The notes beneath the pieces were generated by a model. It did no database searches, was not told where the DNA came from, and saw only the letters and a program-made list of their open reading frames with translations. A program made the position numbers and the translations under genes. Positions 1 through 48,598 of a DNA stretch of 48,598 nt are shown here, piece after piece; within the stretch, counting starts at the first letter, position 1, and each line of letters starts with the position of its first letter. The DNA is from Leptospirales bacterium (lineage in GTDB: Bacteria > Spirochaetota > Leptospiria > Turneriellales > JAOUFE01). The stretch is taken from the NCBI GenBank assembly GCA_040326155.1, contig JBEQLE010000023.1, positions 1 through 48,598 of the forward strand, given 5' to 3'.

Positions 1-212
1 CTGAGTTCCGCATTTTCTTGTCTCAACCTCTGCACCTCTTCGTTAAGGTTTTCTTGTTGAGGACTGCCTGGTTCAGATAGAAATTTCTCACGCCAAAGTT
101 TTAATGCCCCATCGGACACGCCCAGGTCTTTAGCAACCTGCCTTATTGATTTACCTGTTTTGATCAGGTGGTCCACTGCGTTTCTTTGAAACTCTTCATC
201 GTATTTTGCCAT
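1..212 (-). CDS. IS3-family transposase OrfA (HTH + coiled coil), 3'-truncated by window edge
   Basis: Manual translation: MAKYDEEFQRNAVDHLIKTGKSIRQVAKDLGVSDGALKLWREKF...EEVQRLRQENAEL, the HTH_Tnp_1 pattern. Confidence 0.85.
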   Translation of the reverse strand, partial: MAKYDEEFQRNAVDHLIKTGKSIRQVAKDLGVSDGALKLWREKFLSEPGSPQQENLNEEVQRLRQENAEL

Positions 213-266
213 TTTATCACCTCTTTATTTTTACGCAGAGGTGTCCAGAAAAATGGGGTCATATCA
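1..266 (-). mobile_element. IS3-family insertion sequence, left end (rest lies outside the window)
   Basis: Minus strand 266-241 reads TGATATGACCCCATTTTTCTGGACAC, an IS3-type terminal inverted repeat (TG...GGACA). It is followed by an SD (GAGGTG) and an OrfA-like ORF. Confidence 0.85.
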
Positions 267-395
267 GTTATCAACAATTAGTGATCAGTGATCGGTTCTG
301 CTCAATTCCCATTCAGCACCCCCGCAATTTCCCTGAAACTTTCTAACCCTGCCTTCCAGGTTCTTTTCGAACAGTCTCTATAGCAATTAGTTTAC

Positions 396-572
396 TCATT
401 TATCTTTGGGCATCAAAGTGATATTATGATCAGATGCTTTTGTATAGACGGCACTTTTTGAACGACCAAGTTTTTTGGCGATGGTATCAGTGTCTGTCTT
501 TTGTTTCGCTAACTTTTTTAATTCAGCAATGTCATTTTCTGTCCAATCTTTACCTGCATTATTATCCGTCAT
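396..572 (-). CDS. Small 58-aa HTH-like protein (GcrA-N/Myb-like pattern)
   Basis: Not in the ORF track. MTDNNAGKDWTENDIAELKKLAKQKTDTDTIAKKLGRSKSAVYTKASDHNITLMPKDK, with SD AAGGAG upstream and a W-T..D...L...IA.KLGRS..AV pattern. Confidence 0.75.
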   Translation of the reverse strand: MTDNNAGKDWTENDIAELKKLAKQKTDTDTIAKKLGRSKSAVYTKASDHNITLMPKDK

Positions 573-596
573 GTTAAAACTCCTTTTATTTAAAAC

Positions 597-722
597 CTAA
601 GCCACCAACGCTTCATTCAACTCATCAATAATTTCATTCATGGTTTTTACAACCCAGCGACCGCCTTTTTTAGGGCCAACATATTCTATAATATTCTCTT
701 TAACCAGTTTGGCTGCGGCTCT
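597..722 (-). pseudogene. Remnant of a C-terminal winged-HTH (as found on Fic/ATP-binding regulator proteins)
   Basis: RAAAKLVKENIIEYVGPKKGGRWVV matches the 'L...G.I..vGs.K.G.W.V' wHTH tail. An in-frame stop lies just upstream and there is no usable start. Confidence 0.45.
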
Positions 723-1113
723 CTAATTGTTTAATCGTTAAATCATTCTTACAAGAGTTCATCCGTTACGACAATAACATCGGGTGTACTTCCTAAAAGT
801 CTATCCACTTTAATCTCTTGAATTGTACTTTCAAGGGAAAATTAAAGCAAGTTAGAATGAATTTATTAATTAGAATCTTTTAACTGGCATGAACCGCCAA
901 ATACCACCGTAAGTCTTAAAGGATTTATATTTTAATTGACTATTATGAGATTTTTTCGAATTAATTGACTTTTCCTGAATTTTTTTAAATAATTTGCCCT
1001 TTACTGTTTTTCTTTGTAAATTCCTACTAACAAAAAAAATAGATGAAAACAAATAAATAATATCATCAGCGTAACTAGTCAGGTCAACAGAAACGGTAAC
1101 AGAGGGAGCGAAA

Positions 1114-4100
1114 ATGAGAAAAATATTATTCATACAAAACCAAGTGGAACAGTACATTACGACGAAGTACATTCTCGAAAGTAACAGCTACAAAATAGTA
1201 TCCTATACACAAGCAATGAAGGCGCTACGGTATACACGCGATAATCCACCAGACATAATCATTACTGACTTATTTGAGCCAAAAGTAAATGCTTTTATGC
1301 TAATAAAAGAGTTGAAAAAAGAAAGTAAATTAAAACAAATTCCTATTATTATACTCACAAAAAAAAATGTAGAACCAGAGCAAAATGTACTTTTGAATAA
1401 TATGGGAGTTAAGAGATATATAGTAGAGCCGATTGAACCAGATGAACTTCTAAATATAATTGACAAGACTTTTAACGAGCATAAAACAGAGAAAAAGAAA
1501 ACTATAGCACAAGCTGAAAAAAAACACTTCAGCCATAAGCTAATAAAAGCTTCGTTGCTGAATAATGTATTTGCAAATAATCTCTCTCTACTTTCTTTAA
1601 TGAATAAAGCTTTTACCAGATTACAGAATAAAACACGCGACTTTTACCCCGGTAGAAACTCTTTTGACATTTATTCGAATGAAAAAAAGAAACGAGTATC
1701 TGAAATTGTTACCAAATCTGGTGACCCGTATATGACATACGCAAAATCAATTGAATCGGCAGAATGGCGTTCCATGACTCTGACTAACTTTACAGACCGA
1801 GACGTAGAAATTCATTCTCTTACCGCATCAGAGAAAGAATTACGAACTCTCCTGAAACACTCTCCCGACCAAATAATAAAACTCGACTCCGATTTGAGAA
1901 TTACATTCCTGAATCGTCCATCCCACGGATTAACAGTTCAGGAGTCAATCGGCAAACCTTTATACACACTGTCTAAAAAGAATAAACAAATTGAAATAAA
2001 ATGCAAATTAAAATCAATACTAGAAACCGGGATCCCTGTCAGATACAAGACAGTATATCACCCCCCCGAAGAAGCAGTAATTCATTACGAAAGTAATGCA
2101 GCACCGATTTTTACTAAGGATGAAATTTCAGGAATTGTGGTTAATTCCAGAGATATAACCCAACAGGTTCACTCTGAAAAGAGATTACGCGAAAGCGCAG
2201 GGAGATTTCGAAAATCTTTTGAACACGCGAGTATAGGTATGATCATGGTAAGTCCAGAGGGCAATATGGTTAAAGTGAACCCGGCTTTTTGCAAAATGTT
2301 GGGTTATTCACGAAATGAGGTAACACACAGTAGTTTTAAGTCCATAACACATCCAGATGACATAAAAAAATCAGCAGAAAGCGTAAAGAAATTAGTTGAT
2401 GGTAAAATTCCATCATACTCCATTGAAAATAGATATTTGCATAAGAATGGACAAATTATATTTACTCAAAATAGCAGCTCTTTAAGCCGCGATCCCAAAG
2501 GTAAGCCACTATACTTAATAAGTCAATTACAGGAAATATCTAAAAGAAAAATGATAGAAGCAAAATTAATAGATAGCGAAAAAAGGACACGCATACTTTC
2601 CGAAGCTTCGTTTGAGGGCATTGCCATAATAACCAATGATGTTATCACCGATGCAAACGAAAACCTGTTGCGAATGCTTGGTATACAACGTTCTGAGTTA
2701 ATCGGAAAAATGCCTATCGATTTCGTCATCGCCAGGGAAGCTGACAAGTTTCTTAAAAAAGTTTCATCTTTGTCTGATAATTATTTTGAAACTACTGTCA
2801 TCCAAAAAGACGGTTCGTTTCTTACAGTCGATGTGTTAAATAGAAACTTCTTAACAGAAGATCAAAACATAAGGACAATGGCCTTTCGCGACAGTTCAGA
2901 ACGGCTGGATTCGGAGAACACATTAAAAGAATATAAAGAGCTACTTGATCAGGCTCAAAAAATAGCTCAAATTGGAAGCTGGTCCTATGATATTGGAAAT
3001 CAAAAATTCACATTGTCAGACCAGGTTTTCAATATTTTTCAAATGACAGATACGGAAAAGGAAATAATAAAATCAGACTTTACATATTTATTCAAATTTA
3101 TTCATCCTGAAGATAGAAACTTTGTAGAAGATGCCATTCGTAAGGCCAAAGATAAGTTTAAAGTATATAATATAAATCACAGATTTATTGATAAACAAGG
3201 GATTGAACGTATTATTCATCAAGAAGCGGCTATAGTGAATGACAAAGCGGAAAATGCACTACATCTGGTGGGTACAATTCAGGATATTACTGAAATTAAA
3301 ACAACACAGGCTGAGTTAATGGAGTACAAGGCTCTTTGGAAGGCGCTGAGTGCAAGTGAAAGAAGATTAAAAATAGTTCTGGAGGGAGCCAGGCTTGGAT
3401 CATGGGAAGCAGATCTCAACGAACGAATTGTCTCTTTTGATGAAATGAAATGCATCCAGCATGGTATTAAAAGTAAGGGCAAAGTTCTCTCGTTCAGCAA
3501 ATATATAACCCATGTACATTCTAAAGATATATCAAAAATAAATACTTCATTGTTAGATATCTACCGAGGAAAAAAGGATGATTATAAAGTAGAGTACCGT
3601 ACCAGAGATGGAAAATGGTTATTGGCAATAGCGGCGGTTACCAGAAGAGATGAGAATAAGAAACCCTGGAAACTCTCAGGCGTAACCGTGGATATAAACG
3701 AGATTAAAATAGCGCAAAACGAGCTGTTGATAGCTAAACAAAAAGCAGAGGGAGCCGATCGTTTAAAATCAACTTTCTTAGCTAACATGAGCCATGAATT
3801 AAGAACTCCCATGAATGCGATTCTAGGTTACTCCAGATTTCTCAGCAGGGGAGAAAATTTATCTTCAAAACAGAAAAATGATATTGAAATTATCAATCGT
3901 AGTGGAGTACATTTATTGAATTTGATAAATGATGTATTAAGCATGTCTCAGATTGAAGCCGGGCGAGCAATTATCCATTTACAAGATTTTAATTTTAGAA
4001 TTATGTTACACGAAATAGAAGAATTGGTAAGATATCGAGTTGAACAAAAAGGAGTAAAATTCATTACCACCTGTGATAAATATCTCCCGCAAATGATAAA

Positions 4101-5196
4101 AGGTGATAAACAGAAATTACATCAAGTATTATTGAACCTCTTGAACAACTCGGAAAAATTTACCAACAAGGGATACGTACATCTTCGTGTGAAAAAAGTG
4201 GATGAAACAACCGACCATAAACTATTTTATTCAAACAAAACCTGCACCATTGAATTTGAGATCGAAGATACGGGAAAAGGAATTCCAGAATCTGACAAAG
4301 TTTCCATATTCAATCCGTTTCACCATGCATCCAATAAAAAAACATCAGATGAAGGTACTGGTTTGGGTCTGGCAATTAGTAAGCAGTATGTTCAATTGAT
4401 GGGTGGCAATTTACAGTTGAAAGCGAAAGCAGATAAAGGCGCAATTTTTCATTTCAAAATTAACGTTGAGGTGTCAGACAAAAAAGGAGAATTTGCAGAA
4501 TCTACCACGGATAACTTTGTCATACTTTCTCCCGGTCAACCATCCTATAAAATTCTAGTTGTTGAAAACAACAATTACAACCGCAGACTACTTGTCAGAT
4601 TACTGGGAGATGCCGGATTTATAATGGAAGAAGCTGTCAATGGTGAAGAAGGAATTAAGCGATACAAAGAGTGGAATCCGCATCTGATTGTAATGGATAT
4701 GCGTATGCCTGTTATGGATGGTTATATGGCTACTAAAAAAATAAGAAAAATGGAGTCAGAATCTGAACACACGCCAATTCTTTCTTTAACCGCAAATGCT
4801 TTTGACACGGACCAAAAAGAAATTTTGGAAGCAGGTTGTGATGAATTCATCCGCAAACCATTTCACGATAAAGTACTGTTCGATCTGATAGCAAAACATC
4901 TCGGAGTATCCTATCAAAAACATACATCCGTGAAAAAAGAAAAGAAAAAAGTAACCGCAACGCATACAGATCTATTATCACCGGAAAATCTAGAAGAAAT
5001 ACCATTGGACCATTTGAACCGCCTGGTATATGCTACGGAAAATCTCGATGTGACAAAAACACAGAATGTAATAAAAGTAATTGAAACCAATCATCAAGAT
5101 ATTGCTTTTGCTCTGCGCTCTTTGGCCAAAGAATTTAAGTACAATCAAATATGGACATTAGTTCAAAATGCTTTAAGGAAAAATGAATTGATTTAA
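1114..5196 (+). CDS. Cytoplasmic hybrid histidine kinase: degenerate REC - multiple PAS/PAC - HisKA - HATPase - REC
   Basis: FLANMSHELRTPMNAILG (H box), QVLLNLLNNSEKFT (N), DTGKGI (G1), GTGLGLAIS (G2), C-terminal MDMRMPVMDG...KPF, and several PAS motifs (ITHPDD, FIHPEDR). Confidence 0.95.
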   Translation: MRKILFIQNQVEQYITTKYILESNSYKIVSYTQAMKALRYTRDNPPDIIITDLFEPKVNAFMLIKELKKESKLKQIPIIILTKKNVEPEQNVLLNNMGVKRYIVEPIEPDELLNIIDKTFNEHKTEKKKTIAQAEKKHFSHKLIKASLLNNVFANNLSLLSLMNKAFTRLQNKTRDFYPGRNSFDIYSNEKKKRVSEIVTKSGDPYMTYAKSIESAEWRSMTLTNFTDRDVEIHSLTASEKELRTLLKHSPDQIIKLDSDLRITFLNRPSHGLTVQESIGKPLYTLSKKNKQIEIKCKLKSILETGIPVRYKTVYHPPEEAVIHYESNAAPIFTKDEISGIVVNSRDITQQVHSEKRLRESAGRFRKSFEHASIGMIMVSPEGNMVKVNPAFCKMLGYSRNEVTHSSFKSITHPDDIKKSAESVKKLVDGKIPSYSIENRYLHKNGQIIFTQNSSSLSRDPKGKPLYLISQLQEISKRKMIEAKLIDSEKRTRILSEASFEGIAIITNDVITDANENLLRMLGIQRSELIGKMPIDFVIAREADKFLKKVSSLSDNYFETTVIQKDGSFLTVDVLNRNFLTEDQNIRTMAFRDSSERLDSENTLKEYKELLDQAQKIAQIGSWSYDIGNQKFTLSDQVFNIFQMTDTEKEIIKSDFTYLFKFIHPEDRNFVEDAIRKAKDKFKVYNINHRFIDKQGIERIIHQEAAIVNDKAENALHLVGTIQDITEIKTTQAELMEYKALWKALSASERRLKIVLEGARLGSWEADLNERIVSFDEMKCIQHGIKSKGKVLSFSKYITHVHSKDISKINTSLLDIYRGKKDDYKVEYRTRDGKWLLAIAAVTRRDENKKPWKLSGVTVDINEIKIAQNELLIAKQKAEGADRLKSTFLANMSHELRTPMNAILGYSRFLSRGENLSSKQKNDIEIINRSGVHLLNLINDVLSMSQIEAGRAIIHLQDFNFRIMLHEIEELVRYRVEQKGVKFITTCDKYLPQMIKGDKQKLHQVLLNLLNNSEKFTNKGYVHLRVKKVDETTDHKLFYSNKTCTIEFEIEDTGKGIPESDKVSIFNPFHHASNKKTSDEGTGLGLAISKQYVQLMGGNLQLKAKADKGAIFHFKINVEVSDKKGEFAESTTDNFVILSPGQPSYKILVVENNNYNRRLLVRLLGDAGFIMEEAVNGEEGIKRYKEWNPHLIVMDMRMPVMDGYMATKKIRKMESESEHTPILSLTANAFDTDQKEILEAGCDEFIRKPFHDKVLFDLIAKHLGVSYQKHTSVKKEKKKVTATHTDLLSPENLEEIPLDHLNRLVYATENLDVTKTQNVIKVIETNHQDIAFALRSLAKEFKYNQIWTLVQNALRKNELI

Positions 5197-5201
5197 TCAA
5201 G

Positions 5202-6374
5202 TTGGAATTAAGAATGGAAACGGTCGATACGAAAAGCAGTACTATTCTAGTTGTCGATGATATTGCTGAAAATTTACAACTATTGATCGATATACTTGGA
5301 GATCATAACTATACGATACGTCCCGCGTCCGATGGTGAATTTGCCATCAAGTATGCAACTTCAGATCCGCCCGATTTAATTTTACTCGATATAAGAATGC
5401 CTGGTCTAAGTGGATATGATGTGTGTAAAACCTTAAAAAGTAATGAAATTACAAAAGATATTCCTGTAATTTTTATCAGCGCCGCAGACGATATATCTGA
5501 TATTAAAACAGGTTTTGATGTAGGAGGAGTTGATTACATTACAAAGCCTTTTAACGATGAAGAGGTTATTGTCCGAGTCAAGAACCATTTGATTCTACAG
5601 AGATTAAAACAAAATCTTAAAACTAAAAACGCAGAACTTAAAAATGCTCTAGAACGGGAACGAAAAATGATCGAAGACTTAAGGTTGAATCTTAGCCTTT
5701 CGTTGCCGCACGAATTGCGGACTCCCTTGAATGGAATTCTTGGATTTTCAGAGCTGCTTGCGGGTTTAACCGAACTCCCTACTCTCTCCGAAATTACGGA
5801 ATATGCAAAAGCAATTAATGCAAGTGGAAAAAGATTGTACAGGCTTGTCGAAAATTCCCTTATCTATGCTGACTTAAAATTAATTAACTATACGGCCGCA
5901 AATGGTAAAATTCGGGAAATGAAAAAAACACCATTATATATAATGGAAATCGTCGAAGCTGTAGCAAAACGTCAAGCTTATATTGCGAATAGAACGGAAG
6001 ACCTGCAATTGGATTTAGAAGACATTGAAGTGATCATATCAAGCGACAATCTTGAGAAAATATTAATAGAGTTACTCACGAACGCTTTTTTCTTTTCCAA
6101 ACCCGAAACTCTTGTGAAAGTAAAACTAAAAAAAACAAAAAATGAAAACCGGTTAGAAATATCCGATTATGGAGTTGGTTTAGATTCCGAACAAATTAGT
6201 TCGCTTGGAGGTTTTATGCAATTTCAGCGTCAAAAATATGCGCAACAGGGCATGGGGTTTGGCTTGACGATTGCTTCGTTATTGATCCGTATGGAAAATG
6301 GAAAAATGGAAATCGAAAGCAAAAAAGGTGTTGGGACTACGTTTCGTCTATTATTCCCATTATTTGAAAAATAA
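5202..6374 (+). CDS. Response regulator-histidine kinase (REC-HisKA-HATPase); alternative ATG start at 5214
   Basis: ILVVDD...LILLDIRMPGLSG...DYITKPF, then LPHELRTPLNGILG, DYGVG and GMGFGL. Confidence 0.93.
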   Translation: MELRMETVDTKSSTILVVDDIAENLQLLIDILGDHNYTIRPASDGEFAIKYATSDPPDLILLDIRMPGLSGYDVCKTLKSNEITKDIPVIFISAADDISDIKTGFDVGGVDYITKPFNDEEVIVRVKNHLILQRLKQNLKTKNAELKNALERERKMIEDLRLNLSLSLPHELRTPLNGILGFSELLAGLTELPTLSEITEYAKAINASGKRLYRLVENSLIYADLKLINYTAANGKIREMKKTPLYIMEIVEAVAKRQAYIANRTEDLQLDLEDIEVIISSDNLEKILIELLTNAFFFSKPETLVKVKLKKTKNENRLEISDYGVGLDSEQISSLGGFMQFQRQKYAQQGMGFGLTIASLLIRMENGKMEIESKKGVGTTFRLLFPLFEK

Positions 6375-6431
6375 TTTGTTACAAAAATTAGCCTCTTTCT
6401 ACCATTGCAATCACAAGAACCGTTTTTAGAA

Positions 6432-7484
6432 TCACTGTTTATATTTATCGGTGTATTTTTTTTTAACGATTTGTATTGAATCATAACCACTATAAAAAGC
6501 CTCAACAATTCCAGGGTCAAAATGTTCTCCTTTTTCTTTATCAATAAATTCCAGAGTTTTTTCTTCCGGCCAGGCTTTTTTATAATATCTGTCGCTACCG
6601 AGGGCGTCATAAACGTCCGCAAAAGCCGTTATACGAGCGAAAATATGAATTTCTTCACCTTTTAGCCCTCGTGGGTAACCCGTTCCATTGTATTTCTCGT
6701 GATGTTCATAAGCAACAATGGCAGAATCCAAAAACAATTTATGGTTCGAACTTTGTAAAAGTTTATATCCTTCCGTGGTGTGTGTTTTCATAATTTCAAA
6801 TTCATCCGGGGTTAATTTTCCCGGTTTTTTTAAAATTGAATCGGGAATGGCAATTTTCCCAATATCGTGCATGGGAGAAGCCATTTTTAACGCTTCGGCA
6901 TCTTCTATTGGAAGTCCGAACTCAAGCGCCAAAAGTTTTGAAATTTCAGCAACTCTTCGAATGTGGTTCCCGGTTTCTTTGGAACGGGCTTCAACAATTT
7001 CGGATAATTTATATATTACCTCACGTTGAGAAATATCCAACTCTTTTTGCAGGGCTTCTTTTTCTTCTTGTTCTTGAATTCGTTTTTTAATATAAGTGCT
7101 GACTTTTTCAATAGTTGCAATTAAATCTTCGAAATCTATAGGTTTTGTAATAAAATCAAAAGCTCCCTGGTTCATACAGGCTCGTAAATTATTCATATCG
7201 CCAAAGGCTGAAATCATGACGGTCTGTTTAAAATCTTTCATCTCTTTGATTTTTTGCAATAAGGTAATTCCGTCCATTTTGGGCATGTTAATATCGCTAA
7301 AGATAAGATAAATATCGGGATTTTTTAATAGAATGTCGAGACCATGCTGCCCGTCGTAAGCAAAAAAAAGTTGCACTACTCCTTCTCGTTCGGCTTTTTT
7401 AAGTCTCTGGTGAATTAAAAACTCAAAATCTTTTTCATCATCTACAAATAGAATTTTATTGGGTATATTCTCTTTTATCAACAT
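6432..7484 (-). CDS. REC + HD-GYP cyclic-dinucleotide phosphodiesterase (RpfG-like)
   Basis: Receiver (VDDE, SDINMP, TKP), then ETGNHIRRV, MHDIGK, HHEKYNGTGYPRGLKGEEI and ADVYDAL. Confidence 0.95.
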   Translation of the reverse strand: MLIKENIPNKILFVDDEKDFEFLIHQRLKKAEREGVVQLFFAYDGQHGLDILLKNPDIYLIFSDINMPKMDGITLLQKIKEMKDFKQTVMISAFGDMNNLRACMNQGAFDFITKPIDFEDLIATIEKVSTYIKKRIQEQEEKEALQKELDISQREVIYKLSEIVEARSKETGNHIRRVAEISKLLALEFGLPIEDAEALKMASPMHDIGKIAIPDSILKKPGKLTPDEFEIMKTHTTEGYKLLQSSNHKLFLDSAIVAYEHHEKYNGTGYPRGLKGEEIHIFARITAFADVYDALGSDRYYKKAWPEEKTLEFIDKEKGEHFDPGIVEAFYSGYDSIQIVKKKYTDKYKQ

Positions 7485-7596
7485 TTTCTACACAACTTAC
7501 CTATAAAATAGATATGTCTTTATTTATTGTCGGCTCCATAAGGCAACTTTTTTTTCTAAATGAAAATTTCACCGAAATCTAAATTCAAAAAAGCCT

Positions 7597-8022
7597 TTAA
7601 AATTTTTCAATTACCGATTGTAACAGCAAAATATTCACAGGCTTATTGATCACTTCATTCATTCCGGCGTCGAGAGCCTTTTGTTCCACCAGTTTTTTTT
7701 CATCTGCCGTACATGCTACAATTCGTAACGTTTTGTAATAATCTCCGTCCATATTTCGTATAGTTACGGAAGTCTCATAGCCGTCAATTCCGGGCATATT
7801 AAGATCTAGTATAATAAGAATGTATTCTTGACTTTTAATTTTTTCAATAGCTTCGTACCCAGAATTAACGTCATCAACAATGTTACCCAGCTTCTCAACC
7901 ATAGCTTTTATTAATTTAAGATTGATTTCATCATCATCAACCACAAGAATTTTTTTACACACAATTGTCATGATAACAGGTTTGTATACTATGTAAACAA
8001 TTTTATAGTCATTATTTGCCAT
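7597..8022 (-). CDS. Single-domain response regulator (true start may be a later Met, MTIVCKK)
   Basis: ILVVDDDEIN...LDLNMPGIDG...CTA...INKPV. Confidence 0.9.
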   Translation of the reverse strand: MANNDYKIVYIVYKPVIMTIVCKKILVVDDDEINLKLIKAMVEKLGNIVDDVNSGYEAIEKIKSQEYILIILDLNMPGIDGYETSVTIRNMDGDYYKTLRIVACTADEKKLVEQKALDAGMNEVINKPVNILLLQSVIEKF

Positions 8023-8114
8023 ATTGACAGTTTAAAATGAATATACAAAATTAATGAAAATGACAAATATTTTATTGAACAATAATTAGATTAGACCGAT
8101 ATTACAAATAAGAC

Positions 8115-10301
8115 ATGAAAAATTTTACATTCACGTCAGAATTTCAATACAACAAGCAGGCAATGAAATCGACAATCCGGTTTTATGCTACTGCTGTCAT
8201 TACATTCATAATATTTATTTTATTTATCCACATTTTAGATCGCAGAGCGGAACGGTTACGATATCAAAAGTCCAACCTCAAGACGGCGCATACGGTATCG
8301 ATTGAAATTTCCGCTTATTTTTTCGAAATAATCGGGGACCTTTTTGGATTGTCCCAAAAAACCCTCTTGTTTAGGGATAACCCTGTGGCAAAGCGAGAGT
8401 TGTCTGAACGATTTAAGCAATATGCACTTATACAAAAAAATTATCATCAAATACGATTTATAGATTTAAAAGGAAAGGAAATTGTCCGCGTGAATTATAA
8501 CGGGCAGAACGCTGTAACTGTTCCATTTTCTAAACTTCAAAATGTATCTAAACGGGATTATTTTAAAAAAGCGATAAGTCTTAATAAAGGGGAGGTTTAT
8601 ATTTCCAGGTTTCATTTAAATTTAGAAAAAGGTGAAATTGAAAAACCGATGCTTCCGATTATACGTTTAACCATACCGGTATTTAATAAAACGGGGGAAA
8701 AAAAGGGTATACTGGTAATCAACTATATGGGTGAACATTTATTGAAAAGATTGGCTTTAATGAATCAAGAGAGTAAAGCCAGGTTAATGTTGCTTAATCA
8801 AGAAGGGTATTGGTTATATTCTGACAATGAAGCTGACAATGGGGGGTTTCAATTACCCTGGAAACGGAATATTATCGAAGATTATCAGGATGAATGGGAA
8901 GAAATCATCCAAAAATCGGAAGGTCAAATTACCAGTAAAAATGGTTTATTCACTTTCACCAGGGCGGATGTACAAACGGGAGACTACCGAATATGGCAAG
9001 AAAAATACTCGTCCCATGGGTTCGTTGATATTTTTCTTGAAGAAAAACCCTGGGAAATTGTTGTGTTCATCGACCCAAGAACTCTTCTTGCAGAGCCATT
9101 AAGCAGATTGAAATTCTTACTGCTCGGGTTATTGGTCAGTATGTTCGGGCTACTCCCTGTGAGTGTTATTTGGGGCAAAAGAAATTCTCAAGGGATTATG
9201 GATAAAAAAAGAAATGAAACTTTTGCAAAAATTATTGAACAGAGCGACGAATTGATTTACGTAACAGAACCAGATTCAAAAATTATTTTTGCCAACAAAG
9301 CGTTTGAACGTCATACCGGCTATACCATCAATGAAGCCATTGGACAGACGCCTCGTCTGATCAAATCGGGAATGCATCCGAAAGAATTTTACAGTCAATT
9401 ATTTGAGACAATTCAGGCCGGTAAAGATTACCATGCCGTGGTGATTAACCGAAAAAAAGACGGCACCATTTACCATGAAACAAAAATGATTACTTCGTTA
9501 AAAGATGCCGATGGAAACATTGAATATTATGTTTCCATCGGGTCGGATATATCAGAGACTCATAAAAATAAAGAACGCGAGTTGGAAAATACAACACTTA
9601 TGTCGAGCGCGATATCACATCACTTTAATAATATCTTGAATGTTATAATTAATTATGTAAACCTCGCCATGAAAGATATAAACGGCAGCTCTCACGAAAA
9701 GTCAATGAGGTACTTGCAAACTATTTTTAATATCGCTCAGAAGGCCGAAGATCTGGTTGAAAAAATATTTTACTCTGGACATCAACAACTGGTAAACTTG
9801 CCAAAAGTATCAGCACAGACACTGATTGTTGAGATTGTGAATATTATAAAAAAGGATCTACCAACAAAAATAACGGTTAATTTGCAAATGGAAGAAGACC
9901 TACCAAATGTCAAAATTAAAGGTAACCTCATAGGTTATGCCTTGCGAGCGCTCATAAAAAACTCCGAAGAAGCAATCGAAAATAAAGGTGAAGTCAATAT
10001 TTTCGTATTTATATCGACTCATGTAAACAAAACCTGCGTTACCTGCGGAACTCCTGTCAATGGAAAATACTTCGAGATTTTTGTGCAAGACAATGGTTGT
10101 GGTATTGATCCGTCGATTATGGATCGTGTGTTCGATCCATTTTTTAGCAATAAAGAAGGTGCAGATTCGGTCATACAAACACCCGGACTTGGACTTACCG
10201 CAGTGCGGGGCATTCTGCATGCGCATAGAGGACACATATTACTCGAAAGTAGCGAAAATACCGGTACTGGAATTTGTCTCTTGTTACCGCTGGATGATTA
10301 A
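8115..10301 (+). CDS. Membrane histidine kinase: TM - dCache-like periplasmic domain - TM - PAS - HisKA - HATPase
   Basis: YHQIRFIDLKGKEIVRVN / PIIRLTIPVF Cache pattern, PAS (NKAFERHTGY...GQTPRLIKSG), SHHFNNIL H box, DNGCGI and GLGL. Confidence 0.92.
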   Translation: MKNFTFTSEFQYNKQAMKSTIRFYATAVITFIIFILFIHILDRRAERLRYQKSNLKTAHTVSIEISAYFFEIIGDLFGLSQKTLLFRDNPVAKRELSERFKQYALIQKNYHQIRFIDLKGKEIVRVNYNGQNAVTVPFSKLQNVSKRDYFKKAISLNKGEVYISRFHLNLEKGEIEKPMLPIIRLTIPVFNKTGEKKGILVINYMGEHLLKRLALMNQESKARLMLLNQEGYWLYSDNEADNGGFQLPWKRNIIEDYQDEWEEIIQKSEGQITSKNGLFTFTRADVQTGDYRIWQEKYSSHGFVDIFLEEKPWEIVVFIDPRTLLAEPLSRLKFLLLGLLVSMFGLLPVSVIWGKRNSQGIMDKKRNETFAKIIEQSDELIYVTEPDSKIIFANKAFERHTGYTINEAIGQTPRLIKSGMHPKEFYSQLFETIQAGKDYHAVVINRKKDGTIYHETKMITSLKDADGNIEYYVSIGSDISETHKNKERELENTTLMSSAISHHFNNILNVIINYVNLAMKDINGSSHEKSMRYLQTIFNIAQKAEDLVEKIFYSGHQQLVNLPKVSAQTLIVEIVNIIKKDLPTKITVNLQMEEDLPNVKIKGNLIGYALRALIKNSEEAIENKGEVNIFVFISTHVNKTCVTCGTPVNGKYFEIFVQDNGCGIDPSIMDRVFDPFFSNKEGADSVIQTPGLGLTAVRGILHAHRGHILLESSENTGTGICLLLPLDD

Positions 10302-10409
10302 CAATCTCCCTGGCAATACATACATCTTGGATTATTTAAAATATCCTGAGTCTATTAAAAGCCATTATCCTGCCTCAATTTTTTTTTATTATTGTAGACG
10401 CATTGACGA

Positions 10410-11972
10410 GTGATGAGTGTTGCTATAAAATTAAATGAACAGATCCATTCGAATAACCCAGTACCAGGAATATTCAAGCATATGAAATTACCACTTAAAA
10501 AAACTGGATTCGTAATAAAATTTCTCGATTACTTTGTTCCTGAACAATACTTGAGAGTTAAAAATTATGACAAGGTTCTGCGCCTACGCATTGCAGTAGC
10601 GTCCACTCTATTAATTATATTCATCTCTTTAGTTACAGCAAGTCTATTCATTATACATCCAGAAATTGGTGTACTTACCCTATTCTTGCTATTTATACCG
10701 TACAATGCGTTAACCCTTTATTTTATTCGAAAAAATATCGCCGTTAATTTTTCCAACTGGATGATATTAATTTCCTATACATTAATGAATGCTACAGTAA
10801 TGTATTTTAACGGTGGATTAATGGTGGAAGGAATTCCATGGATTCTTTTTATAGCGCTTCAAGGGACGTTTTTAGGCGGACCCCGTTTAGGGATAACGAT
10901 GAGCGTGTTAAACCTCTCCTATCTGATCACTTTTGCTTTCCTGGAACAAAGGGGTTACTCTTTTCCTCATTATTTATCGAATGAAGCTGCGAACCTCATG
11001 GCTGTATTAATGACGGCATTACTCACCAGCGCCGTAGTTCTTATTGCCTGGCTATTTAATCTTTCCCGCAATTACGCATGGGGTGAGCAAAAAAAAATAA
11101 ACAAAATCCTGTACAAAGAGATAAAGCTTCGCAAGTCCATTGAAAAAGTTCTAAACAATGCAAATAAAGAATTAGACGCACTGAATAAAAACCTGCAAAC
11201 TGAAATAAAAGATAGAATGGAGAAGTTACGACAAAATGAAACTTATCTTACACAACAGTCTAAAATGGCAGCCATGGGAGAAATGGTCGGTGCTATTGCT
11301 CATCAATGGCGGCAGCCTCTAACCTCGATTTCTTTGATTATTCAAGATCTAACAGAAGCCTATGATGGTAATGAGTTTGACGAACAATATCTAAATGATA
11401 GTGTAAAGAAGACAATGATATTGGTGAAACAGATGTCGAGTACCATCGACGATTTCCGAAATTTTTTAAAACCTTCCAATGATGAAATAAAATTTAACCT
11501 CTTTGACGCCCTGGAAGAAACCATTAAAATCAGCTTGTCTATGGTTCGCTCAAATCTAATTAAAATTAGTCTGCAAAAAATTGACCAGGTTGACAAGCCT
11601 GAGAATATGATTATTTCAGGATATTTAAACGAGTTTAAGCAGGTAATTCTCAATTTGATTATGAATTCCAAAGATTCTATTGAAGAGAGGCGTTTGCAGA
11701 ATCCCCTTTTACAAGGGATAATAAAAATTACATTGATTTCGAGCAACAATGCTGTTATTAAAATAAAAGATAACGGGGGAGGAATTCCGGATAAAATTAT
11801 AGATAAAATATTTCACCCATATTTTACCACTAAAACGATGGAGAAAGGAACCGGTATTGGACTGTATATGTCAAAAAATATTATTGAACAACGAATGAAA
11901 GGTTTAATATTTGCTTTCAATGAAGAAGATGGGGCAGTTATTACGATCGTACTCCCGACTACTTCTGCTTGA
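10410..11972 (+). CDS. Multi-TM sensor histidine kinase (NtrB/C4-dicarboxylate-like kinase core)
   Basis: About six hydrophobic segments and a coiled coil, then SKMAAMGEMVGAIAHQWRQPL, QVILNLIMNSKD, DNGGGI and GTGIGLYMSK. Confidence 0.93.
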   Translation: MMSVAIKLNEQIHSNNPVPGIFKHMKLPLKKTGFVIKFLDYFVPEQYLRVKNYDKVLRLRIAVASTLLIIFISLVTASLFIIHPEIGVLTLFLLFIPYNALTLYFIRKNIAVNFSNWMILISYTLMNATVMYFNGGLMVEGIPWILFIALQGTFLGGPRLGITMSVLNLSYLITFAFLEQRGYSFPHYLSNEAANLMAVLMTALLTSAVVLIAWLFNLSRNYAWGEQKKINKILYKEIKLRKSIEKVLNNANKELDALNKNLQTEIKDRMEKLRQNETYLTQQSKMAAMGEMVGAIAHQWRQPLTSISLIIQDLTEAYDGNEFDEQYLNDSVKKTMILVKQMSSTIDDFRNFLKPSNDEIKFNLFDALEETIKISLSMVRSNLIKISLQKIDQVDKPENMIISGYLNEFKQVILNLIMNSKDSIEERRLQNPLLQGIIKITLISSNNAVIKIKDNGGGIPDKIIDKIFHPYFTTKTMEKGTGIGLYMSKNIIEQRMKGLIFAFNEEDGAVITIVLPTTSA

Positions 11973-13911
11973 TTAACTCAAGGAGAGTTTCAACTATATT
12001 TTTTTTACTTACCGGTTTAATGATATATCTATTTACTCCGCTTTCCATAAATTTTTGAATTTCTTCATAAAACCCCTGGGTTGTAATGGCAACAATGGGT
12101 ACCCTGTTTCCACTTTCCCGTATTTTCAGAGTGGTTTCCATACCACTCATCTCTGGCATTTCGATACCCATAAAAACAGCGGTATATTTATTCTGGTTTA
12201 ACGCTTTTATAGCTTCTTTACCATTTTCAACGGATTCAAATGGAATTTTCAGGCTCTCCAATATTTTTTCACAGACAACTCTGCTCATTGCATCGTCTTC
12301 CACAATTAATACTTTTATTCCAATATTCTGAAAGGATTCAATATCACTTGGAGCAACAATTGTTATTGTATCACTTTTATGCTGCCTTACTTTTTCGTCT
12401 ACCGGATTATCCAGATATACGGTAAACCAAAACTCTGAGCCCGGTCCGCCATCAGGATGGGTCAAAGTTTGAGCGGGACTAAAAAAACCAATCTCACCGT
12501 TCATTAGAGTGACAAGACTTTTAGCAATGGACGTTCCCAATCCAATTTCATCATATTCCCGGCTAGCGGAAGAGTTTTCCATAGTGTTATTTTTAAAAAT
12601 CAATTTTTGTTTAGCCGTCTCAATTCCTCTGCCCGAATCAATAATATTGAATTTTATCAAGTTTCGAATAGAATCGGAATCTGGAACTTTCTGGACAATG
12701 ACAATAATATGTCCTTTTTCAGTAAATTTGAAAGCGTTGCCGATAAGATTAACCAAAATCTGCTGAAGCCGATAAGGATCGCCAGTAAAACAATCTTGAA
12801 TATCTTTACCAATTTCAATTTTATAAAAAATATGGTTTTCCCTGGCGCGTTTTTCATGAATATCTTCTAAAAAAGTGCAAATTTGCCTGAGGTTAAAGTT
12901 TGCTTTTTCAAGTATCAAATTTCCCGTTTCAATTTGGGTAACATCCAGAATATCGTTGATATGAAACATCAAATCTTTACTGGACTGCTTTATAAGATGA
13001 AGATGTTCCCGATTTATCCCCTTCGCAGAGGGTTCTTCGAGCAGGAGGTTTGTCAGACCAAGAATAGAACTCATAGGTGTGCGAATATCATGACTCATTG
13101 TTGCTAGAAATTCACTCTTTAGCCGATTATTTTTTTCAGATATATCTTTGCTTTTTATCAATTCAGCTTCCAGTTTAATATGATCACTAATATCTCGAAA
13201 TATTAATAGATAACCACCGGGTGAACTATTCACATTGTATACAAATGAAATAGATATATGAAATGTCATTTGATTGGGCGTTTGCAGTTTAATTTCGCCA
13301 ACCCAGCCATCGTCTTTAAGGTTTTGTATTTTATCGATTAAAACAGGATTGTGCGAAAATATTTCGTGAAAGGCAGTTCCAATAATTTTTGCACCATCAT
13401 ATTCAAACATTTTGCAAAAGCTCTGGTTGATAAATGTAATTATATTGTCCAAATTAACAATGATAATGCTATCATTACTTTGCATAATAGCCTGCATAAG
13501 CATGGTCATTTGATTTTCAAGAATCTTATTTGTACGATAGACCAATATAGCGGTGGCAATCGGTTTTAGGGATTCTTTTAAAATGGATACATCAATAGGT
13601 TTTGTGATAAACTTTTCAACATTTAAATTTATGGCCTTCATCAGATATTCCTGATCTGAATAGGCGGTTACTACAACGATGGGTACCGAAGGATTTATAT
13701 TTTTAATCTCCGATATCATTTCGAGGCCGTCCATTACGGGCATTCTAATATCAGTTATGACAATATCCGGTTTCCATGCTAGATATATTTCTATACCCAT
13801 TTTACCGTTTTCTGCCTCATATACGGTTTTAAACATTCGATTCAAAATTATTTTGAATTGGTCTCGAATTGTTTTTTCATCCTCTACAATAAGAATTTTT
13901 AAGTCAAACAT
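11959..13911 (-). CDS. Hybrid kinase REC-PAS-HisKA-HATPase-pseudoREC
   Basis: N-terminal REC (VEDE, TDIRMPVMDG, TKP), MSHDIRTP, NLIGNAFKFT, DSGRGI. The C-terminal REC has VFMGIEMP (Gly at the phospho-Asp position). Confidence 0.9.
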   Translation of the reverse strand: MFDLKILIVEDEKTIRDQFKIILNRMFKTVYEAENGKMGIEIYLAWKPDIVITDIRMPVMDGLEMISEIKNINPSVPIVVVTAYSDQEYLMKAINLNVEKFITKPIDVSILKESLKPIATAILVYRTNKILENQMTMLMQAIMQSNDSIIIVNLDNIITFINQSFCKMFEYDGAKIIGTAFHEIFSHNPVLIDKIQNLKDDGWVGEIKLQTPNQMTFHISISFVYNVNSSPGGYLLIFRDISDHIKLEAELIKSKDISEKNNRLKSEFLATMSHDIRTPMSSILGLTNLLLEEPSAKGINREHLHLIKQSSKDLMFHINDILDVTQIETGNLILEKANFNLRQICTFLEDIHEKRARENHIFYKIEIGKDIQDCFTGDPYRLQQILVNLIGNAFKFTEKGHIIVIVQKVPDSDSIRNLIKFNIIDSGRGIETAKQKLIFKNNTMENSSASREYDEIGLGTSIAKSLVTLMNGEIGFFSPAQTLTHPDGGPGSEFWFTVYLDNPVDEKVRQHKSDTITIVAPSDIESFQNIGIKVLIVEDDAMSRVVCEKILESLKIPFESVENGKEAIKALNQNKYTAVFMGIEMPEMSGMETTLKIRESGNRVPIVAITTQGFYEEIQKFMESGVNRYIIKPVSKKNIVETLLELIKQK

Positions 13912-14251
13912 TTTTTATATAGTAAATCTTTATCCATACCAGTCTACCATTGTCGCTTTTTAGAGCGCTACAGAAAACCCCGAGTGCAGTTAGAATAAAA
14001 TAATACAACCCCTTTTGTTTTCTAAAATGTAACAATTTATGGACAAAATAGCATCAAAAAGTGACACTTTTGTAATAAATTTCTTCATATTTGTTTATAT
14101 TAAAGACTAATAAATCCTTGACCGCATCAAGAGTAATTGTGTATACAATTTAGTTGGTATTTATAGAACCTAAATAGATCGATTATTTTCTGATTATATA
14201 AAAGATAATGGTTGAACGAAAGAAATTAGAGTAAAAATTTTATATTAAAGA

Positions 14252-15382
14252 GTGTTTATGACATTATGCATATTAGTTGTTGACGATGAACCCAATATTG
14301 AACCGTTATTTTTGCAAACCTTTCGTACAGAACTCAAAGAAAATAAATACGAATTTATTTTTGCTTCAAATGGTATTAAAGCATTGGAAATTCTCGAAGA
14401 AAATTCCGATATTTGTCTTGTTTTAACCGACATTAACATGCCAGGTATGGACGGTATAACGTTACTGAGAAAAATAAATAACTTGAACGACGATATAAGA
14501 GACCAAGGCATTCGAAAAGTCATCATCTTTTCAGCTTACGACGATATGGCAAATATTCGAGCGGCCATGAATGCACGTGCTTTTGATTTTTTAACAAAAC
14601 CAATCGACTTGCAAGATCTTAAAATTACAGTTATAAAAGCGCTGGATGAGATTGAAAGAGTCAACAAACATATTCTTGAAAAAAAACAATTTCAAATGGA
14701 AGTAGAATCCCTCTCGAGATATTTTTCGAATGATATAGTAAATAAAATATTAACGGAAGATTTCCATGAGAAAATGATCGGTGGCAATGAAGTGGCCACA
14801 ATTTTATTTCTCGATATCCGGGGGTTTACCTCTATTAGCGAATCGCTCAAACCAGATATGGTCGCAGATTTATTAAATAAAATATATCCCGATTTTATGG
14901 AACTAATTTTAAGCCACGGAGGTTCCATAAATAAACTAATTGGCGATGCGATGGTGGCCACTTTTGGGCTCCCCCTGGGATCACCCGACGACACATATAA
15001 CGCAGTTAAAACCGCCATGGAAATTATTCGATGGGTTGAAATGTTCACCAAAGTAAAACCAGATTACCTTGGCGAACACGAAATAAAAATCGGTATAGGT
15101 ATAACTACCGGGGAAGTTTTTGCCGGCAACATAGGCTCTTTTCGTCGCCTTGAATATACTGTTATCGGTGACATTGTAAATATAGCCAGTCGCCTGCAAA
15201 ACCTAACCAAAAAAGTCGGTGTCGATATATTAATTGACGGCGAAACGAAAAAAAGACTGGGCAATTTAGTGAAGGCGCGTCAAGTACGCGTTAAATCTAT
15301 TCGTGGAAAAAAGGAACGGGTAGAAATCTTTACAGTGGATGAACTAAAAAGGAAAGAAAGCGACGAGGTGGATTACTTTTAA
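14252..15382 (+). CDS. REC + class III adenylate cyclase
   Basis: FLDIRGFT, NKLIGDAM and EYTVIGDIVNIASRL retain the metal-binding Asp pair, the ATP-specifying Lys/Thr and the Asn/Arg. Confidence 0.93.
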   Translation: MFMTLCILVVDDEPNIEPLFLQTFRTELKENKYEFIFASNGIKALEILEENSDICLVLTDINMPGMDGITLLRKINNLNDDIRDQGIRKVIIFSAYDDMANIRAAMNARAFDFLTKPIDLQDLKITVIKALDEIERVNKHILEKKQFQMEVESLSRYFSNDIVNKILTEDFHEKMIGGNEVATILFLDIRGFTSISESLKPDMVADLLNKIYPDFMELILSHGGSINKLIGDAMVATFGLPLGSPDDTYNAVKTAMEIIRWVEMFTKVKPDYLGEHEIKIGIGITTGEVFAGNIGSFRRLEYTVIGDIVNIASRLQNLTKKVGVDILIDGETKKRLGNLVKARQVRVKSIRGKKERVEIFTVDELKRKESDEVDYF

Positions 15383-15442
15383 TATACCATATCCGCTTTA
15401 AAGTTAAGTGTTAGGCAGATATATGAAATGAACGACCAGAGG

Positions 15443-16198
15443 TTATTTTAGGTTATTTTTCTTTTCCAAAATATCGTTTGCACGATCAGCAAGGTCGATG
15501 TTTATGTATAGATCAATTAACATGTCATAGATCACCTTATCTTCTGGAAATTCTTTAATCAATTCAATATAAATAACCTCAGCTGATTTATATTGTCCGT
15601 ACTCTTCGAACAATACGGCTTTCATCAATCGGCTGGTTTTTGGTGATAACTCTTCGGACTCTATTTCCTTCGTTGATATTTGCAGCGCCTTTTTATCCGA
15701 ATCTGCAAGCTCTTCGTCGGAAGGCGGAGGTTGCTTAGCGCCCGGTTTGCCCCGTAAAGCTCCGACGCGTCCTGTAGTGTTACTTGTATATTCCGCATCA
15801 TCAAACTTGCTTTTAAGCTTTCTCCAGTATTTACCCACCAGGCTTTCTTTCGAATTTTCATTTTTATCTTTAATACGGACCTGGCTGTTTGAAAATATAT
15901 CGAGTCGATTACCATTGGATAATAAAATCACTACTCTGCCGTTTGAGCCCGTTTTGATAGTGTCCCCAGGATAAACTGACTGGCCTGTTTTTACGGGCAC
16001 TTCTCTGGATGATTTTGCTGATTTAATTGTTACGTCTCCCCGATGCTCGATGATCACGGCTTCCTTGTTTGTGTTATCTGCTTTTTTTGCGGCAAACAAC
16101 GCAGATGCCCCCCCGAAATTAAAAATGAAAATAAAAGCGAACAGAACATATGAAATATTATCCGGTTTATTTAATTTAACAAAACAAAATGTTTTCAT
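15443..16198 (-). CDS. Exported/membrane-anchored FecR-like beta domain + C-terminal TPR-like helices
   Basis: N-terminal hydrophobic stretch, then G.V.I...VKTGQSVYPGDTIKTGSNGRVVILLSNG..L.I.SNS (FecR pattern), VGALRG and a helical tail. Confidence 0.75.
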   Translation of the reverse strand: MKTFCFVKLNKPDNISYVLFAFIFIFNFGGASALFAAKKADNTNKEAVIIEHRGDVTIKSAKSSREVPVKTGQSVYPGDTIKTGSNGRVVILLSNGNRLDIFSNSQVRIKDKNENSKESLVGKYWRKLKSKFDDAEYTSNTTGRVGALRGKPGAKQPPPSDEELADSDKKALQISTKEIESEELSPKTSRLMKAVLFEEYGQYKSAEVIYIELIKEFPEDKVIYDMLIDLYINIDLADRANDILEKKNNLK

Positions 16199-18099
16199 AA
16201 TGACTCTCCTTTACTTTCTTCTTTAGATTCATCCTTGTACCCAATAACGGAATGGACGGTAATCTTGTTCGTCTTTCCTTTTACAAATACGGGTTCATGG
16301 GTTTTTACATCGATCAAATCTTTGGTGTCTCGATATATTTCTTCGCTGATTAAAAAATCCGTTTTCAAATCACGCGTGAGTCCTTCGATTCTCGAACTAA
16401 CATTGACGGCGTCCCCGATAATCGTATATTCCATTTGCTTAACGGATCCAATATTGCCCACAAGAGCCTCGCCTTTATGCAGCCCCATACCAATTTTAAT
16501 GGCAGGCAAATTTTCGGACGCTCTTTTTTCATTGAGCTCTTGAAGTTTTTTTCGCATTTCCAGACATGCCCGAACGGCTTTTTCGGAACAATCTTCCATT
16601 TCGACAGGTGCCCCATAAAAAGCCATGATCGCGTCTCCAATATACTTATTAAAGGTACCATGGTATTTAAAAATTACATCCGTCATTTCCGTAAAGTATA
16701 CATTTAGCATTTCAACAACCTCGGCTGGTTGAAGCTTTTCTGACAATGCCGTAAAACCACAGATATCGGAAAAGAAAATCACGACTTCCCGGGTTTGACC
16801 GCCAAGGCTGAGGTCCGAGCCACTTTTCAATATTTTATCGACCACTTCCGGAGCCACATAACGCGAGAACATAGAGCGCATCTGACGCTTTTCTTTGTCC
16901 ACCACACCGAAGTTAAAAACCATGGCCCCTACCCAGCTGAACATAATCGCCAAAGACGGATCGACCATAGCTAAAATAAAATTCCACTTGAGATACAACA
17001 AGATCACGATCAAGTTATAACCGAATACGCCGGTCAGCATCGTGATGATTCCGGCAGTCGGCCTTAAATGGCTTAAGGCAAAGGATGCAGTTATGATGAT
17101 GAATATCAGCAGGACGAAGTTGAACCATGAGGGACTTGAGGTTAAGAAATTCTGCGTATAAATGGTGTTGATTATATTAGCATGAACTTCAATACCATAC
17201 AGGCCGTAAGAATTTTCAAGAGGCGTTAATAATTGATCATGAGACTCTTTAAAAAAAGCCCCAATAAGAATAATCCTGTCTTTATAAATCGCCGGATCAA
17301 GAGGTTTTTCAAGCAAACGATAAAAAGAAACTGTTTCAAAAGATCCCGGTGGGGCATATTGAATCGCCATTGGCTTAGAACGCGTTAGTGGAATTTTGAA
17401 AGAACTGTTTTCAAAACCTGATGAAGATTTTACAAAATCACTCTGTGAATACGCTGACAAAACAGCGACACTAAATGCTTGTTCAGGTCTACCCGACCCG
17501 GTATTCAAAGAAAAATTAAAGGGGTATACCCTGCGCACATAACCATCCTGGTCAATGGGCAGGTTGACATACCCTGTGGAATCCGCATGTCTGCGAAACA
17601 TATCAAGCGGCATGTCGATATAGTCCATAGTATATTCTTCAGTTTCGCGAACTTCAATTTTTGATGGCAGCACGATGCTTGCGGATTTTCCTGAATTTCT
17701 TAAACCTAAAAAAGCATCTCTTAACGCAATGTCTTCTCTTTTATTATATCCCGCATCGCCCAACATGATATCAAGCGCAATGACTTTTGCCCCCGCCGCA
17801 TTTAGATTATGAATTGCTTCGGCAAATATTTGTCTCGGCCAGGGCCAGCGAATATTGATAGCTTCAAAAGATGGGTCATCAATAGCGGCGATTAAAATCG
17901 GAGCCTCCGCCTTCACTGCGTCTGACCCACTTGACAATGAAGCTCTGAGATCTTGTGTCTTCAATTCCAGAATATTAGAAAAAGGGAAAACCATGGTAAT
18001 GATAAAAACTGACACCGCGATTACCCCCGATGCCTTTAGCCATGCTTTTCTTTTACTATTTAATTTATTATTATATTTATTTTTCTGCTTATCTTTCAA
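16195..18099 (-). CDS. CHASE2-domain membrane adenylate cyclase (start re-called to TTG 18099; ORF track gives 18156)
   Basis: IAAIDD, RWPWPR, GAKVIALDI, DQDGYVRR and YGIEVHANII (CHASE2), three TMs, then FSDICGFT, NKYIGDAIM, EYTIIGDAVNVSSRIE. GGAGG lies 5 nt before an in-frame TTG at 18099. Confidence 0.92.
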   Translation of the reverse strand: MKDKQKNKYNNKLNSKRKAWLKASGVIAVSVFIITMVFPFSNILELKTQDLRASLSSGSDAVKAEAPILIAAIDDPSFEAINIRWPWPRQIFAEAIHNLNAAGAKVIALDIMLGDAGYNKREDIALRDAFLGLRNSGKSASIVLPSKIEVRETEEYTMDYIDMPLDMFRRHADSTGYVNLPIDQDGYVRRVYPFNFSLNTGSGRPEQAFSVAVLSAYSQSDFVKSSSGFENSSFKIPLTRSKPMAIQYAPPGSFETVSFYRLLEKPLDPAIYKDRIILIGAFFKESHDQLLTPLENSYGLYGIEVHANIINTIYTQNFLTSSPSWFNFVLLIFIIITASFALSHLRPTAGIITMLTGVFGYNLIVILLYLKWNFILAMVDPSLAIMFSWVGAMVFNFGVVDKEKRQMRSMFSRYVAPEVVDKILKSGSDLSLGGQTREVVIFFSDICGFTALSEKLQPAEVVEMLNVYFTEMTDVIFKYHGTFNKYIGDAIMAFYGAPVEMEDCSEKAVRACLEMRKKLQELNEKRASENLPAIKIGMGLHKGEALVGNIGSVKQMEYTIIGDAVNVSSRIEGLTRDLKTDFLISEEIYRDTKDLIDVKTHEPVFVKGKTNKITVHSVIGYKDESKEESKGESL

Positions 18100-21000
18100 T
18101 TTGTCCTCCGTAAAAAACAAAGGGCGCCCAGTAAAAAGGGTGGTTAAGGGCTTCATCTTTAATAAATTTTCGTTTCATTTTAGAGATGGCTTGAGAATAA
18201 CTTAAATTCTCATTCCAAACCAGATTATACAAACCCGACATAAATTTCATGGTCGAATTATCGGACACTTGCCAGAGTGATACCGAGAGAGAGTTTGCTC
18301 CGGCGATCAGAAAAGCCTGGGTGAGTCCGACCACACCCTCGCCTTCATATACTTTTCCGAGGCCCGTATTACAGGCAGAGAGGTTCACAAAATCCGCTTT
18401 GATCTTCAATTTAGACACTTCTTTCATGGTAAGATAACCGTCATTATTTTTTTTGGATTGTTGGTTCAATGAAAGAACAATGGCCGACAATTCAGGAACT
18501 TCCGGAATTACAATACCATGGGTAGCAAAATGTATAACTTTATATTGAGCCAGCTGACCGTCATCTGATAATTTTTTCACATTGGTTTCAGAAGCATCCT
18601 CTCCGGTAATGATCCTTGTGTCGGGTATAATTTTAGAAATTTGCCGAAGCTCCGCTAACGTACCGGGTAAATCACTCCAAATATCATAGCCCAAATAAGA
18701 ATAGAGGGCACGCGTATTACCTCCAGTATTTGTCAAATGTTCAGCCATCTGACGGATACCGTCCATATTTCCGGTGTTATCGATCTTCGTTTGTTCATTT
18801 TCTTCGACCGGTTCTGTTTGATAAACCGGCGCTCCGAAAGCGATCAAGGTTTTTCTTTTTACTCCATTTTCAGCATCATATTGTCGTTGCTGAATTTGTT
18901 GCATCACGGTTATGGATTGTGCATAATTAATGTCATATTTCTCTACCAGATATTTTCCCTCCTTATCACGCAGTGTTTCAAAGGGAATCGTCCCTAAAAT
19001 TCCATCCGGTATAATACGAATGGACTGAACATTTTCAAGAGCGCCCCCGAATGGCTCAATCCATAGACTATATAAATAAGATGATATTTCATCAAATGCC
19101 TGACGATCAGATCGAGAACGAACCGGCGTAGACAATAAATAACGGTAATAATAAATCATGGTTTCAAAAGGGTCAGCTTGCACGGTCTTTAAGCGGCGTT
19201 TAATCTGACGTGCGTATTTCTCATGAAATTCATTGAGAAAATCCTTATCCGTATAACTAACCGTACTGCGAATTGTTTTCCGGTCTATAAGAATCAAGTG
19301 AAAGACTCCCGGACCCAAAGTCACGACAGAGAGCAAACGATCGGATTTTTTAAGTGTCTTTTGAAACCTGCGAAAAGTATTCGCATCGGGCACAACATTA
19401 GTATCTCCCATTTGTTCCAATAAGTATTTCGCCCTGGAAAGTTCGAGTGCATAAAGGCTTTTCCATAGCTGCCCTTTTTCGAAATAACTAAGCGCCAGGT
19501 CACGATAAACACTTATCTGGTTTGCGAGGTATTCTCTTCTAACGGTGCCCTTTGCCGTTAGTCGTAACTCTTCATGAATTTCAACTGCCTGTGTAAAATA
19601 TTGAATTGCCTTATCATAGTTTTTTAAAAAATAACTTGAATGCCCCAAATTCGATAAAGCAATCGCCTGCCCTTGTTTATCCCCCAGCGATTTCCAGTAT
19701 TGCAATCCGTCCTTGAAATATGTCAGGGCTTTCTTGTGGTTCCCTTGAGTCTGATGTATTAAAGCAATGTTGTTTCGACGTATTGTAATACCGCGCAAGT
19801 TATGAATTTTTGTATCGAGTTTGAGAGCTGCAATGTATAGCTCCAAAGCCTCTTGAAGTTGACCGGATTCCCGATTGGCTTCACCCAGATTGCTTAAAAG
19901 CAAAGCCCTGGTTTTGATGTCTTCGGAACCTGGATCGGAATCTTTATTTTTTGCAATGATATCCAAAAGCTCCAGTGCCTTTGTATAATAGACAATGGAG
20001 TCTTCCGGCTTTCCGGTTTGACGGATTGCCTGGCCCATGTTGTTATAAACCGAGACCAGACTGTCCCGGTAATTATGTTTTTGAAAAATCTTTTCAGCCA
20101 GATTATAATATTCGAGAGATTTTGCATACCATCCCCAGGCCCGGTAAACTTCACCCATACTATTTAAGATATTACCCTCGACCAGTGCATGGTTATTTTT
20201 TTGAGCAATATATTTAGCACGTAAATAAATATCCAGAGCCGTATCAAAACGCGAGAGTCTGGCATTAGCTTGAGCCATATTATGAAGTTGTATGGCCTGG
20301 TTTTCCGTTAAATTTTCTTTTTTAGAAATTAAAAACGCTTTTTCATAATATTCAATCGCTTGCTCATATCGCTCTAAAGAGTATTGTTTGATGCCGATGT
20401 TGTTATATAAATTAGAAAGTTCCTTTTGTTTATCAGGTTTAGAATATAATGGAATCATTTTTTCCATAAGAGAGATGAGTTTTTCAGTATTAAATTCATT
20501 TTGGAAAATATCCGTTAAAAACGAAAAGGAGTCTTCCGCGTTGGATAAATTTCCTTTTTCAATACTCATTTTCAGACTCTCTTCTATGGCCAATGTTGCT
20601 TGTTTTGTTTTACCTGCTGCCTCATAAGCAACACCGGAGTTCAGCAGAACGACAGCGATCTCTTCAAAATAATTTTGGTTCTTATCCGGGTATGGATTTC
20701 GATATAAAAACAAAGATTCCTCAAAAGCTTCGATGGCTTCTTCGTAATTTTTTAAATAATAGTGACGCAGTCCGATTTGGTTTAATATTTCAGCTGATTT
20801 CAATGACTTATCATCATAATAGTATAATAGTTCCTCATAGGCTTCGAGGCTTTTTTGATGCAGGCCGGCTTCACGATATATCCAGGAAAGGCTATCGAAG
20901 TTTGCGATGATATAAGATTCCAGATTCAGGTCTTGATTAATTTTCAGTGACATCTCATAATACATGGCGCCTTTTTCAAAATCTTTGGCAGTTGCGTAGT

Positions 21001-21853
21001 AAAACCCCATCGAGGCGTAAGCAAGAGATTCATCCGGTTTGCTACCGATCTTCTTTGCCATTTCTAATGATTTCTCAAAATGAACCATCGCTTGTTCATG
21101 GTCACCGGTTTCAAAATATATTTTCCCGGCCCAACCATGATACCGAGTCAGATCTGGAGAAGGCCCCGCTCCTGACTTAGAAAGGGTTTCTATGGCTATG
21201 TTAAAATCGGTAAGAGCACTCTCAAGATCATTTAAATAATAACTAGATATGGCCCGCATGGAATAGAGCCATGCCAGTTCATTTTCAGGGCGCTCAGATT
21301 CATGGTTTATGATGGCCGTATGGAATATATCGTAAGAGTCCCGATATTGGCCGGCCATAAACTTCATATACCCCCCATACTCCGTACTTTGAGAGGCTTC
21401 TTTTGTTTTGCCTGCCTCAGCATAGATGGCACCGGATTTTAAATAGTGAATAGCAGCGTCATTATATCGCTGCCGGGCTGCGTATAAATTGGCCAAAGCG
21501 GTGTGAACATTAATCCTGTATTCAACGGATGTAAGCTTTTCGGCCAAATGGAGGGATTTTAGATAGTGCGACTCGGAATCATCAAGTCGCCCTAAATGAA
21601 AAGCAGCGGCCCCTGCCCAAAGTTCGGCCTGCATAACTTTGTCCTCATATTGTTTGCCATTTTGTTGATATATTCGAATGGCCCCAGTGAAACTTTCATA
21701 AGCTGCCTGGAAAGATTCCACTTGATACTGGACGCCACCTTTGTCAAAAAGCTTTTGCGCATCCTCCGGGGTTTCGGCATAAATGTTCGATAATGGCCAA
21801 GATAAGATAAAACATATGAATAAAGAGTATTTTATCATATATTCAAGATGCAT
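18089..21853 (-). CDS. Signal-peptide-bearing TPR-repeat + CHAT (caspase-HetF-like) protease
   Basis: N-terminal signal-like segment and many TPRs, then IIPDGILGTIPFETL, LPGTLAE, IHFATHG (His), LSACNTG (Cys), SLWQVSD and HPFYWAPF. Confidence 0.93.
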   Translation of the reverse strand: MHLEYMIKYSLFICFILSWPLSNIYAETPEDAQKLFDKGGVQYQVESFQAAYESFTGAIRIYQQNGKQYEDKVMQAELWAGAAAFHLGRLDDSESHYLKSLHLAEKLTSVEYRINVHTALANLYAARQRYNDAAIHYLKSGAIYAEAGKTKEASQSTEYGGYMKFMAGQYRDSYDIFHTAIINHESERPENELAWLYSMRAISSYYLNDLESALTDFNIAIETLSKSGAGPSPDLTRYHGWAGKIYFETGDHEQAMVHFEKSLEMAKKIGSKPDESLAYASMGFYYATAKDFEKGAMYYEMSLKINQDLNLESYIIANFDSLSWIYREAGLHQKSLEAYEELLYYYDDKSLKSAEILNQIGLRHYYLKNYEEAIEAFEESLFLYRNPYPDKNQNYFEEIAVVLLNSGVAYEAAGKTKQATLAIEESLKMSIEKGNLSNAEDSFSFLTDIFQNEFNTEKLISLMEKMIPLYSKPDKQKELSNLYNNIGIKQYSLERYEQAIEYYEKAFLISKKENLTENQAIQLHNMAQANARLSRFDTALDIYLRAKYIAQKNNHALVEGNILNSMGEVYRAWGWYAKSLEYYNLAEKIFQKHNYRDSLVSVYNNMGQAIRQTGKPEDSIVYYTKALELLDIIAKNKDSDPGSEDIKTRALLLSNLGEANRESGQLQEALELYIAALKLDTKIHNLRGITIRRNNIALIHQTQGNHKKALTYFKDGLQYWKSLGDKQGQAIALSNLGHSSYFLKNYDKAIQYFTQAVEIHEELRLTAKGTVRREYLANQISVYRDLALSYFEKGQLWKSLYALELSRAKYLLEQMGDTNVVPDANTFRRFQKTLKKSDRLLSVVTLGPGVFHLILIDRKTIRSTVSYTDKDFLNEFHEKYARQIKRRLKTVQADPFETMIYYYRYLLSTPVRSRSDRQAFDEISSYLYSLWIEPFGGALENVQSIRIIPDGILGTIPFETLRDKEGKYLVEKYDINYAQSITVMQQIQQRQYDAENGVKRKTLIAFGAPVYQTEPVEENEQTKIDNTGNMDGIRQMAEHLTNTGGNTRALYSYLGYDIWSDLPGTLAELRQISKIIPDTRIITGEDASETNVKKLSDDGQLAQYKVIHFATHGIVIPEVPELSAIVLSLNQQSKKNNDGYLTMKEVSKLKIKADFVNLSACNTGLGKVYEGEGVVGLTQAFLIAGANSLSVSLWQVSDNSTMKFMSGLYNLVWNENLSYSQAISKMKRKFIKDEALNHPFYWAPFVFYGGQIER

Positions 21854-21897
21854 TCTTTAGCGCATCATGTCAATTAAAGATTTGCGTAAAATCATCA

Positions 21898-22106
21898 GAA
21901 AAACCGTAGGATTTTTTGTGAGTAAAATACCACGAAGCGGGTTTTTAAAAACCACGCTTTTTAAAAACAAATTACTTCAAACTATAATCGAACGAAGCGA
22001 CTTCGTCGAGTTCTCGTGCGAAAAACTCGACAGACCATCGTCCCTTCCGCTTCCGCTATCGGGACTCAAGCCAAAAACCGCAGGATTTTTTTGTGCACTA
22101 AAGGGG
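21898..22106. repeat. Copy A of a non-coding ~107-bp structured repeat (one unit, extra hairpins and a terminal partial unit)
   Basis: Aligns by eye with 28487-28547 and 31078-31295. It contains the hairpin GTTTTTAAAAA-CCACGC-TTTTTAAAAAC (21941-21968), and 22073-22106 is identical to 31262-31295. Confidence 0.9.
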
Positions 22107-22213
22107 CCAAGTCTGCCCCTCGCTCTGGCTTTTCAACTGAAAGAGCCGCCGCTACCCCATACGTTTTATTTTTTACTTGGTTGGTTATTTGAAGTTTTTC
22201 GTTTGATGGTTAA

Positions 22214-22369
22214 TTACACACCGGGGGGTAAATCTTTTTCATAGTGCGGTGTGGGGAGGTCTAGAAATTCGAAGACATAGCTGTCTTTAAAAACACCCGT
22301 GACCTCTTGCGGAAGTTCCTGTACTTGTGTAGATGATGGTTTTGATATCCACCTTCCAGGCCTAATCAT
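22214..22369 (-). pseudogene. yhcG: Internal fragment of YhcG/DUF1016 PD-(D/E)xK nuclease-family gene
   Basis: Manual translation ...ELPQEVTGVFKDSYVFEFLDLPTPHYEKDL matches the family's 'FKD.Y.FEFL.LP....E.DL' motif. Only about 50 codons remain. Confidence 0.65.
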
Positions 22370-22490
22370 TGGCTTTGCGTTTTTTCCACCATTTTTTTAA
22401 ATCGTCAAATTCGGCCAACTGAATGGGCTTTATAGCCGGTGGTTTAATACCGTGAATATTGAAAATAAAAAAAGTGCCGTTCTTTTTATG

Positions 22491-22700
22491 TCACGAATTT
22501 GCTAGTCGCTCGCCCATTGAATCAATTTTTTTTTCTATTTCTTCTATTCTTTCACTAATATACGCAAGTGCCAGAGTACTCACCGGTGTGCCGCATGATG
22601 CACATTGTATAACACCGAATTTATAACTAGAGTCTTTCGGTTCGATTTCTTTCATTTCAAAGGTTGTGTTTTCGCATTTACCGCATGTTGTTGTTGCCAT
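22491..22700 (-). CDS. Small zinc-ribbon + coiled-coil protein (69 aa; start re-called to MATTTC)
   Basis: CGKC...CASCG pairs followed by the heptad-like tail ISERIEEIEKKIDSM. Confidence 0.7.
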   Translation of the reverse strand: MATTTCGKCENTTFEMKEIEPKDSSYKFGVIQCASCGTPVSTLALAYISERIEEIEKKIDSMGERLANS

Positions 22701-22846
22701 AACCACATATATCACTTGAATTTTGTGCGTCAATAGATAATTCCGAAAAAAACAGAAAACATCGTAAGAGTGAAATATCATTCCTTAAATTAGTGCAATC
22801 TGAATAAAAACAATCGCTATTAATAAGTTTTTCAGATACAAAGTGA

Positions 22847-24545
22847 ATGCCGGTTTTGTCATTGACATGTTTTCGAAACGCGTATATTTATCCGGTTAAG
22901 GGTATGTTTCGCTATCTAATTATATTTTTATGTTTGAATGGGATTTTTGGCTTGTTCGGTATTTTAAGTGTGTATGCAGCAGACAAAGGTATACCGGTCA
23001 TATCTGCCGAAGAATTTTCTGAAGAACTTTCTAGAAAATTAGACGCAGATAAATCGTTAGAAAGCGGCATATGCTGGAAAATCCGAAATTATAAAATTAC
23101 TGCTTAAACATGGAGCGAAGCCCCATACGGAAAATATAATTTACCACATTGCATTAAACAATGTGAAAGAGGTAGAAAGGTTATTAAACAATGGACTCGA
23201 TCCGAATTCAACACTCGGAAAGTCATGGATAACTCCCTTAACAAAAGCTGCGCAATGGGGGAGGCTTGAAATAGGCGAATTGCTCATTCGCTATGGCGCG
23301 AAAATATCCAATAGTAAATCAAGTATGAATACGCCCGTTCTTGCAGCGTGTAACAACGGACATGTCGATTTTTTAAAACTTTTAGTAAAAAATGGAGCCA
23401 AATTTTATAACATGGCAAACAATTTGTTTGCCATGTTGGGAGATACCCCGGCTTGTATGGTTTTTGCTGTATGGAAGGGCCATGAAAAAGTGGTTCAATA
23501 TTTAATCGACCGGGGATTGAATTTTGAACACCAAAGAGATTATTTTATTTATATAAAAACGGACAAAGATGGCAAACAAACGTATCATGTGTTCAAGGGT
23601 GATGCTAATGTAAGCGCATTTCATATATTGAAAAATAAATATACCGGTGTAACACGAAAAAGTACAGATAATATGTTAGGCTTAGCCGCACTTTATGGCA
23701 GGTTAAATGTGGTAAAAGTTTTATTAAAAAATGGCGCGACTTGCAAAAAAACCGGGCAATATTATATTACGCCTTTGTTAATTGCAGCTAAAAAAAAGCA
23801 TAAAGATATTGTTACAGCCTTGCTCCCGTATTGCAATGACGTGAATGAAACAGATTGGTATAATAATTCGATGAGGACCGTAGCTGGAAAACTTGGCTGG
23901 ATAGATATTTTAAAACAAATTGAAAGTAAAGAATTTCCAGAACATCGTTATTCACGATATAGCAAAATTTTAATGTATTCATCGCTAGAGTATTTACAAA
24001 AGAAAAATCGTTATAAAAAACTTCGTGAATGTTCCTTATCGATAATGCCGGGGAATCTGGCATTACAAATTGAAAAAAAATCATTATATCCTGTTTATGG
24101 CGCGTTTTCAAAAGACAGGAAGACGATTACATTTTATTTGGATGCGCCCAAAATAGATAGTATTATAAAATCGGATTCTTCTTTACCAGATACGGAAAAC
24201 TTCTTTGATAAAAAATCAAAATTAATTATTAAACCCAGGAACGTAAAATTTGCAAGACTGATTCCTTCTTGCAACAAATTTAAGTATGATAAGTCGGACA
24301 AGGGAGTAAAGTCCACGCTTCTTGCCGGCAACAACAAAAATATTATCCTTACCTATTTTGATAAGCCTGCCATTATTAAGGGGGCCTATACGCAACAAAC
24401 CAATAATATCTATTATTTTGATATCCGGATAAAAAAACCAGGCTTTCATTATCTGTTAGATTCCATACAAGAGGGTCGCCATACCATTAAAAACATAGAA
24501 ATGAATGACTCAGATATTGTTTATTCGATCGTGTCAGTCAATTGA
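22847..24545 (+). pseudogene. Exported ankyrin-repeat protein split by a +1 frameshift near 23060
   Basis: ORF 22847-23107 carries the signal peptide. The frame of ORF 23163-24545 is open from 23061 and reads KAAYAGKSEIIKLLLKHGA (an ankyrin repeat). Further repeats follow: TPLTKAAQWG, TPVLAACNNG, TPLLIAAKK. Confidence 0.75.
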
Positions 24546-24858
24546 AATTAGACTAAAAGTAATATCGTCTTCAAGGCTATCCGCATTCTTGGAATATTCC
24601 AGAATATAATTTGAAATATACTCGCCATGTTGGCGGCAACCTAAATATACACAATTGGGCCAATTGCTCAGCGCTATTTTAAACATTATTTTCCGGCTGT
24701 AATACGAGAAAGGTTTTTATAGCACTCGCGTCTAATTCTACTTTGACCGATTTCCCTGTAAAGACTTTAGCTATATCGGGGTCGGCTTTTATTAATGCGG
24801 TAATATCTTCTTCTTTTTTTACCGTCGATTTTGTTTAGCTCCAGCCATATCTTCCCCC

Positions 24859-24884
24859 ATTTTGTAACATCGATGTTACAAAAT
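24859..24884. repeat. Perfect 26-bp palindrome
   Basis: ATTTTGTAACATCGATGTTACAAAAT is its own reverse complement. Confidence 0.9.
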
Positions 24885-25280
24885 TACTTTAACACCTTTG
24901 TCTCTTTTGTGATAATGTCTTCACTCTCACCTACTGATAATGTATGATCAACGCAACTCATTATATGAGCTATTAATTTTTTTTGTTTGCCCGGTGGCAA
25001 ATTGCTTACTTCTATTTTGTAAATACCGCTTATAATTTTATCCATTTTTGCTGAGCCCAATAAGGTAACATATTCATCGCTGAACAAAACAGGATAATTT
25101 TTTAATGTTTCTTCAATACGGACGTACAAATAGATTGGCGCTATGGGCTATCTTTAAAAAACCACGGGCGACATCGCCCATGCCTTCAAATATATTCTTA
25201 AGCTCAGTTTTAAACTCATCACGATTGATGTCTCCCTCGATATTTTGGATTTTTCGTATTAAATCTTCTTTGCGTATCAT
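24884..25280 (-). pseudogene. Hypothetical gene coupled to the R-M gene, apparently frameshifted near 25130
   Basis: The ATG at 25280 overlaps the R-M stop (TAATG). A 55-aa ORF (MIRKEDLIRK...) stops at 25113 while an overlapping frame (24884-25129) continues. Confidence 0.5.
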
Positions 25281-28200
25281 TATAGATTGTCACCCTCCAC
25301 AATCTTAATCTCTTCGTCCGTTAAATCGTAGAGCTTATATACCAGCAAATCGATCTCTTGATCGGTCGCGGCAATTTGTCGTTCCAACTGTGTTTTATCA
25401 TGCGGGGTATTTGCCTCGGGCAACCGCTTGTTCAGATCGAGCATGCGATCAACCAAAGTGATCATTTGATCGTGTTTAGCTTTGTCGTCGGAATTATCGA
25501 AATCGATGGTGCGGATGGGGAGTTGTTCCATATATTGTTTCTTTAGGCGTAAACGCCCTCCAGAATCAGAATCCCCAAGAACTGCACAAATATTTTTTAG
25601 GCAAAACCAAGCAACTTTTGAATTTAAAATACATAATAGATATTTATCAGGAATTGAAAAAATATACACAGTTGTTGGATAATAAAGCCTACCTGAATCG
25701 AAGGTAGCTCGTGGATTCATTGCAATCTCAGGCCAGACAAGCTTATTGTTTTCGAATTCACCATAATAAGCGCATGACCTTAGCTCCCACCAGTAATCTC
25801 CTTTATCCCATCTTTTTTTACATTTTTCTTCATATTGCTTCAACCAATTGTAAATTTCAGGATACTTGGCTTGTAACCATATTTCAGGTTTCACTTTACC
25901 ACGCTTGACATCAGTAAATCCGGCTGGCAATAATATTAACCATTTATCCACTGTTGGTTGTTTGTACCTATCTATATCTCTACCGAATACAAATGGTTTT
26001 ATTAACTCAGCACTATTTTTATCATTTCGAATTAATTGTTCTTTAATGGAATTATTAATTACAAAACATTCATCGAGAGCTGTTTTAATTCCATAATGTA
26101 TTTTTCCTGCTCCAAATTTACCCAATGGTTCGCCGATCTGTTTGAGTTTGCTCAGTAATTTTGCTTCGCTTTCATTGCTTAAAGACCAACCTTCATCTTC
26201 AAGCGTATTTATCCCAACATGGTATTTTAATTTTTTAACCACTTTATCCAGGGGTGGATTGCCTTCTTTCCCAAGCAGAAGTTTATTTTGTTTAACCACG
26301 TAAAAGTCTTTGGGTTGATCATTTGCAATTTTTAATATACATGTATCGGTTTTAGCACCTTCAAATACTGGCAACTCGCCGAAGTCGATGAGTTCCAGTA
26401 TCCGTTTTTTCTTTAAAAACTTTCGCAGGGCGTCGCCGTAGTTTGCCCGCAGCCATTTGTTGGCTACAATAATGGAATACACCCCTTTAGCTTTTAATAA
26501 CGAAAGACTTTTTTCGATAAAGTATACATACAAATCGGCGGTTCCGGCGTAGGTTTCGAATATATTCTGGGCGTAGGTTTTGAAATCCGGTCCAAGAACT
26601 TCCTGGCGAACATACGGCGGATTCCCAATCACCACATCAAACCCGACATCGTCTCCGGTCATTATACCCGACCACTCACTTTCCCAGTCAAACACATTGA
26701 CCTTCTCTTTTTCATCTTCACTCATACTGGTAAAAAGGTCTTGCTGCTCGCCCTTGCCTGCGGAATTCACAGAGTAAAAGTCGGGCCCAATTAGCGAGTT
26801 ACCGCATTTAATATTATTCTCTAAGTCGGGCAGAGCGCGCTCGTGAAACATCGACAGCTGTGATTCCAACGTTTCGGCAGATTCGTTTTCGAGTACCTTC
26901 AGAAGCAGATTCAACTTTGTGACTTCCACAGCCTGGTTGTCAATGTCGACCCCAAAAATATTATTTAAAAGTATCTTCTTTTTTTCGGACGTTGTCAGTT
27001 GCCACTCTATAATTTCTACTCCATCAGCTGAGTTCGATGAGCCACTTTTGAAAACGGCTTTTTTATATTTGGCAGGATTATTCGCGCTATACCAGTCTCG
27101 GTGCCAGTCGAGCAGATATTGATAGGCAAAAATTAGAAACGAACCGGAACCACAAGCCGGGTCTAGCACCCTTAGTGGAGTTGCATATTTCGCGCTCTCT
27201 CCGGCCACATCTTTAGTGCTCATCTTTTTTAGTTTTTCGCCTAATGTATTTTCAACGATGTATTCGACTATATAACGCGGTGTGTAATAGACACCTCCTG
27301 CCTTTTTGACTTCTGGTTTTTCTTCGACCTTTGCCGATTTACCGGCCAACCGAATTACCTTGCCTAAAAACTGCTCATAGACATTGCCTAAAATATCTGC
27401 CCCAATAACAGAAAATTCATATGGACTGTCAGGGTAGTAGAGTTTCTTTAAAATTCCTTTCAGAATTTTGTCGTCAATACTCAAATTCGGGGTAAGCTCA
27501 TCCGGGTGGGTGCTTCTACCCTTCTCTTTTTCAAAGTGAAACAGACCCGAGTTATACTTTTGGTCGGCCTTATGGTAAAGTTGTTTTAGCTCGCCATAAA
27601 TATCTTTTTTATCGGCAATATGACTAAGTTGTTCATATGGTTCTATGCCCCTGTCTTCACATATACGTAAAAACAAAATTCGGTCAATGGTTACGCCAAC
27701 GGAATAATTTAACGAACGTGTATCGATTTCGTTTCTAAGGGCTATATTTTTTGCTAAATCGAGTCGCCAGTTTTCAATCTCTTTTAAAAATTCCCGGTCA
27801 ACGGTTGTTGTCCCTTTTTTGCCTTTCTTACCACCGGCAAATTTTTCAAAGTAATCTTTTTGAATACCGTCGGGGGAAAATATCGATTGTATCCACTCCC
27901 AATGTTTTTCATACTCTGTGTAGGTACAATAAAAGACACGCGCTACCGAGGCAGCGTCGGTGGGTTTTGGTTTGACCGTAGTATCATAAATAGCGAACTC
28001 TTCAAAATCGGTTAAAACAGACAAAGGGAGATTTGCCGACCATCCATAACGGCGCAGTTGGTAAGCAGGGTCGATATTATCTTTTATTACAATCGAAGGT
28101 TTTTTAGCCTCCACAAAAAATTTGCGGTTTCCGCCAATGCGAAACGAATAGTCCGGAGCCCTGGTCGATACCCCGCTTTTGTTTTTTACTTTTATGGAGT

Positions 28201-28396
28201 CTTCATGAATTACATCTTTATAGGTTTCTGACTTTCCACTTTTGTTAAACACATCCCAACCAAGGGCCTCGAAAAAGGGGTCGAGAAATTCACGCCGTAA
28301 CTGGGTCTCGTTGTATTTTCCCGACTTATAGGCGTCGGCGTGCTCTGAAAATTTACTAATAAGTTGTTGTATTTGATCGGGCAAAGGCATGGTCAT
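25280..28396 (-). CDS. Type IIG restriction-modification fusion (Eco57I/TaqI-C like; REase + N6-adenine MTase + TRD)
   Basis: APDYSF...FVEAKK (PD-(D/E)xK), GVYYTP, VLDPACGSG (motif I), VIGNPPY (motif IV) and a TaqI_C-like tail (LLCILNSK...RLKKQYMEQLPI...IDLLVYKLYDLT). Confidence 0.93.
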   Translation of the reverse strand: MTMPLPDQIQQLISKFSEHADAYKSGKYNETQLRREFLDPFFEALGWDVFNKSGKSETYKDVIHEDSIKVKNKSGVSTRAPDYSFRIGGNRKFFVEAKKPSIVIKDNIDPAYQLRRYGWSANLPLSVLTDFEEFAIYDTTVKPKPTDAASVARVFYCTYTEYEKHWEWIQSIFSPDGIQKDYFEKFAGGKKGKKGTTTVDREFLKEIENWRLDLAKNIALRNEIDTRSLNYSVGVTIDRILFLRICEDRGIEPYEQLSHIADKKDIYGELKQLYHKADQKYNSGLFHFEKEKGRSTHPDELTPNLSIDDKILKGILKKLYYPDSPYEFSVIGADILGNVYEQFLGKVIRLAGKSAKVEEKPEVKKAGGVYYTPRYIVEYIVENTLGEKLKKMSTKDVAGESAKYATPLRVLDPACGSGSFLIFAYQYLLDWHRDWYSANNPAKYKKAVFKSGSSNSADGVEIIEWQLTTSEKKKILLNNIFGVDIDNQAVEVTKLNLLLKVLENESAETLESQLSMFHERALPDLENNIKCGNSLIGPDFYSVNSAGKGEQQDLFTSMSEDEKEKVNVFDWESEWSGIMTGDDVGFDVVIGNPPYVRQEVLGPDFKTYAQNIFETYAGTADLYVYFIEKSLSLLKAKGVYSIIVANKWLRANYGDALRKFLKKKRILELIDFGELPVFEGAKTDTCILKIANDQPKDFYVVKQNKLLLGKEGNPPLDKVVKKLKYHVGINTLEDEGWSLSNESEAKLLSKLKQIGEPLGKFGAGKIHYGIKTALDECFVINNSIKEQLIRNDKNSAELIKPFVFGRDIDRYKQPTVDKWLILLPAGFTDVKRGKVKPEIWLQAKYPEIYNWLKQYEEKCKKRWDKGDYWWELRSCAYYGEFENNKLVWPEIAMNPRATFDSGRLYYPTTVYIFSIPDKYLLCILNSKVAWFCLKNICAVLGDSDSGGRLRLKKQYMEQLPIRTIDFDNSDDKAKHDQMITLVDRMLDLNKRLPEANTPHDKTQLERQIAATDQEIDLLVYKLYDLTDEEIKIVEGDNL

Positions 28397-28486
28397 TTAT
28401 TTCGTATAAAATCAACGGGTCAACCTGCTTTCGACAACGGGGGATAATTACGAATTAATAATAACGAATTCTATCTCTTCACCCCC

Positions 28487-28547
28487 AATCGAATGAAACT
28501 ACATAGAAAAACCGCAGGATTTTTTTGTGAGTAAAATACCACGGAGC
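28487..28547. repeat. Copy B (partial) of the structured repeat
   Basis: AATCGAATGAAACTACATAGAAAAACCGCAGGATTTTTTTGTGAGTAAAATACCACGGAGC matches 31136-31193 and 21898-21938. Confidence 0.88.
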
Positions 28548-28596
28548 AGATGAAAGAGGCTATGGATGAAAAATTGTCGGTTTTCGTATTGCTCAT
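28540..28596 (-). pseudogene. hsdM: Possible 5' stub of a type I R-M methyltransferase gene
   Basis: MSNTKTDNFSSIASFICSV resembles the HsdM N-terminus 'NFS..A.FIWSVADLLRG'. The similarity ends where repeat copy B begins. Only 19 codons. Confidence 0.4.
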
Positions 28597-28812
28597 AGAA
28601 TCGAGCATAGTTCGATCGTAAAAGGCATTGTCAAGATTCTAAAAAATAATCGCAATGTACACATTTCAGTTTAATAATATGAAACGAATGAATTCAAAAT
28701 GGTTCCACAATAGCAGACTCCGGGACCTTATATCTTTCCATGACACTAAATATAGTATTTATTAATTTATCTCATAATTCGCCTAATATTAGTTGCGCAA
28801 TAGCGGTTTGGA

Positions 28813-29502
28813 TTACTTTTTTTGTTTATCCTCAGTATTGTTGTTCACCTGATTTTTTGTAACTTCCTCGAATGCAAATTGCGTTAGCTTAAATATATCT
28901 TTGGCAAGATTATACACTTCGGTGGTTCCGATTTTTGGTTCACCGTTTATCATAGAAAAATTATTTTCTGCATTAATGATTGCATTTTTGATTAAACTCG
29001 GGTGTTTTCTACTATCAAATCCGCCTTCATCCTTAAATACTACAGTATTAACATATTCTTTCCAGGGCTTTGAAATATGTACTTTATCAAATATTGGTAT
29101 TTCATCTTTTTTATGATAGTATAACCATACTTCAAAACACGGATTACTTTGAGCAATTTTCCAATTCTGATGCGTTGCACAATTTTCTCTTAATTCCTCT
29201 ACCTTTTCTCCCCAGGTGTCAGTATCAATAACGAACCAAACATCATCTTCCGTGGTTGGCTTATAAATTGGTGTTTCTGTCTCACTTCCGAATATATCAT
29301 TTTTAGCCTGATCAAATAATCCTGATGGTGAATTATTACTATGCTGACCAGCAGCAACTACTTCAAGTTTTATTTTATGACTAATCCCTCTAAAATATTT
29401 AAAATAAGCTGGCTCCCTTCTACCTCCCTCACAGTAAATAATAATAAGCTTTGCAGTTAGACTTGGCTCCCTCCGTTGAAATTGTCTATTCTTAATTATC
29501 AT
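28813..29502 (-). CDS. rloB: RloB-family (TOPRIM-like) protein
   Basis: IIIYCEG..REPAYF, VWFVIDTD, IAQSNPCFEVWLYYH and TEVYNL motifs; overlaps the upstream ATPase by 11 nt. Confidence 0.88.
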   Translation of the reverse strand: MIIKNRQFQRREPSLTAKLIIIYCEGGRREPAYFKYFRGISHKIKLEVVAAGQHSNNSPSGLFDQAKNDIFGSETETPIYKPTTEDDVWFVIDTDTWGEKVEELRENCATHQNWKIAQSNPCFEVWLYYHKKDEIPIFDKVHISKPWKEYVNTVVFKDEGGFDSRKHPSLIKNAIINAENNFSMINGEPKIGTTEVYNLAKDIFKLTQFAFEEVTKNQVNNNTEDKQKK

Positions 29503-30853
29503 ATTTATGCCAATTTAAATCCTCTAAGTTTGCCAAAAACGGGATTGACCCGTATCGCCCAGCTAAATAACCTCTTCTTATATCTATCGTGGAATGCTCT
29601 TTGTAGTCAGATAATGAATACAAATCGGTCCTTCCTTTATTATCTTTCTCAACAAACCAGATTTCATCTTGCCTAAATAAATCCTGATCCAATAAATTTG
29701 ATTCATGGGTACTAAAAATCAATTGCCCATTAGTATTGTTATCCTTCGAGAATTTATTAACTAATTCTTTAATTAATAAGGGGTGAATGCTTCTTTCTAT
29801 TTCATCTATTATGAAGACTTTATTACCACTAACAACATTTTTAAAAGCTGGAATAAAGTCTAGCAAACGAATAGTCCCATCCGATTCTTCGCCGAGATTA
29901 AAATAGGCTTTGAGATCTTCGCCTCCAGTATGCTCTAATTGAAGTTGCTTTATGAATATTTCTTCATTTTCCCGGACAAGGACTACTTCGTCTCCTGCAT
30001 CACTACGTAAAACGGCCATTCTATCTTTGTCTTTTTCTAATTCTTCAATTAGATTATTTAATTTCTCAGAACCTTCGTCTCCAAAGAACTCTTTAATTTC
30101 ACGTCTCTCGGACTTTATATTACTAATACCCAGATTAAAAGTACACATAATATCTTGAGCGTATTCACGAAACTCTTGATTTATATCTATTTCATGGGCT
30201 ATTGCTGCCGGTCGGTCATCAGGTTTCATGATTTGTAAAGTATTTGCGAACCAATCTAGCGCATGATTAACTTCCTTAAGATCTGGATTATCCAATGTGG
30301 TTAACAGTTTAATAATTGGCTTGTTGTGTTTACTTAAATTTTTCTCTATCACACTTTTTAAGACTAAGTTCTCTTTATCACTCTCAAATTTATCAGAAAA
30401 TTTAATCTGACTTTTCCCACTCTTTAAAATTTTTCTTTCAAACAAAAGTTTATCTTTACCTTTACCCAACTTAGAAATATATAATTCTTCATTAACTACG
30501 ACTTGTTTATCGCCAATTTCTATGGCATAATAGTAAGCTTGCTCTTGTTGGAAAAATTCTACTCCTAAAATAATAGTATTATTGTCAGCATTTGCAAACT
30601 TAAATTTTTGTTTATCAATATTTTTAGGTAGTTGTTCACGGGTAACTATATCCTTTAACATGAGCATAGCATTAATCAAATTGGATTTTCCAGCACCGTT
30701 GGCCCCATAAATCGAAGCTAATTTCAATACTTCAAACCCTTTTTTCACATATTTATGATCACTTAATCTAGTATACCTCGGACTCGGTATCATATTAAAT
30801 TCAACTTCTTTCCCAAAGGATAAAATATTATTGACTGTAAACCTTATTAGCAT
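29492..30853 (-). CDS. RloA-like AAA_21 / abortive-infection ATPase
   Basis: MLIRFTVNNILSF, IYGANGAGKSN (Walker A), EESDGT, FIIDEIERSIHP (Walker B), QLIFSTH, RQDEIWFVEK and YLAGRYGSIP. Confidence 0.92.
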   Translation of the reverse strand: MLIRFTVNNILSFGKEVEFNMIPSPRYTRLSDHKYVKKGFEVLKLASIYGANGAGKSNLINAMLMLKDIVTREQLPKNIDKQKFKFANADNNTIILGVEFFQQEQAYYYAIEIGDKQVVVNEELYISKLGKGKDKLLFERKILKSGKSQIKFSDKFESDKENLVLKSVIEKNLSKHNKPIIKLLTTLDNPDLKEVNHALDWFANTLQIMKPDDRPAAIAHEIDINQEFREYAQDIMCTFNLGISNIKSERREIKEFFGDEGSEKLNNLIEELEKDKDRMAVLRSDAGDEVVLVRENEEIFIKQLQLEHTGGEDLKAYFNLGEESDGTIRLLDFIPAFKNVVSGNKVFIIDEIERSIHPLLIKELVNKFSKDNNTNGQLIFSTHESNLLDQDLFRQDEIWFVEKDNKGRTDLYSLSDYKEHSTIDIRRGYLAGRYGSIPFLANLEDLNWHKYDN

Positions 30854-30855
30854 GA

Positions 30856-30942
30856 CGTGAGATTATCACGCGACAACCCATGCGGTCAAGAATATTTTTA
30901 TTAAACCTAAGACATATCCGATCTTGATGTGATTATTTCACA
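30856..30942 (-). promoter_or_regulatory. Putative promoter with two palindromic operators upstream of the RloA-like gene
   Basis: CGTGA-N5-TCACG (30856-30870) and TGTGA-N5-TCACA (30928-30942). The minus strand has TTGACC (30889-30884), 16 nt, then GATAAT (30867-30862). Confidence 0.5.
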
Positions 30943-31077
30943 AGATTAACTATTCCCTTATTTCAAAAACCGCAACAGCCTCAACAAATTTTATCTACTC
31001 AGTCACGACCTAATAGGGCTACGCACTTCTTGGCACGCCTTCGAATGGCTATTTGCCGCAAAGTGGTAACCGAGATC

Positions 31078-31295
31078 TACCACGAAACAAGTGGCCAAAA
31101 CCACGCTTTTTTTCCGTAAATTACTTTAAACTATAATCGAACGAAGCTACATAGAAAAACCGAAGGATTTTTTTGGAACTAAATTCCACGAAGCCGGTTG
31201 CCAAAAACCACGCTTTTTGGCAACAAATAACTTCAAACGAAAATCGAACTGCTCGACACAAAAAAACCGCAGGATTTTTTTGTGCACTAAAGGGG
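31078..31295. repeat. Copy C: two tandem units (~107-bp period) of the structured repeat
   Basis: CCACGAA recurs at 31080/31186 and AAAAACCG at 31155/31262. Hairpin GTTGCCAAAAA-CCACGC-TTTTTGGCAAC at 31197-31224. Confidence 0.9.
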
Positions 31296-31567
31296 TGGCG
31301 AAATAACGTTTTTATTTTTCCTAAAAATAGAAACTTATGGAGCCAGGGGGAGCAGCTATTTGCCTGAGGAGGTAGATACACTTTTCCCCCTCCTTACATT
31401 TAAAGTCTTATTGAAAAAACGGTGAAGTAAGAGACAAGTTTTCGAAATTTATTATACTATTACCGTTTTATCCGAATGTTTTTTACTTGTCTGACTATAT
31501 GATTGCAAGAAAGTAGATAATAAGTTATTTTAATATAATTAGAATATAAGAGAAGTAAAAACACAAT

Positions 31568-32359
31568 ATGAAAAATATCGATTCATCAAATGAGTATAAC
31601 ACACCGAATTCTGGCCCGCCCTTATTTATGGATCGGCTTTTTTTAAAAAATAGTTTCATGTTTTATTCTTCTTCTATAAGACATCTTTTCAAATATAGAA
31701 AAGCGGCCCTGCGAAACCAGTACGACTTTGACCTGTGGGTAAAAAGCTCTCATGAAATGTTTGAAATGATAGAAATGTTTGGTGGTTGTTTTCGCCTCAA
31801 TGGGCTGGATAATATACGAAAATTTTCCGATGAACCCATGGTGATTATCAGTAACCATATGAGTACACTCGAATCTTTGGTTTTTCCAGCAATCATTGGA
31901 ACGCATAAGAAGCTGACATTTATTGTAAAAGAAGCCCTTTTAAAGAGTTATCTGTTTGGCCCGATTATGAGTGCGACGGACCCCATCCGCGTTTTACCGA
32001 ACAGTTCCGTATCTAATTTAAGTAGAATTATTAAGGAAAGTTGCGAGAAACTGGAACAGGGTAAATCTGTGATGATTTTTCCCGAAGGGTCTCGCCAGGC
32101 AAACTTTAACCCGAAAAGGTTCAGTTCGGTTGGTATAAGAATTGCACGAAAAGCGGGTGTCAGAGTTTTGCCGGTAGCAATTAAAACTGACTTTTGGAGT
32201 ACTGGACGCATATTGAGAGAGTTCGGTAAAATACGAAAAGAGAGAGACATTCATTTTTCTTTTGGCAAGCCGATCGAGGTTAACCGGAAAGGCACAAAAG
32301 AACACGAGCAGGTAATTGAGTATATCAGTTCAAATCTGGATCGTTGGAATGAACGGTAA
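31568..32359 (+). CDS. plsC: Lysophospholipid (1-acyl-sn-glycerol-3-phosphate) acyltransferase
   Basis: SNHMSTLE (HX4D/E), FIVKEAL, IFPEGSR and LPVAI. Confidence 0.85.
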   Translation: MKNIDSSNEYNTPNSGPPLFMDRLFLKNSFMFYSSSIRHLFKYRKAALRNQYDFDLWVKSSHEMFEMIEMFGGCFRLNGLDNIRKFSDEPMVIISNHMSTLESLVFPAIIGTHKKLTFIVKEALLKSYLFGPIMSATDPIRVLPNSSVSNLSRIIKESCEKLEQGKSVMIFPEGSRQANFNPKRFSSVGIRIARKAGVRVLPVAIKTDFWSTGRILREFGKIRKERDIHFSFGKPIEVNRKGTKEHEQVIEYISSNLDRWNER

Positions 32360-32454
32360 GGCTCTTTCTGCTTTGTGGCCAACAAACATCTTAGTATTTT
32401 GTAAAAACCACTTGCAGTGACTACAAACAAATCAAAAATAGCTAAGGAATTAGC

Positions 32455-33225
32455 ATGGAAATCTTACGTAAATTCGTTAAAAAAACGAAAAGTATTCTCG
32501 GGGTCGATGAATCACGAATTAAAAAGAAGTTGATACTTTACTTTATCTTAATTTCTACTGTGTCCATTTCAATTTCACTTGAGGTAATTCTGGAAGTAAG
32601 CGAAACCCCGTTTCGTGAAAAATTGGCAAAATCTATTCTATCAGAGGTGCAAACTCACCTTCCTGACGGTCAAATCCTGAACGAGATTCCAATAAATATG
32701 GATAAAGCCTTCGAACCGCTTGAATACCTTCGAATACGGATGATTTTACTGTTTCTTGTTATTATAGGAACCATTATTACTGCTTTTTCGCTATTTTCAA
32801 AAGATATTGCAACACCCATTGATGAACTGGTGGAGGGAGCGAAAAAAGTCGCTGACGGAGACCTGACATATACCATTCCAGTTTTAAGCGATGACGAAAT
32901 TGGGCAACTCGCCAGACTGATTAATGACATGAATGCGAACCTGCAAGAGCTTGTGGTTGAAATTCGCTTTGAGATGAAAAGGATGGTGGGTATTGTTGAC
33001 GAACTGCGAACCCAGCTGGCCCCTACCTTTGAAGTTGACCTTGTGTCCGAAGCTGTGAAGAATCGTACAATTAAAATATCAAAAATAAAAAAGGTCCAGA
33101 ACGTCGCCAAAGAGGTAGATAAAAATCTGAATGAATTGAAAGAGGACCTGGCAGCTTTAACTATGCTCATCGATATGTACAAAGTGTATCAAGTAACGAC
33201 AACCAACCAGGATCAGGAGGTCTAA
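32455..33225 (+). CDS. Two-TM HAMP-domain protein with short coiled-coil tail
   Basis: Two hydrophobic segments and a HAMP domain (PIDELVEGAKKVADGDL...DEIGQLARLINDMNANL). No kinase or MCP hairpin follows. Confidence 0.85.
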   Translation: MEILRKFVKKTKSILGVDESRIKKKLILYFILISTVSISISLEVILEVSETPFREKLAKSILSEVQTHLPDGQILNEIPINMDKAFEPLEYLRIRMILLFLVIIGTIITAFSLFSKDIATPIDELVEGAKKVADGDLTYTIPVLSDDEIGQLARLINDMNANLQELVVEIRFEMKRMVGIVDELRTQLAPTFEVDLVSEAVKNRTIKISKIKKVQNVAKEVDKNLNELKEDLAALTMLIDMYKVYQVTTTNQDQEV

Positions 33226-34026
33226 GTGGAAGCCGATTGGTTTACATATTGGTTCATGTTTCCCATTGCTCTGGTAATAGCAATTCTAGCGAACTCTTCG
33301 GGATTTTCGGGCGGTGTGCTTTTTCAGCCCATTATTAACCTGTTTTTGAGTATTCAGATTCAAACTTCCGTTGCTACCGGAATAGCCACCGAGACAGTCG
33401 GTATGAGTTCCGGAGCAGCCCAGTATTTCTGGCAAAAGAAAGTTGAAAAAGAGGTCGGTCTGGTTCTGGTAATGCTGACGATTCCGGGGGTGGTCCTGGG
33501 GACGCATATTTTGCTGGTGGTCGACGCGAACATACTTCGTTTTTTTCTGGGGTTGGTGATTATCACCATCGCGGTAATGCAATTTTTAACAGCTACGCAG
33601 GGTAAATTCGGTAATCGAGAAGACCTGCCCGTCGAGGATGTCTACCCTTACATGTGGCTTCCCATTCTAGGTGGTTTCTTTTCGGCAACCACAGGAACGG
33701 GTATCTGCGAAACCTCACAACCGCTTCTGGAGCGCGGCTTAAAAGTAAAAACCCGCCGGGCCAACGCTACCGCAATCTGGGTAGAAGCCATGGGTGACTG
33801 GATTATTACAATTTTAAATCTGCAAGCCGGTTTAATCGACTGGAAGATTCTGCTCTATACTGGAACCGGTGTCATTATCGGAGGGCAAATTGGCCCTGTC
33901 GTTGCAAAATATCTGCCCGAAAAAGCTTTAAAAATAATATTCTCGATTGCTATTATCATCGTTGGGGTTTTCTACGTCTTAAAAGGCGGCGCCTTTATAA
34001 TGAAAAAAATCGGTGTACTTGAATAA
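33226..34026 (+). CDS. TauE/SafE-family (TSUP) sulfite/anion exporter
   Basis: About eight TMs, NSSGFSGGVLFQP, SATTGTG and GVIIGGQIG. The GTG start abuts the upstream stop. Confidence 0.88.
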   Translation: MEADWFTYWFMFPIALVIAILANSSGFSGGVLFQPIINLFLSIQIQTSVATGIATETVGMSSGAAQYFWQKKVEKEVGLVLVMLTIPGVVLGTHILLVVDANILRFFLGLVIITIAVMQFLTATQGKFGNREDLPVEDVYPYMWLPILGGFFSATTGTGICETSQPLLERGLKVKTRRANATAIWVEAMGDWIITILNLQAGLIDWKILLYTGTGVIIGGQIGPVVAKYLPEKALKIIFSIAIIIVGVFYVLKGGAFIMKKIGVLE

Positions 34027-34028
34027 AT

Positions 34029-34446
34029 TCCGCTGAAGGCGGAGGGCTCCGGCCCGGTTGCGGTGTAGCTTTCCTTAAAAAAACTTCACCCGCAAGAAAA
34101 CGCCATCTTACAAACCCCGCCGTCGGCGATTCTATTTTAAAGTCTGAGCGCCACTCGGCAAACAGTTGTCCTCCCTCCGGTCGGCCTCGGCGATTCTGAG
34201 TTGCTCAAAGTGCAACACGAATTTCTAACCGCTCCTTCGCCCTGGGCGAGATTGAGGTATGCAGGCGGACCGCGTTGGGGAAATCCACCACTTTATGGTG
34301 GGGAAAAAACCAACCCGGCCCTGCCCTACTCTCTTCAGATCGGCAAATACCAGACCCCCATAATATCGTGGGGTTAAGCGTAGGCTCGCCCGCAGGGCAG
34401 CCGTAGCGGAAGGGGAGACTGTAAAAAGTCTGCGACGGAGGCTACT
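34029..34446. other. GC-rich non-coding hairpin cluster (REP/MITE-like mosaic or structured RNA)
   Basis: Many inverted repeats: TCCGC/GCGGA, CGCCG/CGGCG, GTTGC/GCAAC, TCGCCC/GGGCGA, CCACCA/TGGTGG nested in GTTGG/CCAAC and GCAGG/CCTGC, and ACCCC/GGGGT. TCGGCGATTCT occurs twice. Confidence 0.6.
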
Positions 34447-34500
34447 CAAAAATGAAATATTTAATATTGTGTAACCATCACATCTTTAAGCCGCGCGCAA

Positions 34501-34583
34501 TTTAATATTTTTTATATTTTTTTATTATTTTTTTTGTATTTTATATATAAATACTTTACATACAACTTTGGTTCTGTTATTGT
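34501..34583 (+). promoter_or_regulatory. Putative sigma70 promoter for the downstream operon
   Basis: AT-rich UP-like tract, TTTACA (34555-34560), 17-nt spacer and extended -10 TGnTATTGT (34578-34583). SD GAGGAGG lies before ATG 34742. Confidence 0.5.
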
Positions 34584-34741
34584 CCCCACACTGAAGGATC
34601 GTTTCTTCGGTTAAAAAACATAGATAAGCGCGTATAAAATAAATAAATACAATCGTATTCCTATAACGCAAGATCAAACAGGGTTATGCGCTACGAAATA
34701 CATTCATGCGCACTGAATTTATTTGAGTCTGAGGAGGTTGT

Positions 34742-35908
34742 ATGGATTGGCGACACGAACCGATATGGGATCCCTATATAGGCAGTAGAGTAGTAGTTTT
34801 TTTCAACACTGTAAATTCTGGCGAGAAAATTGTTGAGCGCCTCGGAACCGTTACCGGCGGCCCTAACAAAATAATAGAACTTAGCCCGGAAGATGGCGCG
34901 TCAATTCTTGAGTACCGCAACTCCTTGCCCGATCAAGTTTTTACTGCGGCGAGTCAACTCGGCGATATAAAAAATATCGGCCCCGATCAGTTGTATCTGA
35001 TATTTACCGCCTTTCGTGAGCTTGAACTTGAGAATTCTCTTGAAGCCGAAATACTCGGTTTTTTAAATGCAGTCAATGACACGAACGAAATAGTCACTCG
35101 CATCTGGCTCGATCCAAAGTCCGCTAACGTTAAAGAGGAAGGCCATCGCCGCCTCTACCTGGATTATTTCTTTAAAACCACAGACTCTACCACGGGTAAA
35201 ACCGTAGACGCGGCTCCCGCAACCACCGCAATCAAAGCAGAACTTGCAAAAAACATTTTAACGGAACGCAATAAACTTACCGGTAAGCAATTTACGGTAT
35301 TTGAAGAGCTCCAGAAAGTAAGCAAACTGGGGGCTGTTGATTTTCATAACATCCTTTACAGTTTTGCGAAAATTCCGCTCAACTCTCCGGGCGACCTGGC
35401 CGCTCTCATCAAAACCGATACGTGGATAGCGTCGCTGCCCTCAGGTTTTACCGAACTCACCGATTTTACGCTCGCCGATATCGAAACGACCTGGGACGCC
35501 GCAACTTCGAGTTTTTCAAACGTGACGTTTGCTTTGCAAGGTCCGACGCCCTGGGAACTGACTTTGGGCGAGGCAACGAACCCAACGCCGATCTTGGACG
35601 ATGTTACGTTTTACTATACAATTCAAAATCCGGGTACGCCGGACGAGACGATTACCGCCGAGATGAAAACAGTCCACCTTGCAGGCGATGTCGAGGTTCC
35701 TTTGAGTGTTCCATTAGCTGGCGATACGGTGCCCGCTGAGACGGGGGACATCAGCTGGAATCTGGAGCAGCCGACTACGGTCGCTTCGTTGCAGGATGTG
35801 TCGGGGCTGTTTGATGTCGAGACTGCGTCGCTTTTGCCGGAGGGTTTGCTGAGTTTTAGCGGGGGTGTAGAGTTGCAAGCGTTGGATGTCAGCGTGGTGG
35901 ATGCGTGA
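34742..35908 (+). CDS. Hypothetical protein: two HhH (ComEA-like) repeats + acidic beta-module related to the downstream giant protein
   Basis: ASILEYRNSLPDQVFTAASQLGDIKNIGPD and AKNILTERNKLTGKQFTVFEELQKVSKLGAVD; the C-terminal part resembles modules of 39399-47390. Confidence 0.7.
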   Translation: MDWRHEPIWDPYIGSRVVVFFNTVNSGEKIVERLGTVTGGPNKIIELSPEDGASILEYRNSLPDQVFTAASQLGDIKNIGPDQLYLIFTAFRELELENSLEAEILGFLNAVNDTNEIVTRIWLDPKSANVKEEGHRRLYLDYFFKTTDSTTGKTVDAAPATTAIKAELAKNILTERNKLTGKQFTVFEELQKVSKLGAVDFHNILYSFAKIPLNSPGDLAALIKTDTWIASLPSGFTELTDFTLADIETTWDAATSSFSNVTFALQGPTPWELTLGEATNPTPILDDVTFYYTIQNPGTPDETITAEMKTVHLAGDVEVPLSVPLAGDTVPAETGDISWNLEQPTTVASLQDVSGLFDVETASLLPEGLLSFSGGVELQALDVSVVDA

Positions 35909-35938
35909 TGGAAATCACTAGAGGATTGAGGTAGGGTT

Positions 35939-38900
35939 ATGGCTGAGAAGAATAATATGGTGAAGGTAAAATTTCTGGTAAAGACGGCCGAATACAACCA
36001 AGGGTTGTTAAATGAAAAGCATGTTCCTATTCACTCCTATTTTTTGTATCTGTTTTGGAAACAAGATGATGAATACAAACTTTTTTTACAAACCGATGAT
36101 AAAAACAAAAAATTAAAAGTTGCGGGAAAACATATTCCGGTTGTAGCCAAACCCGACGTAGCCAATAGTGAACTTTGCGACTATCCGTTTGTAAGGAAAG
36201 AGACTTATTACGGCTGCTTTAGCGGGAAAGAGTTAGACGTCAACGCGCTGAAAACAATCGCAATGACTTCGCCAGAAAGGTTGATTCATATTTACCCAAC
36301 GGGATCAACGTACAAAATTGATCATTCTTTTTTTTATTGGCTGATGAAAGCGGCTGAGTTAGAATCGGATACAAAAACCAGCCATGAAAATATAAACCTC
36401 CTTCTTGAAACTCTGGAAAAGAAAACTGACGTGAATGAAGATGAAAAATGGATTATTGACAACCAATGGTGCACCCTGCCGAACAATCAGTGTTTAGATA
36501 TCAAAAGCGCTCTAACAACGATAAAAAATAAATTATCCAACCCATCGCAAACAATACAGGCAATCTTTGATTCCTCTTTAAATGAAACAATGGCCTGTTA
36601 TAAAACAATCGAGATTGCCCCCACTAGAAAAGCCTGTTCTAAAGATCAAAAATGGTCGGGCGCGATTAGAGAAGGTTTTTCGCATCACATATTAACGAGT
36701 AACCTACGGGCTCATTTGATTGCCCCGACGTTGTCCGATAAAAATACAGTAACAGGCGATTTACTTAAAAGTTTCAGTGACAACAACATATCCAACGATC
36801 TTACAAATCTCTTTTATAAAGACGAAAATAATTCTTCTATTGGTTACGGCAATGTAAATATACTCAACACTCTGACAAAAAGCGCTATACAACAATATGG
36901 AACAAATGATGCGCAATCCGACTCTTTGGATCTTAAACCGCTTGAAAGAAATATTTTTTCTTACGTTGATAGCGTAGCCGAAACAAACAGTTTTCAATAT
37001 GACTGGGACAGTTTTGATAATGCCAAGAGGAAAATACTATTTGAATTCGGTATTGATTTAAATTCTTATAGCAACTTTTTTATATCGTTGTTTCGAGACG
37101 CTCTTGAATGTTTTGAGCAAGCCACACTGCATCATGAAAAAACAGCAAATCGCAAATTCAATATATCCCCTTACAATGTCAAAATAAGCTATTCGGAAAC
37201 CGAAAAATCAGAGACTGGCGCTTATGAACTCATTAGCGCAAGCTCTGTATTGAATATTAAATCGATCATTGAGCATACTACTGAGAATACTACTCTTAAA
37301 AATTCAATTCTTTTTCTAGACGGATATACAAACCAGCATATTTTTGAAAAAAATGAATTTTCAATTCCAAAACAAAAAGAGGAATCTATTTCAGCATCGG
37401 AATTCACTGCCCAAACGCAAGTTGACGATACTGTAAAATTTATCGAACTCATTCCCTTTGATCAAAATCTAGTAACCTACAATTTTTTAAAAAATGAAAC
37501 GGGCAGAAAACGGCAAGATTCAACCATAGTCCCGATATCGGCATGGGAAAAACTCCGGGCAAAACTGGAAACTGAAAATTTTCCGATGTTAACAATGGAC
37601 GCTTTCAAACATATGCGCCTGACAGGCGCAAACCTGGCCATTCCAAAGTTTGAGAGATTTCAATCGTCTACCGGGCAATACGTTGCGCCCGATCTTCAAA
37701 GCGCGACAGACTGGGTCGGCAACCAGGGGGAAACGGGATTTTTTACAAAAAATACTATTAATAGTTTTTATGAAGATTTAAATAATCGGGAATGGAGAAA
37801 TCGAGCAGGAACTTGGCAAGGTTCCGGTAATCAAAATAATTTCCCAGTCTACGATGCGCTTGGTAAATTTGTCAGCAACAAACTGATTTCAATAAAAGCC
37901 TCTGGTGGCGGGGCGAGCGACAACCAGAACAAGCAGAGGGATGTGAGAAGGAGGTATTGGGAAACAGGTTTTAAAAAGACTTTTGGGGGACACAGTAATC
38001 CCAGGCATAAAAATTATAGAAATTTCAATAATGTCGCAATACAGCCAGACAATCTTAATACGAACAGAGCAGATGCAATTTATAGATCTTATTTAGCGAT
38101 TAACAGTGATGATGTAGCTTCCTTTCGAGAAAACCTTAAGAATTCCGCAGACGCAAATATCTTTAACAGACAGATATCCGGGGTAAACGACCTGGGTAAT
38201 AGGGCGGTAAAACACAAGCTCATGTACGAATTTTTCAATATTATTCTCGAAAAAGAAAATATTAAATTGAATGGCGTTCGTATCCCAACTCTAGAGGCTT
38301 TATTCGCACAACCTTCAGGTACGAACATCAATTCCGTTACCGAAAAATTAAAAACGATTTTAGCGAAACGAATCATCAGCAATGGCAGAACAAACGCCGA
38401 AGTTCGTAACAGTATTCATGCGAGAATTGGTACGGGGAGATTAGGACGTTTACAACCATACCAATACAACTACGTGACATCCGAGTATATTTATGTAAAA
38501 AGCCAGGCATCGACTATCAAAGCTTCTTTAAAATCTGCAGGAAGAAACGCAGCCTACGGATCCATTTTTACTACCATATTGAGTGGTCATAAACTATTGA
38601 CTAAAGATGGAGAAAACACCGGAGACGATTATTTAAAATTTGGTTCTGACATTGCGCTTGGCATCGTTGGCGACGCCGTATCATCGGCAGGCGAAACAGG
38701 AGTTCTTTCGCGCGGGCTTGTTCAAGGAACCGGGATTATAAAGACGTTTGGACGAACCGTCGGAAAATCTTTCACAAGTGGTTTAGCAGCGCCTATTGTG
38801 GAAGTCGGAACTATGTTGTTCGAAGATCATTATTTAAATACGAAAGATTATAGTTATACGGATTACTCCGCAAAAGGTACCAGAGCGGCCGTTGGAGGAA

Positions 38901-39364
38901 TTTTTGCAGCCGGCGCCGGCGCGGTCGGCACCTTAATTTTTCCCGGTATTGGGACTATAGCAGGTATGGCAATTGGTTATGGCGCCTATATGGTTTATGA
39001 ACTTCTGGCAGGGCAAGCCATTGAAGACGGCGTTCGCAGTGTATTAAGCGAAGAAACCGAACAACCATCGGTATCAGCAAAGAAAATGCCGCTCCAAAAT
39101 ATAGTTGGAAATGTAGACTATACTACTTTCAAGTATTTTCGAATTATCCATCAGAAATTTACCATAGAAGATAACATATTGGTACAACCGACAGGGACAT
39201 ACATTAGTATGATGTACCCGGAGAAAGACGATGAAGATGTTTATTTACAAGTAAAAGTCGTCAACACCCGGCAAAACGAGCTATTCGATAGCCTCGGCGA
39301 TACATTTCTTATTCCAACTACAAATCTTATGAAATCCAAATCACAGGTCGGGCCAATTGTTTAA
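35939..39364 (+). CDS. Putative polymorphic-toxin-like protein: unknown N-domain, REase-fold nuclease motif, Gly/Ala-rich membrane helices
   Basis: GNQGE...DLN...NFPVYD...ISIK, then AAVGGIFAAGAGAVGTLIFPGIGTIAGMAIGYGAY. The N-terminus is paralogous to 47465-48445. Confidence 0.6.
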   Translation: MAEKNNMVKVKFLVKTAEYNQGLLNEKHVPIHSYFLYLFWKQDDEYKLFLQTDDKNKKLKVAGKHIPVVAKPDVANSELCDYPFVRKETYYGCFSGKELDVNALKTIAMTSPERLIHIYPTGSTYKIDHSFFYWLMKAAELESDTKTSHENINLLLETLEKKTDVNEDEKWIIDNQWCTLPNNQCLDIKSALTTIKNKLSNPSQTIQAIFDSSLNETMACYKTIEIAPTRKACSKDQKWSGAIREGFSHHILTSNLRAHLIAPTLSDKNTVTGDLLKSFSDNNISNDLTNLFYKDENNSSIGYGNVNILNTLTKSAIQQYGTNDAQSDSLDLKPLERNIFSYVDSVAETNSFQYDWDSFDNAKRKILFEFGIDLNSYSNFFISLFRDALECFEQATLHHEKTANRKFNISPYNVKISYSETEKSETGAYELISASSVLNIKSIIEHTTENTTLKNSILFLDGYTNQHIFEKNEFSIPKQKEESISASEFTAQTQVDDTVKFIELIPFDQNLVTYNFLKNETGRKRQDSTIVPISAWEKLRAKLETENFPMLTMDAFKHMRLTGANLAIPKFERFQSSTGQYVAPDLQSATDWVGNQGETGFFTKNTINSFYEDLNNREWRNRAGTWQGSGNQNNFPVYDALGKFVSNKLISIKASGGGASDNQNKQRDVRRRYWETGFKKTFGGHSNPRHKNYRNFNNVAIQPDNLNTNRADAIYRSYLAINSDDVASFRENLKNSADANIFNRQISGVNDLGNRAVKHKLMYEFFNIILEKENIKLNGVRIPTLEALFAQPSGTNINSVTEKLKTILAKRIISNGRTNAEVRNSIHARIGTGRLGRLQPYQYNYVTSEYIYVKSQASTIKASLKSAGRNAAYGSIFTTILSGHKLLTKDGENTGDDYLKFGSDIALGIVGDAVSSAGETGVLSRGLVQGTGIIKTFGRTVGKSFTSGLAAPIVEVGTMLFEDHYLNTKDYSYTDYSAKGTRAAVGGIFAAGAGAVGTLIFPGIGTIAGMAIGYGAYMVYELLAGQAIEDGVRSVLSEETEQPSVSAKKMPLQNIVGNVDYTTFKYFRIIHQKFTIEDNILVQPTGTYISMMYPEKDDEDVYLQVKVVNTRQNELFDSLGDTFLIPTTNLMKSKSQVGPIV

Positions 39365-39398
39365 TCCAATATAATTAATAACAGGCAAAATAAAAATC

Positions 39399-42300
39399 AT
39401 GAAAACATTAACCACAAACAACCTCACCGCTCAACTCCAACAACCCATCACCGTCCTGATGGGTTTTCCCGAAGTAGTTGCGCTCAACATCGCGATTTCT
39501 CAAACCCCCGACGGACAATCGCTTCTTACCCTCTCCGGTGACATCGACCTCTTTGGAAACATCTGCCCATTCACTCTTACCTACGATAAAACCATCTGGC
39601 AATTTCAATTAACAATCGCACAAGGCATAACACTTCCTTTCAACACGGCGGATCTCAAAGAAATATTTGGCGGCGCAGAGCTGCTGGGAAATTTTCCCGC
39701 AACATCAGGCTTTGATACCATCGACGTTTCAGAACTAACGCTGGAGTTTAATCCCGATTCGATTTTTCCGTTGCCGATGACCGAACTAAACCATGTCGAA
39801 ATCGTGGCGGGGCTGCAAGACTGGAAAATCGTCGAAGCGATCAATCTATTTTTAACCAACATTCGACTCGACTTTGACCTGAGTTTTCAGAAAGTTGTAG
39901 ACGCGCTAGCCGATCCGTTGGCGCCGCAAAGCCCTTTAGAACTGACCAGTTTTTCAGGGGCAATCGAAGCGGGGGCGGCTATCATCAACAACGGCGTCAC
40001 CGAGCTTGAGCTGCCAACTTTTCGAGCCTATTTGCCCATCACAGACGAAGGGCTATTGATGGAGATGGTAAACGAGTTTTATGACATCCCCACGTTGCAA
40101 AACCTCAGCCCGCTTCTTGGTGGAACCGATTTAAGTCTTTATATTCCCCCGCAACTTCCTGCAATTCCTTCGTTGCAACTATCTGAATTTACTTTTAACC
40201 TCGATCGAGATTACACCGGTTTGAACTTTATGGACTTCACCCTTGGTTTCCCGCAGGGTTATGCCTGGGTGTTGATCGCAGGCAAACTGCAGCTGTCCGA
40301 TTTTAAACTCAACTTCGATTTTCCGGCACCGCGCCTTCGCTTAGGCGTTGCCATGGGTTTCGGAGATCTCGCCGCAGAGTTTGTCACACTACCCATGGTC
40401 GCCGATGTTGAATTTACCGAATCAAATCAATTTGAGAAATTGACCGTTGAACTCGGCTCCCTTGAAGGCACCCACGACCTGAATTATTCCGTAAGCTCTG
40501 CTCATATATCAGCCCTGGGCTTTGACATCAATTCCATGATTCCGGGCATCGACCAAAGTGAATTTCTCGTCGATCATTTTCTACTTGAGTTTGACGCCAA
40601 CATGAATCTTGTTCGCACGATGCTTTCGATCTCATACCCCGGAAGCCTCGATCTCATCGCGAATAAATTTTCGATCGTGAACCCCGACATCGAAGTTGAA
40701 GTTCACTTTAGCGCCCCCATAAAATACAACGGCATTTTAAAAGCCGACCTAACGATCGGAGCTGACCAGGCGACCTACATACCGATCGAGCTGAGCTTTG
40801 ACGACACCGACGAGTGGGTACTCTCACTCAATAACGATGACACTGGTGAAAATGTAGCCCTGCCGAGTATTACCTCGCTTGCATCTTTAATTGGCGACTC
40901 TACCTACTTCGACAGTCTTCCATCGAATTTCAACTTCGAAGGAATCGAACTTTCCGATTTCGAATTGCGCTTTCCTCATCCGGTAAATCAAAAGATCAAC
41001 CATCTGTTTTTTACTCTGGAGATGCCTGCGAGAATGACGATCATTCCTTCTTTAAGTGTGTCGAAACTCAAGTTTCACTTTGACGCCGATTTTACCATCG
41101 GGCCAACACTCGCAGATATGCAGGCGACGCTCCAACTGAACGGAGTCGTCACCCTGGCTCTTGGTCCAGAAACGGGCGATCTCGAAATTCCGCTGTTGAT
41201 CACTAAATCTCTCACCGAGTGGACCGTCGAATTTGACTTGATGCCCGGCGACACGGTTATCCTTCCTTTTTCTAAACTTCCTTTGTTGCTTGATAACGCT
41301 CCTATCAGCGACGTTTTACGCGAAGACCTGATTTTGACAGACGTCGAAGTCGAAAGGTTAGAGTTGAGGTTTCCCGTAACGTTTGATCGACTCGACTTTG
41401 CCTCCTTTAAAGGAAATGTCACCGCCTGGGAAGTTCTGCCTACCCTGCAATTGTCGCTTGTGAAGTTTGAAGTCGACATGAACATCCCGATGCCGCTCTC
41501 CCTGGAAACACTCTGGGGAACTTTCCAGGGGCAGACAAAAGTCGGTACTTTGTTGCTGCCGACACTACGCGGTACCCTACCCTACCAGGATTCAGGACTT
41601 GCCCTCGAAATGGTCGAAGGGGAATACCCTATACCGAGCCTCACACAAATGAAACCCTTGCTCGGAGGCTTTGATCTTTCGACGGTTTTACCCTCACAGT
41701 TCCCCGCCATCAGCTCTCTTTTATTAACACGATTTTTAGTACATTTTGACCCAGAATTCAGCGGTCTACACTACATGGCCTTTCGTTTGGTATTGCCACC
41801 CGCAACAAACCCTGATGGAACCCAAAGCGATAGCGCATGGGATCTCTTTCCACTGGTTCCCAACACTGTAATATTAAAGCAACTCGAATTCGATTTTACC
41901 TTTCCCGAACCCCACTTCAAATTGGCCGGTATAGTCGGGCTGGGCTCATCCGATGAATTCCCGATGACGGCCTCTTTCTCGATCGAAGATGGCAGTTTTT
42001 CAGGACTGATCTTTGAACTCGGTGCTCTAGATCAAAGTGACACTTGGAGTTACAAAATTGGCGGAGCCGATCTATCGCTGATGGGTTTTAACCTCACGAC
42101 GATGCTGCCCGGTTTAGATACATTGGTTCTGGCTCTCACCCGATTTCGGCTAGAGTTCGACAATGCGATGAGTTTGAAACAACTCTACTTTCAAGTTCAT
42201 TCAGAGGGTTCTTGGGATCTGATCGCCAATCGTCTCAGCATCACCAACCTCAGCGTTGATCTCACCATTGGCTTTCCATCACCATACGCTTTTGAAGGTT

Positions 42301-45300
42301 TTGTAGCAGCCGATTTCGATTTGCATTTAGATAGTGTTGAGAAATTCCCCATCTTACTGACGATCCCGAAAACGGGCGACTGGAGTCTGGCTTTGGATCT
42401 GCCAACACCAGACGACTCGGTCTCGTTTGCCGGTGTTACTGACCTTTCGGCCTTAGTTGGTTTAAACTTAGATACCTTTATGCCGCCGGGCTTGTCGATC
42501 AGTGCGTTTAACCTGACCGAATTGGCGATGCAGTTTCCTCATCCTTCAGAACAGAAAATCTCGACCGTATTTGTCGGAGCCAATATGCCCGACACCTGGC
42601 AGATTGTACCGAACCTGACGCTTGGCGATCTGAATCTTTATACTGAAATTGATTTCACCCAAACACCAGCGGAAGTCACATTTCAAGTGACGAGCGTTAT
42701 CGGCGTAGGGGCGGTAAAGATACCGCTTCTGATTTCCCGAGATCCGAGCCAATGGAAGTTCGGCTTAAACCCGGAATTCGAAACCGAGTTTTTTATCCCC
42801 TTTACAAAAATGACCGGTTGGTTGGGCACGCTGCTGCCATCACTGCCTTCCCCCATTTCAGGGGCCAACATTGCCCTGCGAGAACTGATGTTTACTTTTT
42901 CGGGTGACATGGCAAATTGGAAAAATTTTGAATGCAGGGGAAGTCTCGATTCTAGTTGGACGCCAGTAGCCTCGCTCACCAGTTTTAAAATCGATGAACT
43001 TGACTTTTACGTTCAAATCGACGCCACCCCGGCTGAACCGGTTTTAACCCTGGAAGTAACCGGGGTCATTATTCTGGGGGAAATTCGTGTACCGATCAAG
43101 ATCGTCAAAACGACCACCGAGTGGATCTTTTCGTTAAATCTTGCCCCCGGTTCTGATATAGAAAGTGTAGCTTTGCCGTTTAGTCAACTCGAAGAGTGGT
43201 TTGGTCAAAACCTGATTGCTCTTCCGACGGTTCTTACCATCGGCGATGTAGGAATTTCCGCACTGGAGATTATCTTTTCATCGAATATGAGAATATGGAA
43301 AAGTTTCTCCTGTGATGTTTCTCTCAACAAAACCTGGATGCTCACCGATACCTTCGGTTTAACGATCAAACGCTTTACGCTCGATATGGAGTTTCCGTTG
43401 AACGCAACCAAGCGCAAAATTGTGGCGGCGATGCATTGTAATATCCTGGCAGATTCTCAGACTTTCGGGGTGATCGTTGCCATCGATACGCTCAACGAAA
43501 AATGGAATCTCACTCTGGTTCCTGAACAAAATATTGTGATCAGCGCACTCGGTCCGTTAAGCCATATTTTTAATATCGCGACCCTGACCACCCAGATGAT
43601 GCCGATGGAAGTTGCGCTTGGGGATATCCACCTCGAAAGTCTGTCGGTTACCCTCGACTTCGATTTTAATATTCTCGGCATGCTTTTGACTGGCACGCTC
43701 GATAAAGGGCAGATCAAAGTCACCCTGCCGATGCTCGAAGTCTCCGACGAGGAAGACCAGAAGAGTCTGACGGCTTCGGCGACGGTGAACGATCTAAAAC
43801 TTTCCCAGGCCGAGAATCTGGATATTATTTTGACATCCAATGTCACGTTAGCTGTAACCGGTCTGCCGACTATTTTACAAAACGCTCTTCCAACCGATGT
43901 AGATGCGATAGTAACGGCGTCAAAGACCGAAGCCAGCGTCACCGTAAACAACACACAATCTTTTACACTGCCCCAAATCAAATTTGCCAACCAACGGGTG
44001 AACATTAAAGGAGAGTTTAAAGGAATTAAATTTACCTATGCCGTAGGCGGACCCGAAATCTCTACCGATGTGACCTTCTTTCTGGTACACGAGGGCACAC
44101 ATCAGCTCAATGAGATGATGCCGGTCGACCTGCTCAACGATGAAGTACATTTTCGCCTGAGTATCAATCAGGTAGACAAAGCTAAAATTGCCCTTACCGA
44201 ATGGCCCTTCAAGTTGCCGACAGTCAAAAAACTCAAAAGAGAAGGTTGGATACTTTTCGACTTTGGAGATGCCGGGGCGGTTACACTGAATCTGCCAACG
44301 TTCAGCCATAATGGCACGAGTTTTAAAGCTAATGGCCAGGTGAAATTCCCGGAAGACGGCGACAGTATCATCACTTTAAAAGATCCGGTGGGCGACGCAG
44401 CGCCTGTCGAAGAGACCTACATCGCAAAAGCGCTTGGTATTCCCTTAGGATTTATTAAAAAGTTTCTTGCGCAATCAGGATTGTCGTTTATCGGAGATAT
44501 GCTGCCCGATTCGATTCCGCTTGATCCGGACTTGGCAACGGTTCTCCCCGGCCTTACCGGCAGCACAACCGGATTGCCAACTGCCTTCGATAGTTACAAA
44601 GAGATCACAAACCCTCGGGCTTTTGACTTTTATATTGAGACCGTTTCGGGCGGTTCTGTGAGATTCGACTTTGCCACGACCGCAGATGAAAACGGCGTCA
44701 GAGAGCCGATGAAAGTACTCTTAAAAGACCCACTCGGCGTCACCATTATGCTAGGCGTGCAGGTCTCCAGAATTGCCATCGGTGAAACAGGCGGGGTCAT
44801 GACTTTCGATTTTGACGCACGAGTTGACATCTTTTTTGCGCCGCTTATTTTGGCGATGCAAAATATGCCGAACTTGAGCATACCGTTGCTGCCAGATTTT
44901 AAAGATGTACATTTAACTTTCATTGCTGACAAAGTGTTTGGAGTCATCGCAGGGTGGCCCATACCGATTTTCTTTAACGAGTTGAGCGTGAGCTATCTCG
45001 GGGTCGAAGGGCTGGAGCTTAAAACCGTCTGGAAAAATCCGATGCCCGGTCATGGTATCAATGAGATCATTAAAGTGGCCGCGCTTTTACCGCAGTTTGC
45101 CAAATTTGCTTTCAACCCGACTTATCTATTGCCAACCGACCCGACCGATCCCGAGTACCCCGACCTGGGCGACGCGCAGCTTGATTTTAGAATTGAAGAT
45201 TTGTACTTAAAAACTCCGGAGTATCTCGGCGGCGTTGTTCTGGGTCATCAATATACAGACGATAACCCGTTAATTGAGTTGCATAATACCGAAGTATTCA

Positions 45301-47390
45301 ATCTGTTAAACGCTTCGAAAATGCCCACGCCTGCAAATCTCTTGAAAGTGATTCCATCCAGCAAAAGATCAGGCTCTGGCGACATTTCGTTTGGTCCCAT
45401 TGCTTCAAATTTCGCATGGGCCATTAGTAATCCGGGGGAATTTTTAGCAGGCTATAGTGGTCCACTGCCCAGTGAGAGTCTGCTCGTTCTTTTCGGCGAC
45501 TCTGATGAAACACAACCAACGGACGATGAAAAAAGCATAATCGTCATTGAAGGCCACTGGGGCATCGGAAATATCATCAGCTCCGATGTTATGTTTGCCA
45601 TGCAGGTGGGTGGATTTGATGGGATGGCCCTCGGTATCGCCGCTAGAGGAAGCATTGCCAATGATTTTCTCGGTTTCGACATTGCGGGAAGCATGATGTT
45701 TGATATTCCGGGTAAATCTTTTGCGCTCGATGCGTTTTTAGCTCTGAAACTGCTCGGCACGGATGTTGCCACTCTTACCGTTGGCTTGAGCGAAGAGGAG
45801 TTTTCACTTGCAGGAACCGTAGAACTCTTTAACAACCCGATTATCCAAGCCGAGGGAACCCTCACCGGTACGATTAAGAGTACCGGCGCTTTCTCGATTA
45901 CGGGTAATATTGACGCATCCGGTGGACTTCTCTCACTCGGGGGGCCTGAGGTAGATATTTCAGCGACTCTTTCGAACAGCGGCGCTACGTTGACCGGGGA
46001 CTTTACGATTATCGATATCGCGCTCTTGCGCTTGAAAGGAACGATCGACATTTCTCTGAGTAGTCAAGGGCAACTTGCTCTCTCCGGAACGGTAGAAACT
46101 GGCGGTGGAATTTTTGCCATGAGCGAGATTAGCATCGAAGGAAATTCCGATCTTGCCGCTACGGTCAGTACGCCCCCGAGCTTGATTCCTTTTCAAAATA
46201 TTAAAATCAAAGCTGAATTTAGCGTTCTGGATACGCCCTTTATCAAGTTAGGCGGCAGTAAACTTACCGCCACGCTGACCGATACCTCCCTCGATTTCGA
46301 AGCGCTGATTTCGGGGCCGCAGGGCTTTATCGGTTTTTCCGATGAAGGCGAGAACCAGATGAAAATCACGGGTACCGATATCGGTACGAGCGATAGCAAA
46401 CTCAGCATCGCCGGTGATTTTGGCATCAATACGCCCCTTTTGAAAATCGGGTGCCACATATCTGGTACGATCAACTCTACTTTTAATCTTGATGTTACGG
46501 GAACGATCACCTCCTCAATAGGGGGATTTGACCTGACAGGGGATAACACCTCGGTCTCTCTGACTGAAGATTCGTTATCTATTACGGCAGAGTGGCTTGG
46601 GTCTGAGTTTACGTTAGATGCGGAAATTGATGGGACAAATATCAACCTCAAAGGGACGGCGATGTTCACCATACCGTTTCCGGCCCCCTGGAAAATCCCC
46701 AACCCGCTACCTGGCGGCGATGACCTCGATTTAGAAAAGCTCTTCGGGCTCGATATTTCTATAAGCGCCGGAGTAGCGGTAGAGTTCAGCAATACCTCCT
46801 ATTCGGCGGGGGCAGCGCTCACCTGTACTTTCTGTGGCGTCGACTTTACAATTGACGCTAACCTCGATATCGATCTGAGTGAAATGAACTCCTTAGACGA
46901 TCTGAAAGATGTCATCATAGAATTTGCAAAGAGCTCTCTGAGCCTCGCCAGTTTTTTCACCGACTCGATCTGGTGGGCTCAAGATTTAATCAAAGCGGTG
47001 AAATACTCTTTCGAGAATTCACTACAGGAGAACACACCGACCAACTTCACCCTGATCAAAACCTCCCTCTTTGAAATTGGGTGTGACATTAGCAGCAGCG
47101 ACGGCTCCTCCCTCACGGTAGATGTGAACGTCTCGGCGGGCGGTTTCTTGCAACTTCCCGATGCGCCCAAAGTAACCTTCGGCTGGACTGAAGTCACCAT
47201 AGAGTTAGAGTTCGATTCCAACAAAACATTACCCCCGCCGGGAATGCCTTTTTCGCTGGAGGGCGACACCACCATAACCATCGGCACATCGGGCTTTGAA
47301 CTCAGCGGTGAAATGGAAGTCAAACTCCTGGGCGAAACCATCTTCAAGGGCGCCGTCGGAAGCAGCAATTTACTGGGGAATCTGGTTTAG
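39399..47390 (+). CDS. Giant (2663 aa) acidic beta-repeat protein of unknown function (repeating beta-groove-like)
   Basis: Uninterrupted 8-kb ORF with alternating hydrophobic beta-strand patterning, ~125-130-aa modules and a ~520-aa duplication. No evident signal peptide. Confidence 0.85.
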   Translation: MKTLTTNNLTAQLQQPITVLMGFPEVVALNIAISQTPDGQSLLTLSGDIDLFGNICPFTLTYDKTIWQFQLTIAQGITLPFNTADLKEIFGGAELLGNFPATSGFDTIDVSELTLEFNPDSIFPLPMTELNHVEIVAGLQDWKIVEAINLFLTNIRLDFDLSFQKVVDALADPLAPQSPLELTSFSGAIEAGAAIINNGVTELELPTFRAYLPITDEGLLMEMVNEFYDIPTLQNLSPLLGGTDLSLYIPPQLPAIPSLQLSEFTFNLDRDYTGLNFMDFTLGFPQGYAWVLIAGKLQLSDFKLNFDFPAPRLRLGVAMGFGDLAAEFVTLPMVADVEFTESNQFEKLTVELGSLEGTHDLNYSVSSAHISALGFDINSMIPGIDQSEFLVDHFLLEFDANMNLVRTMLSISYPGSLDLIANKFSIVNPDIEVEVHFSAPIKYNGILKADLTIGADQATYIPIELSFDDTDEWVLSLNNDDTGENVALPSITSLASLIGDSTYFDSLPSNFNFEGIELSDFELRFPHPVNQKINHLFFTLEMPARMTIIPSLSVSKLKFHFDADFTIGPTLADMQATLQLNGVVTLALGPETGDLEIPLLITKSLTEWTVEFDLMPGDTVILPFSKLPLLLDNAPISDVLREDLILTDVEVERLELRFPVTFDRLDFASFKGNVTAWEVLPTLQLSLVKFEVDMNIPMPLSLETLWGTFQGQTKVGTLLLPTLRGTLPYQDSGLALEMVEGEYPIPSLTQMKPLLGGFDLSTVLPSQFPAISSLLLTRFLVHFDPEFSGLHYMAFRLVLPPATNPDGTQSDSAWDLFPLVPNTVILKQLEFDFTFPEPHFKLAGIVGLGSSDEFPMTASFSIEDGSFSGLIFELGALDQSDTWSYKIGGADLSLMGFNLTTMLPGLDTLVLALTRFRLEFDNAMSLKQLYFQVHSEGSWDLIANRLSITNLSVDLTIGFPSPYAFEGFVAADFDLHLDSVEKFPILLTIPKTGDWSLALDLPTPDDSVSFAGVTDLSALVGLNLDTFMPPGLSISAFNLTELAMQFPHPSEQKISTVFVGANMPDTWQIVPNLTLGDLNLYTEIDFTQTPAEVTFQVTSVIGVGAVKIPLLISRDPSQWKFGLNPEFETEFFIPFTKMTGWLGTLLPSLPSPISGANIALRELMFTFSGDMANWKNFECRGSLDSSWTPVASLTSFKIDELDFYVQIDATPAEPVLTLEVTGVIILGEIRVPIKIVKTTTEWIFSLNLAPGSDIESVALPFSQLEEWFGQNLIALPTVLTIGDVGISALEIIFSSNMRIWKSFSCDVSLNKTWMLTDTFGLTIKRFTLDMEFPLNATKRKIVAAMHCNILADSQTFGVIVAIDTLNEKWNLTLVPEQNIVISALGPLSHIFNIATLTTQMMPMEVALGDIHLESLSVTLDFDFNILGMLLTGTLDKGQIKVTLPMLEVSDEEDQKSLTASATVNDLKLSQAENLDIILTSNVTLAVTGLPTILQNALPTDVDAIVTASKTEASVTVNNTQSFTLPQIKFANQRVNIKGEFKGIKFTYAVGGPEISTDVTFFLVHEGTHQLNEMMPVDLLNDEVHFRLSINQVDKAKIALTEWPFKLPTVKKLKREGWILFDFGDAGAVTLNLPTFSHNGTSFKANGQVKFPEDGDSIITLKDPVGDAAPVEETYIAKALGIPLGFIKKFLAQSGLSFIGDMLPDSIPLDPDLATVLPGLTGSTTGLPTAFDSYKEITNPRAFDFYIETVSGGSVRFDFATTADENGVREPMKVLLKDPLGVTIMLGVQVSRIAIGETGGVMTFDFDARVDIFFAPLILAMQNMPNLSIPLLPDFKDVHLTFIADKVFGVIAGWPIPIFFNELSVSYLGVEGLELKTVWKNPMPGHGINEIIKVAALLPQFAKFAFNPTYLLPTDPTDPEYPDLGDAQLDFRIEDLYLKTPEYLGGVVLGHQYTDDNPLIELHNTEVFNLLNASKMPTPANLLKVIPSSKRSGSGDISFGPIASNFAWAISNPGEFLAGYSGPLPSESLLVLFGDSDETQPTDDEKSIIVIEGHWGIGNIISSDVMFAMQVGGFDGMALGIAARGSIANDFLGFDIAGSMMFDIPGKSFALDAFLALKLLGTDVATLTVGLSEEEFSLAGTVELFNNPIIQAEGTLTGTIKSTGAFSITGNIDASGGLLSLGGPEVDISATLSNSGATLTGDFTIIDIALLRLKGTIDISLSSQGQLALSGTVETGGGIFAMSEISIEGNSDLAATVSTPPSLIPFQNIKIKAEFSVLDTPFIKLGGSKLTATLTDTSLDFEALISGPQGFIGFSDEGENQMKITGTDIGTSDSKLSIAGDFGINTPLLKIGCHISGTINSTFNLDVTGTITSSIGGFDLTGDNTSVSLTEDSLSITAEWLGSEFTLDAEIDGTNINLKGTAMFTIPFPAPWKIPNPLPGGDDLDLEKLFGLDISISAGVAVEFSNTSYSAGAALTCTFCGVDFTIDANLDIDLSEMNSLDDLKDVIIEFAKSSLSLASFFTDSIWWAQDLIKAVKYSFENSLQENTPTNFTLIKTSLFEIGCDISSSDGSSLTVDVNVSAGGFLQLPDAPKVTFGWTEVTIELEFDSNKTLPPPGMPFSLEGDTTITIGTSGFELSGEMEVKLLGETIFKGAVGSSNLLGNLV

Positions 47391-47464
47391 AGGAGAGCGG
47401 GGAAAAATTATGAAAACTATTAAATTGAGACCATCAAACTTCGCTACCATAAAAAGAGGTAACC

Positions 47465-48445
47465 ATGCCGACATCAACTGATACTACAAACACGTCAGTC
47501 ACGAAAGTGAAGCTGCCGCTTGATCGTGTCTTCTGCCAGTTTGAGTGTTATCAGCAAACTGAGAAGACAGACGCTAATGGAAAGACGTCGCAAGTTTTTG
47601 ATTACAAGCCGGTGGATTCTTATAAGCTCTATCTGTTTTATAAAAAGAACGACCAGTTTTTTCGCATGCCCGGCAACACCCCTCCTGCTGAGCCGATTGT
47701 GACCGCAGATGACCATGCCGAATACATCATTTCGGATAAAGATGTTACCGAAAAAAAGTGCAACTACGCTTTTAAGAAAGGCGCGACTTACTATGGGTAT
47801 TTTGCGGGGAAAGAACTGACGGAGGCTGAGATTACGGGGTTGATGGGTGAGCGGAGTTATGTGTTGTTGAAGATAGTTCCATCTGACAGCGGTGTGTTGA
47901 GATTGGATTTTTCATTGTTTCAATATATAGTTTTATTGCAACAACTTGAAGACGGATTAACCGGTGATGTAGCCTTGACAAAAATAAACACCGTTTACAA
48001 ATCAAATTTCAGTTCTTTGACTTCCGACATAGAAAAACAACTCTACAAAAATGATTTTATGATTGCAACAAATAATGAACCCATTCAAATGAGCCGTTTC
48101 TTTGAAGCTTTATCGGCTCAAAAAAAAGGAGAAGTACCTGTATGGGAGAAGTCTCTGGCAGACGTAGTAACGAATGCTATAACTTTTCATGAAGATCCCA
48201 ATGCGACAGCTACAAACAAGCTTTTGTCCTTTGAGAATGCCTTGCAAAAAATTACGGATCAGCAATACCCCAAGGGTATTTTAGAAAGTCATGTGTTAGG
48301 AGCAACACTGGGAAAAGTAGTACCGCCTCCCGGCACTCCTTATTCTTTTACCTACTCGATAGAAGAGTTTTTTTATCAGAGTAATTTTTCTGAACTTACA
48401 AAGAATTATATAGAAAATTTTTATATCGAGGTTTCTAATGTCTGA
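47465..48445 (+). CDS. Hypothetical protein, stand-alone paralogue of the N-terminal region of 35939-39364
   Basis: SD AGAGGT. PVDSYKLYLFYK...CNYAFKKGATYYGYFAGKEL aligns with PIHSYFLYLFWK...CDYPFVRKETYYGCFSGKEL. Confidence 0.8.
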   Translation: MPTSTDTTNTSVTKVKLPLDRVFCQFECYQQTEKTDANGKTSQVFDYKPVDSYKLYLFYKKNDQFFRMPGNTPPAEPIVTADDHAEYIISDKDVTEKKCNYAFKKGATYYGYFAGKELTEAEITGLMGERSYVLLKIVPSDSGVLRLDFSLFQYIVLLQQLEDGLTGDVALTKINTVYKSNFSSLTSDIEKQLYKNDFMIATNNEPIQMSRFFEALSAQKKGEVPVWEKSLADVVTNAITFHEDPNATATNKLLSFENALQKITDQQYPKGILESHVLGATLGKVVPPPGTPYSFTYSIEEFFYQSNFSELTKNYIENFYIEVSNV

Positions 48446-48598
48446 TAAAAAAACGATAGGCACTAATAAAATAAAAAAAACATTCTTAAAAAAGGCTAGT
48501 AACATAAGTCAAAAGAAAATTAAATTTAATCAAACTACTTCAAAGAATAAAGATAGTCGAGAATACACTTATTATATAGTTACAGATGGAACACAAAG
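48438..48598 (+). CDS. Hypothetical Lys-rich ORF start, truncated by window end
   Basis: GAGG SD and an ATG overlapping the previous stop by 8 nt. The frame is open to the edge: MSDKKTIGTNKIKKTFLKK...YYIVTDGTQ. Confidence 0.55.
   Translation, partial: MSDKKTIGTNKIKKTFLKKASNISQKKIKFNQTTSKNKDSREYTYYIVTDGTQ

Follow-up and report, generated by a model that had tools for sequence, protein, structure and literature searches.

Dispersed mosaic hairpin repeats with compensatory base-pair changes in the genome of an uncultured marine spirochaete

The intergenic hairpins found in the DNA analysed here (a stretch of 48,598 nt, called the window) belong to a repeat family with about 100 copies in the genome of an uncultured marine spirochaete. 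The reading that we favour, at a probability of about 0.5, is that the family is a lineage-specific, non-coding, modular DNA repeat of REP/BIME-like mosaic type, which folds as single-stranded DNA (ssDNA) and is reshuffled by recombination between its copies. In more general terms, the element falls among the dispersed mosaic hairpin repeats, a common kind, rather than being a singular structured RNA.

A sequence-only reading of the window had described two perfect 11-bp stems with a common 6-nt loop, copy A (21941-21968) and copy C (31197-31224), and both were found exactly there. Between the two stems three adjacent pairs differ, and all of these changes are compensated, as had been noticed. 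The proposed unit of ~107 bp agrees with the tandem period of 107 (31092/31199), and the partial copies were located at 22053-22101 and 28487-28535. The second mini-hairpin described exists, but it is merely the tip of a longer 12-pair hairpin (H2) with one bulged A. The supposed constant orientation holds in the window, where all units lie on the + strand, but breaks down genome-wide, where both contig strands and every orientation to the flanking genes are found. The features of the window are as follows.

21896..21920, + strand: solo H2-type hairpin (A-run, CC-GTA-GG tip, T-run) just 5' of copy A; match to family D3.
21925..21940, + strand: leader 1 of copy A, with a predicted C-GAA-G mini-hairpin at 21933-21937; closing-pair covariation, GNA in 61/63 copies.
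21941..21968, + strand: H1 of copy A (hairpin A of the sequence-only reading), 11 pairs, 6-nt loop.
21960..21988, + strand: sigma-70-like promoter match (10/12) within copy A; its -35 falls in the H1 3' arm, and its -10 hexamer (21983-21988) is perfect.
21987..22001, + strand: leader 2 of copy A, with a predicted C-GAA-G mini-hairpin at 21993-21997.
22002..22072, + strand: optional module X, ~71 nt, between the outer 5' arm of H2 and its A-run, with a covarying hairpin of its own (22005-22031).
22073..22102, + strand: H2 of copy A (tip and 3' arm) with the tail; family D2.
28487..28536, + strand: half unit, leader 2 and intact H2 (28502-28529); family D2, 43.6 bits.
31075..31183, + strand: unit B, first of a tandem pair, with a degenerate H1 (31091-31117) and H2 (31150-31176); 92.9 bits.
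31181..31291, + strand: unit C, full, with leader 1, H1 (31197-31224), linker, leader 2, H2 (31257-31284) and tail; 121.3 bits.

The model match of unit C contained zero non-standard pairs. Upstream of the half unit the H1 half is decayed (28443-28486), and its H1 pairs were marked as broken. In the window, genes for a type IIG restriction enzyme and for an AbiL pair lie between units of the repeat.

The genome-wide copy search that had been suggested gave 113 nhmmer hits, which group into 83 arrays spread over 50 contigs and amount to 0.27% of the 4.26-Mb genome (assembly 94.66% complete), and a covariance model gave 100 matches. Relative to crude ORF calls, all 83 sites are intergenic, and the arrays are dispersed between core genes, e.g. 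flagellin, BamA-type and sigma-70 genes. With respect to the flanking genes they have no uniform orientation (24 tandem-antisense, 23 divergent, 18 convergent, 11 tandem-sense). Arrays next to each other on a contig point the same way in 24/33 cases. Replication-strand bias was weak, with 54 vs 29 arrays (by contig 29 vs 16 with 5 ties, p=0.07). Genes enclosed by equally or oppositely oriented arrays encode a ferredoxin, a DAO oxidoreductase, an esterase and two proteins without matches, none of them transposases. The idea of a defence-island marker was dropped, seven arrays on contig C108 sitting among core genes. One N gap of the assembly falls inside an array. Model searches of 40 relatives and of a 150-genome sample of the phylum did not detect the repeat, and the plasmid and phage collections contained no match to it.

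The unit, ~110 nt, is composed of two homologous halves, each made up of a leader with a C-GNA-G mini-hairpin and then a 12-pair hairpin. H1 and H2 are 28 nt each with A/T-tract stems, in which the inner A-run/T-run is fixed and the outer pairs vary but remain complementary; H2 is capped by CC-GNA-GG. Units were found singly, as halves and head-to-tail, in lengths of 106-115 nt that follow no triplet rule. In tandem arrays, which hold 4 units at maximum, both the units and their two hairpins are arranged head-to-tail, the period being 107-112 nt. H2-less units, half-H2 runs and the optional module X were seen as variants, and for module X about a dozen related genomic copies were located, at the corresponding position in H1 or in H2. 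The architecture is mosaic: palindromic units occur with conserved leaders, linker and tail in variable combinations and clusters. Among the unpaired motifs, the leaders, the linker, the G and A of GNA and the bulged A are strongly conserved across old copies. In the 63-copy consensus the conserved flank ends in CGAAGC, itself a mini-hairpin. A helix between leader 1 and the linker (GAAG with CTTY) showed 0 double changes, the same as in shuffles, and was dropped in favour of the mini-hairpin.

That the structure is maintained, as had been supposed, is borne out by pairing and two-sided covariation far beyond chance. When 63 copies were aligned by sequence only, 92.0% of cells were paired vs 81.0% in shuffles, and 15 of the 24 pairs changed on both sides; slid controls gave 42-62% pairing. 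In the model-fitted alignment, these values rose to 96.7% of cells paired and 22/24 two-sided pairs (253 cells). None of 500 shuffles reached the observed values in either alignment. The check by covariance model that had been proposed found strong covariation in the further copies. Given the identities between nearest neighbours (median 0.85, between-loci maximum 0.92), the copies are old. Among 55 nearest-neighbour pairs we counted 105 compensated doubles, 50 one-sided breaks and 38 one-sided wobble changes, where independent change would be expected to yield 19 doubles. Double changes exceeded single ones even among the closest copies.

One strand is favoured, judging from two features. Among non-standard pairs, G.T/T.G outnumbered A.C/C.A (35 vs 13, p=0.002), an excess that could stem from mutation bias, and the GNA loops are legible on the sense strand alone. 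Each unit carries three C-GNA-G motifs, in which GNA was present in 61, 59 and 60 of the 63 copies; the G and the A are kept, and the middle base may be A, G, T or C. The closing pair of the mini-hairpins covaries from C-G to T-A. It was C-G in 46 copies, T-A in 8, T.G in 5 and other in 4 for leader 1, and C-G in 52, T.G in 3, T-A in 2 and other in 5 for leader 2. The H2 tip reads CCGAAGG in 22/63 copies. In these letters, C-GNA-G matches a known DNA mini-hairpin motif. According to a review, such mini-hairpins have a considerably lower stability as RNA than as DNA, and CCGAAGG occurs in the ssiA priming signal (PMC13037366); another paper indicates that the closing pair matters for mini-hairpin stability (PMC3201870). 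As to RNA or ssDNA, the loop chemistry and the mixed gene orientation lean towards DNA.

A direct comparison was possible at one locus, on a metagenome contig that was reached via the neighbouring flagellin protein (90% identical) and carries the repeat at the same intergenic place. Identity in the flanks is about 86-92% (counted by eye), and neither leader 1 nor the A/T-rich linker shows any change. Two letters differ in each of three places, namely the -10-like hexamer, the trinucleotide preceding H2 and the tail, the key letters of the hexamer being kept between the two genomes. In H2, 2 compensated pairs and the free loop letter have changed. H1 has been replaced whole by the hairpin of another subfamily, which is still paired. 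In this one comparison, the hairpin has been exchanged as a unit with its flanks unmoved. The flagellin gene is separated from the repeat by a canonical GC-rich terminator.

No gene for a linked HUH/RAYT enzyme or integron integrase, such as the sequence-only reading had suggested looking for, was found in the 94.66%-complete assembly. Y1_Tnp (PF01797) gave 0 matches there, although the unassembled part (roughly 5%) could still hold a RAYT copy; the same search was positive in 6 of 14 control genomes. RAYT/IS200 and TnpB genes were likewise not found in this assembly. For the integron integrase model TIGR02249, the best score was 102.7 bits against a cut-off of 265, and the same sub-threshold hits occurred in all 14 control genomes. 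Three IS110-type genes are present, far from the arrays. The longest word common to both flanks of 48 arrays averaged 4.48 vs 4.37 +/- 0.15 for shuffled pairing, and the comparison of the first 25 nt with the reverse complement of the last 25 nt averaged 4.7, values to be read with the uncertainty of the true repeat ends. Near-identical dispersed copies were not seen at the between-loci maximum of 0.92. Active transposition is therefore not supported, since target-site duplications, terminal inverted repeats and near-identical dispersed copies all gave no signal. A marine DNA metagenome run (0.06 word share) contained contigs of only 151-236 nt, some of them other repeat copies, and none of these bridged an empty site.

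The earlier suggestion of a structured RNA or an ssDNA/HUH substrate stands in part: the structure is maintained and one strand is favoured, but no HUH gene was found. A structured RNA family is possible but on balance unlikely. Its units would be transcribed by read-through or from a promoter of their own (-35 in the H1 3' arm, -10 right ahead of leader 2), and the hairpins might function in small RNAs, in stabilising transcript ends or as decoys for proteins. Covariation including G.U pairs favours one strand, and a sigma-70-like match lies at a single fixed sense-strand offset (at least 9/12 in 22/65 copies, a consensus match only), with no recurrence elsewhere in the unit or on the opposite strand. 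Of its -10, the key positions A2 and T6 are kept in 56/65 copies, and the key letters at the shared locus speak for the same reading. The sense RNA of copy C folds with z=-3.9 (-27.2 kcal/mol); its antisense RNA folds no less well (-34.0 kcal/mol), a point against the favoured DNA reading. Against this, the roughly 100 copies stand in every gene orientation, the downstream gene being co-oriented in only 35/78 cases, and a transcript from the internal promoter would omit H1, the stem with the most covariation. C-G-closed GNA triloops are a DNA-stability motif. The Rfam check, proposed earlier, found no match at gathering score in the window, and at E<=1 the sole hit in four arrays was at chance level (E=0.29). 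H2 does not have the form of a terminator, and the flagellin locus has a separate canonical one before the repeat. The reading as intrinsic terminator was rejected, no GC-rich stem being directly followed by an unpaired T/U run. The T-runs of the repeat sit within stems, and H2 is without a GC-rich stem plus free U-run. A terminator scan flagged no well-formed H1 and no H2, its sole hit within a unit being a 5-pair minus-strand stem in the degenerate H1 of unit B (31104-31091).

The pairing might also be kept without any selection on the fold, in functionless palindromes subject to intra-strand template switching and gene conversion. Such an origin would fit the surplus of double over single changes even between the closest copies, the whole hairpin swapped at the shared locus and the failure to find an enzyme in the assembly. 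We consider it rather improbable, because the strong conservation of the unpaired leaders, linker, GNA letters and bulged A in old copies argues against it, and neither the G.T over A.C asymmetry nor single-pair covariation closing a 3-nt loop is expected from template switching alone. Service by a known single-strand recombination system, as an integron attC site or a RAYT (HUH)-mobilised REP/REPIN, is very improbable. The imperfect palindromes, extrahelical bases, variable stems and conserved flanks are similar in form, but Y1_Tnp matches and an integron integrase above cut-off were not found, the conserved flank has no GTAG or CGTC tag, the units run head-to-tail and not as inverted doublets, and the 83 loci are spread over 50 contigs instead of forming one cassette array. 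As for a decayed protein-coding repeat, spurious ORFs overlap some copies (e.g. 21867-22244), but stops, at least one per frame, interrupt all six reading frames of the tandem pair, unit length obeys no triplet rule, the overlapping ORF has no Pfam match and the variation tracks base-pairing and not codons, so that the chance of this origin is negligible.

In the favoured reading of a mosaic DNA repeat, the preferred strand would fold when it becomes single-stranded during replication, recombination or transcription, and the folded form would be what is recognised or tolerated. Recombination or gene conversion among family members might then spread and homogenise the copies, moving whole hairpins as cassettes, while local slippage would produce the tandem arrays. 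Copies losing their pairing would be overwritten or lost. A stronger version has in our view a slim chance of being correct. In it the units would be a chromosomal ssDNA signal of a new type instead of selfish debris, with the fold on one strand selected at each site, or else the substrates of a non-HUH recombinase that swaps hairpin cassettes. Such a signal would comprise ~100 intergenic modules made of A/T-tract stems and of GNA mini-hairpins resistant to nucleases and SSB, for which priming, fork restart or hairpin promoters are possible roles.

These results indicate that clean compensatory covariation, the usual mark of functional RNA, arises in dispersed DNA repeats too. Here it is accompanied by pointers to ssDNA, namely the GNA mini-hairpin caps and the absence of a tie to transcription direction. 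Such repeats break assemblies and may be mistaken for riboswitches or small RNAs. REP/BIME-like repeats would be extended to a spirochaete lineage and to a design without a RAYT gene.

The sequence-only reading had recognised no attC, known REP or CRISPR in the repeat, and this held for attC, for tagged REPs and for CRISPR. Unlike CRISPR, with its unique spacers, the repeat conserves the whole 107-nt period, in at most 4 units. It shares with attC bulged bases and a structure conserved more than sequence, but no IntI gene was found, there is no cassette array and the copies are dispersed among core genes. MITEs (e.g. Correia/NEMIS and ERIC/IRU) and pneumococcal BOX elements are alike in size (near 100 nt), intergenic location and dispersed copies; they differ in that the repeat gave no TIR/TSD signal and no parent insertion sequence was identified. 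The modular structure of our repeat, with its optional or repeated middle module, resembles BOX.

The closest likeness in form is to the REP, BIME and REPIN elements of enterobacteria and pseudomonads, all high-copy extragenic imperfect palindromes of ~28 nt with conserved linkers in mosaic or tandem clusters. The hairpins H1 and H2 are, as REPs are, short (20-40 bp) high-copy extragenic imperfect palindromes, and in architecture only the repeat also agrees with BIMEs, since palindromes are combined variably with several conserved non-palindromic motifs. According to the literature on these elements, compensatory change keeping the hairpins is already on record for REPINs (PMC3116915), REPs and REPINs are thought to fold in ssDNA or mRNA (PMC3116915; PMC3733652), and REPs carry an unpaired GTAG or CGTC tag at one palindrome end (PMC3733652). 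Unlike REPs and REPINs, the repeat has no such tag and no RAYT gene in the assembly. Unlike REPINs and BIMEs, its hairpins point the same way, without inverted doublets or alternation; and its stems are rich in A/T tracts and not GC-rich as in REPs, with GNA triloops as caps. The H2 tip and the leaders fit the DNA mini-hairpins (GCGNAGC / C-GNA-G) that a review describes in single-strand initiation signals and phage N4 promoters (PMC13037366). Those known mini-hairpins are single functional sites in phage and plasmid origins and promoters, whereas here they recur ~300 times in chromosomal intergenic repeats.

The hairpins on which the sequence-only reading was founded, one in copy A (21941-21968) and one in copy C (31197-31224), were recovered by direct reading of the sequence. 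Each has 11 perfect pairs and the identical 6-nt loop, and the stems differ at three adjacent pairs, all of them compensated. In a repeat search of the window, the tandem pair of units at 31092/31199, the second of which is copy C, showed a period of 107 nt, the copy A locus matched the tandem locus over 97 nt with 82% identity, and partial copies were confirmed at 22053-22101 and 28487-28535. The "second mini-hairpin" described earlier is present, but it merely caps a longer hairpin, H2, which in copy C (31257-31284) has 12 pairs and one bulged A. Copy A is flanked by genes for a TPR-CHAT protein of 1254 aa (18089-21853, minus strand) and a 460-aa ankyrin-repeat protein (23163-24545, plus strand). 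The consensus of the copies shows that the unit is built of two homologous halves, as follows.

Half 1: leader 1, consensus AATACCACGAAGC, then H1 (the hairpin of the sequence-only reading)
H1: six variable outer pairs, five fixed A-T pairs and one C-G pair closing a 3-nt tip
Linker between the halves: conserved, A/T-rich
Half 2: leader 2, ATCGAACGAAGC, then H2
H2: variable outer pairs, a run of A-T pairs, the tip CC-GNA-GG and a bulged A
Tail: ACTAAA, short, at the end of the unit

Some variant units lack H2, and in others half-H2 recurs every ~28 nt. At one such locus (G000:C161:7981-8449, G000 being the source genome), four to five half-H2 pieces follow each other at this period, consisting of loop and 3' arm only, without 5' partners; the run looks like a product of slippage. 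Module X, an optional insert of ~71 nt that itself carries a covarying hairpin, is found in about a dozen copies, where it separates the outer 5' arm of H1 or of H2 from the A-run, and two more distant copies (contigs C84 and C100) lie outside any unit.

22002-22072 of the window: module X in copy A
Repeat loci L049 and L052, and contigs C101, C113, C171, C33, C120, C115 and C92 of the source genome: module X elsewhere

A small GC-rich hairpin (GGGGC...GCCCC) follows the tail of some units (22102-22125; G000:C155, ~10518-10535) and may be a further module.

The source assembly, of which the window is contig C87, comprises 4.26 Mb in 171 contigs, is 94.66% complete and has a G+C content of 39.6%. 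Its GyrB is at most 62% identical to any record of the species collection, the best being a Spirochaetia MAG and a Leptospira species, and a marine metagenome is the sole sequencing run in which part of the region occurs. We read the host as an uncultured, deep-branching marine spirochaete. BLAST of one unit against this genome, as had been proposed, gave 65 matches. With an nhmmer profile made from sequence alone (30 seed copies), 113 hits were obtained (71 near-full-length), which fall into 83 arrays, i.e. intergenic sites with one or more units, on 50 contigs and make up 0.27% of the genome; a covariance model gave 100 matches (E<=0.01). Relative to 3342 ORFs called by a crude method (85% coding), the arrays are intergenic, the few overlaps being gene ends or short ORFs produced by the repeats themselves. 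The tandem pair contains at least one stop in each of the six frames and unit lengths range from 106 to 115 nt; therefore the repeat is not coding, and a decayed coding repeat is very unlikely. Since a run of N lies within one array (G000:C108, ~15499-15508) and contig ends lie close to others (C53, C116, C30), the repeats probably break the assembly, and the copy number may be undercounted.

The earlier proposal that structure is maintained was borne out by the additional copies. In a MAFFT alignment of 63 of the 68 distinct near-full copies (the five omitted are shorter variants, including copy A, in which module X interrupts H2), 92.0% of the cells of a 24-pair structure are paired, compared with 81.0% in shuffles and 42-62% when the structure is slid. 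Two-sided change was seen in 15 of the 24 pairs (165 cells), and none of 500 shuffles reached any of five measures. Fitting to the model, which is biased towards structure (69 matches, 68 distinct), raised these values to 96.7% and to 22 of 24 pairs (253 cells), again reached by 0/500 shuffles. Selection of the copies does not account for this result, because the profile that gathered them is blind to whether the variable stems pair. Identity among the copies marks them as old: it averages 0.70 over all pairs, has a nearest-neighbour median of 0.85 and peaks at 0.92 between separate loci. Nearest neighbours (55 pairs) differ at 18.8% in unpaired columns. The corresponding 1285 stem-pair comparisons contain 105 compensated double changes and 8 double breaks, together with one-sided changes that kept (38) or broke (50) the pairing; thus 113 double changes were observed against 19 expected under independent change.

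The next question is which strand, and which kind of molecule, folds. Within helices, G.T/T.G cells outnumber A.C/C.A cells (35 vs 13, p=0.002), which indicates that the strand as written is favoured. G-N-A triloops with a free middle letter occur at three sites in 61, 59 and 60 of 63 copies; in the leaders and H2 these triloops fit the DNA mini-hairpin motif. According to the review PMC13037366, GCGNAGC-type hairpins are extraordinarily stable as DNA and considerably less so as RNA, CCGAAGG occurs in the plasmid priming signal ssiA, and the single-strand promoters of phage N4 contain GGA/GAA-capped hairpins; mini-hairpin stability varies with the closing pair, according to PMC3201870. Here the pair closing the triloop is C-G 46, T-A 8, T.G 5 and other 4 times in leader 1, and C-G 52, T.G 3, T-A 2 and other 5 times in leader 2. 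The number of double-changed cells at these pairs was matched by 0/500 shuffles, and both leaders behave as mini-hairpins. No covariation supports the competing pairing of leader 1 with the linker. The complement of GNA is not known to have such stability, so that the triloops too pick the sense strand.

Could the repeat instead act as RNA? A promoter-like match leaves that reading some probability. A promoter scan found a sigma-70-like site in copy A, whose -35 falls within the 3' arm of H1 and whose -10, a perfect one, precedes leader 2, and the match recurs at this one offset across 65 copies: A2 and T6 of the -10-like hexamer are kept in 56, the best -35 reaches at least 4/6 in 34 and the whole match at least 9/12 in 22, and no other offset recurs on either strand. 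However, a transcript starting there would be without H1, and a co-oriented gene lies downstream in just 35 of 78 cases. Folding energy alone does not choose the strand, since copy C folds as RNA at -34.0 kcal/mol in antisense and -27.2 in sense. We infer that single-stranded DNA, rather than RNA, is the acting molecule.

A flagellin adjoining one array was used as bait, and 8 of the 80 loci returned were searched for units. One metagenome contig, L180, carries a flagellin 90% identical to the bait, and its intergenic region aligns with our own in the order GC-rich flagellin terminator, full unit (121 bits in L180, antisense in both) and shared unique sequence; the seven others, more distant (flagellin identity at most 69%), contain no unit. 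The unit at this shared locus dates the array to before the two organisms diverged. Counted by eye, the flanks differ at 4 of 53 positions on the left and about 18 of 128 on the right. No letter differs in leader 1 or the linker, 2 letters differ in each of the -10-like hexamer, the triplet preceding H2 and the tail, and H2 itself differs by two compensated pairs and the free loop letter. H1 is a wholly different hairpin, with other outer pairs and another tip, perfectly paired and of a subfamily also common in our genome. Replacement of H1 as a whole with pairing kept indicates that exchange moves entire hairpins, for which gene conversion among members of the family is the simplest route.

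No dedicated enzyme for the repeat was found in its own genome. A linked RAYT or HUH gene had been suggested, and no Y1/RAYT/IS200 gene, TnpB or above-cut-off integron integrase was found in this 94.66% complete assembly. Two weak DDE fragments and three IS110-type genes are present, none beside an array.

G000:C161:704-1162: IS110-family transposase gene
G000:C100:34646-35080: IS110-family transposase gene
G000:C104:23977-24417: IS110-family transposase gene

Signals of target-site duplication or of terminal inverted repeats at the arrays did not exceed chance. Rfam gave nothing in the window at gathering score and only a chance-level hit (E=0.29) in four arrays, and plasmid and phage collections gave no match. 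With Infernal's stricter filters, the covariance model found nothing in the 40 nearest relatives, comprising 3 genomes from its family, 30 from its order and 7 from its class, or in a phylum-wide sample of 150 genomes that shares 7 with this set.

Two defence loci of the window are each bracketed by directly oriented units.

25280-28396, minus strand: type IIG restriction-modification enzyme (PADLOC REase_MTase_IIG, E=4e-217)
28813-29502 and 29492-30853, minus strand: AbiLii/AbiLi pair (RloB + AAA_21)

A defence-specific family is ruled out by contig C108, where seven arrays lie amid core genes (BamA-type, flagellin, principal sigma factor); genes enclosed by arrays elsewhere are ordinary. A tRNA-Ala(GGC) gene (L080:1420-1492; G000:C80:47777-47849) has a solo half unit on one side and an array of two units on the other. 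The window also holds a dense cluster of seven genes with hybrid histidine kinases and response regulators (1114-15382) and two very large plus-strand ORFs (35939-39364 and 39399-47390; 1141 and 2663 aa) with no NCBIfam match (E<=1e-10). Between same-strand genes, 24 arrays are antisense and 11 sense; 23 lie between divergent and 18 between convergent genes. Of 33 pairs of neighbouring arrays on one contig, 24 share an orientation. The sense strand coincides with the C-rich strand in 54 arrays vs 29, or by contig 29 vs 16 with 5 ties (p=0.07), a weak replication-strand bias.

Taken together, the evidence best fits a REP/BIME-like mosaic DNA repeat that is lineage-specific and whose favoured strand would fold when single-stranded. 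Copies may be kept alike and paired through recombination among themselves and loss of unpaired forms; the same recombination would presumably also spread them. The family and its build, the covariation, the preference for one strand and the hairpin swap are established, and the choice of ssDNA over RNA and the mode of spread are inferred. REPINs already provide a recorded case of compensatory change in DNA repeats of this sort (PMC3116915). The family resembles REP/BIME elements as a mosaic hairpin DNA repeat, and differs from them in two notable traits: no RAYT gene was found with it, and its design is GNA-capped.

Follow-up and report, generated by a model that had tools for sequence, protein, structure and literature searches.

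VasX of Vibrio cholerae and its relatives are T6SS effectors that disrupt membranes. Polymorphic toxins (CDI, Rhs and Tc) combine a conserved N-terminal with a divergent C-terminal part and use giant beta-rich carriers, and radical-SAM/SPASM maturases (the anaerobic sulfatase-maturating enzyme, DynA, YhhB and AmcB) are encoded beside their substrates. In eCIS (Afp/PVC-like), fibres can carry an intramolecular-chaperone domain. Toxins of these systems are marked by the conserved N-terminal domain DUF4157 (PMC8213781). Here, we analyse a stretch of 48,598 nucleotides from a Leptospirales bacterium (assembly GCA_040326155.1, contig JBEQLE010000023.1; the window), at the end of which a preliminary description had placed a candidate toxin-delivery operon. 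The locus is a real nine-gene cassette (genes 1 to 9) around a giant all-beta protein, and none of the described secretion or defence systems fits it.

The nine genes are co-directional on one strand, cover about 24 kb and are separated by 30, 34, 74, -8, 93, 12, 57 and 227 nt; the tight spacing and terminal overlap earlier reported for the five + strand ORFs of the window are borne out (Table 1). The unit, described as having at least five ORFs, does run past position 48598: the window (contig C87) ends within gene 5, its last 20 bases are the first 20 of contig C141, this 20-nt link is the sole one among 342 contig ends, and the reading frame of gene 5 continues across it. Two copies of a direct repeat of about 150 nt, before gene 1 and after gene 9, bracket the cassette; long copies are confined to these two in the genome, where partial copies of 60-74 nt lie on contigs C149 and C105, and no Rfam family matched the repeat. 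A GAGGAGG Shine-Dalgarno-like motif stands immediately 5' of the gene 1 ATG. The single promoter-like site once seen ahead of the operon is given no weight, since such matches occur there about as often as by chance (27 versus 22.6 +/- 5.4 in shuffles).

Table 1. Features of the cassette and its borders (window positions unless stated otherwise)
Feature	Position	Strand	Remarks
Direct repeat (~150 nt), upstream copy	34272..34420	+	80% identity over 150 nt with second copy
AT-rich stretch, weak candidate promoter	34555..34640	+	two sigma-70-like matches; upstream of gene 1
Gene 1, 388 aa	34742..35908	+	head with helix-hairpin-helix (aa 164-203); one giant-family beta-module (aa ~232-369)
Gene 2, 1141 aa	35939..39364	+	shared N-domain, divergent body, glycine-zipper hydrophobic region
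Gene 2 N-domain (aa 1-265)	35939..36733	+	common to gene 4
Gene 2 glycine-zipper hydrophobic segment (aa 983-1012)	38885..38974	+	conserved in P0004
Gene 3, 2663 aa	39399..47390	+	giant all-beta protein
Gene 3 repeat region (aa ~123-1420)	39765..43658	+	~520-aa duplication of ~125-aa beta-modules
Gene 3 family-defining conserved core (aa 1600-2100)	44196..45698	+	signature motif at 44958-45010
Gene 3 C-terminal amphipathic beta-meander	45699..47387	+	internal repeats aa 2116-2420
Gene 4, 326 aa	47465..48445	+	N-domain as in gene 2; C-terminal half without assignment
Gene 5, start	48438..48598	+	8-nt overlap with gene 4; 3'-open; continues on C141 (L059 1-939); 359 aa total
Direct repeat, second copy	L059 10190-10334 (contig C141)		directly after gene 9

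Gene 3 belongs to an undescribed, widespread family of giant, signal-less, all-beta proteins, which comprises 205 representative clusters (50% identity) at E<=1e-3 from many phyla and is conserved over residues ~1580-2080 of gene 3. Among 57 motif-selected loci in named genomes, 51 hold a family member, and these include Cyanobacteria, Myxococcota, Bacteroidota, Chloroflexota and Gemmatimonadota. The core of about 500 aa has no match in Pfam, NCBIfam or the PDB; its confident model (pLDDT 87.4) is all-beta with very long amphipathic strands, and fold searches with it found no known fold. Its top, though weak, structural neighbours are beta-sheet lipid carriers and envelope bridges (the ApoB100 beta-belt, lipovitellin/vitellogenin, LPD-3/BLTP1, LptD and TamB) and outer-membrane barrels. 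The carriers and bridges resemble the giant in being very long and made almost wholly of long antiparallel strands, but the matches are at background level (core Z below 8; TM 0.05-0.15; ApoB100 with a Foldseek probability of 0.90 but a TM of 0.12), there is no sequence similarity, and the giant has neither an N-terminal membrane anchor nor an AsmA, DUF490 or Chorein match in Pfam. The C-terminal region can be superposed on the TamA barrel sheet (VIA-align 2 Z 12.4, rmsd 3.1, 133 aligned), a generic match, and the ‘beta-groove’ architecture first suggested was not borne out, the fold searches having returned generic curved beta-sheets only. Laminin_G_3 repeats were found in 8 of 22 family members scanned.

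By alignment, genes 1 and 6 are the counterparts of N- and C-terminal extensions of the giant in its closest long relatives: residues 17-275 of gene 1 match the N-terminus of the 3257-aa relative P0007 (9-247, E 1.3e-16), and gene 6 matches P0007 2620-3211 (E 8.6e-46) and P0005 4651-5342 (E 2.1e-46). In relatives both form part of the giant itself, which makes gene 1, and also gene 6 beyond the window, pieces of the scaffold architecture and supports the earlier view of the genes as one unit around a giant beta scaffold. The beta-module said to be common to genes 1 and 3 is weak in direct comparison (BLASTP E 0.06) and was confirmed through P0007, whose residues 1572-1704 match gene 1 232-369 and are homologous to gene 3 modules (residues 902-1115). 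An HMM of the module, made from 14 gene-3-type examples and tested on genes 1, 2 and 4 and on 2000 shuffles of gene 1, gave gene 1 a score of 12.1 bits, which ranked second by whole sequence and first by best single domain. The helix-hairpin-helix of the head was recognized as HHH_3 (E 4.7e-6; 27.1 bits, the cut-off being 27). Complex prediction weakly supports a pairing of gene 1 with residues 1-600 of gene 3 (0.58 versus 0.15 for the best of three controls), a mark that was attained by 51 of the 78 solved complexes and by 2 of the 108 mismatches, with only 5 of the 78 solved complexes but all 4 passing mismatches at <=0.60; contact agreement between runs was at least 88% and partner pLDDT at least 59.

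Gene 7 follows gene 6 and encodes an enzyme of the radical-SAM/SPASM type, to which a partner domain is fused. It resembles known maturases in its visible CxxxCxxC motif and Radical_SAM domain (E 6.5e-16), in aligning with them over ~345 residues (nearest solved structure: the anaerobic sulfatase-maturating enzyme, E 1.6e-12) and in its place beside a presumed protein substrate. It differs from them in that its nearest named families, all protein or peptide maturases, are below every curated cut-off (best 98 versus 349 bits), that a partner domain of ~200 aa without assignment is fused to the enzyme or comes next, and that the presumed substrate has 2-5 thousand residues and is not a short peptide or sulfatase. 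In L030, L038, L044, L052 and L055, the gene immediately downstream of the giant matches the N-terminal half of gene 7 (E 1e-138 to 5e-151); the C-terminal half has its match in the gene after that one or, in L052, in a C-terminal part fused to the first match (E ~1e-29 to 1e-34). This partner, present in 5 of 51 other loci, is the only neighbour of the giant family conserved across phyla. Of five other family-bearing genomes, four gave no match to it (E<=1e-20), and in the fifth it adjoins a different large beta-rich ORF. Synteny in distant loci, proposed as a check on the operon, was found for the radical-SAM partner but not for genes 1, 2 and 4, homologues of which are absent from all 51, so that the cargo idea rests on the present locus and a few metagenomic proteins.

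The N-terminal domain that genes 2 and 4 were said to share was confirmed by BLASTP (28% identity over 114 aa, E 6e-12), and phmmer extends the homology to residues 47-282 of gene 4 and 28-265 of gene 2 (E 2.4e-13). Gene 2 has one homologue, P0004, in 5.8 billion clusters, with ~83% identity in the N-domain and ~25-30% in the remainder. This retention of the N-domain beside a diverged body supports the proposal that a shared N-terminal domain marks cargo, such a mosaic being what would be expected of a docking or cargo-marker domain. For gene 4, four homologues were found (49-66% identity), and synteny of genes 3 and 4 elsewhere rests on a single coincidence, one of these homologues and a gene 3 homologue both being listed with a longest contig of 22,492 bp. 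Of the segments first described in gene 2, the membrane helix stands as the glycine-zipper segment, whereas the nuclease-like part has no library or PDB-sequence match. Gene 2 is a candidate membrane-acting toxin. Like VasX-type effectors, which it approaches in size, it has no signal peptide and a C-terminal glycine-rich hydrophobic region. Of the 30 ESM Atlas clusters nearest to it, 29 have VasX_N (score 0.91), a language-model lead only, with 154 of 256 features in common versus ~170 typical of true family members. In contrast to VasX-type effectors, its N-domain is a different, orphan domain; the genome, searched down to E<=10, has no match to the Pfam VasX_N model and, although 94.7% complete, yielded neither TssC nor PAAR. 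The Pfam hits of the cassette include no DUF4123-type adaptor, and none of its genes was recognized as an immunity gene.

Gene 8 is trimeric-fibre-like, with YadA_head repeats (E 2.9e-46) and a Peptidase_G2 intramolecular-chaperone domain (E 4.7e-20), and gene 9 encodes a membrane-anchored TPR protein with an N-terminal hydrophobic signal or anchor. As originally noted, all five window ORFs are devoid of a hydrophobic N-terminus and match no secretion-system family in Pfam, NCBIfam, PADLOC or PHROGs. No signal peptide was seen in genes 1-8, a crude hydropathy test detected a signal-like N-terminus in none of 127 full-length members of the giant family, and the family shows no lipobox, sorting signal or anchor. 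Pfam/NCBIfam-type library scans revealed no secretion machinery in the cassette, inspection of the downstream contig revealed no eCIS, T6SS, Tc or CDI part in genes 1-9, and no described system accounts for the ORFs. The cassette recalls polymorphic toxins in its giant beta-rich protein and in the conserved N-terminal and divergent C-terminal parts of gene 2 and its homologue; unlike them, it has no TPS, haemagglutinin, RHS/YD, SpvB, TcA or TcB domain and no partner outer-membrane transporter. A toxin-like payload with an N-terminal marker and a chaperone-bearing fibre also recall eCIS, but the marker of genes 2 and 4 is not DUF4157 and the cassette has no sheath, tube, spike, baseplate, terminator or ATPase gene.

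Our preferred reading, held tentatively and at less than even confidence, is a self-contained, non-contractile apparatus in which a scaffold carries and presents a toxin. The products of genes 1, 3 and 6 would assemble into one long amphipathic beta-sheet scaffold, which gene 7 would modify after translation; the shared N-domain would dock gene 2, as a membrane-permeabilising effector, and gene 4 (with gene 5) onto it; gene 8 would give binding to the target surface; and the apparatus would leave the cell by a route outside the cassette, through lysis or an unknown exporter. We count for the scaffold the tight one-strand unit, the direct repeat, the family itself, the fusions of genes 1 and 6 and the radical-SAM link, and for the cargo the mosaic of gene 2, its VasX_N Atlas neighbours and its glycine-zipper segment. 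Hints of an extracellular role come from gene 8, the gene 9 anchor and Laminin_G_3 in relatives. Also in favour, the gene directly upstream of the giant in other phyla is often effector-like (PLD-like, metallo-beta-lactamase-like or DUF4135 proteins, or eCIS_core/DUF4157 proteins in five distant loci), and in one locus a TIR-domain gene is found directly downstream. Against export stand the missing signal peptides, here and family-wide, and secretion machinery; against the scaffold reading as a whole, the missing immunity gene, the nature of the VasX lead, the presence of the radical-SAM partner in 5 of 51 loci only, and a census of 115 further neighbours of the giant, which are mostly unrelated housekeeping genes.

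The surroundings would fit defence just as well: a gene for type IIG restriction-modification lies, like an AbiLi/AbiLii pair, 4-9 kb away, and a MazE-like gene and an integrase adjoin the cassette. An intracellular conflict system (anti-phage or abortive-infection) is a rather unlikely rival, in which a cytoplasmic giant would sense or scaffold and, on infection, release or activate the membrane-disrupting gene 2 product, with TIR, PLD or metallo-beta-lactamase-type effectors in other clades and the radical-SAM enzyme making or modifying a signal or the scaffold. In its favour are the family-wide lack of signal peptides and the concentration of the family in lineages with many conflict systems; TIR (ThsB-like), PLD, HEPN and Fic proteins are among the neighbours at other loci, and the helix-hairpin-helix in the heads of gene 1 and P0007 could bind DNA. 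However, PADLOC models match none of genes 1-4, which the scan covered, most family loci lie outside recognisable defence islands, and the gene 8 fibre, gene 9 and the Laminin_G_3 repeats seen in relatives are unusual among defence proteins of the cytoplasm.

That the giant is instead a radical-SAM-matured structural or lipid-handling protein of the envelope or surface (an adhesin, sheath or beta-sheet lipid carrier), with genes 2, 4 and 5 accessory or unrelated insertions and no toxin delivered, we regard as unlikely. The long amphipathic strands, the fold neighbours named above, the Laminin_G_3 repeats and the adhesin-like gene 8 point this way, as does an ABC exporter gene that adjoins the giant in two Calothrix loci (L027 and L053) and whose cluster has members in 7 of 51 loci; yet the fold matches are all at background level, the family has no signal peptide, lipobox, sorting signal or anchor, and the mosaic N-domain pattern of gene 2 is left unexplained.

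It is improbable that the cassette is an accessory module supplying cargo and a fibre to the genome's own contractile injection system or tailocin, with gene 8 as alternative tail fibre and genes 2-5 as payloads. Genes 1-9 contain no DUF4157 domain and have no known physical linkage to contig C48 or C83, the 10 kb around each of the 51 family loci are free of sheath, tube and baseplate homologues, and known tube-loaded cargo is far smaller than a 2663-aa beta protein. In favour of this rival, DUF4157 proteins are the direct upstream neighbours of the giant in the five distant loci mentioned; the genome does hold an eCIS fragment on C48 (Pvc16_N, sheath and gp19-type tube), 12 ORFs with an eCIS_core/DUF4157 domain and, on C83, a cluster resembling a myovirus tail, and the gene 8 chaperone domain shares 40% identity with its counterparts in the two C83 fibres and 48% with a fragment from the end of C145, a contig with three DUF4157 ORFs.

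The five ORFs (g1 to g5) at the end of the window lie where the preliminary description had placed them, all on the forward strand and tightly spaced: gaps of 30, 34 and 74 nt separate g1 to g4, and g5 overlaps g4 by 8 nt. None has a hydrophobic N-terminus. The description had spoken of 'at least five' ORFs; five are real, and the unit extends past the window to nine genes. The window is the entire contig C87, 1 of 171 contigs in a 4.26-Mb assembly, and the 20 bases at its end recur unchanged at the start of contig C141, the sole end-to-start link of this kind among 342 contig ends. The g5 reading frame runs stop-free from C87 into a 5'-open ORF of C141, where g6 to g9 follow on the same strand. 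A ~150-nt, GC-rich direct repeat (80% identity between the copies) is found upstream of g1 and just past g9, with a terminator-like hairpin at the end of the second copy. Because the repeats bracket g1 to g9 and the frame continues onto C141, these genes form a discrete cassette of nine genes over about 24 kb. The promoter-like site that had been proposed upstream is not supported, as promoter-like matches are at chance level (27 versus 22.6 +/- 5.4 in shuffles). Elsewhere in the genome the repeat has just two partial copies of 60-74 nt, one of them near a second MazE-like gene, and it has no match in Rfam; an att-like site, a mobile-element end and a structured RNA are all conceivable. Reading the flanking copies as attL/attR was set aside as no more than a possibility, the integrase lying outside the repeats and the partial copies elsewhere. 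A GC island was not accepted: the cassette has ~47% GC versus a genome mean of 39.6%, yet 233 two-kb windows reach at least 45%, which makes the anomaly modest. Paralogues of g1 to g8 were not found in the genome, with the exception of the g8 chaperone domain.

Coordinates of the cassette genes and other features (window positions unless a locus or contig is named; L059 is the cassette locus on C141, G000 the genome of the window)
Feature	Position	Strand	Remark
g1	34742-35908	+	388 aa
g2	35939-39364	+	1141 aa
g3	39399-47390	+	2663 aa
g4	47465-48445	+	326 aa
g5	48438-48598, runs off end	+	359 aa in all, including C141 part
g6	L059 1033-3645	same as g1-g5	870 aa
g7	L059 3658-5661	same as g1-g5	667 aa; 12 nt after g6
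g8	L059 5719-8280	same as g1-g5	853 aa
g9	L059 8508-10172	same as g1-g5	554 aa
Direct repeat, first copy	34272-34420
Direct repeat, second copy	L059 10190-10334
Partial repeat copy	G000:C149 70884-70957
Partial repeat copy	G000:C105 32479-32548
Proline-rich core motif of g3	44958-45010
CRISPR-DR6 match	47917-47942	-	inside g4
Signalling stretch	1114-24545
TPR-CHAT protein	18089-21853	-	1254 aa
Ankyrin-repeat protein	23163-24545		460 aa
Defence patch	25280-30853	-
MazE-like ORF and HgcA gene	L059 10553-12002	same as g1-g5
XerC/D-like integrase	C141 12602-13546	same as g1-g5
eCIS fragment	G000:C48 1-4293 (L065)
Myovirus-tail-like cluster	G000:C83 94750-118033 (L063, L064)
Cohnella radical-SAM locus	L076 (G044:C5) 12041-18998

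The giant protein g3 is composed of three regions: ~125-aa beta-modules, including a ~520-aa duplication, a core and C-terminal amphipathic repeats. The gene is present in none of 40 related genomes, and a word-indexed search of 5.8 billion clusters returned one homologue, P0002 (2632 aa, 62% identity). With g3 aa 880-2079 as query against 1.84 billion representatives, HMMER gave 205 proteins at E<=1e-3, 147 at 1e-10 and 20 at 1e-30, nearly all 205 matches being confined to g3 ~1580-2080, a ~500-aa core with a strongly conserved proline-rich motif. Scanned over ~186,000 species, one genome each, a degenerate DNA version of this motif led to 57 loci, 51 of which encode a giant-family member; among these 51 are Calothrix, Nostoc, Leptolyngbya, Archangium, Polyangium, Pyxidicoccus, Pedobacter, Mucilaginibacter, Lewinellaceae, Ktedonobacterales, Gemmatimonadota, Desulfobacteraceae, Cohnella and others. 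The family that the core defines spans hundreds of sequence clusters from cyanobacteria, myxobacteria, Bacteroidota, Chloroflexota and further phyla. No member was found in IMG/VR viral contigs (searched with the family motif) or PLSDB plasmids (tblastn with the core), and in metagenome contigs the subfamily motif and the alignment of the g4 family gave no match. By a crude hydropathy criterion, a signal-peptide-like N-terminus is seen in 0 of 127 full-length members. Among 22 members scanned with Pfam, no family falls on the core, eight have Laminin_G_3 repeats C-terminal of it, and one, P0007, has an N-terminal HHH_3.

An AlphaFold2 model of g3 aa 1180-2300 (pLDDT 71.9) is made nearly entirely of long antiparallel strands. 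Foldseek returned low TM scores only (ApoB100, with probability 0.90 and TM 0.12, LptD, LPD-3, teneurin and propellers), and VIA-align 2 matched the C-terminal meander alone, to outer-membrane barrel sheets such as that of TamA (Z 12.4, rmsd 3.1, 133 aligned residues); since these are generic beta-sheet or barrel types, a fold assignment from the g3 models was rejected. A core-only model (aa 1600-2100, 47-row alignment) reached pLDDT 87.4 and pTM 0.78. Foldseek gave nothing for it at E<=1e-3, and a full scan of 48,161 chains gave no match at Z>=8; the highest score, Z 7.9 across 84 residues, is background by the tool's calibration. We take this to mean that no solved structure is recognisably related to the core, and the fold class that we would claim is 'large curved antiparallel beta-sheets' and nothing beyond. 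In the ESM Atlas, g3 aa 1400-2663 fell among unnamed clusters, apart from a weak lead to DUF6603 (0.82) that was discarded, being unsupported by the Pfam scans of the 22 members. PDB sequence searches with g1, g2, g3, g5 and g6, and also with a 50-sequence profile, gave nothing or coiled-coil noise.

Judged by their alignments, the closest long relatives carry a g1-like head, a g3-like body and a g6-like tail in one chain; in the cassette, head, body and tail are three ORFs with g2, g4 and g5 interposed. The beta-module that g1 had been said to share with g3 is weak when the two are compared directly (BLASTP E 0.06) and is confirmed through an intermediate, the 3257-aa P0007. A profile of 14 g3-type modules scores g1 12.1 bits and, in a comparison with g2, g4 and 2000 g1 shuffles, ranks it second on whole-sequence score and first on best single domain. 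Residues 17-275 of g1 match P0007 9-247 (E 1.3e-16), and g1 232-369 matches P0007 1572-1704 and P0016 244-375, both of which are homologous to g3 modules. At the other end, g6 aligns with C-terminal stretches of P0007 (2620-3211, E 8.6e-46) and P0005 (4651-5342, E 2.1e-46) and with further family tails, several in number, and its residues 25-155 are paralogous to g3 2347-2476. That g1 and g6 match parts of single-chain relatives is Rosetta-stone evidence that g1, g3 and g6 belong together. Weak support comes from a predicted complex of g1 with g3 aa 1-600, which scored 0.58 versus 0.15 for the best of three controls; 51 of 78 solved complexes reach the mark for this score, as do 2 of 108 mismatches; at scores of 0.60 or below, just 5 of the 78 reach it, together with all 4 of the passing mismatches. 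Between the runs, 88% or more of the contacts agree, and partner pLDDT is at least 59.

The sole neighbourhood conserved across phyla is that of the giant and a g7-like enzyme. g7 has a CxxxCxxC motif in its first 20 residues, matches Radical_SAM (PF04055; E 6.5e-16, 59.4 bits versus a cut-off of 29.5) and Fer4_12, and can be aligned along ~345 residues to protein and peptide maturases of the SPASM type (anaerobic sulfatase maturase, DynA, YhhB, AmcB), the nearest solved chain being an anaerobic sulfatase-maturating enzyme (E 1.6e-12). It belongs to no named equivalog (anSME, DynA, YhhB, AmcB, others), with 54 of 54 NCBIfam matches below cut-off (best TIGR03942, 98.2 versus 349.45 bits). At 5 of the 51 other loci, namely L030, L038 and L044 (Chloroflexota), L055 (Leptolyngbya) and L052 (Desulfobacteraceae), the giant is directly followed by a gene that matches the g7 N-half (E 1e-138 to 5e-151), and the C-half is matched by the next gene or, at L052, by the fused C-terminal part of the same gene (E ~1e-29 to 1e-34). 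In four of five other family-bearing genomes no g7-like gene was found at E<=1e-20. Because a g7-like gene stands next to the giant across phyla, the enzyme would most naturally be taken to act on the giant and modify it. If confirmed, radical-SAM modification of a giant structural protein would, to our knowledge, have no precedent, and none was found in the literature either. A conserved small ORF was considered as substrate and rejected, none being common to the loci. The g7-like gene of Cohnella, also a fused radical-SAM gene (54% identity), comes after two ORFs, one of 1388 aa (signal-less and beta-rich) and one of 240 aa. The larger ORF escapes the core and module profiles, but its N-terminus is similar to those of giant-family members, and it may represent a further, more distant kind of substrate.

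The genes interposed between the pieces of the giant are client-like. The N-domain homology reported between g2 and g4 was borne out (BLASTP 28% identity over 114 aa, E 6e-12; phmmer ~235 residues, E 2.4e-13), as was the membrane segment of g2, a glycine-zipper hydrophobic stretch at aa 983-1012; the 'nuclease-like' part of g2 found no support in Pfam, NCBIfam, PADLOC, PHROGs or PDB sequences. Two client-like proteins share a strongly conserved N-domain, one of them (g2) with a segment of membrane-insertion type. The one homologue of g2, P0004 (1174 aa), is ~83% identical over residues 1-135 and ~25-30% over the remainder, and has a glycine-zipper hydrophobic region near its C-terminus as well. 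Mosaics of this type occur in polymorphic toxins, and also where a conserved partner constrains one domain. Of the polymorphic-toxin pattern (conserved N-terminal part, variable C-terminal toxin, adjacent immunity gene), mosaic conservation was seen in the sole available pair, g2 and P0004, and no immunity candidate was identified. In the ESM Atlas, 29 of the 30 clusters nearest to g2 carry VasX_N (score 0.91, 154 of 256 features shared), which by the tool's guidance is a lead only. g4 has four homologues (49-66% identity), one of which, P0155, is listed, like the g3 homologue P0002, on a single contig of 22,492 bp, which suggests that the g3-g4 linkage may be conserved. At the 51 distant loci no homologue of g1, g2 or g4 occurs. 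For g5, Pfam, NCBIfam and PDB sequences gave no match. A weak, single-copy Rfam match to CRISPR-DR6 inside g4 (26.3 bits versus a gathering threshold of 39, E 0.073) is most likely due to chance.

The five ORFs g1 to g5 match no family in Pfam, NCBIfam, PADLOC or PHROGs, a borderline HHH_3 in g1 (aa 164-203, E 4.7e-6, 27.1 bits versus a cut-off of 27) being the sole exception. As had been proposed, no described system accounts for them, and the same holds for the genes downstream: Pfam and NCBIfam find no contractile-system, T6SS, Tc or two-partner-secretion part in g1 to g9. In contrast to eCIS/Afp/PVC systems, the cassette lacks sheath, tube, spike, gp25/Baseplate_J, Pvc16 terminator and AAA ATPase genes. 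Such genes are found on C48, a 4.3-kb contig broken at both ends with an eCIS fragment (Pvc16_N tail terminator, CarboxypepD_reg protein, 494-aa sheath, gp19-type tube), and in a myovirus-tail-like cluster on C83 (sheath, tube, spike OB domain, gp25-like sheath initiator, Baseplate_J), which also encodes two ~1000-aa fibres with Peptidase_S74/G2 chaperone domains 40% identical to that of g8. A type I restriction-modification system follows the C83 cluster. DUF4157/eCIS_core, described in PMC8213781 as a marker of eCIS toxins, is absent from g1-g5 at E<=0.1 and from g5-g9 at E<=0.01; the genome's 12 matches (ORFs of 384-1724 aa, E 2e-30 to 3e-23) are on C77, C145 (three), C92, C14 (two), C3, C86, C90, C16 and C142 and form a large arsenal of putative eCIS payloads, several of them in higher-GC patches. 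As for T6SS, VasX_N (PF20249) is not found in g2 at E<=0.1 or anywhere in the genome at E<=10, and TssC/VipB (PF05943) and PAAR (PF05488) are not found at E<=0.01 in a genome that is 94.66% complete, so that their absence is not proven. The TcA domains (VRP1, TcdA) and TcB/TcC domains (SpvB, RHS/YD repeats) of Tc/Rhs toxins are lacking in g1 to g9 (Pfam, NCBIfam), teneurin YD shells appearing as weak Foldseek rows only (TM 0.05-0.08), and so are the TPS domain, haemagglutinin repeats and CdiB/POTRA transporter of CDI and two-partner secretion. No part of g1 to g6 can be assigned to a described family, nor the whole cassette to a described system; the novelty lies in the protein family and the cassette architecture. 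No description of the giant family was found in the literature searched; its members could conceivably be among the accessory genes tabulated in eCIS papers.

Everything about the function of the cassette is inferred. Given its seven matches to YadA-head repeats (E 2.9e-46) and its intramolecular-chaperone domain of the Peptidase_G2 type (E 4.7e-20), g8 would form a trimeric fibre of the phage-tail or adhesin kind; g9, a TPR protein, has a hydrophobic anchor at its N-terminus. Because of this fibre, the anchored TPR protein, the lectin-type domains of relatives and the mosaic g2 with its VasX-like features, we tentatively favour a non-contractile, toxin-carrying scaffold, as a possibility rather than a probability. 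An intracellular defence system is somewhat unlikely; it would fit the complete lack of signal peptides, the restriction-modification, AbiL and MazE genes nearby, including a patch upstream of the cassette with a type IIG restriction-methyltransferase (PADLOC E 4e-217) and an AbiLi/AbiLii (AAA_21 + RloB) pair, and the TIR, PLD and HEPN neighbours of family members elsewhere, but g1 to g4 have no significant match to PADLOC anti-phage systems (best E 0.034). Direct neighbours of giants also include metallo-beta-lactamase-like, DUF4135 and ABC-exporter proteins besides the PLD-like and TIR ones, and 115 further neighbours are mostly unrelated housekeeping genes. That the giant is a structural or lipid-handling envelope protein is unlikely. 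In a comparison with AsmA/TamB-like and bridge-like lipid-transfer proteins, which have an N-terminal membrane anchor and a continuous beta-groove, no anchor and no AsmA/DUF490/Chorein_N Pfam match were seen, and the structural matches to LPD-3 and LptD do not rise above background. An accessory module of the contractile systems of the same genome is very improbable. A DUF4157 protein does lie directly upstream of the giant at five distant loci (Polyangium twice, Archangium, a Pseudomonadota MAG, Longimicrobiaceae), but homologues of sheath, tube or baseplate are missing within 10 kb of each of the 51 family loci.

Beyond the toxin-carrying scaffold, the giant family could stand for a new class of protein machine, a joint reading of several steps that we consider quite improbable as a whole. 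The giant would be a radical-SAM-matured, multi-thousand-residue amphipathic beta-sheet carrier working without a contractile or membrane-embedded secretion apparatus; a dedicated N-domain would dock client proteins on it; the carrier would then act as a counterpart, for proteins, of the beta-sheet lipid carriers and insert a pore-forming client into a target membrane; and one core would be re-used in at least six phyla with clade-specific clients (DUF4157 proteins, PLD, TIR). The family, which has no Pfam or NCBIfam model, no solved relative and a confident predicted structure matching no known fold, could mean a new toxin-carrying mode, a new defence type or a new envelope structure, and its size, its spread and its dedicated, highly conserved radical-SAM partner in several phyla point to unexplored biology. 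The cassette is the most informative member found, as its architecture, split into pieces and interleaved with client-like genes, offers experimental handles.

On the far side of the defence patch, the window encodes several hybrid histidine kinases, two adenylate/guanylate cyclases (one with CHASE2), a TPR-CHAT protein and an ankyrin-repeat protein. Beyond g9, C141 continues on the same strand with a MazE-like ORF, an HgcA-type corrinoid protein, a XerC/D-like integrase, rpsF, ssb and rplI. The MazE-like ORF overlaps the start of the gene that scores as HgcA, the mercury-methylation corrinoid protein (NF040863, E 2.6e-117, 391.6 bits versus a cut-off of 275); this gene stands just outside the cassette, beside the integrase, and is followed by a possible HgcB ORF.

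Follow-up and report, generated by a model that had tools for sequence, protein, structure and literature searches.

We found that P0001, a 388-residue protein encoded in a window of 48,598 nucleotides from a Leptospirales bacterium (contig JBEQLE010000023.1), is probably the N-terminal "head" of a giant protein, P0003, encoded by a gene of its own, and would attach to the giant by split-module pairing. P0001 comprises two ComEA-type (HhH)2 domains and a complete module of the type that is repeated in the giant. By this account, these are followed by a half module consisting of linker helices and strand A, and the giant would begin mid-module, without that linker and strand. The last strand of P0001 is predicted to pair antiparallel with the first strand of the giant, with the chain ends abutting, which would rebuild a full module and restore the continuous HhH-module-core architecture that a relative, P0009, has in a single chain. 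The features are as follows, all coordinates being those of the window:

34731..34737, + strand: Shine-Dalgarno-like GAGGAGG, 4 nt 5' of the P0001 ATG, read from the sequence
34742..35908, + strand: P0001 gene, ATG ORF, 388 aa (HhH1, HhH2, module 1, half-module tail)
34769..35041, + strand: HhH domain 1, aa 10-100; short beta-hairpin insertion in place of hairpin 1; hairpin 2 is 'NIGP'
35042..35371, + strand: HhH domain 2, aa 101-210; low-confidence 36-aa insertion, aa 125-160 (nt 35114-35221)
35372..35770, + strand: module 1, aa 211-343; helical linker motif, then five beta-strands; homologous to the giant's modules
35771..35905, + strand: putative half-module tail, aa 344-388; linker helices and one strand; aligns to module positions 2-34; predicted docking element
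35939..39364, + strand: P0002, 1141 aa; conserved N-domain (aa 1-140), fast-diverging body, Gly-zipper hydrophobic stretch (aa 983-1013)
39399..47390, + strand: giant P0003, 2663 aa, pI 4.2, net charge -198
39399..39647, + strand: giant aa 1-83, putative truncated first module without linker and first strand; keeps the 'P......W' end motif (aa 57-72)
39648..43895, + strand: giant aa 84-1499, eleven tandem modules of 114-150 aa
43806..46148, + strand: conserved core of the giant, aa about 1470-2250, common to giant proteins of several phyla
47465..48445, + strand: P0004, 326 aa, short paralogue of the N-terminal part of P0002 (BLASTP E 6e-12)

P0001 carries a module homologous to those of the giant

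The initial annotation had the gene at 34742-35908 on the forward strand, coordinates that are exact, and the peptides it quoted lie where it placed them (I211 at nt 35372 in P0001, V486 at nt 40854 in the giant). It had also described P0001 as bearing a copy of the giant's beta module, and profile-profile comparison bore this out: hhalign aligned the P0001 family (aa 205-388) to the giant's module alignment with Prob 94.2 and E 1.2e-7, the alignment spanning P0001 217-323 and module columns 1-126, and the HhH half of the same family, used as a control, gave E 0.79. An HMM built from the giant's 11 modules only gave P0001 a score of 13.7-14.2 bits (single-sequence E about 3e-6), which none of 2000 shuffled sequences reached (top shuffles 9.8 and 10.3), and gave the homologues P0005, P0006 and P0007 scores of 21.7, 20.2 and 45.4 bits. 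Among the 18,948 six-frame ORFs of the genome, all searched with the module HMM, P0001 was marginal (E 0.066, with one 61-aa ORF higher), and a 131-position version with default filters did not report P0001 genome-wide; pairwise BLASTP of P0001 against the giant was not significant alone (best E 0.063). The five strands of module 1 lie at aa 243-252, 257-266, 284-295, 303-314 and 317-326 in an AF2 model of P0001 (mean pLDDT 72.7). The linker motif also matched LRRs (SHOC2, E about 0.005), a motif-level resemblance that we do not take as homology because the match covers about 30 residues and the model contains no LRR fold.

The tail of P0001 and the start of the giant

P0001 occurs in one copy in its own genome, and its close family is very rare, two homologues being found among 5.8 billion clustered proteins. 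P0005 shows 64% identity, P0006 59% and P0007 28-32%, and all three share the C-terminal end point of P0001, a ...GGVEL.AL.V.VV tail. P0008 and P0011 lack the tail, their chains ending with module 1, which could reflect a different split point or truncated records. The tail is the best-conserved region of the P0001 family, with 40% invariant positions in four family sequences, against 30% in module 1, 18% in HhH2 and 11% in HhH1. A second copy of the module motif had been proposed for the P0001 C-terminus; the tail does align to module columns 1-33, at scores that are weak throughout (hhalign E 0.014, or 0.003 for the tail searched alone; module HMM E 0.21 for P0001, 0.13 for P0005 and 0.004 for P0006).

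At the start of the giant, the module HMM found a local match only (aa 57-70 to positions 103-117, E 0.022), and hhalign of the first 86 residues against the module profile was not significant (E 0.077, non-collinear columns). The 45 residues of the tail and the 83 of the giant's start sum to 128, within the 114-150 over which the giant's modules run. This N-terminus is common to the giant homologue P0018, and the two proposed partners are alike in acidity (pI 4.28 for P0001 and 4.20 for the giant) and in GC3 (0.52 and 0.53), from which P0002 and P0004 depart (0.37 and 0.41).

A related-locus search with the P0001 region as query returned one metagenome locus, L001, which repeats the gene order TauE-like, HhH protein, P0002-like gene; the same query found no locus in the genome contig collection, and no relatives of P0001 or the giant were found in viral contigs.

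A single-chain relative contains the same parts in the same order

P0009, the one 3257-aa protein of its type in a library of 1.84 billion representatives, contains two HhH domains (aa 9-181) that lead directly into 13 modules (aa 190-1887), and the giant's core lies in the same chain. P0001 20-269 aligns collinearly to P0009 12-242 (E 6.6e-21), and giant 427-2221 aligns to P0009 880-2744 (E 4e-107). Domain content and order are those of P0009-type single-chain giants (two HhH domains, tandem modules, conserved core), except that the break would fall within the second module here and a 1141-aa gene lies between the two pieces.

Predicted pairing of P0001 with the giant

Complex prediction for P0001 with the giant's N-terminus gave ipSAE values of 0.68, 0.66 and 0.68 in three runs, which shared at least 95% of contacts with partner pLDDT of at least 74; the best of three controls was 0.00. 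Of 157 solved complexes 116 score this high, as do 2 of 215 mismatched pairs, a calibration that is only rough here because the input alignments were shallow (2 and 4 rows), ipSAE being moreover the model's own confidence. The predictor may also merely extend the repeat pattern across chains. In the models, P0001 374-388 is antiparallel with giant 1-15, and the interface comprises P0001 356-369 and 374-388 and giant 1-15, 41-45 and 62-64. The contact pairs 377:12, 379:10, 381:9 and 382:8 sum to about 389, which is the register of a hairpin with its turn at the two chain termini.

P0001 had been proposed as an adaptor that docks on the edge of the giant's sheet. Docking is supported in silico by three independent lines, namely the fused homologue P0009, the conservation of the tail and the complex prediction, from which we infer that the two proteins bind. 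"Adaptor" undersells the relationship, however, as P0001 reads as the giant's own separately encoded N-terminal segment.

The HhH domains have the predicted fold, with hairpin 1 replaced

That P0001 begins with two HhH repeats, as the initial annotation held, is supported by a match to Pfam HHH_3 (PF12836), by similarity of repeat 1 to repeat 2 (BLASTP E 1e-4) and by a five-helix (HhH)2 fold in the model. The HHH_3 match is borderline, at 27.1 bits (cut-off 27; E 4.7e-6) with aa 164-203 as its best part: no individual segment of P0001 passes by itself, and P0001 was absent from the HHH_3 matches of a genome-wide six-frame family search at E <= 0.001. Among P0001 relatives, 11 of 12 match HHH_3 at E <= 0.01. 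Foldseek with the whole model returned nothing from the PDB at E <= 0.001, and in a wider structure search the best matches were KIF22 and TEFM, not ComEA.

An (HhH)2 domain has two G-hydrophobic-G hairpins. P0001 lacks this pair in both units: 'GTVTGGPNKIIELS' takes the place of hairpin 1 in unit 1, and the insertion at aa 125-160, which contains a conserved GHRRLYLDYFF, does so in unit 2. Hairpin 2 reads 'NIGP' in unit 1 and 'KLGA' in unit 2, with the glycine kept in both, and is canonical (GVG, GMG) in P0009, P0008 and P0011. HhH1 is acidic, with a net charge of -6, and that of HhH2 is 0; among relatives the HhH part ranges from -8 to +14, being basic in P0011 and P0007, and several Lys and Arg residues are conserved in the HhH2 core. 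The genome contains only one other HHH_3 match, a GspK-like ORF, and GspK-type HhH folds are not known to bind DNA. Of the earlier proposal of a non-specific DNA-binding head, the HhH fold stands; it is this predicted fold that points to DNA binding, and the replaced hairpin 1, the acidic HhH1, the net charge of 0 of HhH2, the low pI of P0001 and the strongly negative giant speak against it. Nucleic-acid binding by the head is possible but on the improbable side, and otherwise the head would bind a protein or another ligand.

The giant, P0002 and the surroundings

The giant's modules form a super-repeat in which aa 123-700 resemble aa 658-1200, and an AF2 model of the core is an all-beta meander (pLDDT 67.5). 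Within its phylum, the giant is present in 1 of 401 sampled genomes, its own. The core recurs at 12 loci in the genome contig collection (HMM E 1e-42 to 1e-105), with relatives in records titled Leptolyngbya, Gemmatimonadota, Polyangium/Archangium, Paraglaciecola and Roseivirga. No P0002-like or HhH-bearing ORF was found at these 12 distant loci, and no neighboring gene recurred among them, except between two Roseivirga records.

A 3.4-kb gene, that of P0002, separates the two proposed partners. P0002 has one homologue, P0020, with 32% identity overall and about 80% in aa 1-140. In a search of its own genome, P0004 47-282 matched P0002 at E 7.6e-12.

HHH_3 in P0001 was the sole Pfam family among P0001-P0004, none being found at E <= 10 for P0002, P0004 or the C-terminal half of the giant; for the same four proteins NCBIfam gave noise only at E <= 1, and PADLOC-DB 2.0, which covers anti-phage defense systems, and PHROGs gave 0 families. 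No described family accounts for three of the four proteins of the cassette, or for the repeat module. At 25-31 kb, PADLOC identified a Type IIG RM and AbiL as neighbors. Over the whole window Rfam had 0 matches, and scans for promoters (27 found, 22.6 expected) and terminators (15 found, 17.3 expected) gave counts no different from chance. A literature search for ComEA-like and giant proteins returned nothing related.

Alternative explanations

The reading closest to our own keeps the docking as proposed and differs in the head: the HhH units would have lost nucleic-acid binding and serve as a module for a protein or other ligand, or as a soluble cap shielding the giant's free beta-edge during assembly. 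We consider this quite possible, at a little under an even chance. The replacement of hairpin 1 in both units, the lack of net positive charge and its wide range among relatives, the resemblance to KIF22 and TEFM rather than ComEA, the conserved motif inside a disordered insertion and the GspK-like protein as the only other HHH_3 match in the genome all favor it, but the retained hairpin-2 glycines, the canonical hairpin 2 of P0009, P0008 and P0011, the conserved basic residues of the HhH2 core and the basic HhH parts of P0011 and P0007 speak against it. By contrast, P0001 is unlikely to be a free-standing nucleic-acid binder (a regulator, or a nucleoid or eDNA binder) whose module copy is a relic of shared ancestry and does not bind the giant. 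In favor of this view, P0001 has its own Shine-Dalgarno sequence and start codon and an HhH fold, P0008 and P0011 have no tail, and the sequences give weak backing to the idea that the tail and the giant's N-terminus make up a single module. Against it stand a tail that is the most conserved part of the family, a fused relative, a complex prediction far above its best control, and HhH domains that are acidic or neutral.

The split might also be damage: the P0002 gene, lower in GC, would have inserted into a continuous P0009-like gene and left P0001 as a non-functional remnant. GC3 is 0.37 for P0002 and 0.41 for P0004, against 0.52 for P0001 and 0.53 for the giant, and the fused form does exist elsewhere; yet a relative with just 64% identity shows the same split and gene order, the tail end persists in P0006 and in the more distant P0007, and all ORFs are intact with their own starts, so that we regard a remnant as highly improbable. 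Insertion may well be the origin of the split, the pieces having been maintained since. P0001 as the head of the giant, paired through a split module, accordingly remains the explanation that we prefer. As a working guess, the cassette would provide a large beta-sheet scaffold, acidic in character, that acts in concert with the glycine-zipper protein P0002. A more far-reaching idea, which we hold to be unlikely, is an undescribed modular machine in which pieces encoded by separate genes would join by split-module strand complementation into the giant, strongly acidic beta-sheet scaffold, the HhH head would anchor this scaffold to nucleic acid or act as a sensor of it (nucleoid, eDNA or invading DNA), and P0002 would be a VasX-like glycine-zipper membrane-active effector, together forming a new DNA-linked toxin, defense or delivery system adjoining the Type IIG RM and AbiL.

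The split and fused pair offers a test case for a giant repeat protein made from two genes, with a half module completed in trans, and the HhH head provides a handle on what such giants attach to. If the head binds DNA, an uncharacterized class of giant beta proteins would be linked to nucleic acids.

Comparison with known systems

Several described families invite comparison with parts of this cassette. ComEA-type (HhH)2 domains (HHH_3, PF12836) are found in ComEA (8dss/2duy), Tex, Pol III alpha, the KIF22 C-terminal domain and the TEFM N-terminal domain. The domains of P0001 differ in having a beta-hairpin (unit 1) or a 36-aa disordered loop (unit 2) where hairpin 1 would be, and in being acidic or neutral, not basic; P0001 has no signal peptide or membrane anchor, and its domains are fused to a beta module of an uncharacterized giant. 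For the giant itself, a language-model atlas hinted at DUF6603 (PF20248) in the C-terminal half (0.82), and the Paraglaciecola relative of the core has DUF6603 (7e-81), but the DUF6603 profile had no match in pieces of the giant (E <= 10) or in the genome. The family has no described function, and a literature search for 'DUF6603' found nothing. For the repeat module, a further comparison is with RBG and AsmA-like beta-groove lipid-transfer proteins, whose repeating unit of five strands and a crossing helix or loop forms a hydrophobic groove.

For P0002, 29 of 30 atlas neighbors belong to the VasX family (PF20249 VasX_N, pore-forming T6SS effectors; score 0.91), a lead only, and P0002 is of similar size with a C-terminal Gly-zipper hydrophobic stretch. 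It shares 154 of 256 atlas features, whereas true members typically share 170. The VasX_N HMM had no match in P0002 at E <= 10, nor in the search of its own genome, in which control genomes gave no match either, and the T6SS sheath protein TssC was not found in the 94.7%-complete genome. In the part of the literature accessible to us, Gly-zipper toxins occur and provide a comparison for P0002.

The closest parallel to the proposed pairing is donor-strand complementation in chaperone-usher pili, in which an incomplete beta fold is completed by an edge strand of another chain. P0001 and the giant are predicted to do the same, but they share no homology with the pili and have no Ig fold, usher or chaperone, and the complementation here appears to be derived from a gene split.

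A four-gene cassette at the contig end

The window is one entire contig of a 4.26-Mb genome (171 contigs, 94.7% complete). Its G+C content, ~35% over most of the length, climbs to ~0.47 from ~34 kb onward. A cassette of four ORFs on one strand, with gaps of 30, 34, and 74 nt, comprises:

34742-35908, +, P0001, the helix-hairpin-helix (HhH) protein under study (388 aa)
35939-39364, +, P0002 (1141 aa)
39399-47390, +, P0003, the giant (2663 aa)
47465-48445, +, P0004 (326 aa)

The contig ends ~150 nt past P0004, so the cassette may extend further. The P0001 ORF and both peptides quoted in the initial annotation lie precisely where that annotation had placed them. Within this operon-like cassette (34742-48445), composition is mosaic: GC3 is 0.52 in P0001 and 0.53 in the giant versus 0.37 in P0002 and 0.41 in P0004, with most outside genes at 0.25-0.41. 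The difference would fit an insertion of P0002 into a formerly single gene, a history that we infer. P0001 and the giant are both acidic (pI 4.28 and 4.20).

Outside the cassette, the window encodes signaling proteins (histidine kinases, a CHASE2 cyclase, and TPR-CHAT). On the minus strand at 15443-21853, genes for a FecR-like protein, a CHASE2 adenylate/guanylate cyclase, and a TPR-CHAT protein follow one another. A defense islet lies ~4 kb upstream of the cassette:

25280-28396, 28813-29502, and 29492-30853, -, islet ORFs, with a Type IIG restriction-modification enzyme (PADLOC, 4e-217)
same islet, -, AbiLi/AbiLii pair beside that enzyme (8.8e-80 and 3.7e-23)

The 715-nt intergenic region between a TauE-like gene and P0001 (34027-34741) is G+C-rich at 34030-34440 and then very A+T-rich, and had no Rfam match; a gap of similar length precedes the P0001 homologue at the metagenome locus L001.

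P0001 carries a copy of the giant's repeat module

Over its first 1,500 residues the giant is repetitive, with a super-repeat detected by chunk-wise BLASTP (e.g., aa 203-399 versus 718-921, E 3.7e-36), and an iterated HMM resolved 11 modules with a period of 114-150 aa. Each opens with the motif noticed in the initial annotation, ..L..L.G.....LP........L..L.L.F, followed by beta-strands. Compared with the giant by pairwise BLASTP, P0001 gave several collinear matches at E 0.06-0.12, not significant alone. An HMM built from the giant's modules only, however, recognized the P0001 family, bearing out the proposed parallel: it scored the homologues P0007 at 45.4 bits (E 6e-16), P0005 at 21.7, and P0006 at 20.2, and P0001 at 14.2 bits (E 2.8e-6, single target), with the neighbors P0002 and P0004 at E ~0.1. 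None of 2000 P0001 shuffles reached the real score (best, 9.8 and 10.3). The profile-profile comparison of the C-terminal part with the giant's modules was likewise significant (hhalign, P0001 family aa 205-388; P0001 217-323 to columns 1-126; Prob 94.2, E 1.2e-7), versus E 0.79 for the HhH half as control. Among 18,948 six-frame genome ORFs, P0001 alone had a module-HMM E of 0.066, and one 61-aa ORF scored higher; the case for the module is thus carried by the family and not by the P0001 sequence singly. The linker motif, at aa 203-231 in P0001 and at the beginning of the modules in the giant, also gave a weak match to SHOC2 leucine-rich repeats (E ~0.005, PDB profile search), which we judged a motif-level resemblance.

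P0001 is probably a separately encoded segment of the giant, with a proposed cut inside a module

An exhaustive search returned P0009, a 3,257-aa relative that unites all parts in a single polypeptide: a pair of HhH domains (aa 9-181), then directly 13 module matches (aa 190-1887), then the giant's conserved core. P0001 aa 20-269 are collinear with P0009 aa 12-242 (E 6.6e-21) and giant aa 427-2221 with P0009 aa 880-2744 (E 4e-107); P0001 thus reads as an N-terminal piece of the giant that has a gene of its own. P0009 also ends in a cysteine-rich tail (aa ~3230-3257; repeated C.SC/CV.C) that the window's giant lacks.

The cut between the two chains probably falls within a module. P0001 appears to stop once a module's linker and first strand are complete and the giant to start without these elements, keeping the module end motif CPFTLTY-DKTIW-QFQ at aa 57-72 (HMM E 0.022); hhalign of giant aa 1-86 against the module profile was not significant. 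The two pieces sum to 45 + 83 = 128 residues, inside the module range of 114-150. By sequence, the P0001 tail (aa 344-388) weakly suggests the start of a second module: it aligns to module columns 1-33 at hhalign E 0.014 (0.003 when searched alone), and the module HMM gave E 0.21 for the tail of P0001 and 0.004 for that of P0006. Across four sequences, the tail has the most invariant positions (40%, versus 30% in module 1, 18% in HhH2, and 11% in HhH1). Because the same tail ends P0005 (64% identical), P0006 (59%), and P0007 (28-32%), and L001 repeats the window's gene order (TauE-like gene, HhH protein, P0002-like gene), the split is recurrent and not a one-off lesion.

Predicted docking would complete a split module

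P0001 had been proposed to dock on the giant, and complex prediction supports this in silico. Three runs with giant aa 1-365 and P0001 aa 205-388 gave ipSAE 0.68, 0.66, and 0.68, versus 0.00 in all three controls (unrelated partners in two, a substitute for the giant in the third); the runs share at least 95% of contacts, with partner pLDDT of at least 74. Of 157 solved complexes, 116 attain this ipSAE mark, as do 2 of 215 mismatched pairs, a calibration only roughly valid for alignments this shallow. The predicted interface joins P0001 356-369 and 374-388 to giant 1-15, 41-45, and 62-64. The lowest-error residue pairs (P0001:giant 377:12, 379:10, 381:9, and 382:8) sum to ~389, which in these models is the register of an antiparallel hairpin with its turn at both chain ends. 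Such a register is expected of a module interrupted within its first hairpin, and P0001 would then be a detached head supplying the missing part of a split module, a sharper form of the docking proposal that the predictions support. ipSAE is the predictor's confidence rather than a measurement, and the predictor could extend a repeat pattern across chains.

The HhH head and nucleic-acid binding

The two N-terminal HhH repeats described in the initial annotation are real: P0001 matches Pfam HHH_3 (aa 164-203; 27.1 bits, cut-off 27), the repeats match each other (E 1e-4), and the AlphaFold2 model, built on a 6-row alignment (mean pLDDT 72.7), folds both as five-helix (HhH)2 domains. HMMER across all 1.84 billion representatives found 12 relatives at E <= 0.001, 11 of them with HHH_3 at E <= 0.01. 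The genome's only HHH_3 match at E <= 0.001 is to a GspK-like ORF of 354 aa (locus L018, 757-1821, contig C88), which has a hydrophobic segment near its N-terminus.

The head's fold is like that of ComEA. Of the features needed for DNA binding, only half are present: in place of hairpin 1, HhH1 has a short beta-hairpin and HhH2 a 36-residue low-confidence loop. The second hairpin is canonical (GVG or GMG) in relatives. Net charge is -6 for HhH1 and 0 for HhH2 (-25 for the module part of P0001, -198 for the giant), and across relatives the head ranges from -8 (P0009) to +14 (P0011). Given the replaced hairpin 1, these charges, and the variation among relatives, we put nucleic-acid binding at about one chance in three; the DNA-binding head first proposed for P0001 is unproven and somewhat doubtful. 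Within the HhH2 insertion (aa 125-160; 35114-35221; low confidence), GHRRLYLDYFF is strictly conserved in the three close homologues, a possible short linear motif for binding.

Other cassette proteins and the giant's core

The only full-length homologue of P0002 is P0020 (~80% identical over the first 140 residues, 32% overall), and P0002 shares its N-domain with P0004 (E 6e-12). It alone among the cassette proteins has a strongly hydrophobic stretch, a glycine zipper at aa 983-1013, and no signal peptide was evident from sequence in any of them. In a language-model atlas, 29 of its 30 feature neighbors are VasX_N clusters (0.91), and the 154 features shared are fewer than true members usually show; the VasX_N HMM did not match P0002, and the 94.7%-complete genome yielded no gene for a T6SS sheath. 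We treat this likeness as a lead rather than a result.

The core of the giant (aa ~1470-2250) forms a separate family, found at 12 loci (HMM E 1e-42 to 1e-105) in MAGs titled Leptolyngbya, Gemmatimonadota, Polyangium, Archangium, Paraglaciecola, Roseivirga, Kutchimonas, and a deltaproteobacterium. The Paraglaciecola ORF (L010:1-6816) carries DUF6603 (7e-81), which none of the papers searched mentions, and the Archangium ORF (L008:7664-15199) three Laminin_G_3 domains (5e-70). At these loci there were no HhH or P0002-like ORFs and no recurring neighbor genes, save between two Roseivirga records. The core's AlphaFold2 model is an all-beta meander (pLDDT 67.5) with generic structural matches only.

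Relation to known systems

The close family is very rare: two P0001 homologues turned up in 5.8 billion clusters, and among 401 genomes sampled from the phylum the giant occurs in 1, its own. The initial observation of HhH repeats joined to a copy of the giant's module is confirmed. By sequence comparison, the module, the giant, and P0002/P0004 match nothing described, and the HhH domains of P0001 belong to a known fold class while departing from one of its defining motifs. The proposed completion of the giant by P0001 would resemble, in principle only, the donor-strand complementation known from pili.

Follow-up and report, generated by a model that had tools for sequence, protein, structure and literature searches.

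The DNA analyzed here is a stretch of 48,598 nucleotides, hereafter called the window, that covers positions 1–48,598 of the forward strand of contig JBEQLE010000023.1 from a Leptospirales bacterium (GCA_040326155.1). It contains four genes on one strand in the order P0003-P0002-P0001-P0004, separated by gaps of 30, 34, and 74 bases, and the contig stops 153 bases past P0004. The coordinates of the genes and of the parts of the largest product, P0001, are collected in Table 1. The one indication that this gene order may be conserved is that for P0033 and P0032, the latter being the homologue of P0002, the record in both cases gives a contig of 8,052 bases. No Rfam family was detected in the window, and promoter and terminator scans gave results that did not differ from shuffled sequence. 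A cyanobacterial host, which the CHAT/CHASE2 genes had suggested, was rejected, as a search for Photo_RC gave no match while its control did.

Table 1. Genes and protein features at the P0001 locus (positions in the window).
Feature	Position	Strand	Evidence
P0003, 388 aa, candidate N-terminal rod cap	34742..35908	+	HHH_3, phmmer, complex prediction
P0002, 1,141 aa, candidate partner or cargo	35939..39364	+	single homologue P0032
P0001, shaft subunit, 2,663 aa	39399..47390, stop codon included	+	one uninterrupted frame
P0001 super-repeat unit 1 (aa 46–591), four ~125-aa modules	39534..41171	+	self-BLAST, MAFFT, module HMM, shuffles
P0001 super-repeat unit 2 (aa 592–1138), four modules	41172..42812	+	self-BLAST, MAFFT, module HMM, AF2 model
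P0001 two extra fourth-type modules (aa 1160–1418)	42876..43652	+	module HMM matches 1160–1291, 1287–1418; modelled pLDDT ~70–85
P0001 conserved central domain (aa 1567–2110), core-family hallmark, matches no known family	44097..45728	+	phmmer, hmmsearch
P0001 beta-hairpin repeat region (aa 2111–2450)	45729..46748	+	internal repeats 2116–2204 ~ 2321–2406
P0001 C-terminal end (aa 2451–2663), two long helices followed by strands; lowest conservation of P0001	46749..47387	+	
P0004, 326 aa, paralogue of P0002 N-terminal region, C-terminal part different	47465..48445	+	BLASTP, six-frame search

An earlier note, made from the letters of this DNA, described P0001 as a protein with a tandem super-repeat of approximately 520 residues built from beta modules of approximately 125 residues, and this description holds. 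All 12 of the motifs that it quoted lie at the positions it gave, including the pairs LPTFRAYLP (aa 205) and LPTLRGTLP (aa 720), GSLDLIANKFSI (aa 415) and GSWDLIANRLSI (aa 937), and FPHPVNQKI (aa 525) and FPHPSEQKI (aa 1046). Windowed self-BLAST aligned residues ~40–627 with ~590–1138 at 30–32% identity (E to 1e-35, offsets of 515–546 aa), and MAFFT gave 33% identity between unit 2 (aa 586–1110) and unit 1 (aa 40–600). The top BLAST score between the two units is 236 bits; when unit 2 was shuffled 100 times, the scores were 20.8 ± 2.6 (maximum 29.3). A hidden Markov model grown from three modules finds 11 matches of ~125–130 aa each between residues 29 and 1418, with two diverged module-sized gaps at 244–390 and 776–912, and approximately 12 modules are distributed across residues 1–1418. 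From this map the super-repeat consists of four modules and is followed by two more of the fourth type.

The protein is extremely acidic (net charge −198) and has only eight cysteines. The statement in the same note that no membrane anchor is visible was borne out by a crude hydropathy scan, which found neither an N-terminal signal peptide nor an anchor, with no signal-like run in the first 50 residues and no 19-residue window of Kyte-Doolittle mean ≥ 1.6 upstream of residue 1094. Searches of P0001 against Pfam, NCBIfam, PADLOC, and PHROGs at E ≤ 0.1 returned no match, and a PDB sequence search with the P0001/P0005 profile returned none at E ≤ 10.

The structure of the modules was predicted for residues 615–1464 with AF2 from a shallow alignment of 11 rows (AF2 model 1; mean pLDDT 74.4, pTM 0.58). 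According to DSSP most modules have one or two short helices besides six long strands and a short one, the number of long strands being five to six over six modules. The faces of the strands differ strongly in hydrophobicity: over the 34 longest model strands the mean face-to-face difference is 2.53, compared with 1.61 ± 0.20 (maximum 2.31) in 500 within-strand shuffles, and Leu, Phe, Val, and Ile make up 59% of the hydrophobic face. Approximately 19 strands over three modules align sequentially with VDAC/Tom40, the ApoB belt, and TCP10, with high rmsd, and it is indirectly, from such high-rmsd structure alignments, that the continuity of the sheet is read. With moderate confidence, then, successive modules are predicted to merge into a single unbroken up-and-down sheet that is amphipathic, one of its faces being strongly hydrophobic. 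The earlier picture of a rod-like repeat protein, whose modules each end in a short helix or a Pro-rich loop after several amphipathic strands, agrees with the model and with the amphipathicity of its strands. Ig-like sandwiches or a beta-helix had been named as outcomes that would speak against that picture; the model contains neither and has a continuous sheet instead. A second model, of residues 1465–2663 (AF2 model 2; 8-row alignment), reached a pLDDT of 55.5 and shows long strand pairs in the beta-hairpin region (pLDDT 55–70). Its fold matches, to teneurin and Tc shells and to spike pieces, were left out of the evidence because of this low pLDDT.

A profile search among 1,835,955,588 representatives identified a P0001 family of 27 proteins (clusters) at E ≤ 1e-3. 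Judged by its sequences, the family is rare and unnamed and has its own central domain of approximately 540 aa. By local phmmer and hmmsearch this domain was found in P0005, P0006, P0007, P0008, P0009, P0013, and P0021, and 7 of the 27 family proteins have both modules and central domain, with one to approximately six blocks. P0005 is the orthologue of P0001 (62% identity over the full length, with a shared start) and hits no Pfam family at E ≤ 1e-3. P0008 and P0009 carry one copy of the block and P0006 (5,343 aa) approximately six, while the beta-hairpin repeat region is enlarged in P0008. This range of block numbers sustains the suggestion that the protein was lengthened by duplication, and indicates that duplication sets the length of the rod. 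LamG_3 lectin-type domains occur in 5 of 26 scanned relatives, a feature that would be more in keeping with binding outside the cell than with a scaffold in the cytoplasm, and crude hydropathy detected no signal peptide or N-terminal anchor in any of the 16 family members checked.

P0001 was found in none of the 60 related whole genomes that were searched, and its gene is an island gene and not a housekeeping gene; the central domain was likewise found in none of 400 other genomes of the phylum. In metagenome contigs the P0005 query gave 37 pattern matches, none of them confirmed, and in genome contigs queries A1 and A5 gave 79 and 26, again with none confirmed. For query A5 in metagenome contigs 4 of 206 matches were confirmed; they share 23–25% identity, cover the central domain only, and lie in unrelated gene contexts. 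The nearest 30 ESM Atlas clusters to either half of P0001 are all unnamed. DUF6603 occurs in 24% of the members of the nearest named cluster, whose scores for the two halves are 0.80 and 0.83; we take this as no more than a lead.

A relation to giants of the DUF6603 type had also been proposed, and one part of this proposal stands. DUF6603 (PF20248) giants and the P0001 group are both leaderless and encoded in multi-gene operons, and they have an N-terminal beta module in common: in the library-wide search the P0001 repeat profile matches the DUF6603 proteins P0017 (E 1.6e-7) and P0028 (E 9.7e-5), whose DUF6603 Pfam matches have E-values of 1e-145 and 1e-141, and the DUF6603 giant of genome G294 matches the module HMM at E 4.3e-4. 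The DUF6603 domain itself is absent from P0001 (Pfam, E ≤ 0.1), and no DUF6603 match was found in the host genome. The possibility that the central domain is DUF6603 was ruled out by hhalign, which gave a probability of 0.1% against two DUF6603 regions. For one cassette examined (L017/L018) it was also ruled out that the P0001 island is a DUF6603 cassette, as none of its five neighbour proteins matches P0002, P0003, or P0004 below E 0.05.

The gene P0003 encodes two ComEA-like helix-hairpin-helix (HhH) units (aa ~17–207), a beta module (aa ~208–370), and a conserved terminal strand (aa 374–388). Its match to Pfam HHH_3 (E 4.7e-6, 27.1 bits) lies barely over the gathering cut-off of 27; two HhH units were counted by eye in P0003 and two in the N-terminus of P0007. 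P0007, with 30.7 bits to HHH_3, has such units fused to a shaft, and phmmer aligns P0003 with its residues 9–247 (E 2.4e-17), along with modules of many family members. ComEA has a signal peptide or membrane anchor, whereas P0003 lacks both; in P0003 the HhH units adjoin a beta module within one chain and would form the head of a giant rod. In three orthologues 19 of the last 25 residues of P0003 are invariant. When P0003 and P0001 were predicted as a complex, with the partner folded without an alignment, the score was 0.70, compared with 0.29 for the best of three controls; this score expresses model confidence and is not a measurement. The mark that the pair reached is attained by 116 of 157 solved complexes and by 2 of 215 mismatched pairs, counts that are only a rough guide here, where our own alignment was used. 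The runs share at least 98% of contacts, with a partner pLDDT of at least 67, and residues 374–388 of P0003 pair with residues 1–15 of P0001, for example 377 with 12 and 381 with 9. Edge strands pair easily, and the one unrelated control at 0.29 itself had 29 confident contacts; no solved complex resembling the predicted one was found. P0003 is thus predicted to cap the P0001 rod by strand pairing, a prediction supported by the gene fusion in P0007. Its last strand would pair antiparallel with the first strand of P0001 and extend the sheet, and such docking would put a head of nucleic-acid-binding type on the N-terminal end of the rod. The family name suggests that P0003 may bind DNA.

The genes on both sides of P0001 encode paralogues. 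P0002 consists of a conserved N-domain (aa 1–135), a variable body, a Gly-zipper-like segment (aa ~983–1013), and a C-terminal domain, and it is 79% identical to P0032 over residues 1–135, 47% identical over the Gly-zipper stretch (aa 941–1035), and 22–32% identical over other stretches. Hydropathy peaks at 1.84 in residues 983–1002, and the segment is possibly membrane-inserting. Neither Pfam, NCBIfam, PADLOC, nor PDB yields a match to P0002, and a PDB sequence search with the P0002/P0032 profile found none at E ≤ 1. P0004 resembles residues 30–142 of P0002 by BLASTP (E 6e-12), and in the six-frame search the match extends over residues 47–282 of P0004. P0002 and P0004 share this strongly conserved N-domain and differ in their bodies, and they probably act as cargo or interchangeable partners of the rod, docking through the N-domain.

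Our best explanation, to which as a whole we give slightly less than an even chance, is that P0001 forms the shaft of a modular beta-sheet rod, which lacks a leader and is very acidic, with P0003 as its cap and P0002 and P0004 as its partners. The number of blocks would set the length of this rod, and for ~12 modules with 6–7 strands each we estimate that a monomeric rod would be about 35–40 nm long. Once made in the cytoplasm, the rod would serve as a scaffold or delivery device whose one end is fixed and whose partner proteins can be exchanged. For the role of P0001 this is no more than our best guess.

This picture has to be weighed against the proposal, already contained in the earlier note, that P0001 is an unanchored groove protein of RBG (repeating-beta-groove) type. 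In this reading, which we regard as unlikely, the sheet would curl into a U with a hydrophobic inside, and lipids or similarly hydrophobic molecules would travel along the rod. There is a likeness in general build: RBG proteins (VPS13, ATG2, BLTP1-3, AsmA, TamB, and YhdP) and P0001 are all very long, repeat units of ~100–150 aa in which antiparallel strands are followed by a loop or helix, join these units in one continuous amphipathic sheet (for P0001, in the model), and have a length that follows the number of units. This continuous sheet speaks for the proposal, and several more specific marks were not found. As described in PMC12066543, the RBG repeat unit has five antiparallel strands with a loop at the end, whereas the P0001 unit has six long strands and one short strand in a model of pLDDT 74. 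P0001 further differs from RBG proteins in its extreme acidity and in being an island gene, and from bacterial AsmA-like proteins in the lack of an N-terminal transmembrane anchor by crude hydropathy. No chorein-N or AsmA-type N-domain was found in it at E ≤ 0.1 in Pfam-A and NCBIfam, and neither the host nor 20 relatives have a TamB Pfam match. Among the best 50 matches listed per fold search there was no VPS13, ATG2, BLTP1, or full TamB, the RBG entry met being 5vtg_B. The fold matches are generic, and so is the likeness to the ApoB100 beta-belt (9bde/9ea7) and lipovitellin (1lsh), which is one of long meander sheets with TM-scores ≤ 0.11, rmsd of 5–10 Å, and no sequence relation. On the model, P0001 appears similar to RBG/AsmA bridges in general build, but its membership is not demonstrable, and none of the analyses here points to lipid transfer.

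Two further rivals start from the leaderless and modular character of the locus. In one, which we also hold to be unlikely, P0001 forms a homotrimeric fibre or spike on a particle, phage-tail-like or otherwise released by lysis. The subunits, lacking leaders, would assemble in the cytoplasm, the fibre would be anchored by P0003 or by the N-terminus of P0001, and the C-terminal end would bind the target. Phage tail fibres and polymorphic toxins do combine a conserved N-terminal adaptor with a variable body, as in P0002/P0032 and P0004, and the relatives of the shaft carry lectin-type domains that are swappable. However, there is no PHROG match at E ≤ 0.1, no BFVD match at E ≤ 1e-3, and no PADLOC or toxin-family match, no secretion genes lie nearby, and the 48.6-kb contig contains neither phage nor tail genes. 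The spike matches are at noise level in a stretch with pLDDT < 50, and the modules give a self-consistent model as a monomer (pTM 0.58). The other rival, a giant surface or matrix protein secreted by a non-Sec (type I-like) route, with the HhH cap binding extracellular DNA in a biofilm, strikes us as slightly less likely still. Acidity, few cysteines, the lack of an N-terminal signal, and giant beta repeats are typical traits of type I-secreted (T1SS) adhesins, and P0001 has all of them; the ComEA-type HhH units of P0003 and the lectin-type domains of the relatives also fit. Yet Pfam at E ≤ 0.1 finds in P0001 neither RTX/HemolysinCabind nor another family of adhesin repeats, no ABC, MFP, or TolC gene is present among the 19 further ORFs scanned in the window, in a contig that ends so soon after P0004, and a rod of two polypeptides fits the export of unfolded chains poorly.

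More far-reaching readings can be set beside the scaffold or delivery rod. The locus may encode a new bacterial machine, a length-adjustable leaderless beta-ribbon rod put together from separate polypeptides with strand-to-strand joints, a nucleic-acid-binding head, and adaptor-docked partners, a glycine-zipper membrane-inserting protein being counted among these interchangeable partners. Such a delivery or contact apparatus would stand apart from secretion systems, phage tails, and AsmA-type bridges, and we consider this reading speculative and of low probability. As a bolder alternative, the rod might be an RBG-like conduit, the first without an anchor.

Giant leaderless beta-repeat proteins, including those with DUF6603, are catalogued in databases, and we found no paper on DUF6603/PF20248. 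The P0001 locus provides a small and tractable way into this group, with a four-gene operon in which block number would set length. It yields a specific prediction backed by a gene fusion, namely that two subunits are joined through 15 paired terminal residues, and in P0002/P0004 it offers two candidate partner proteins that share a conserved adaptor domain. Should the sheet of P0001 turn out to form a hydrophobic groove that is open, the protein would count as bridge-like with neither membrane anchor nor chorein domain and would bear on the origin of the RBG-type fold. If P0001 instead serves as scaffold to membrane-active partners that can be exchanged, it would represent a new principle of delivery.

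The giant protein P0001 is encoded by a single open frame of 2,663 aa, on a window that is one entire 48,598-base contig of a 4.26 Mb assembly (94.7% complete). The earlier note had described it as a ~520-aa tandem super-repeat of ~125-aa modules, and every motif quoted there was located exactly at the residue named. The repeat itself is borne out: windowed self-BLAST pairs residues ~40–627 with ~590–1138 at 30–32% identity (E down to 1e-35), MAFFT aligns the two units with 33% identity across 525 residues, and BLAST scores the pair of units at 236 bits, whereas 100 shuffles gave 20.8 ± 2.6 (maximum 29.3). A module HMM grown from three modules gives 11 matches of ~125–130 aa each over residues 29–1418, with two diverged gaps of module size among them. 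The super-repeat thus consists of two copies of a four-module block, after which come two further modules of the fourth type. A second, different repeat is detected by self-BLAST at residues ~2116–2420. P0001 is very acidic (net charge -198) and has 8 Cys.

P0001 has no match in Pfam, NCBIfam, PADLOC or PHROGs (E <= 0.1) or among PDB sequences (E <= 10). One relative, P0005, came out of a word-indexed search across 5.8 billion proteins; it has 2,632 aa, an identical start and 62% identity end to end. An exhaustive HMMER search of 1,835,955,588 representatives, using a profile of the two units, recovered only 27 proteins at E <= 1e-3, eight of them at <= 1e-10, and all ten clusters looked up are singletons, each seen on one contig. 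The gene was not detected in the 60 relatives' genomes searched, nor the central domain in 400 other genomes of the phylum, and two pattern scans over 185,579 species genomes found no relative; distant central-domain relatives (23–25% identity) occur at four metagenome loci with unrelated contexts. In local comparisons the core family (P0005, P0006, P0007, P0008, P0009, P0013 and P0021) has in common the modules and the central domain of ~540 aa, which spans residues 1567–2110 in P0001. There is one block in P0008 and P0009, two in P0001 and P0005, and about six in P0006 (5,343 aa), showing that block duplication determines how long the repeat region is, as the earlier note had supposed. P0008 has, in addition, some ten further hairpin repeats and, at its C-terminus, an extension of ~400 aa without a match.

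Kinship with DUF6603 proteins, also raised as a possibility, holds in one respect only, the beta module that both have. A Pfam scan of 26 of the 27 profile matches (P0006 left out) placed DUF6603 in two, P0017 and P0028, but profile comparison ruled out that the central domain of P0001 is DUF6603 (hhalign probability 0.1%). No paper on this family was found in the full-text literature by its name or accession (PF20248). Among the same 26, LamG_3 occurs in five, HHH_3 at the N-terminus of P0007, and fn3, ricin-type, Ig_J and DUF5648 in single distant members only.

An AF2 model of residues 615–1464 (mean pLDDT 74.4, pTM 0.58, 11-row alignment) agrees with modules of amphipathic strands and short helices. 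By DSSP, six long strands (about 6–15 residues) are accompanied by a short strand and one or two short helices in most of the six modelled modules, the first having five long strands. The two faces of the 34 longest strands differ by 2.53 on average, compared with 1.61 ± 0.20 in 500 within-strand shuffles, and L/F/V/I make up 59% of one face. A Foldseek search of the PDB yielded a single match at E <= 1e-3 (LptDE, TM 0.11–0.13) and BFVD none at that threshold. The matches listed are large antiparallel sheets (barrels, Rhs/Tc shells, ApoB) with no Ig-like domain among them, so that the string of Ig-like sandwiches against which the earlier note had set its proposal is not seen at model level. 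From these matches, rather than from coordinates, the modules may be read as forming a single continuous up-and-down sheet, with about 19 strands over three modules, predicted to be open and not a closed barrel.

Such a sheet is what P0001 would have in common with repeating-beta-groove (RBG) proteins, the class proposed earlier. However, the RBG unit has five antiparallel strands curved into a U with a loop at the end, and the chorein domain is N-terminal (PMC12066543). The predicted P0001 module departs from that unit, no chorein or AsmA domain was found (Pfam, E <= 0.1), and the hydropathy scan detected no segment of anchor or signal type; in this the scan agrees with the note and sets P0001 apart from bacterial AsmA-like proteins. 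P0001 may thus function in the manner of a groove protein, but it cannot be classed with them, and we consider an RBG-like conduit unlikely. The host is diderm, given three Omp85-family genes in its genome. TamB (PF04357) was matched in 0 of 21 genomes (the host and 20 same-order relatives; Pfam, controls positive) and AsmA (PF05170) not in the host genome by Pfam; AsmA-like proteins of the order are either too diverged for these profiles or lacking. A trimeric fibre or spike seems to us somewhat less probable than a conduit, and a matrix adhesin secreted by a non-Sec route the least probable of the three.

P0003, P0002, P0001 and P0004 lie in this order on one strand, with intergenic spacings of 30, 34 and 74 bases. 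P0003 (388 aa) matches HHH_3 at 27.1 bits (cut-off 27) and consists of two ComEA-like units, recognized by eye, and one beta module matching those of many family members. Its first 275 residues match residues 9–247 of P0007 (E 2.4e-17), and this 3,257-aa protein thus carries the head and the shaft in a single fused chain. P0007 also ends in a cysteine-rich tail (mostly Cys, Val, Ser, Asp and Ala), and its C-terminal helical-plus-strand region is duplicated. P0003 and its two orthologues (64% and 59% identical) each terminate just past a strand resembling a module's first strand, and 19 of the last 25 residues are invariant among them. Complex prediction with P0001 residues 1–260 and P0003 residues 200–388 scored 0.70, against 0.29 for the best of three controls, an unrelated protein; 116 of 157 solved complexes attained the mark, as did 2 of 215 mismatched pairs, counts that apply approximately because the prediction used our own alignment. 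At least 98% of contacts agree between runs (partner pLDDT at least 67), with P0003 residues 374–388 antiparallel to P0001 residues 1–15. No similar complex was found among solved structures, so this predicted strand-pairing joint is not memory of a known one.

P0002 (1,141 aa) and P0004 (326 aa) have an N-terminal region in common (E 6e-12), a match extended by further search. P0032, the only homologue of P0002, is 79% identical over residues 1–135, 47% in a Gly-zipper-like hydrophobic stretch and 22–32% in other stretches; the recorded source of P0032, as of the P0003 orthologue P0033, is a contig of 8,052 bases, which suggests that P0002–P0003 adjacency is conserved. The operon is mosaic in composition: GC3 is 0.52–0.53 in P0003 and P0001, which have a net charge of -7 to -8 per 100 aa, and 0.37–0.41 in the interleaved P0002 and P0004, close to most other genes of the contig (0.25–0.41; TauE 0.49). 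Rod and partner genes may have different histories. Restriction-modification and RloB/AAA_21 genes adjoin the locus and together resemble a small defence island, a few kb upstream of the operon. The 715-base gap directly before P0003 has no ORF of 100 aa or more and no Rfam match, and its promoter-like sites are no commoner than in shuffles. No photosynthetic reaction-centre match was found in the host genome.

Features of the contig around the giant-protein operon
Feature	Position	Strand	Evidence
Eight signalling genes, dense block: PAS hybrid histidine kinases, response regulators, RR-HD_5 phosphodiesterase-type protein, RR-cyclase	1114-15382
FecR-like protein, CHASE2 adenylate/guanylate cyclase, 1,254-aa TPR-CHAT protease-like protein	15443-21853	-
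Ankyrin-repeat protein, 460 aa	23163-24545
Eco57I/MmeI-type fused restriction-modification enzyme (1,038 aa), then RloB-like protein, then AAA_21 ATPase	25280-30853	-	Eco57I E 2.6e-45, N6_Mtase, TaqI_C
Gap before P0003	34027-34741
Operon, P0003 to P0004	34742-48445	+
P0001	39399-47390	+

Neither library nor solved structure accounts for P0001, and we rate both the protein family and the system as new. The explanation that we favour, with a confidence somewhat short of even, is a leaderless modular rod: P0001 would be the shaft, its length fixed by block number, P0003 an HhH head attached through strand pairing, and P0002 and P0004 exchangeable partners docking through a common adaptor domain. 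The sequence data show the repeats, the family, the fusion in P0007 and the patterns of conservation; the continuous sheet and the joint are predictions, while the docking of the partners and the role of the rod are inferred. Such a rod may serve the cell as a scaffold, or as a contact or delivery device.
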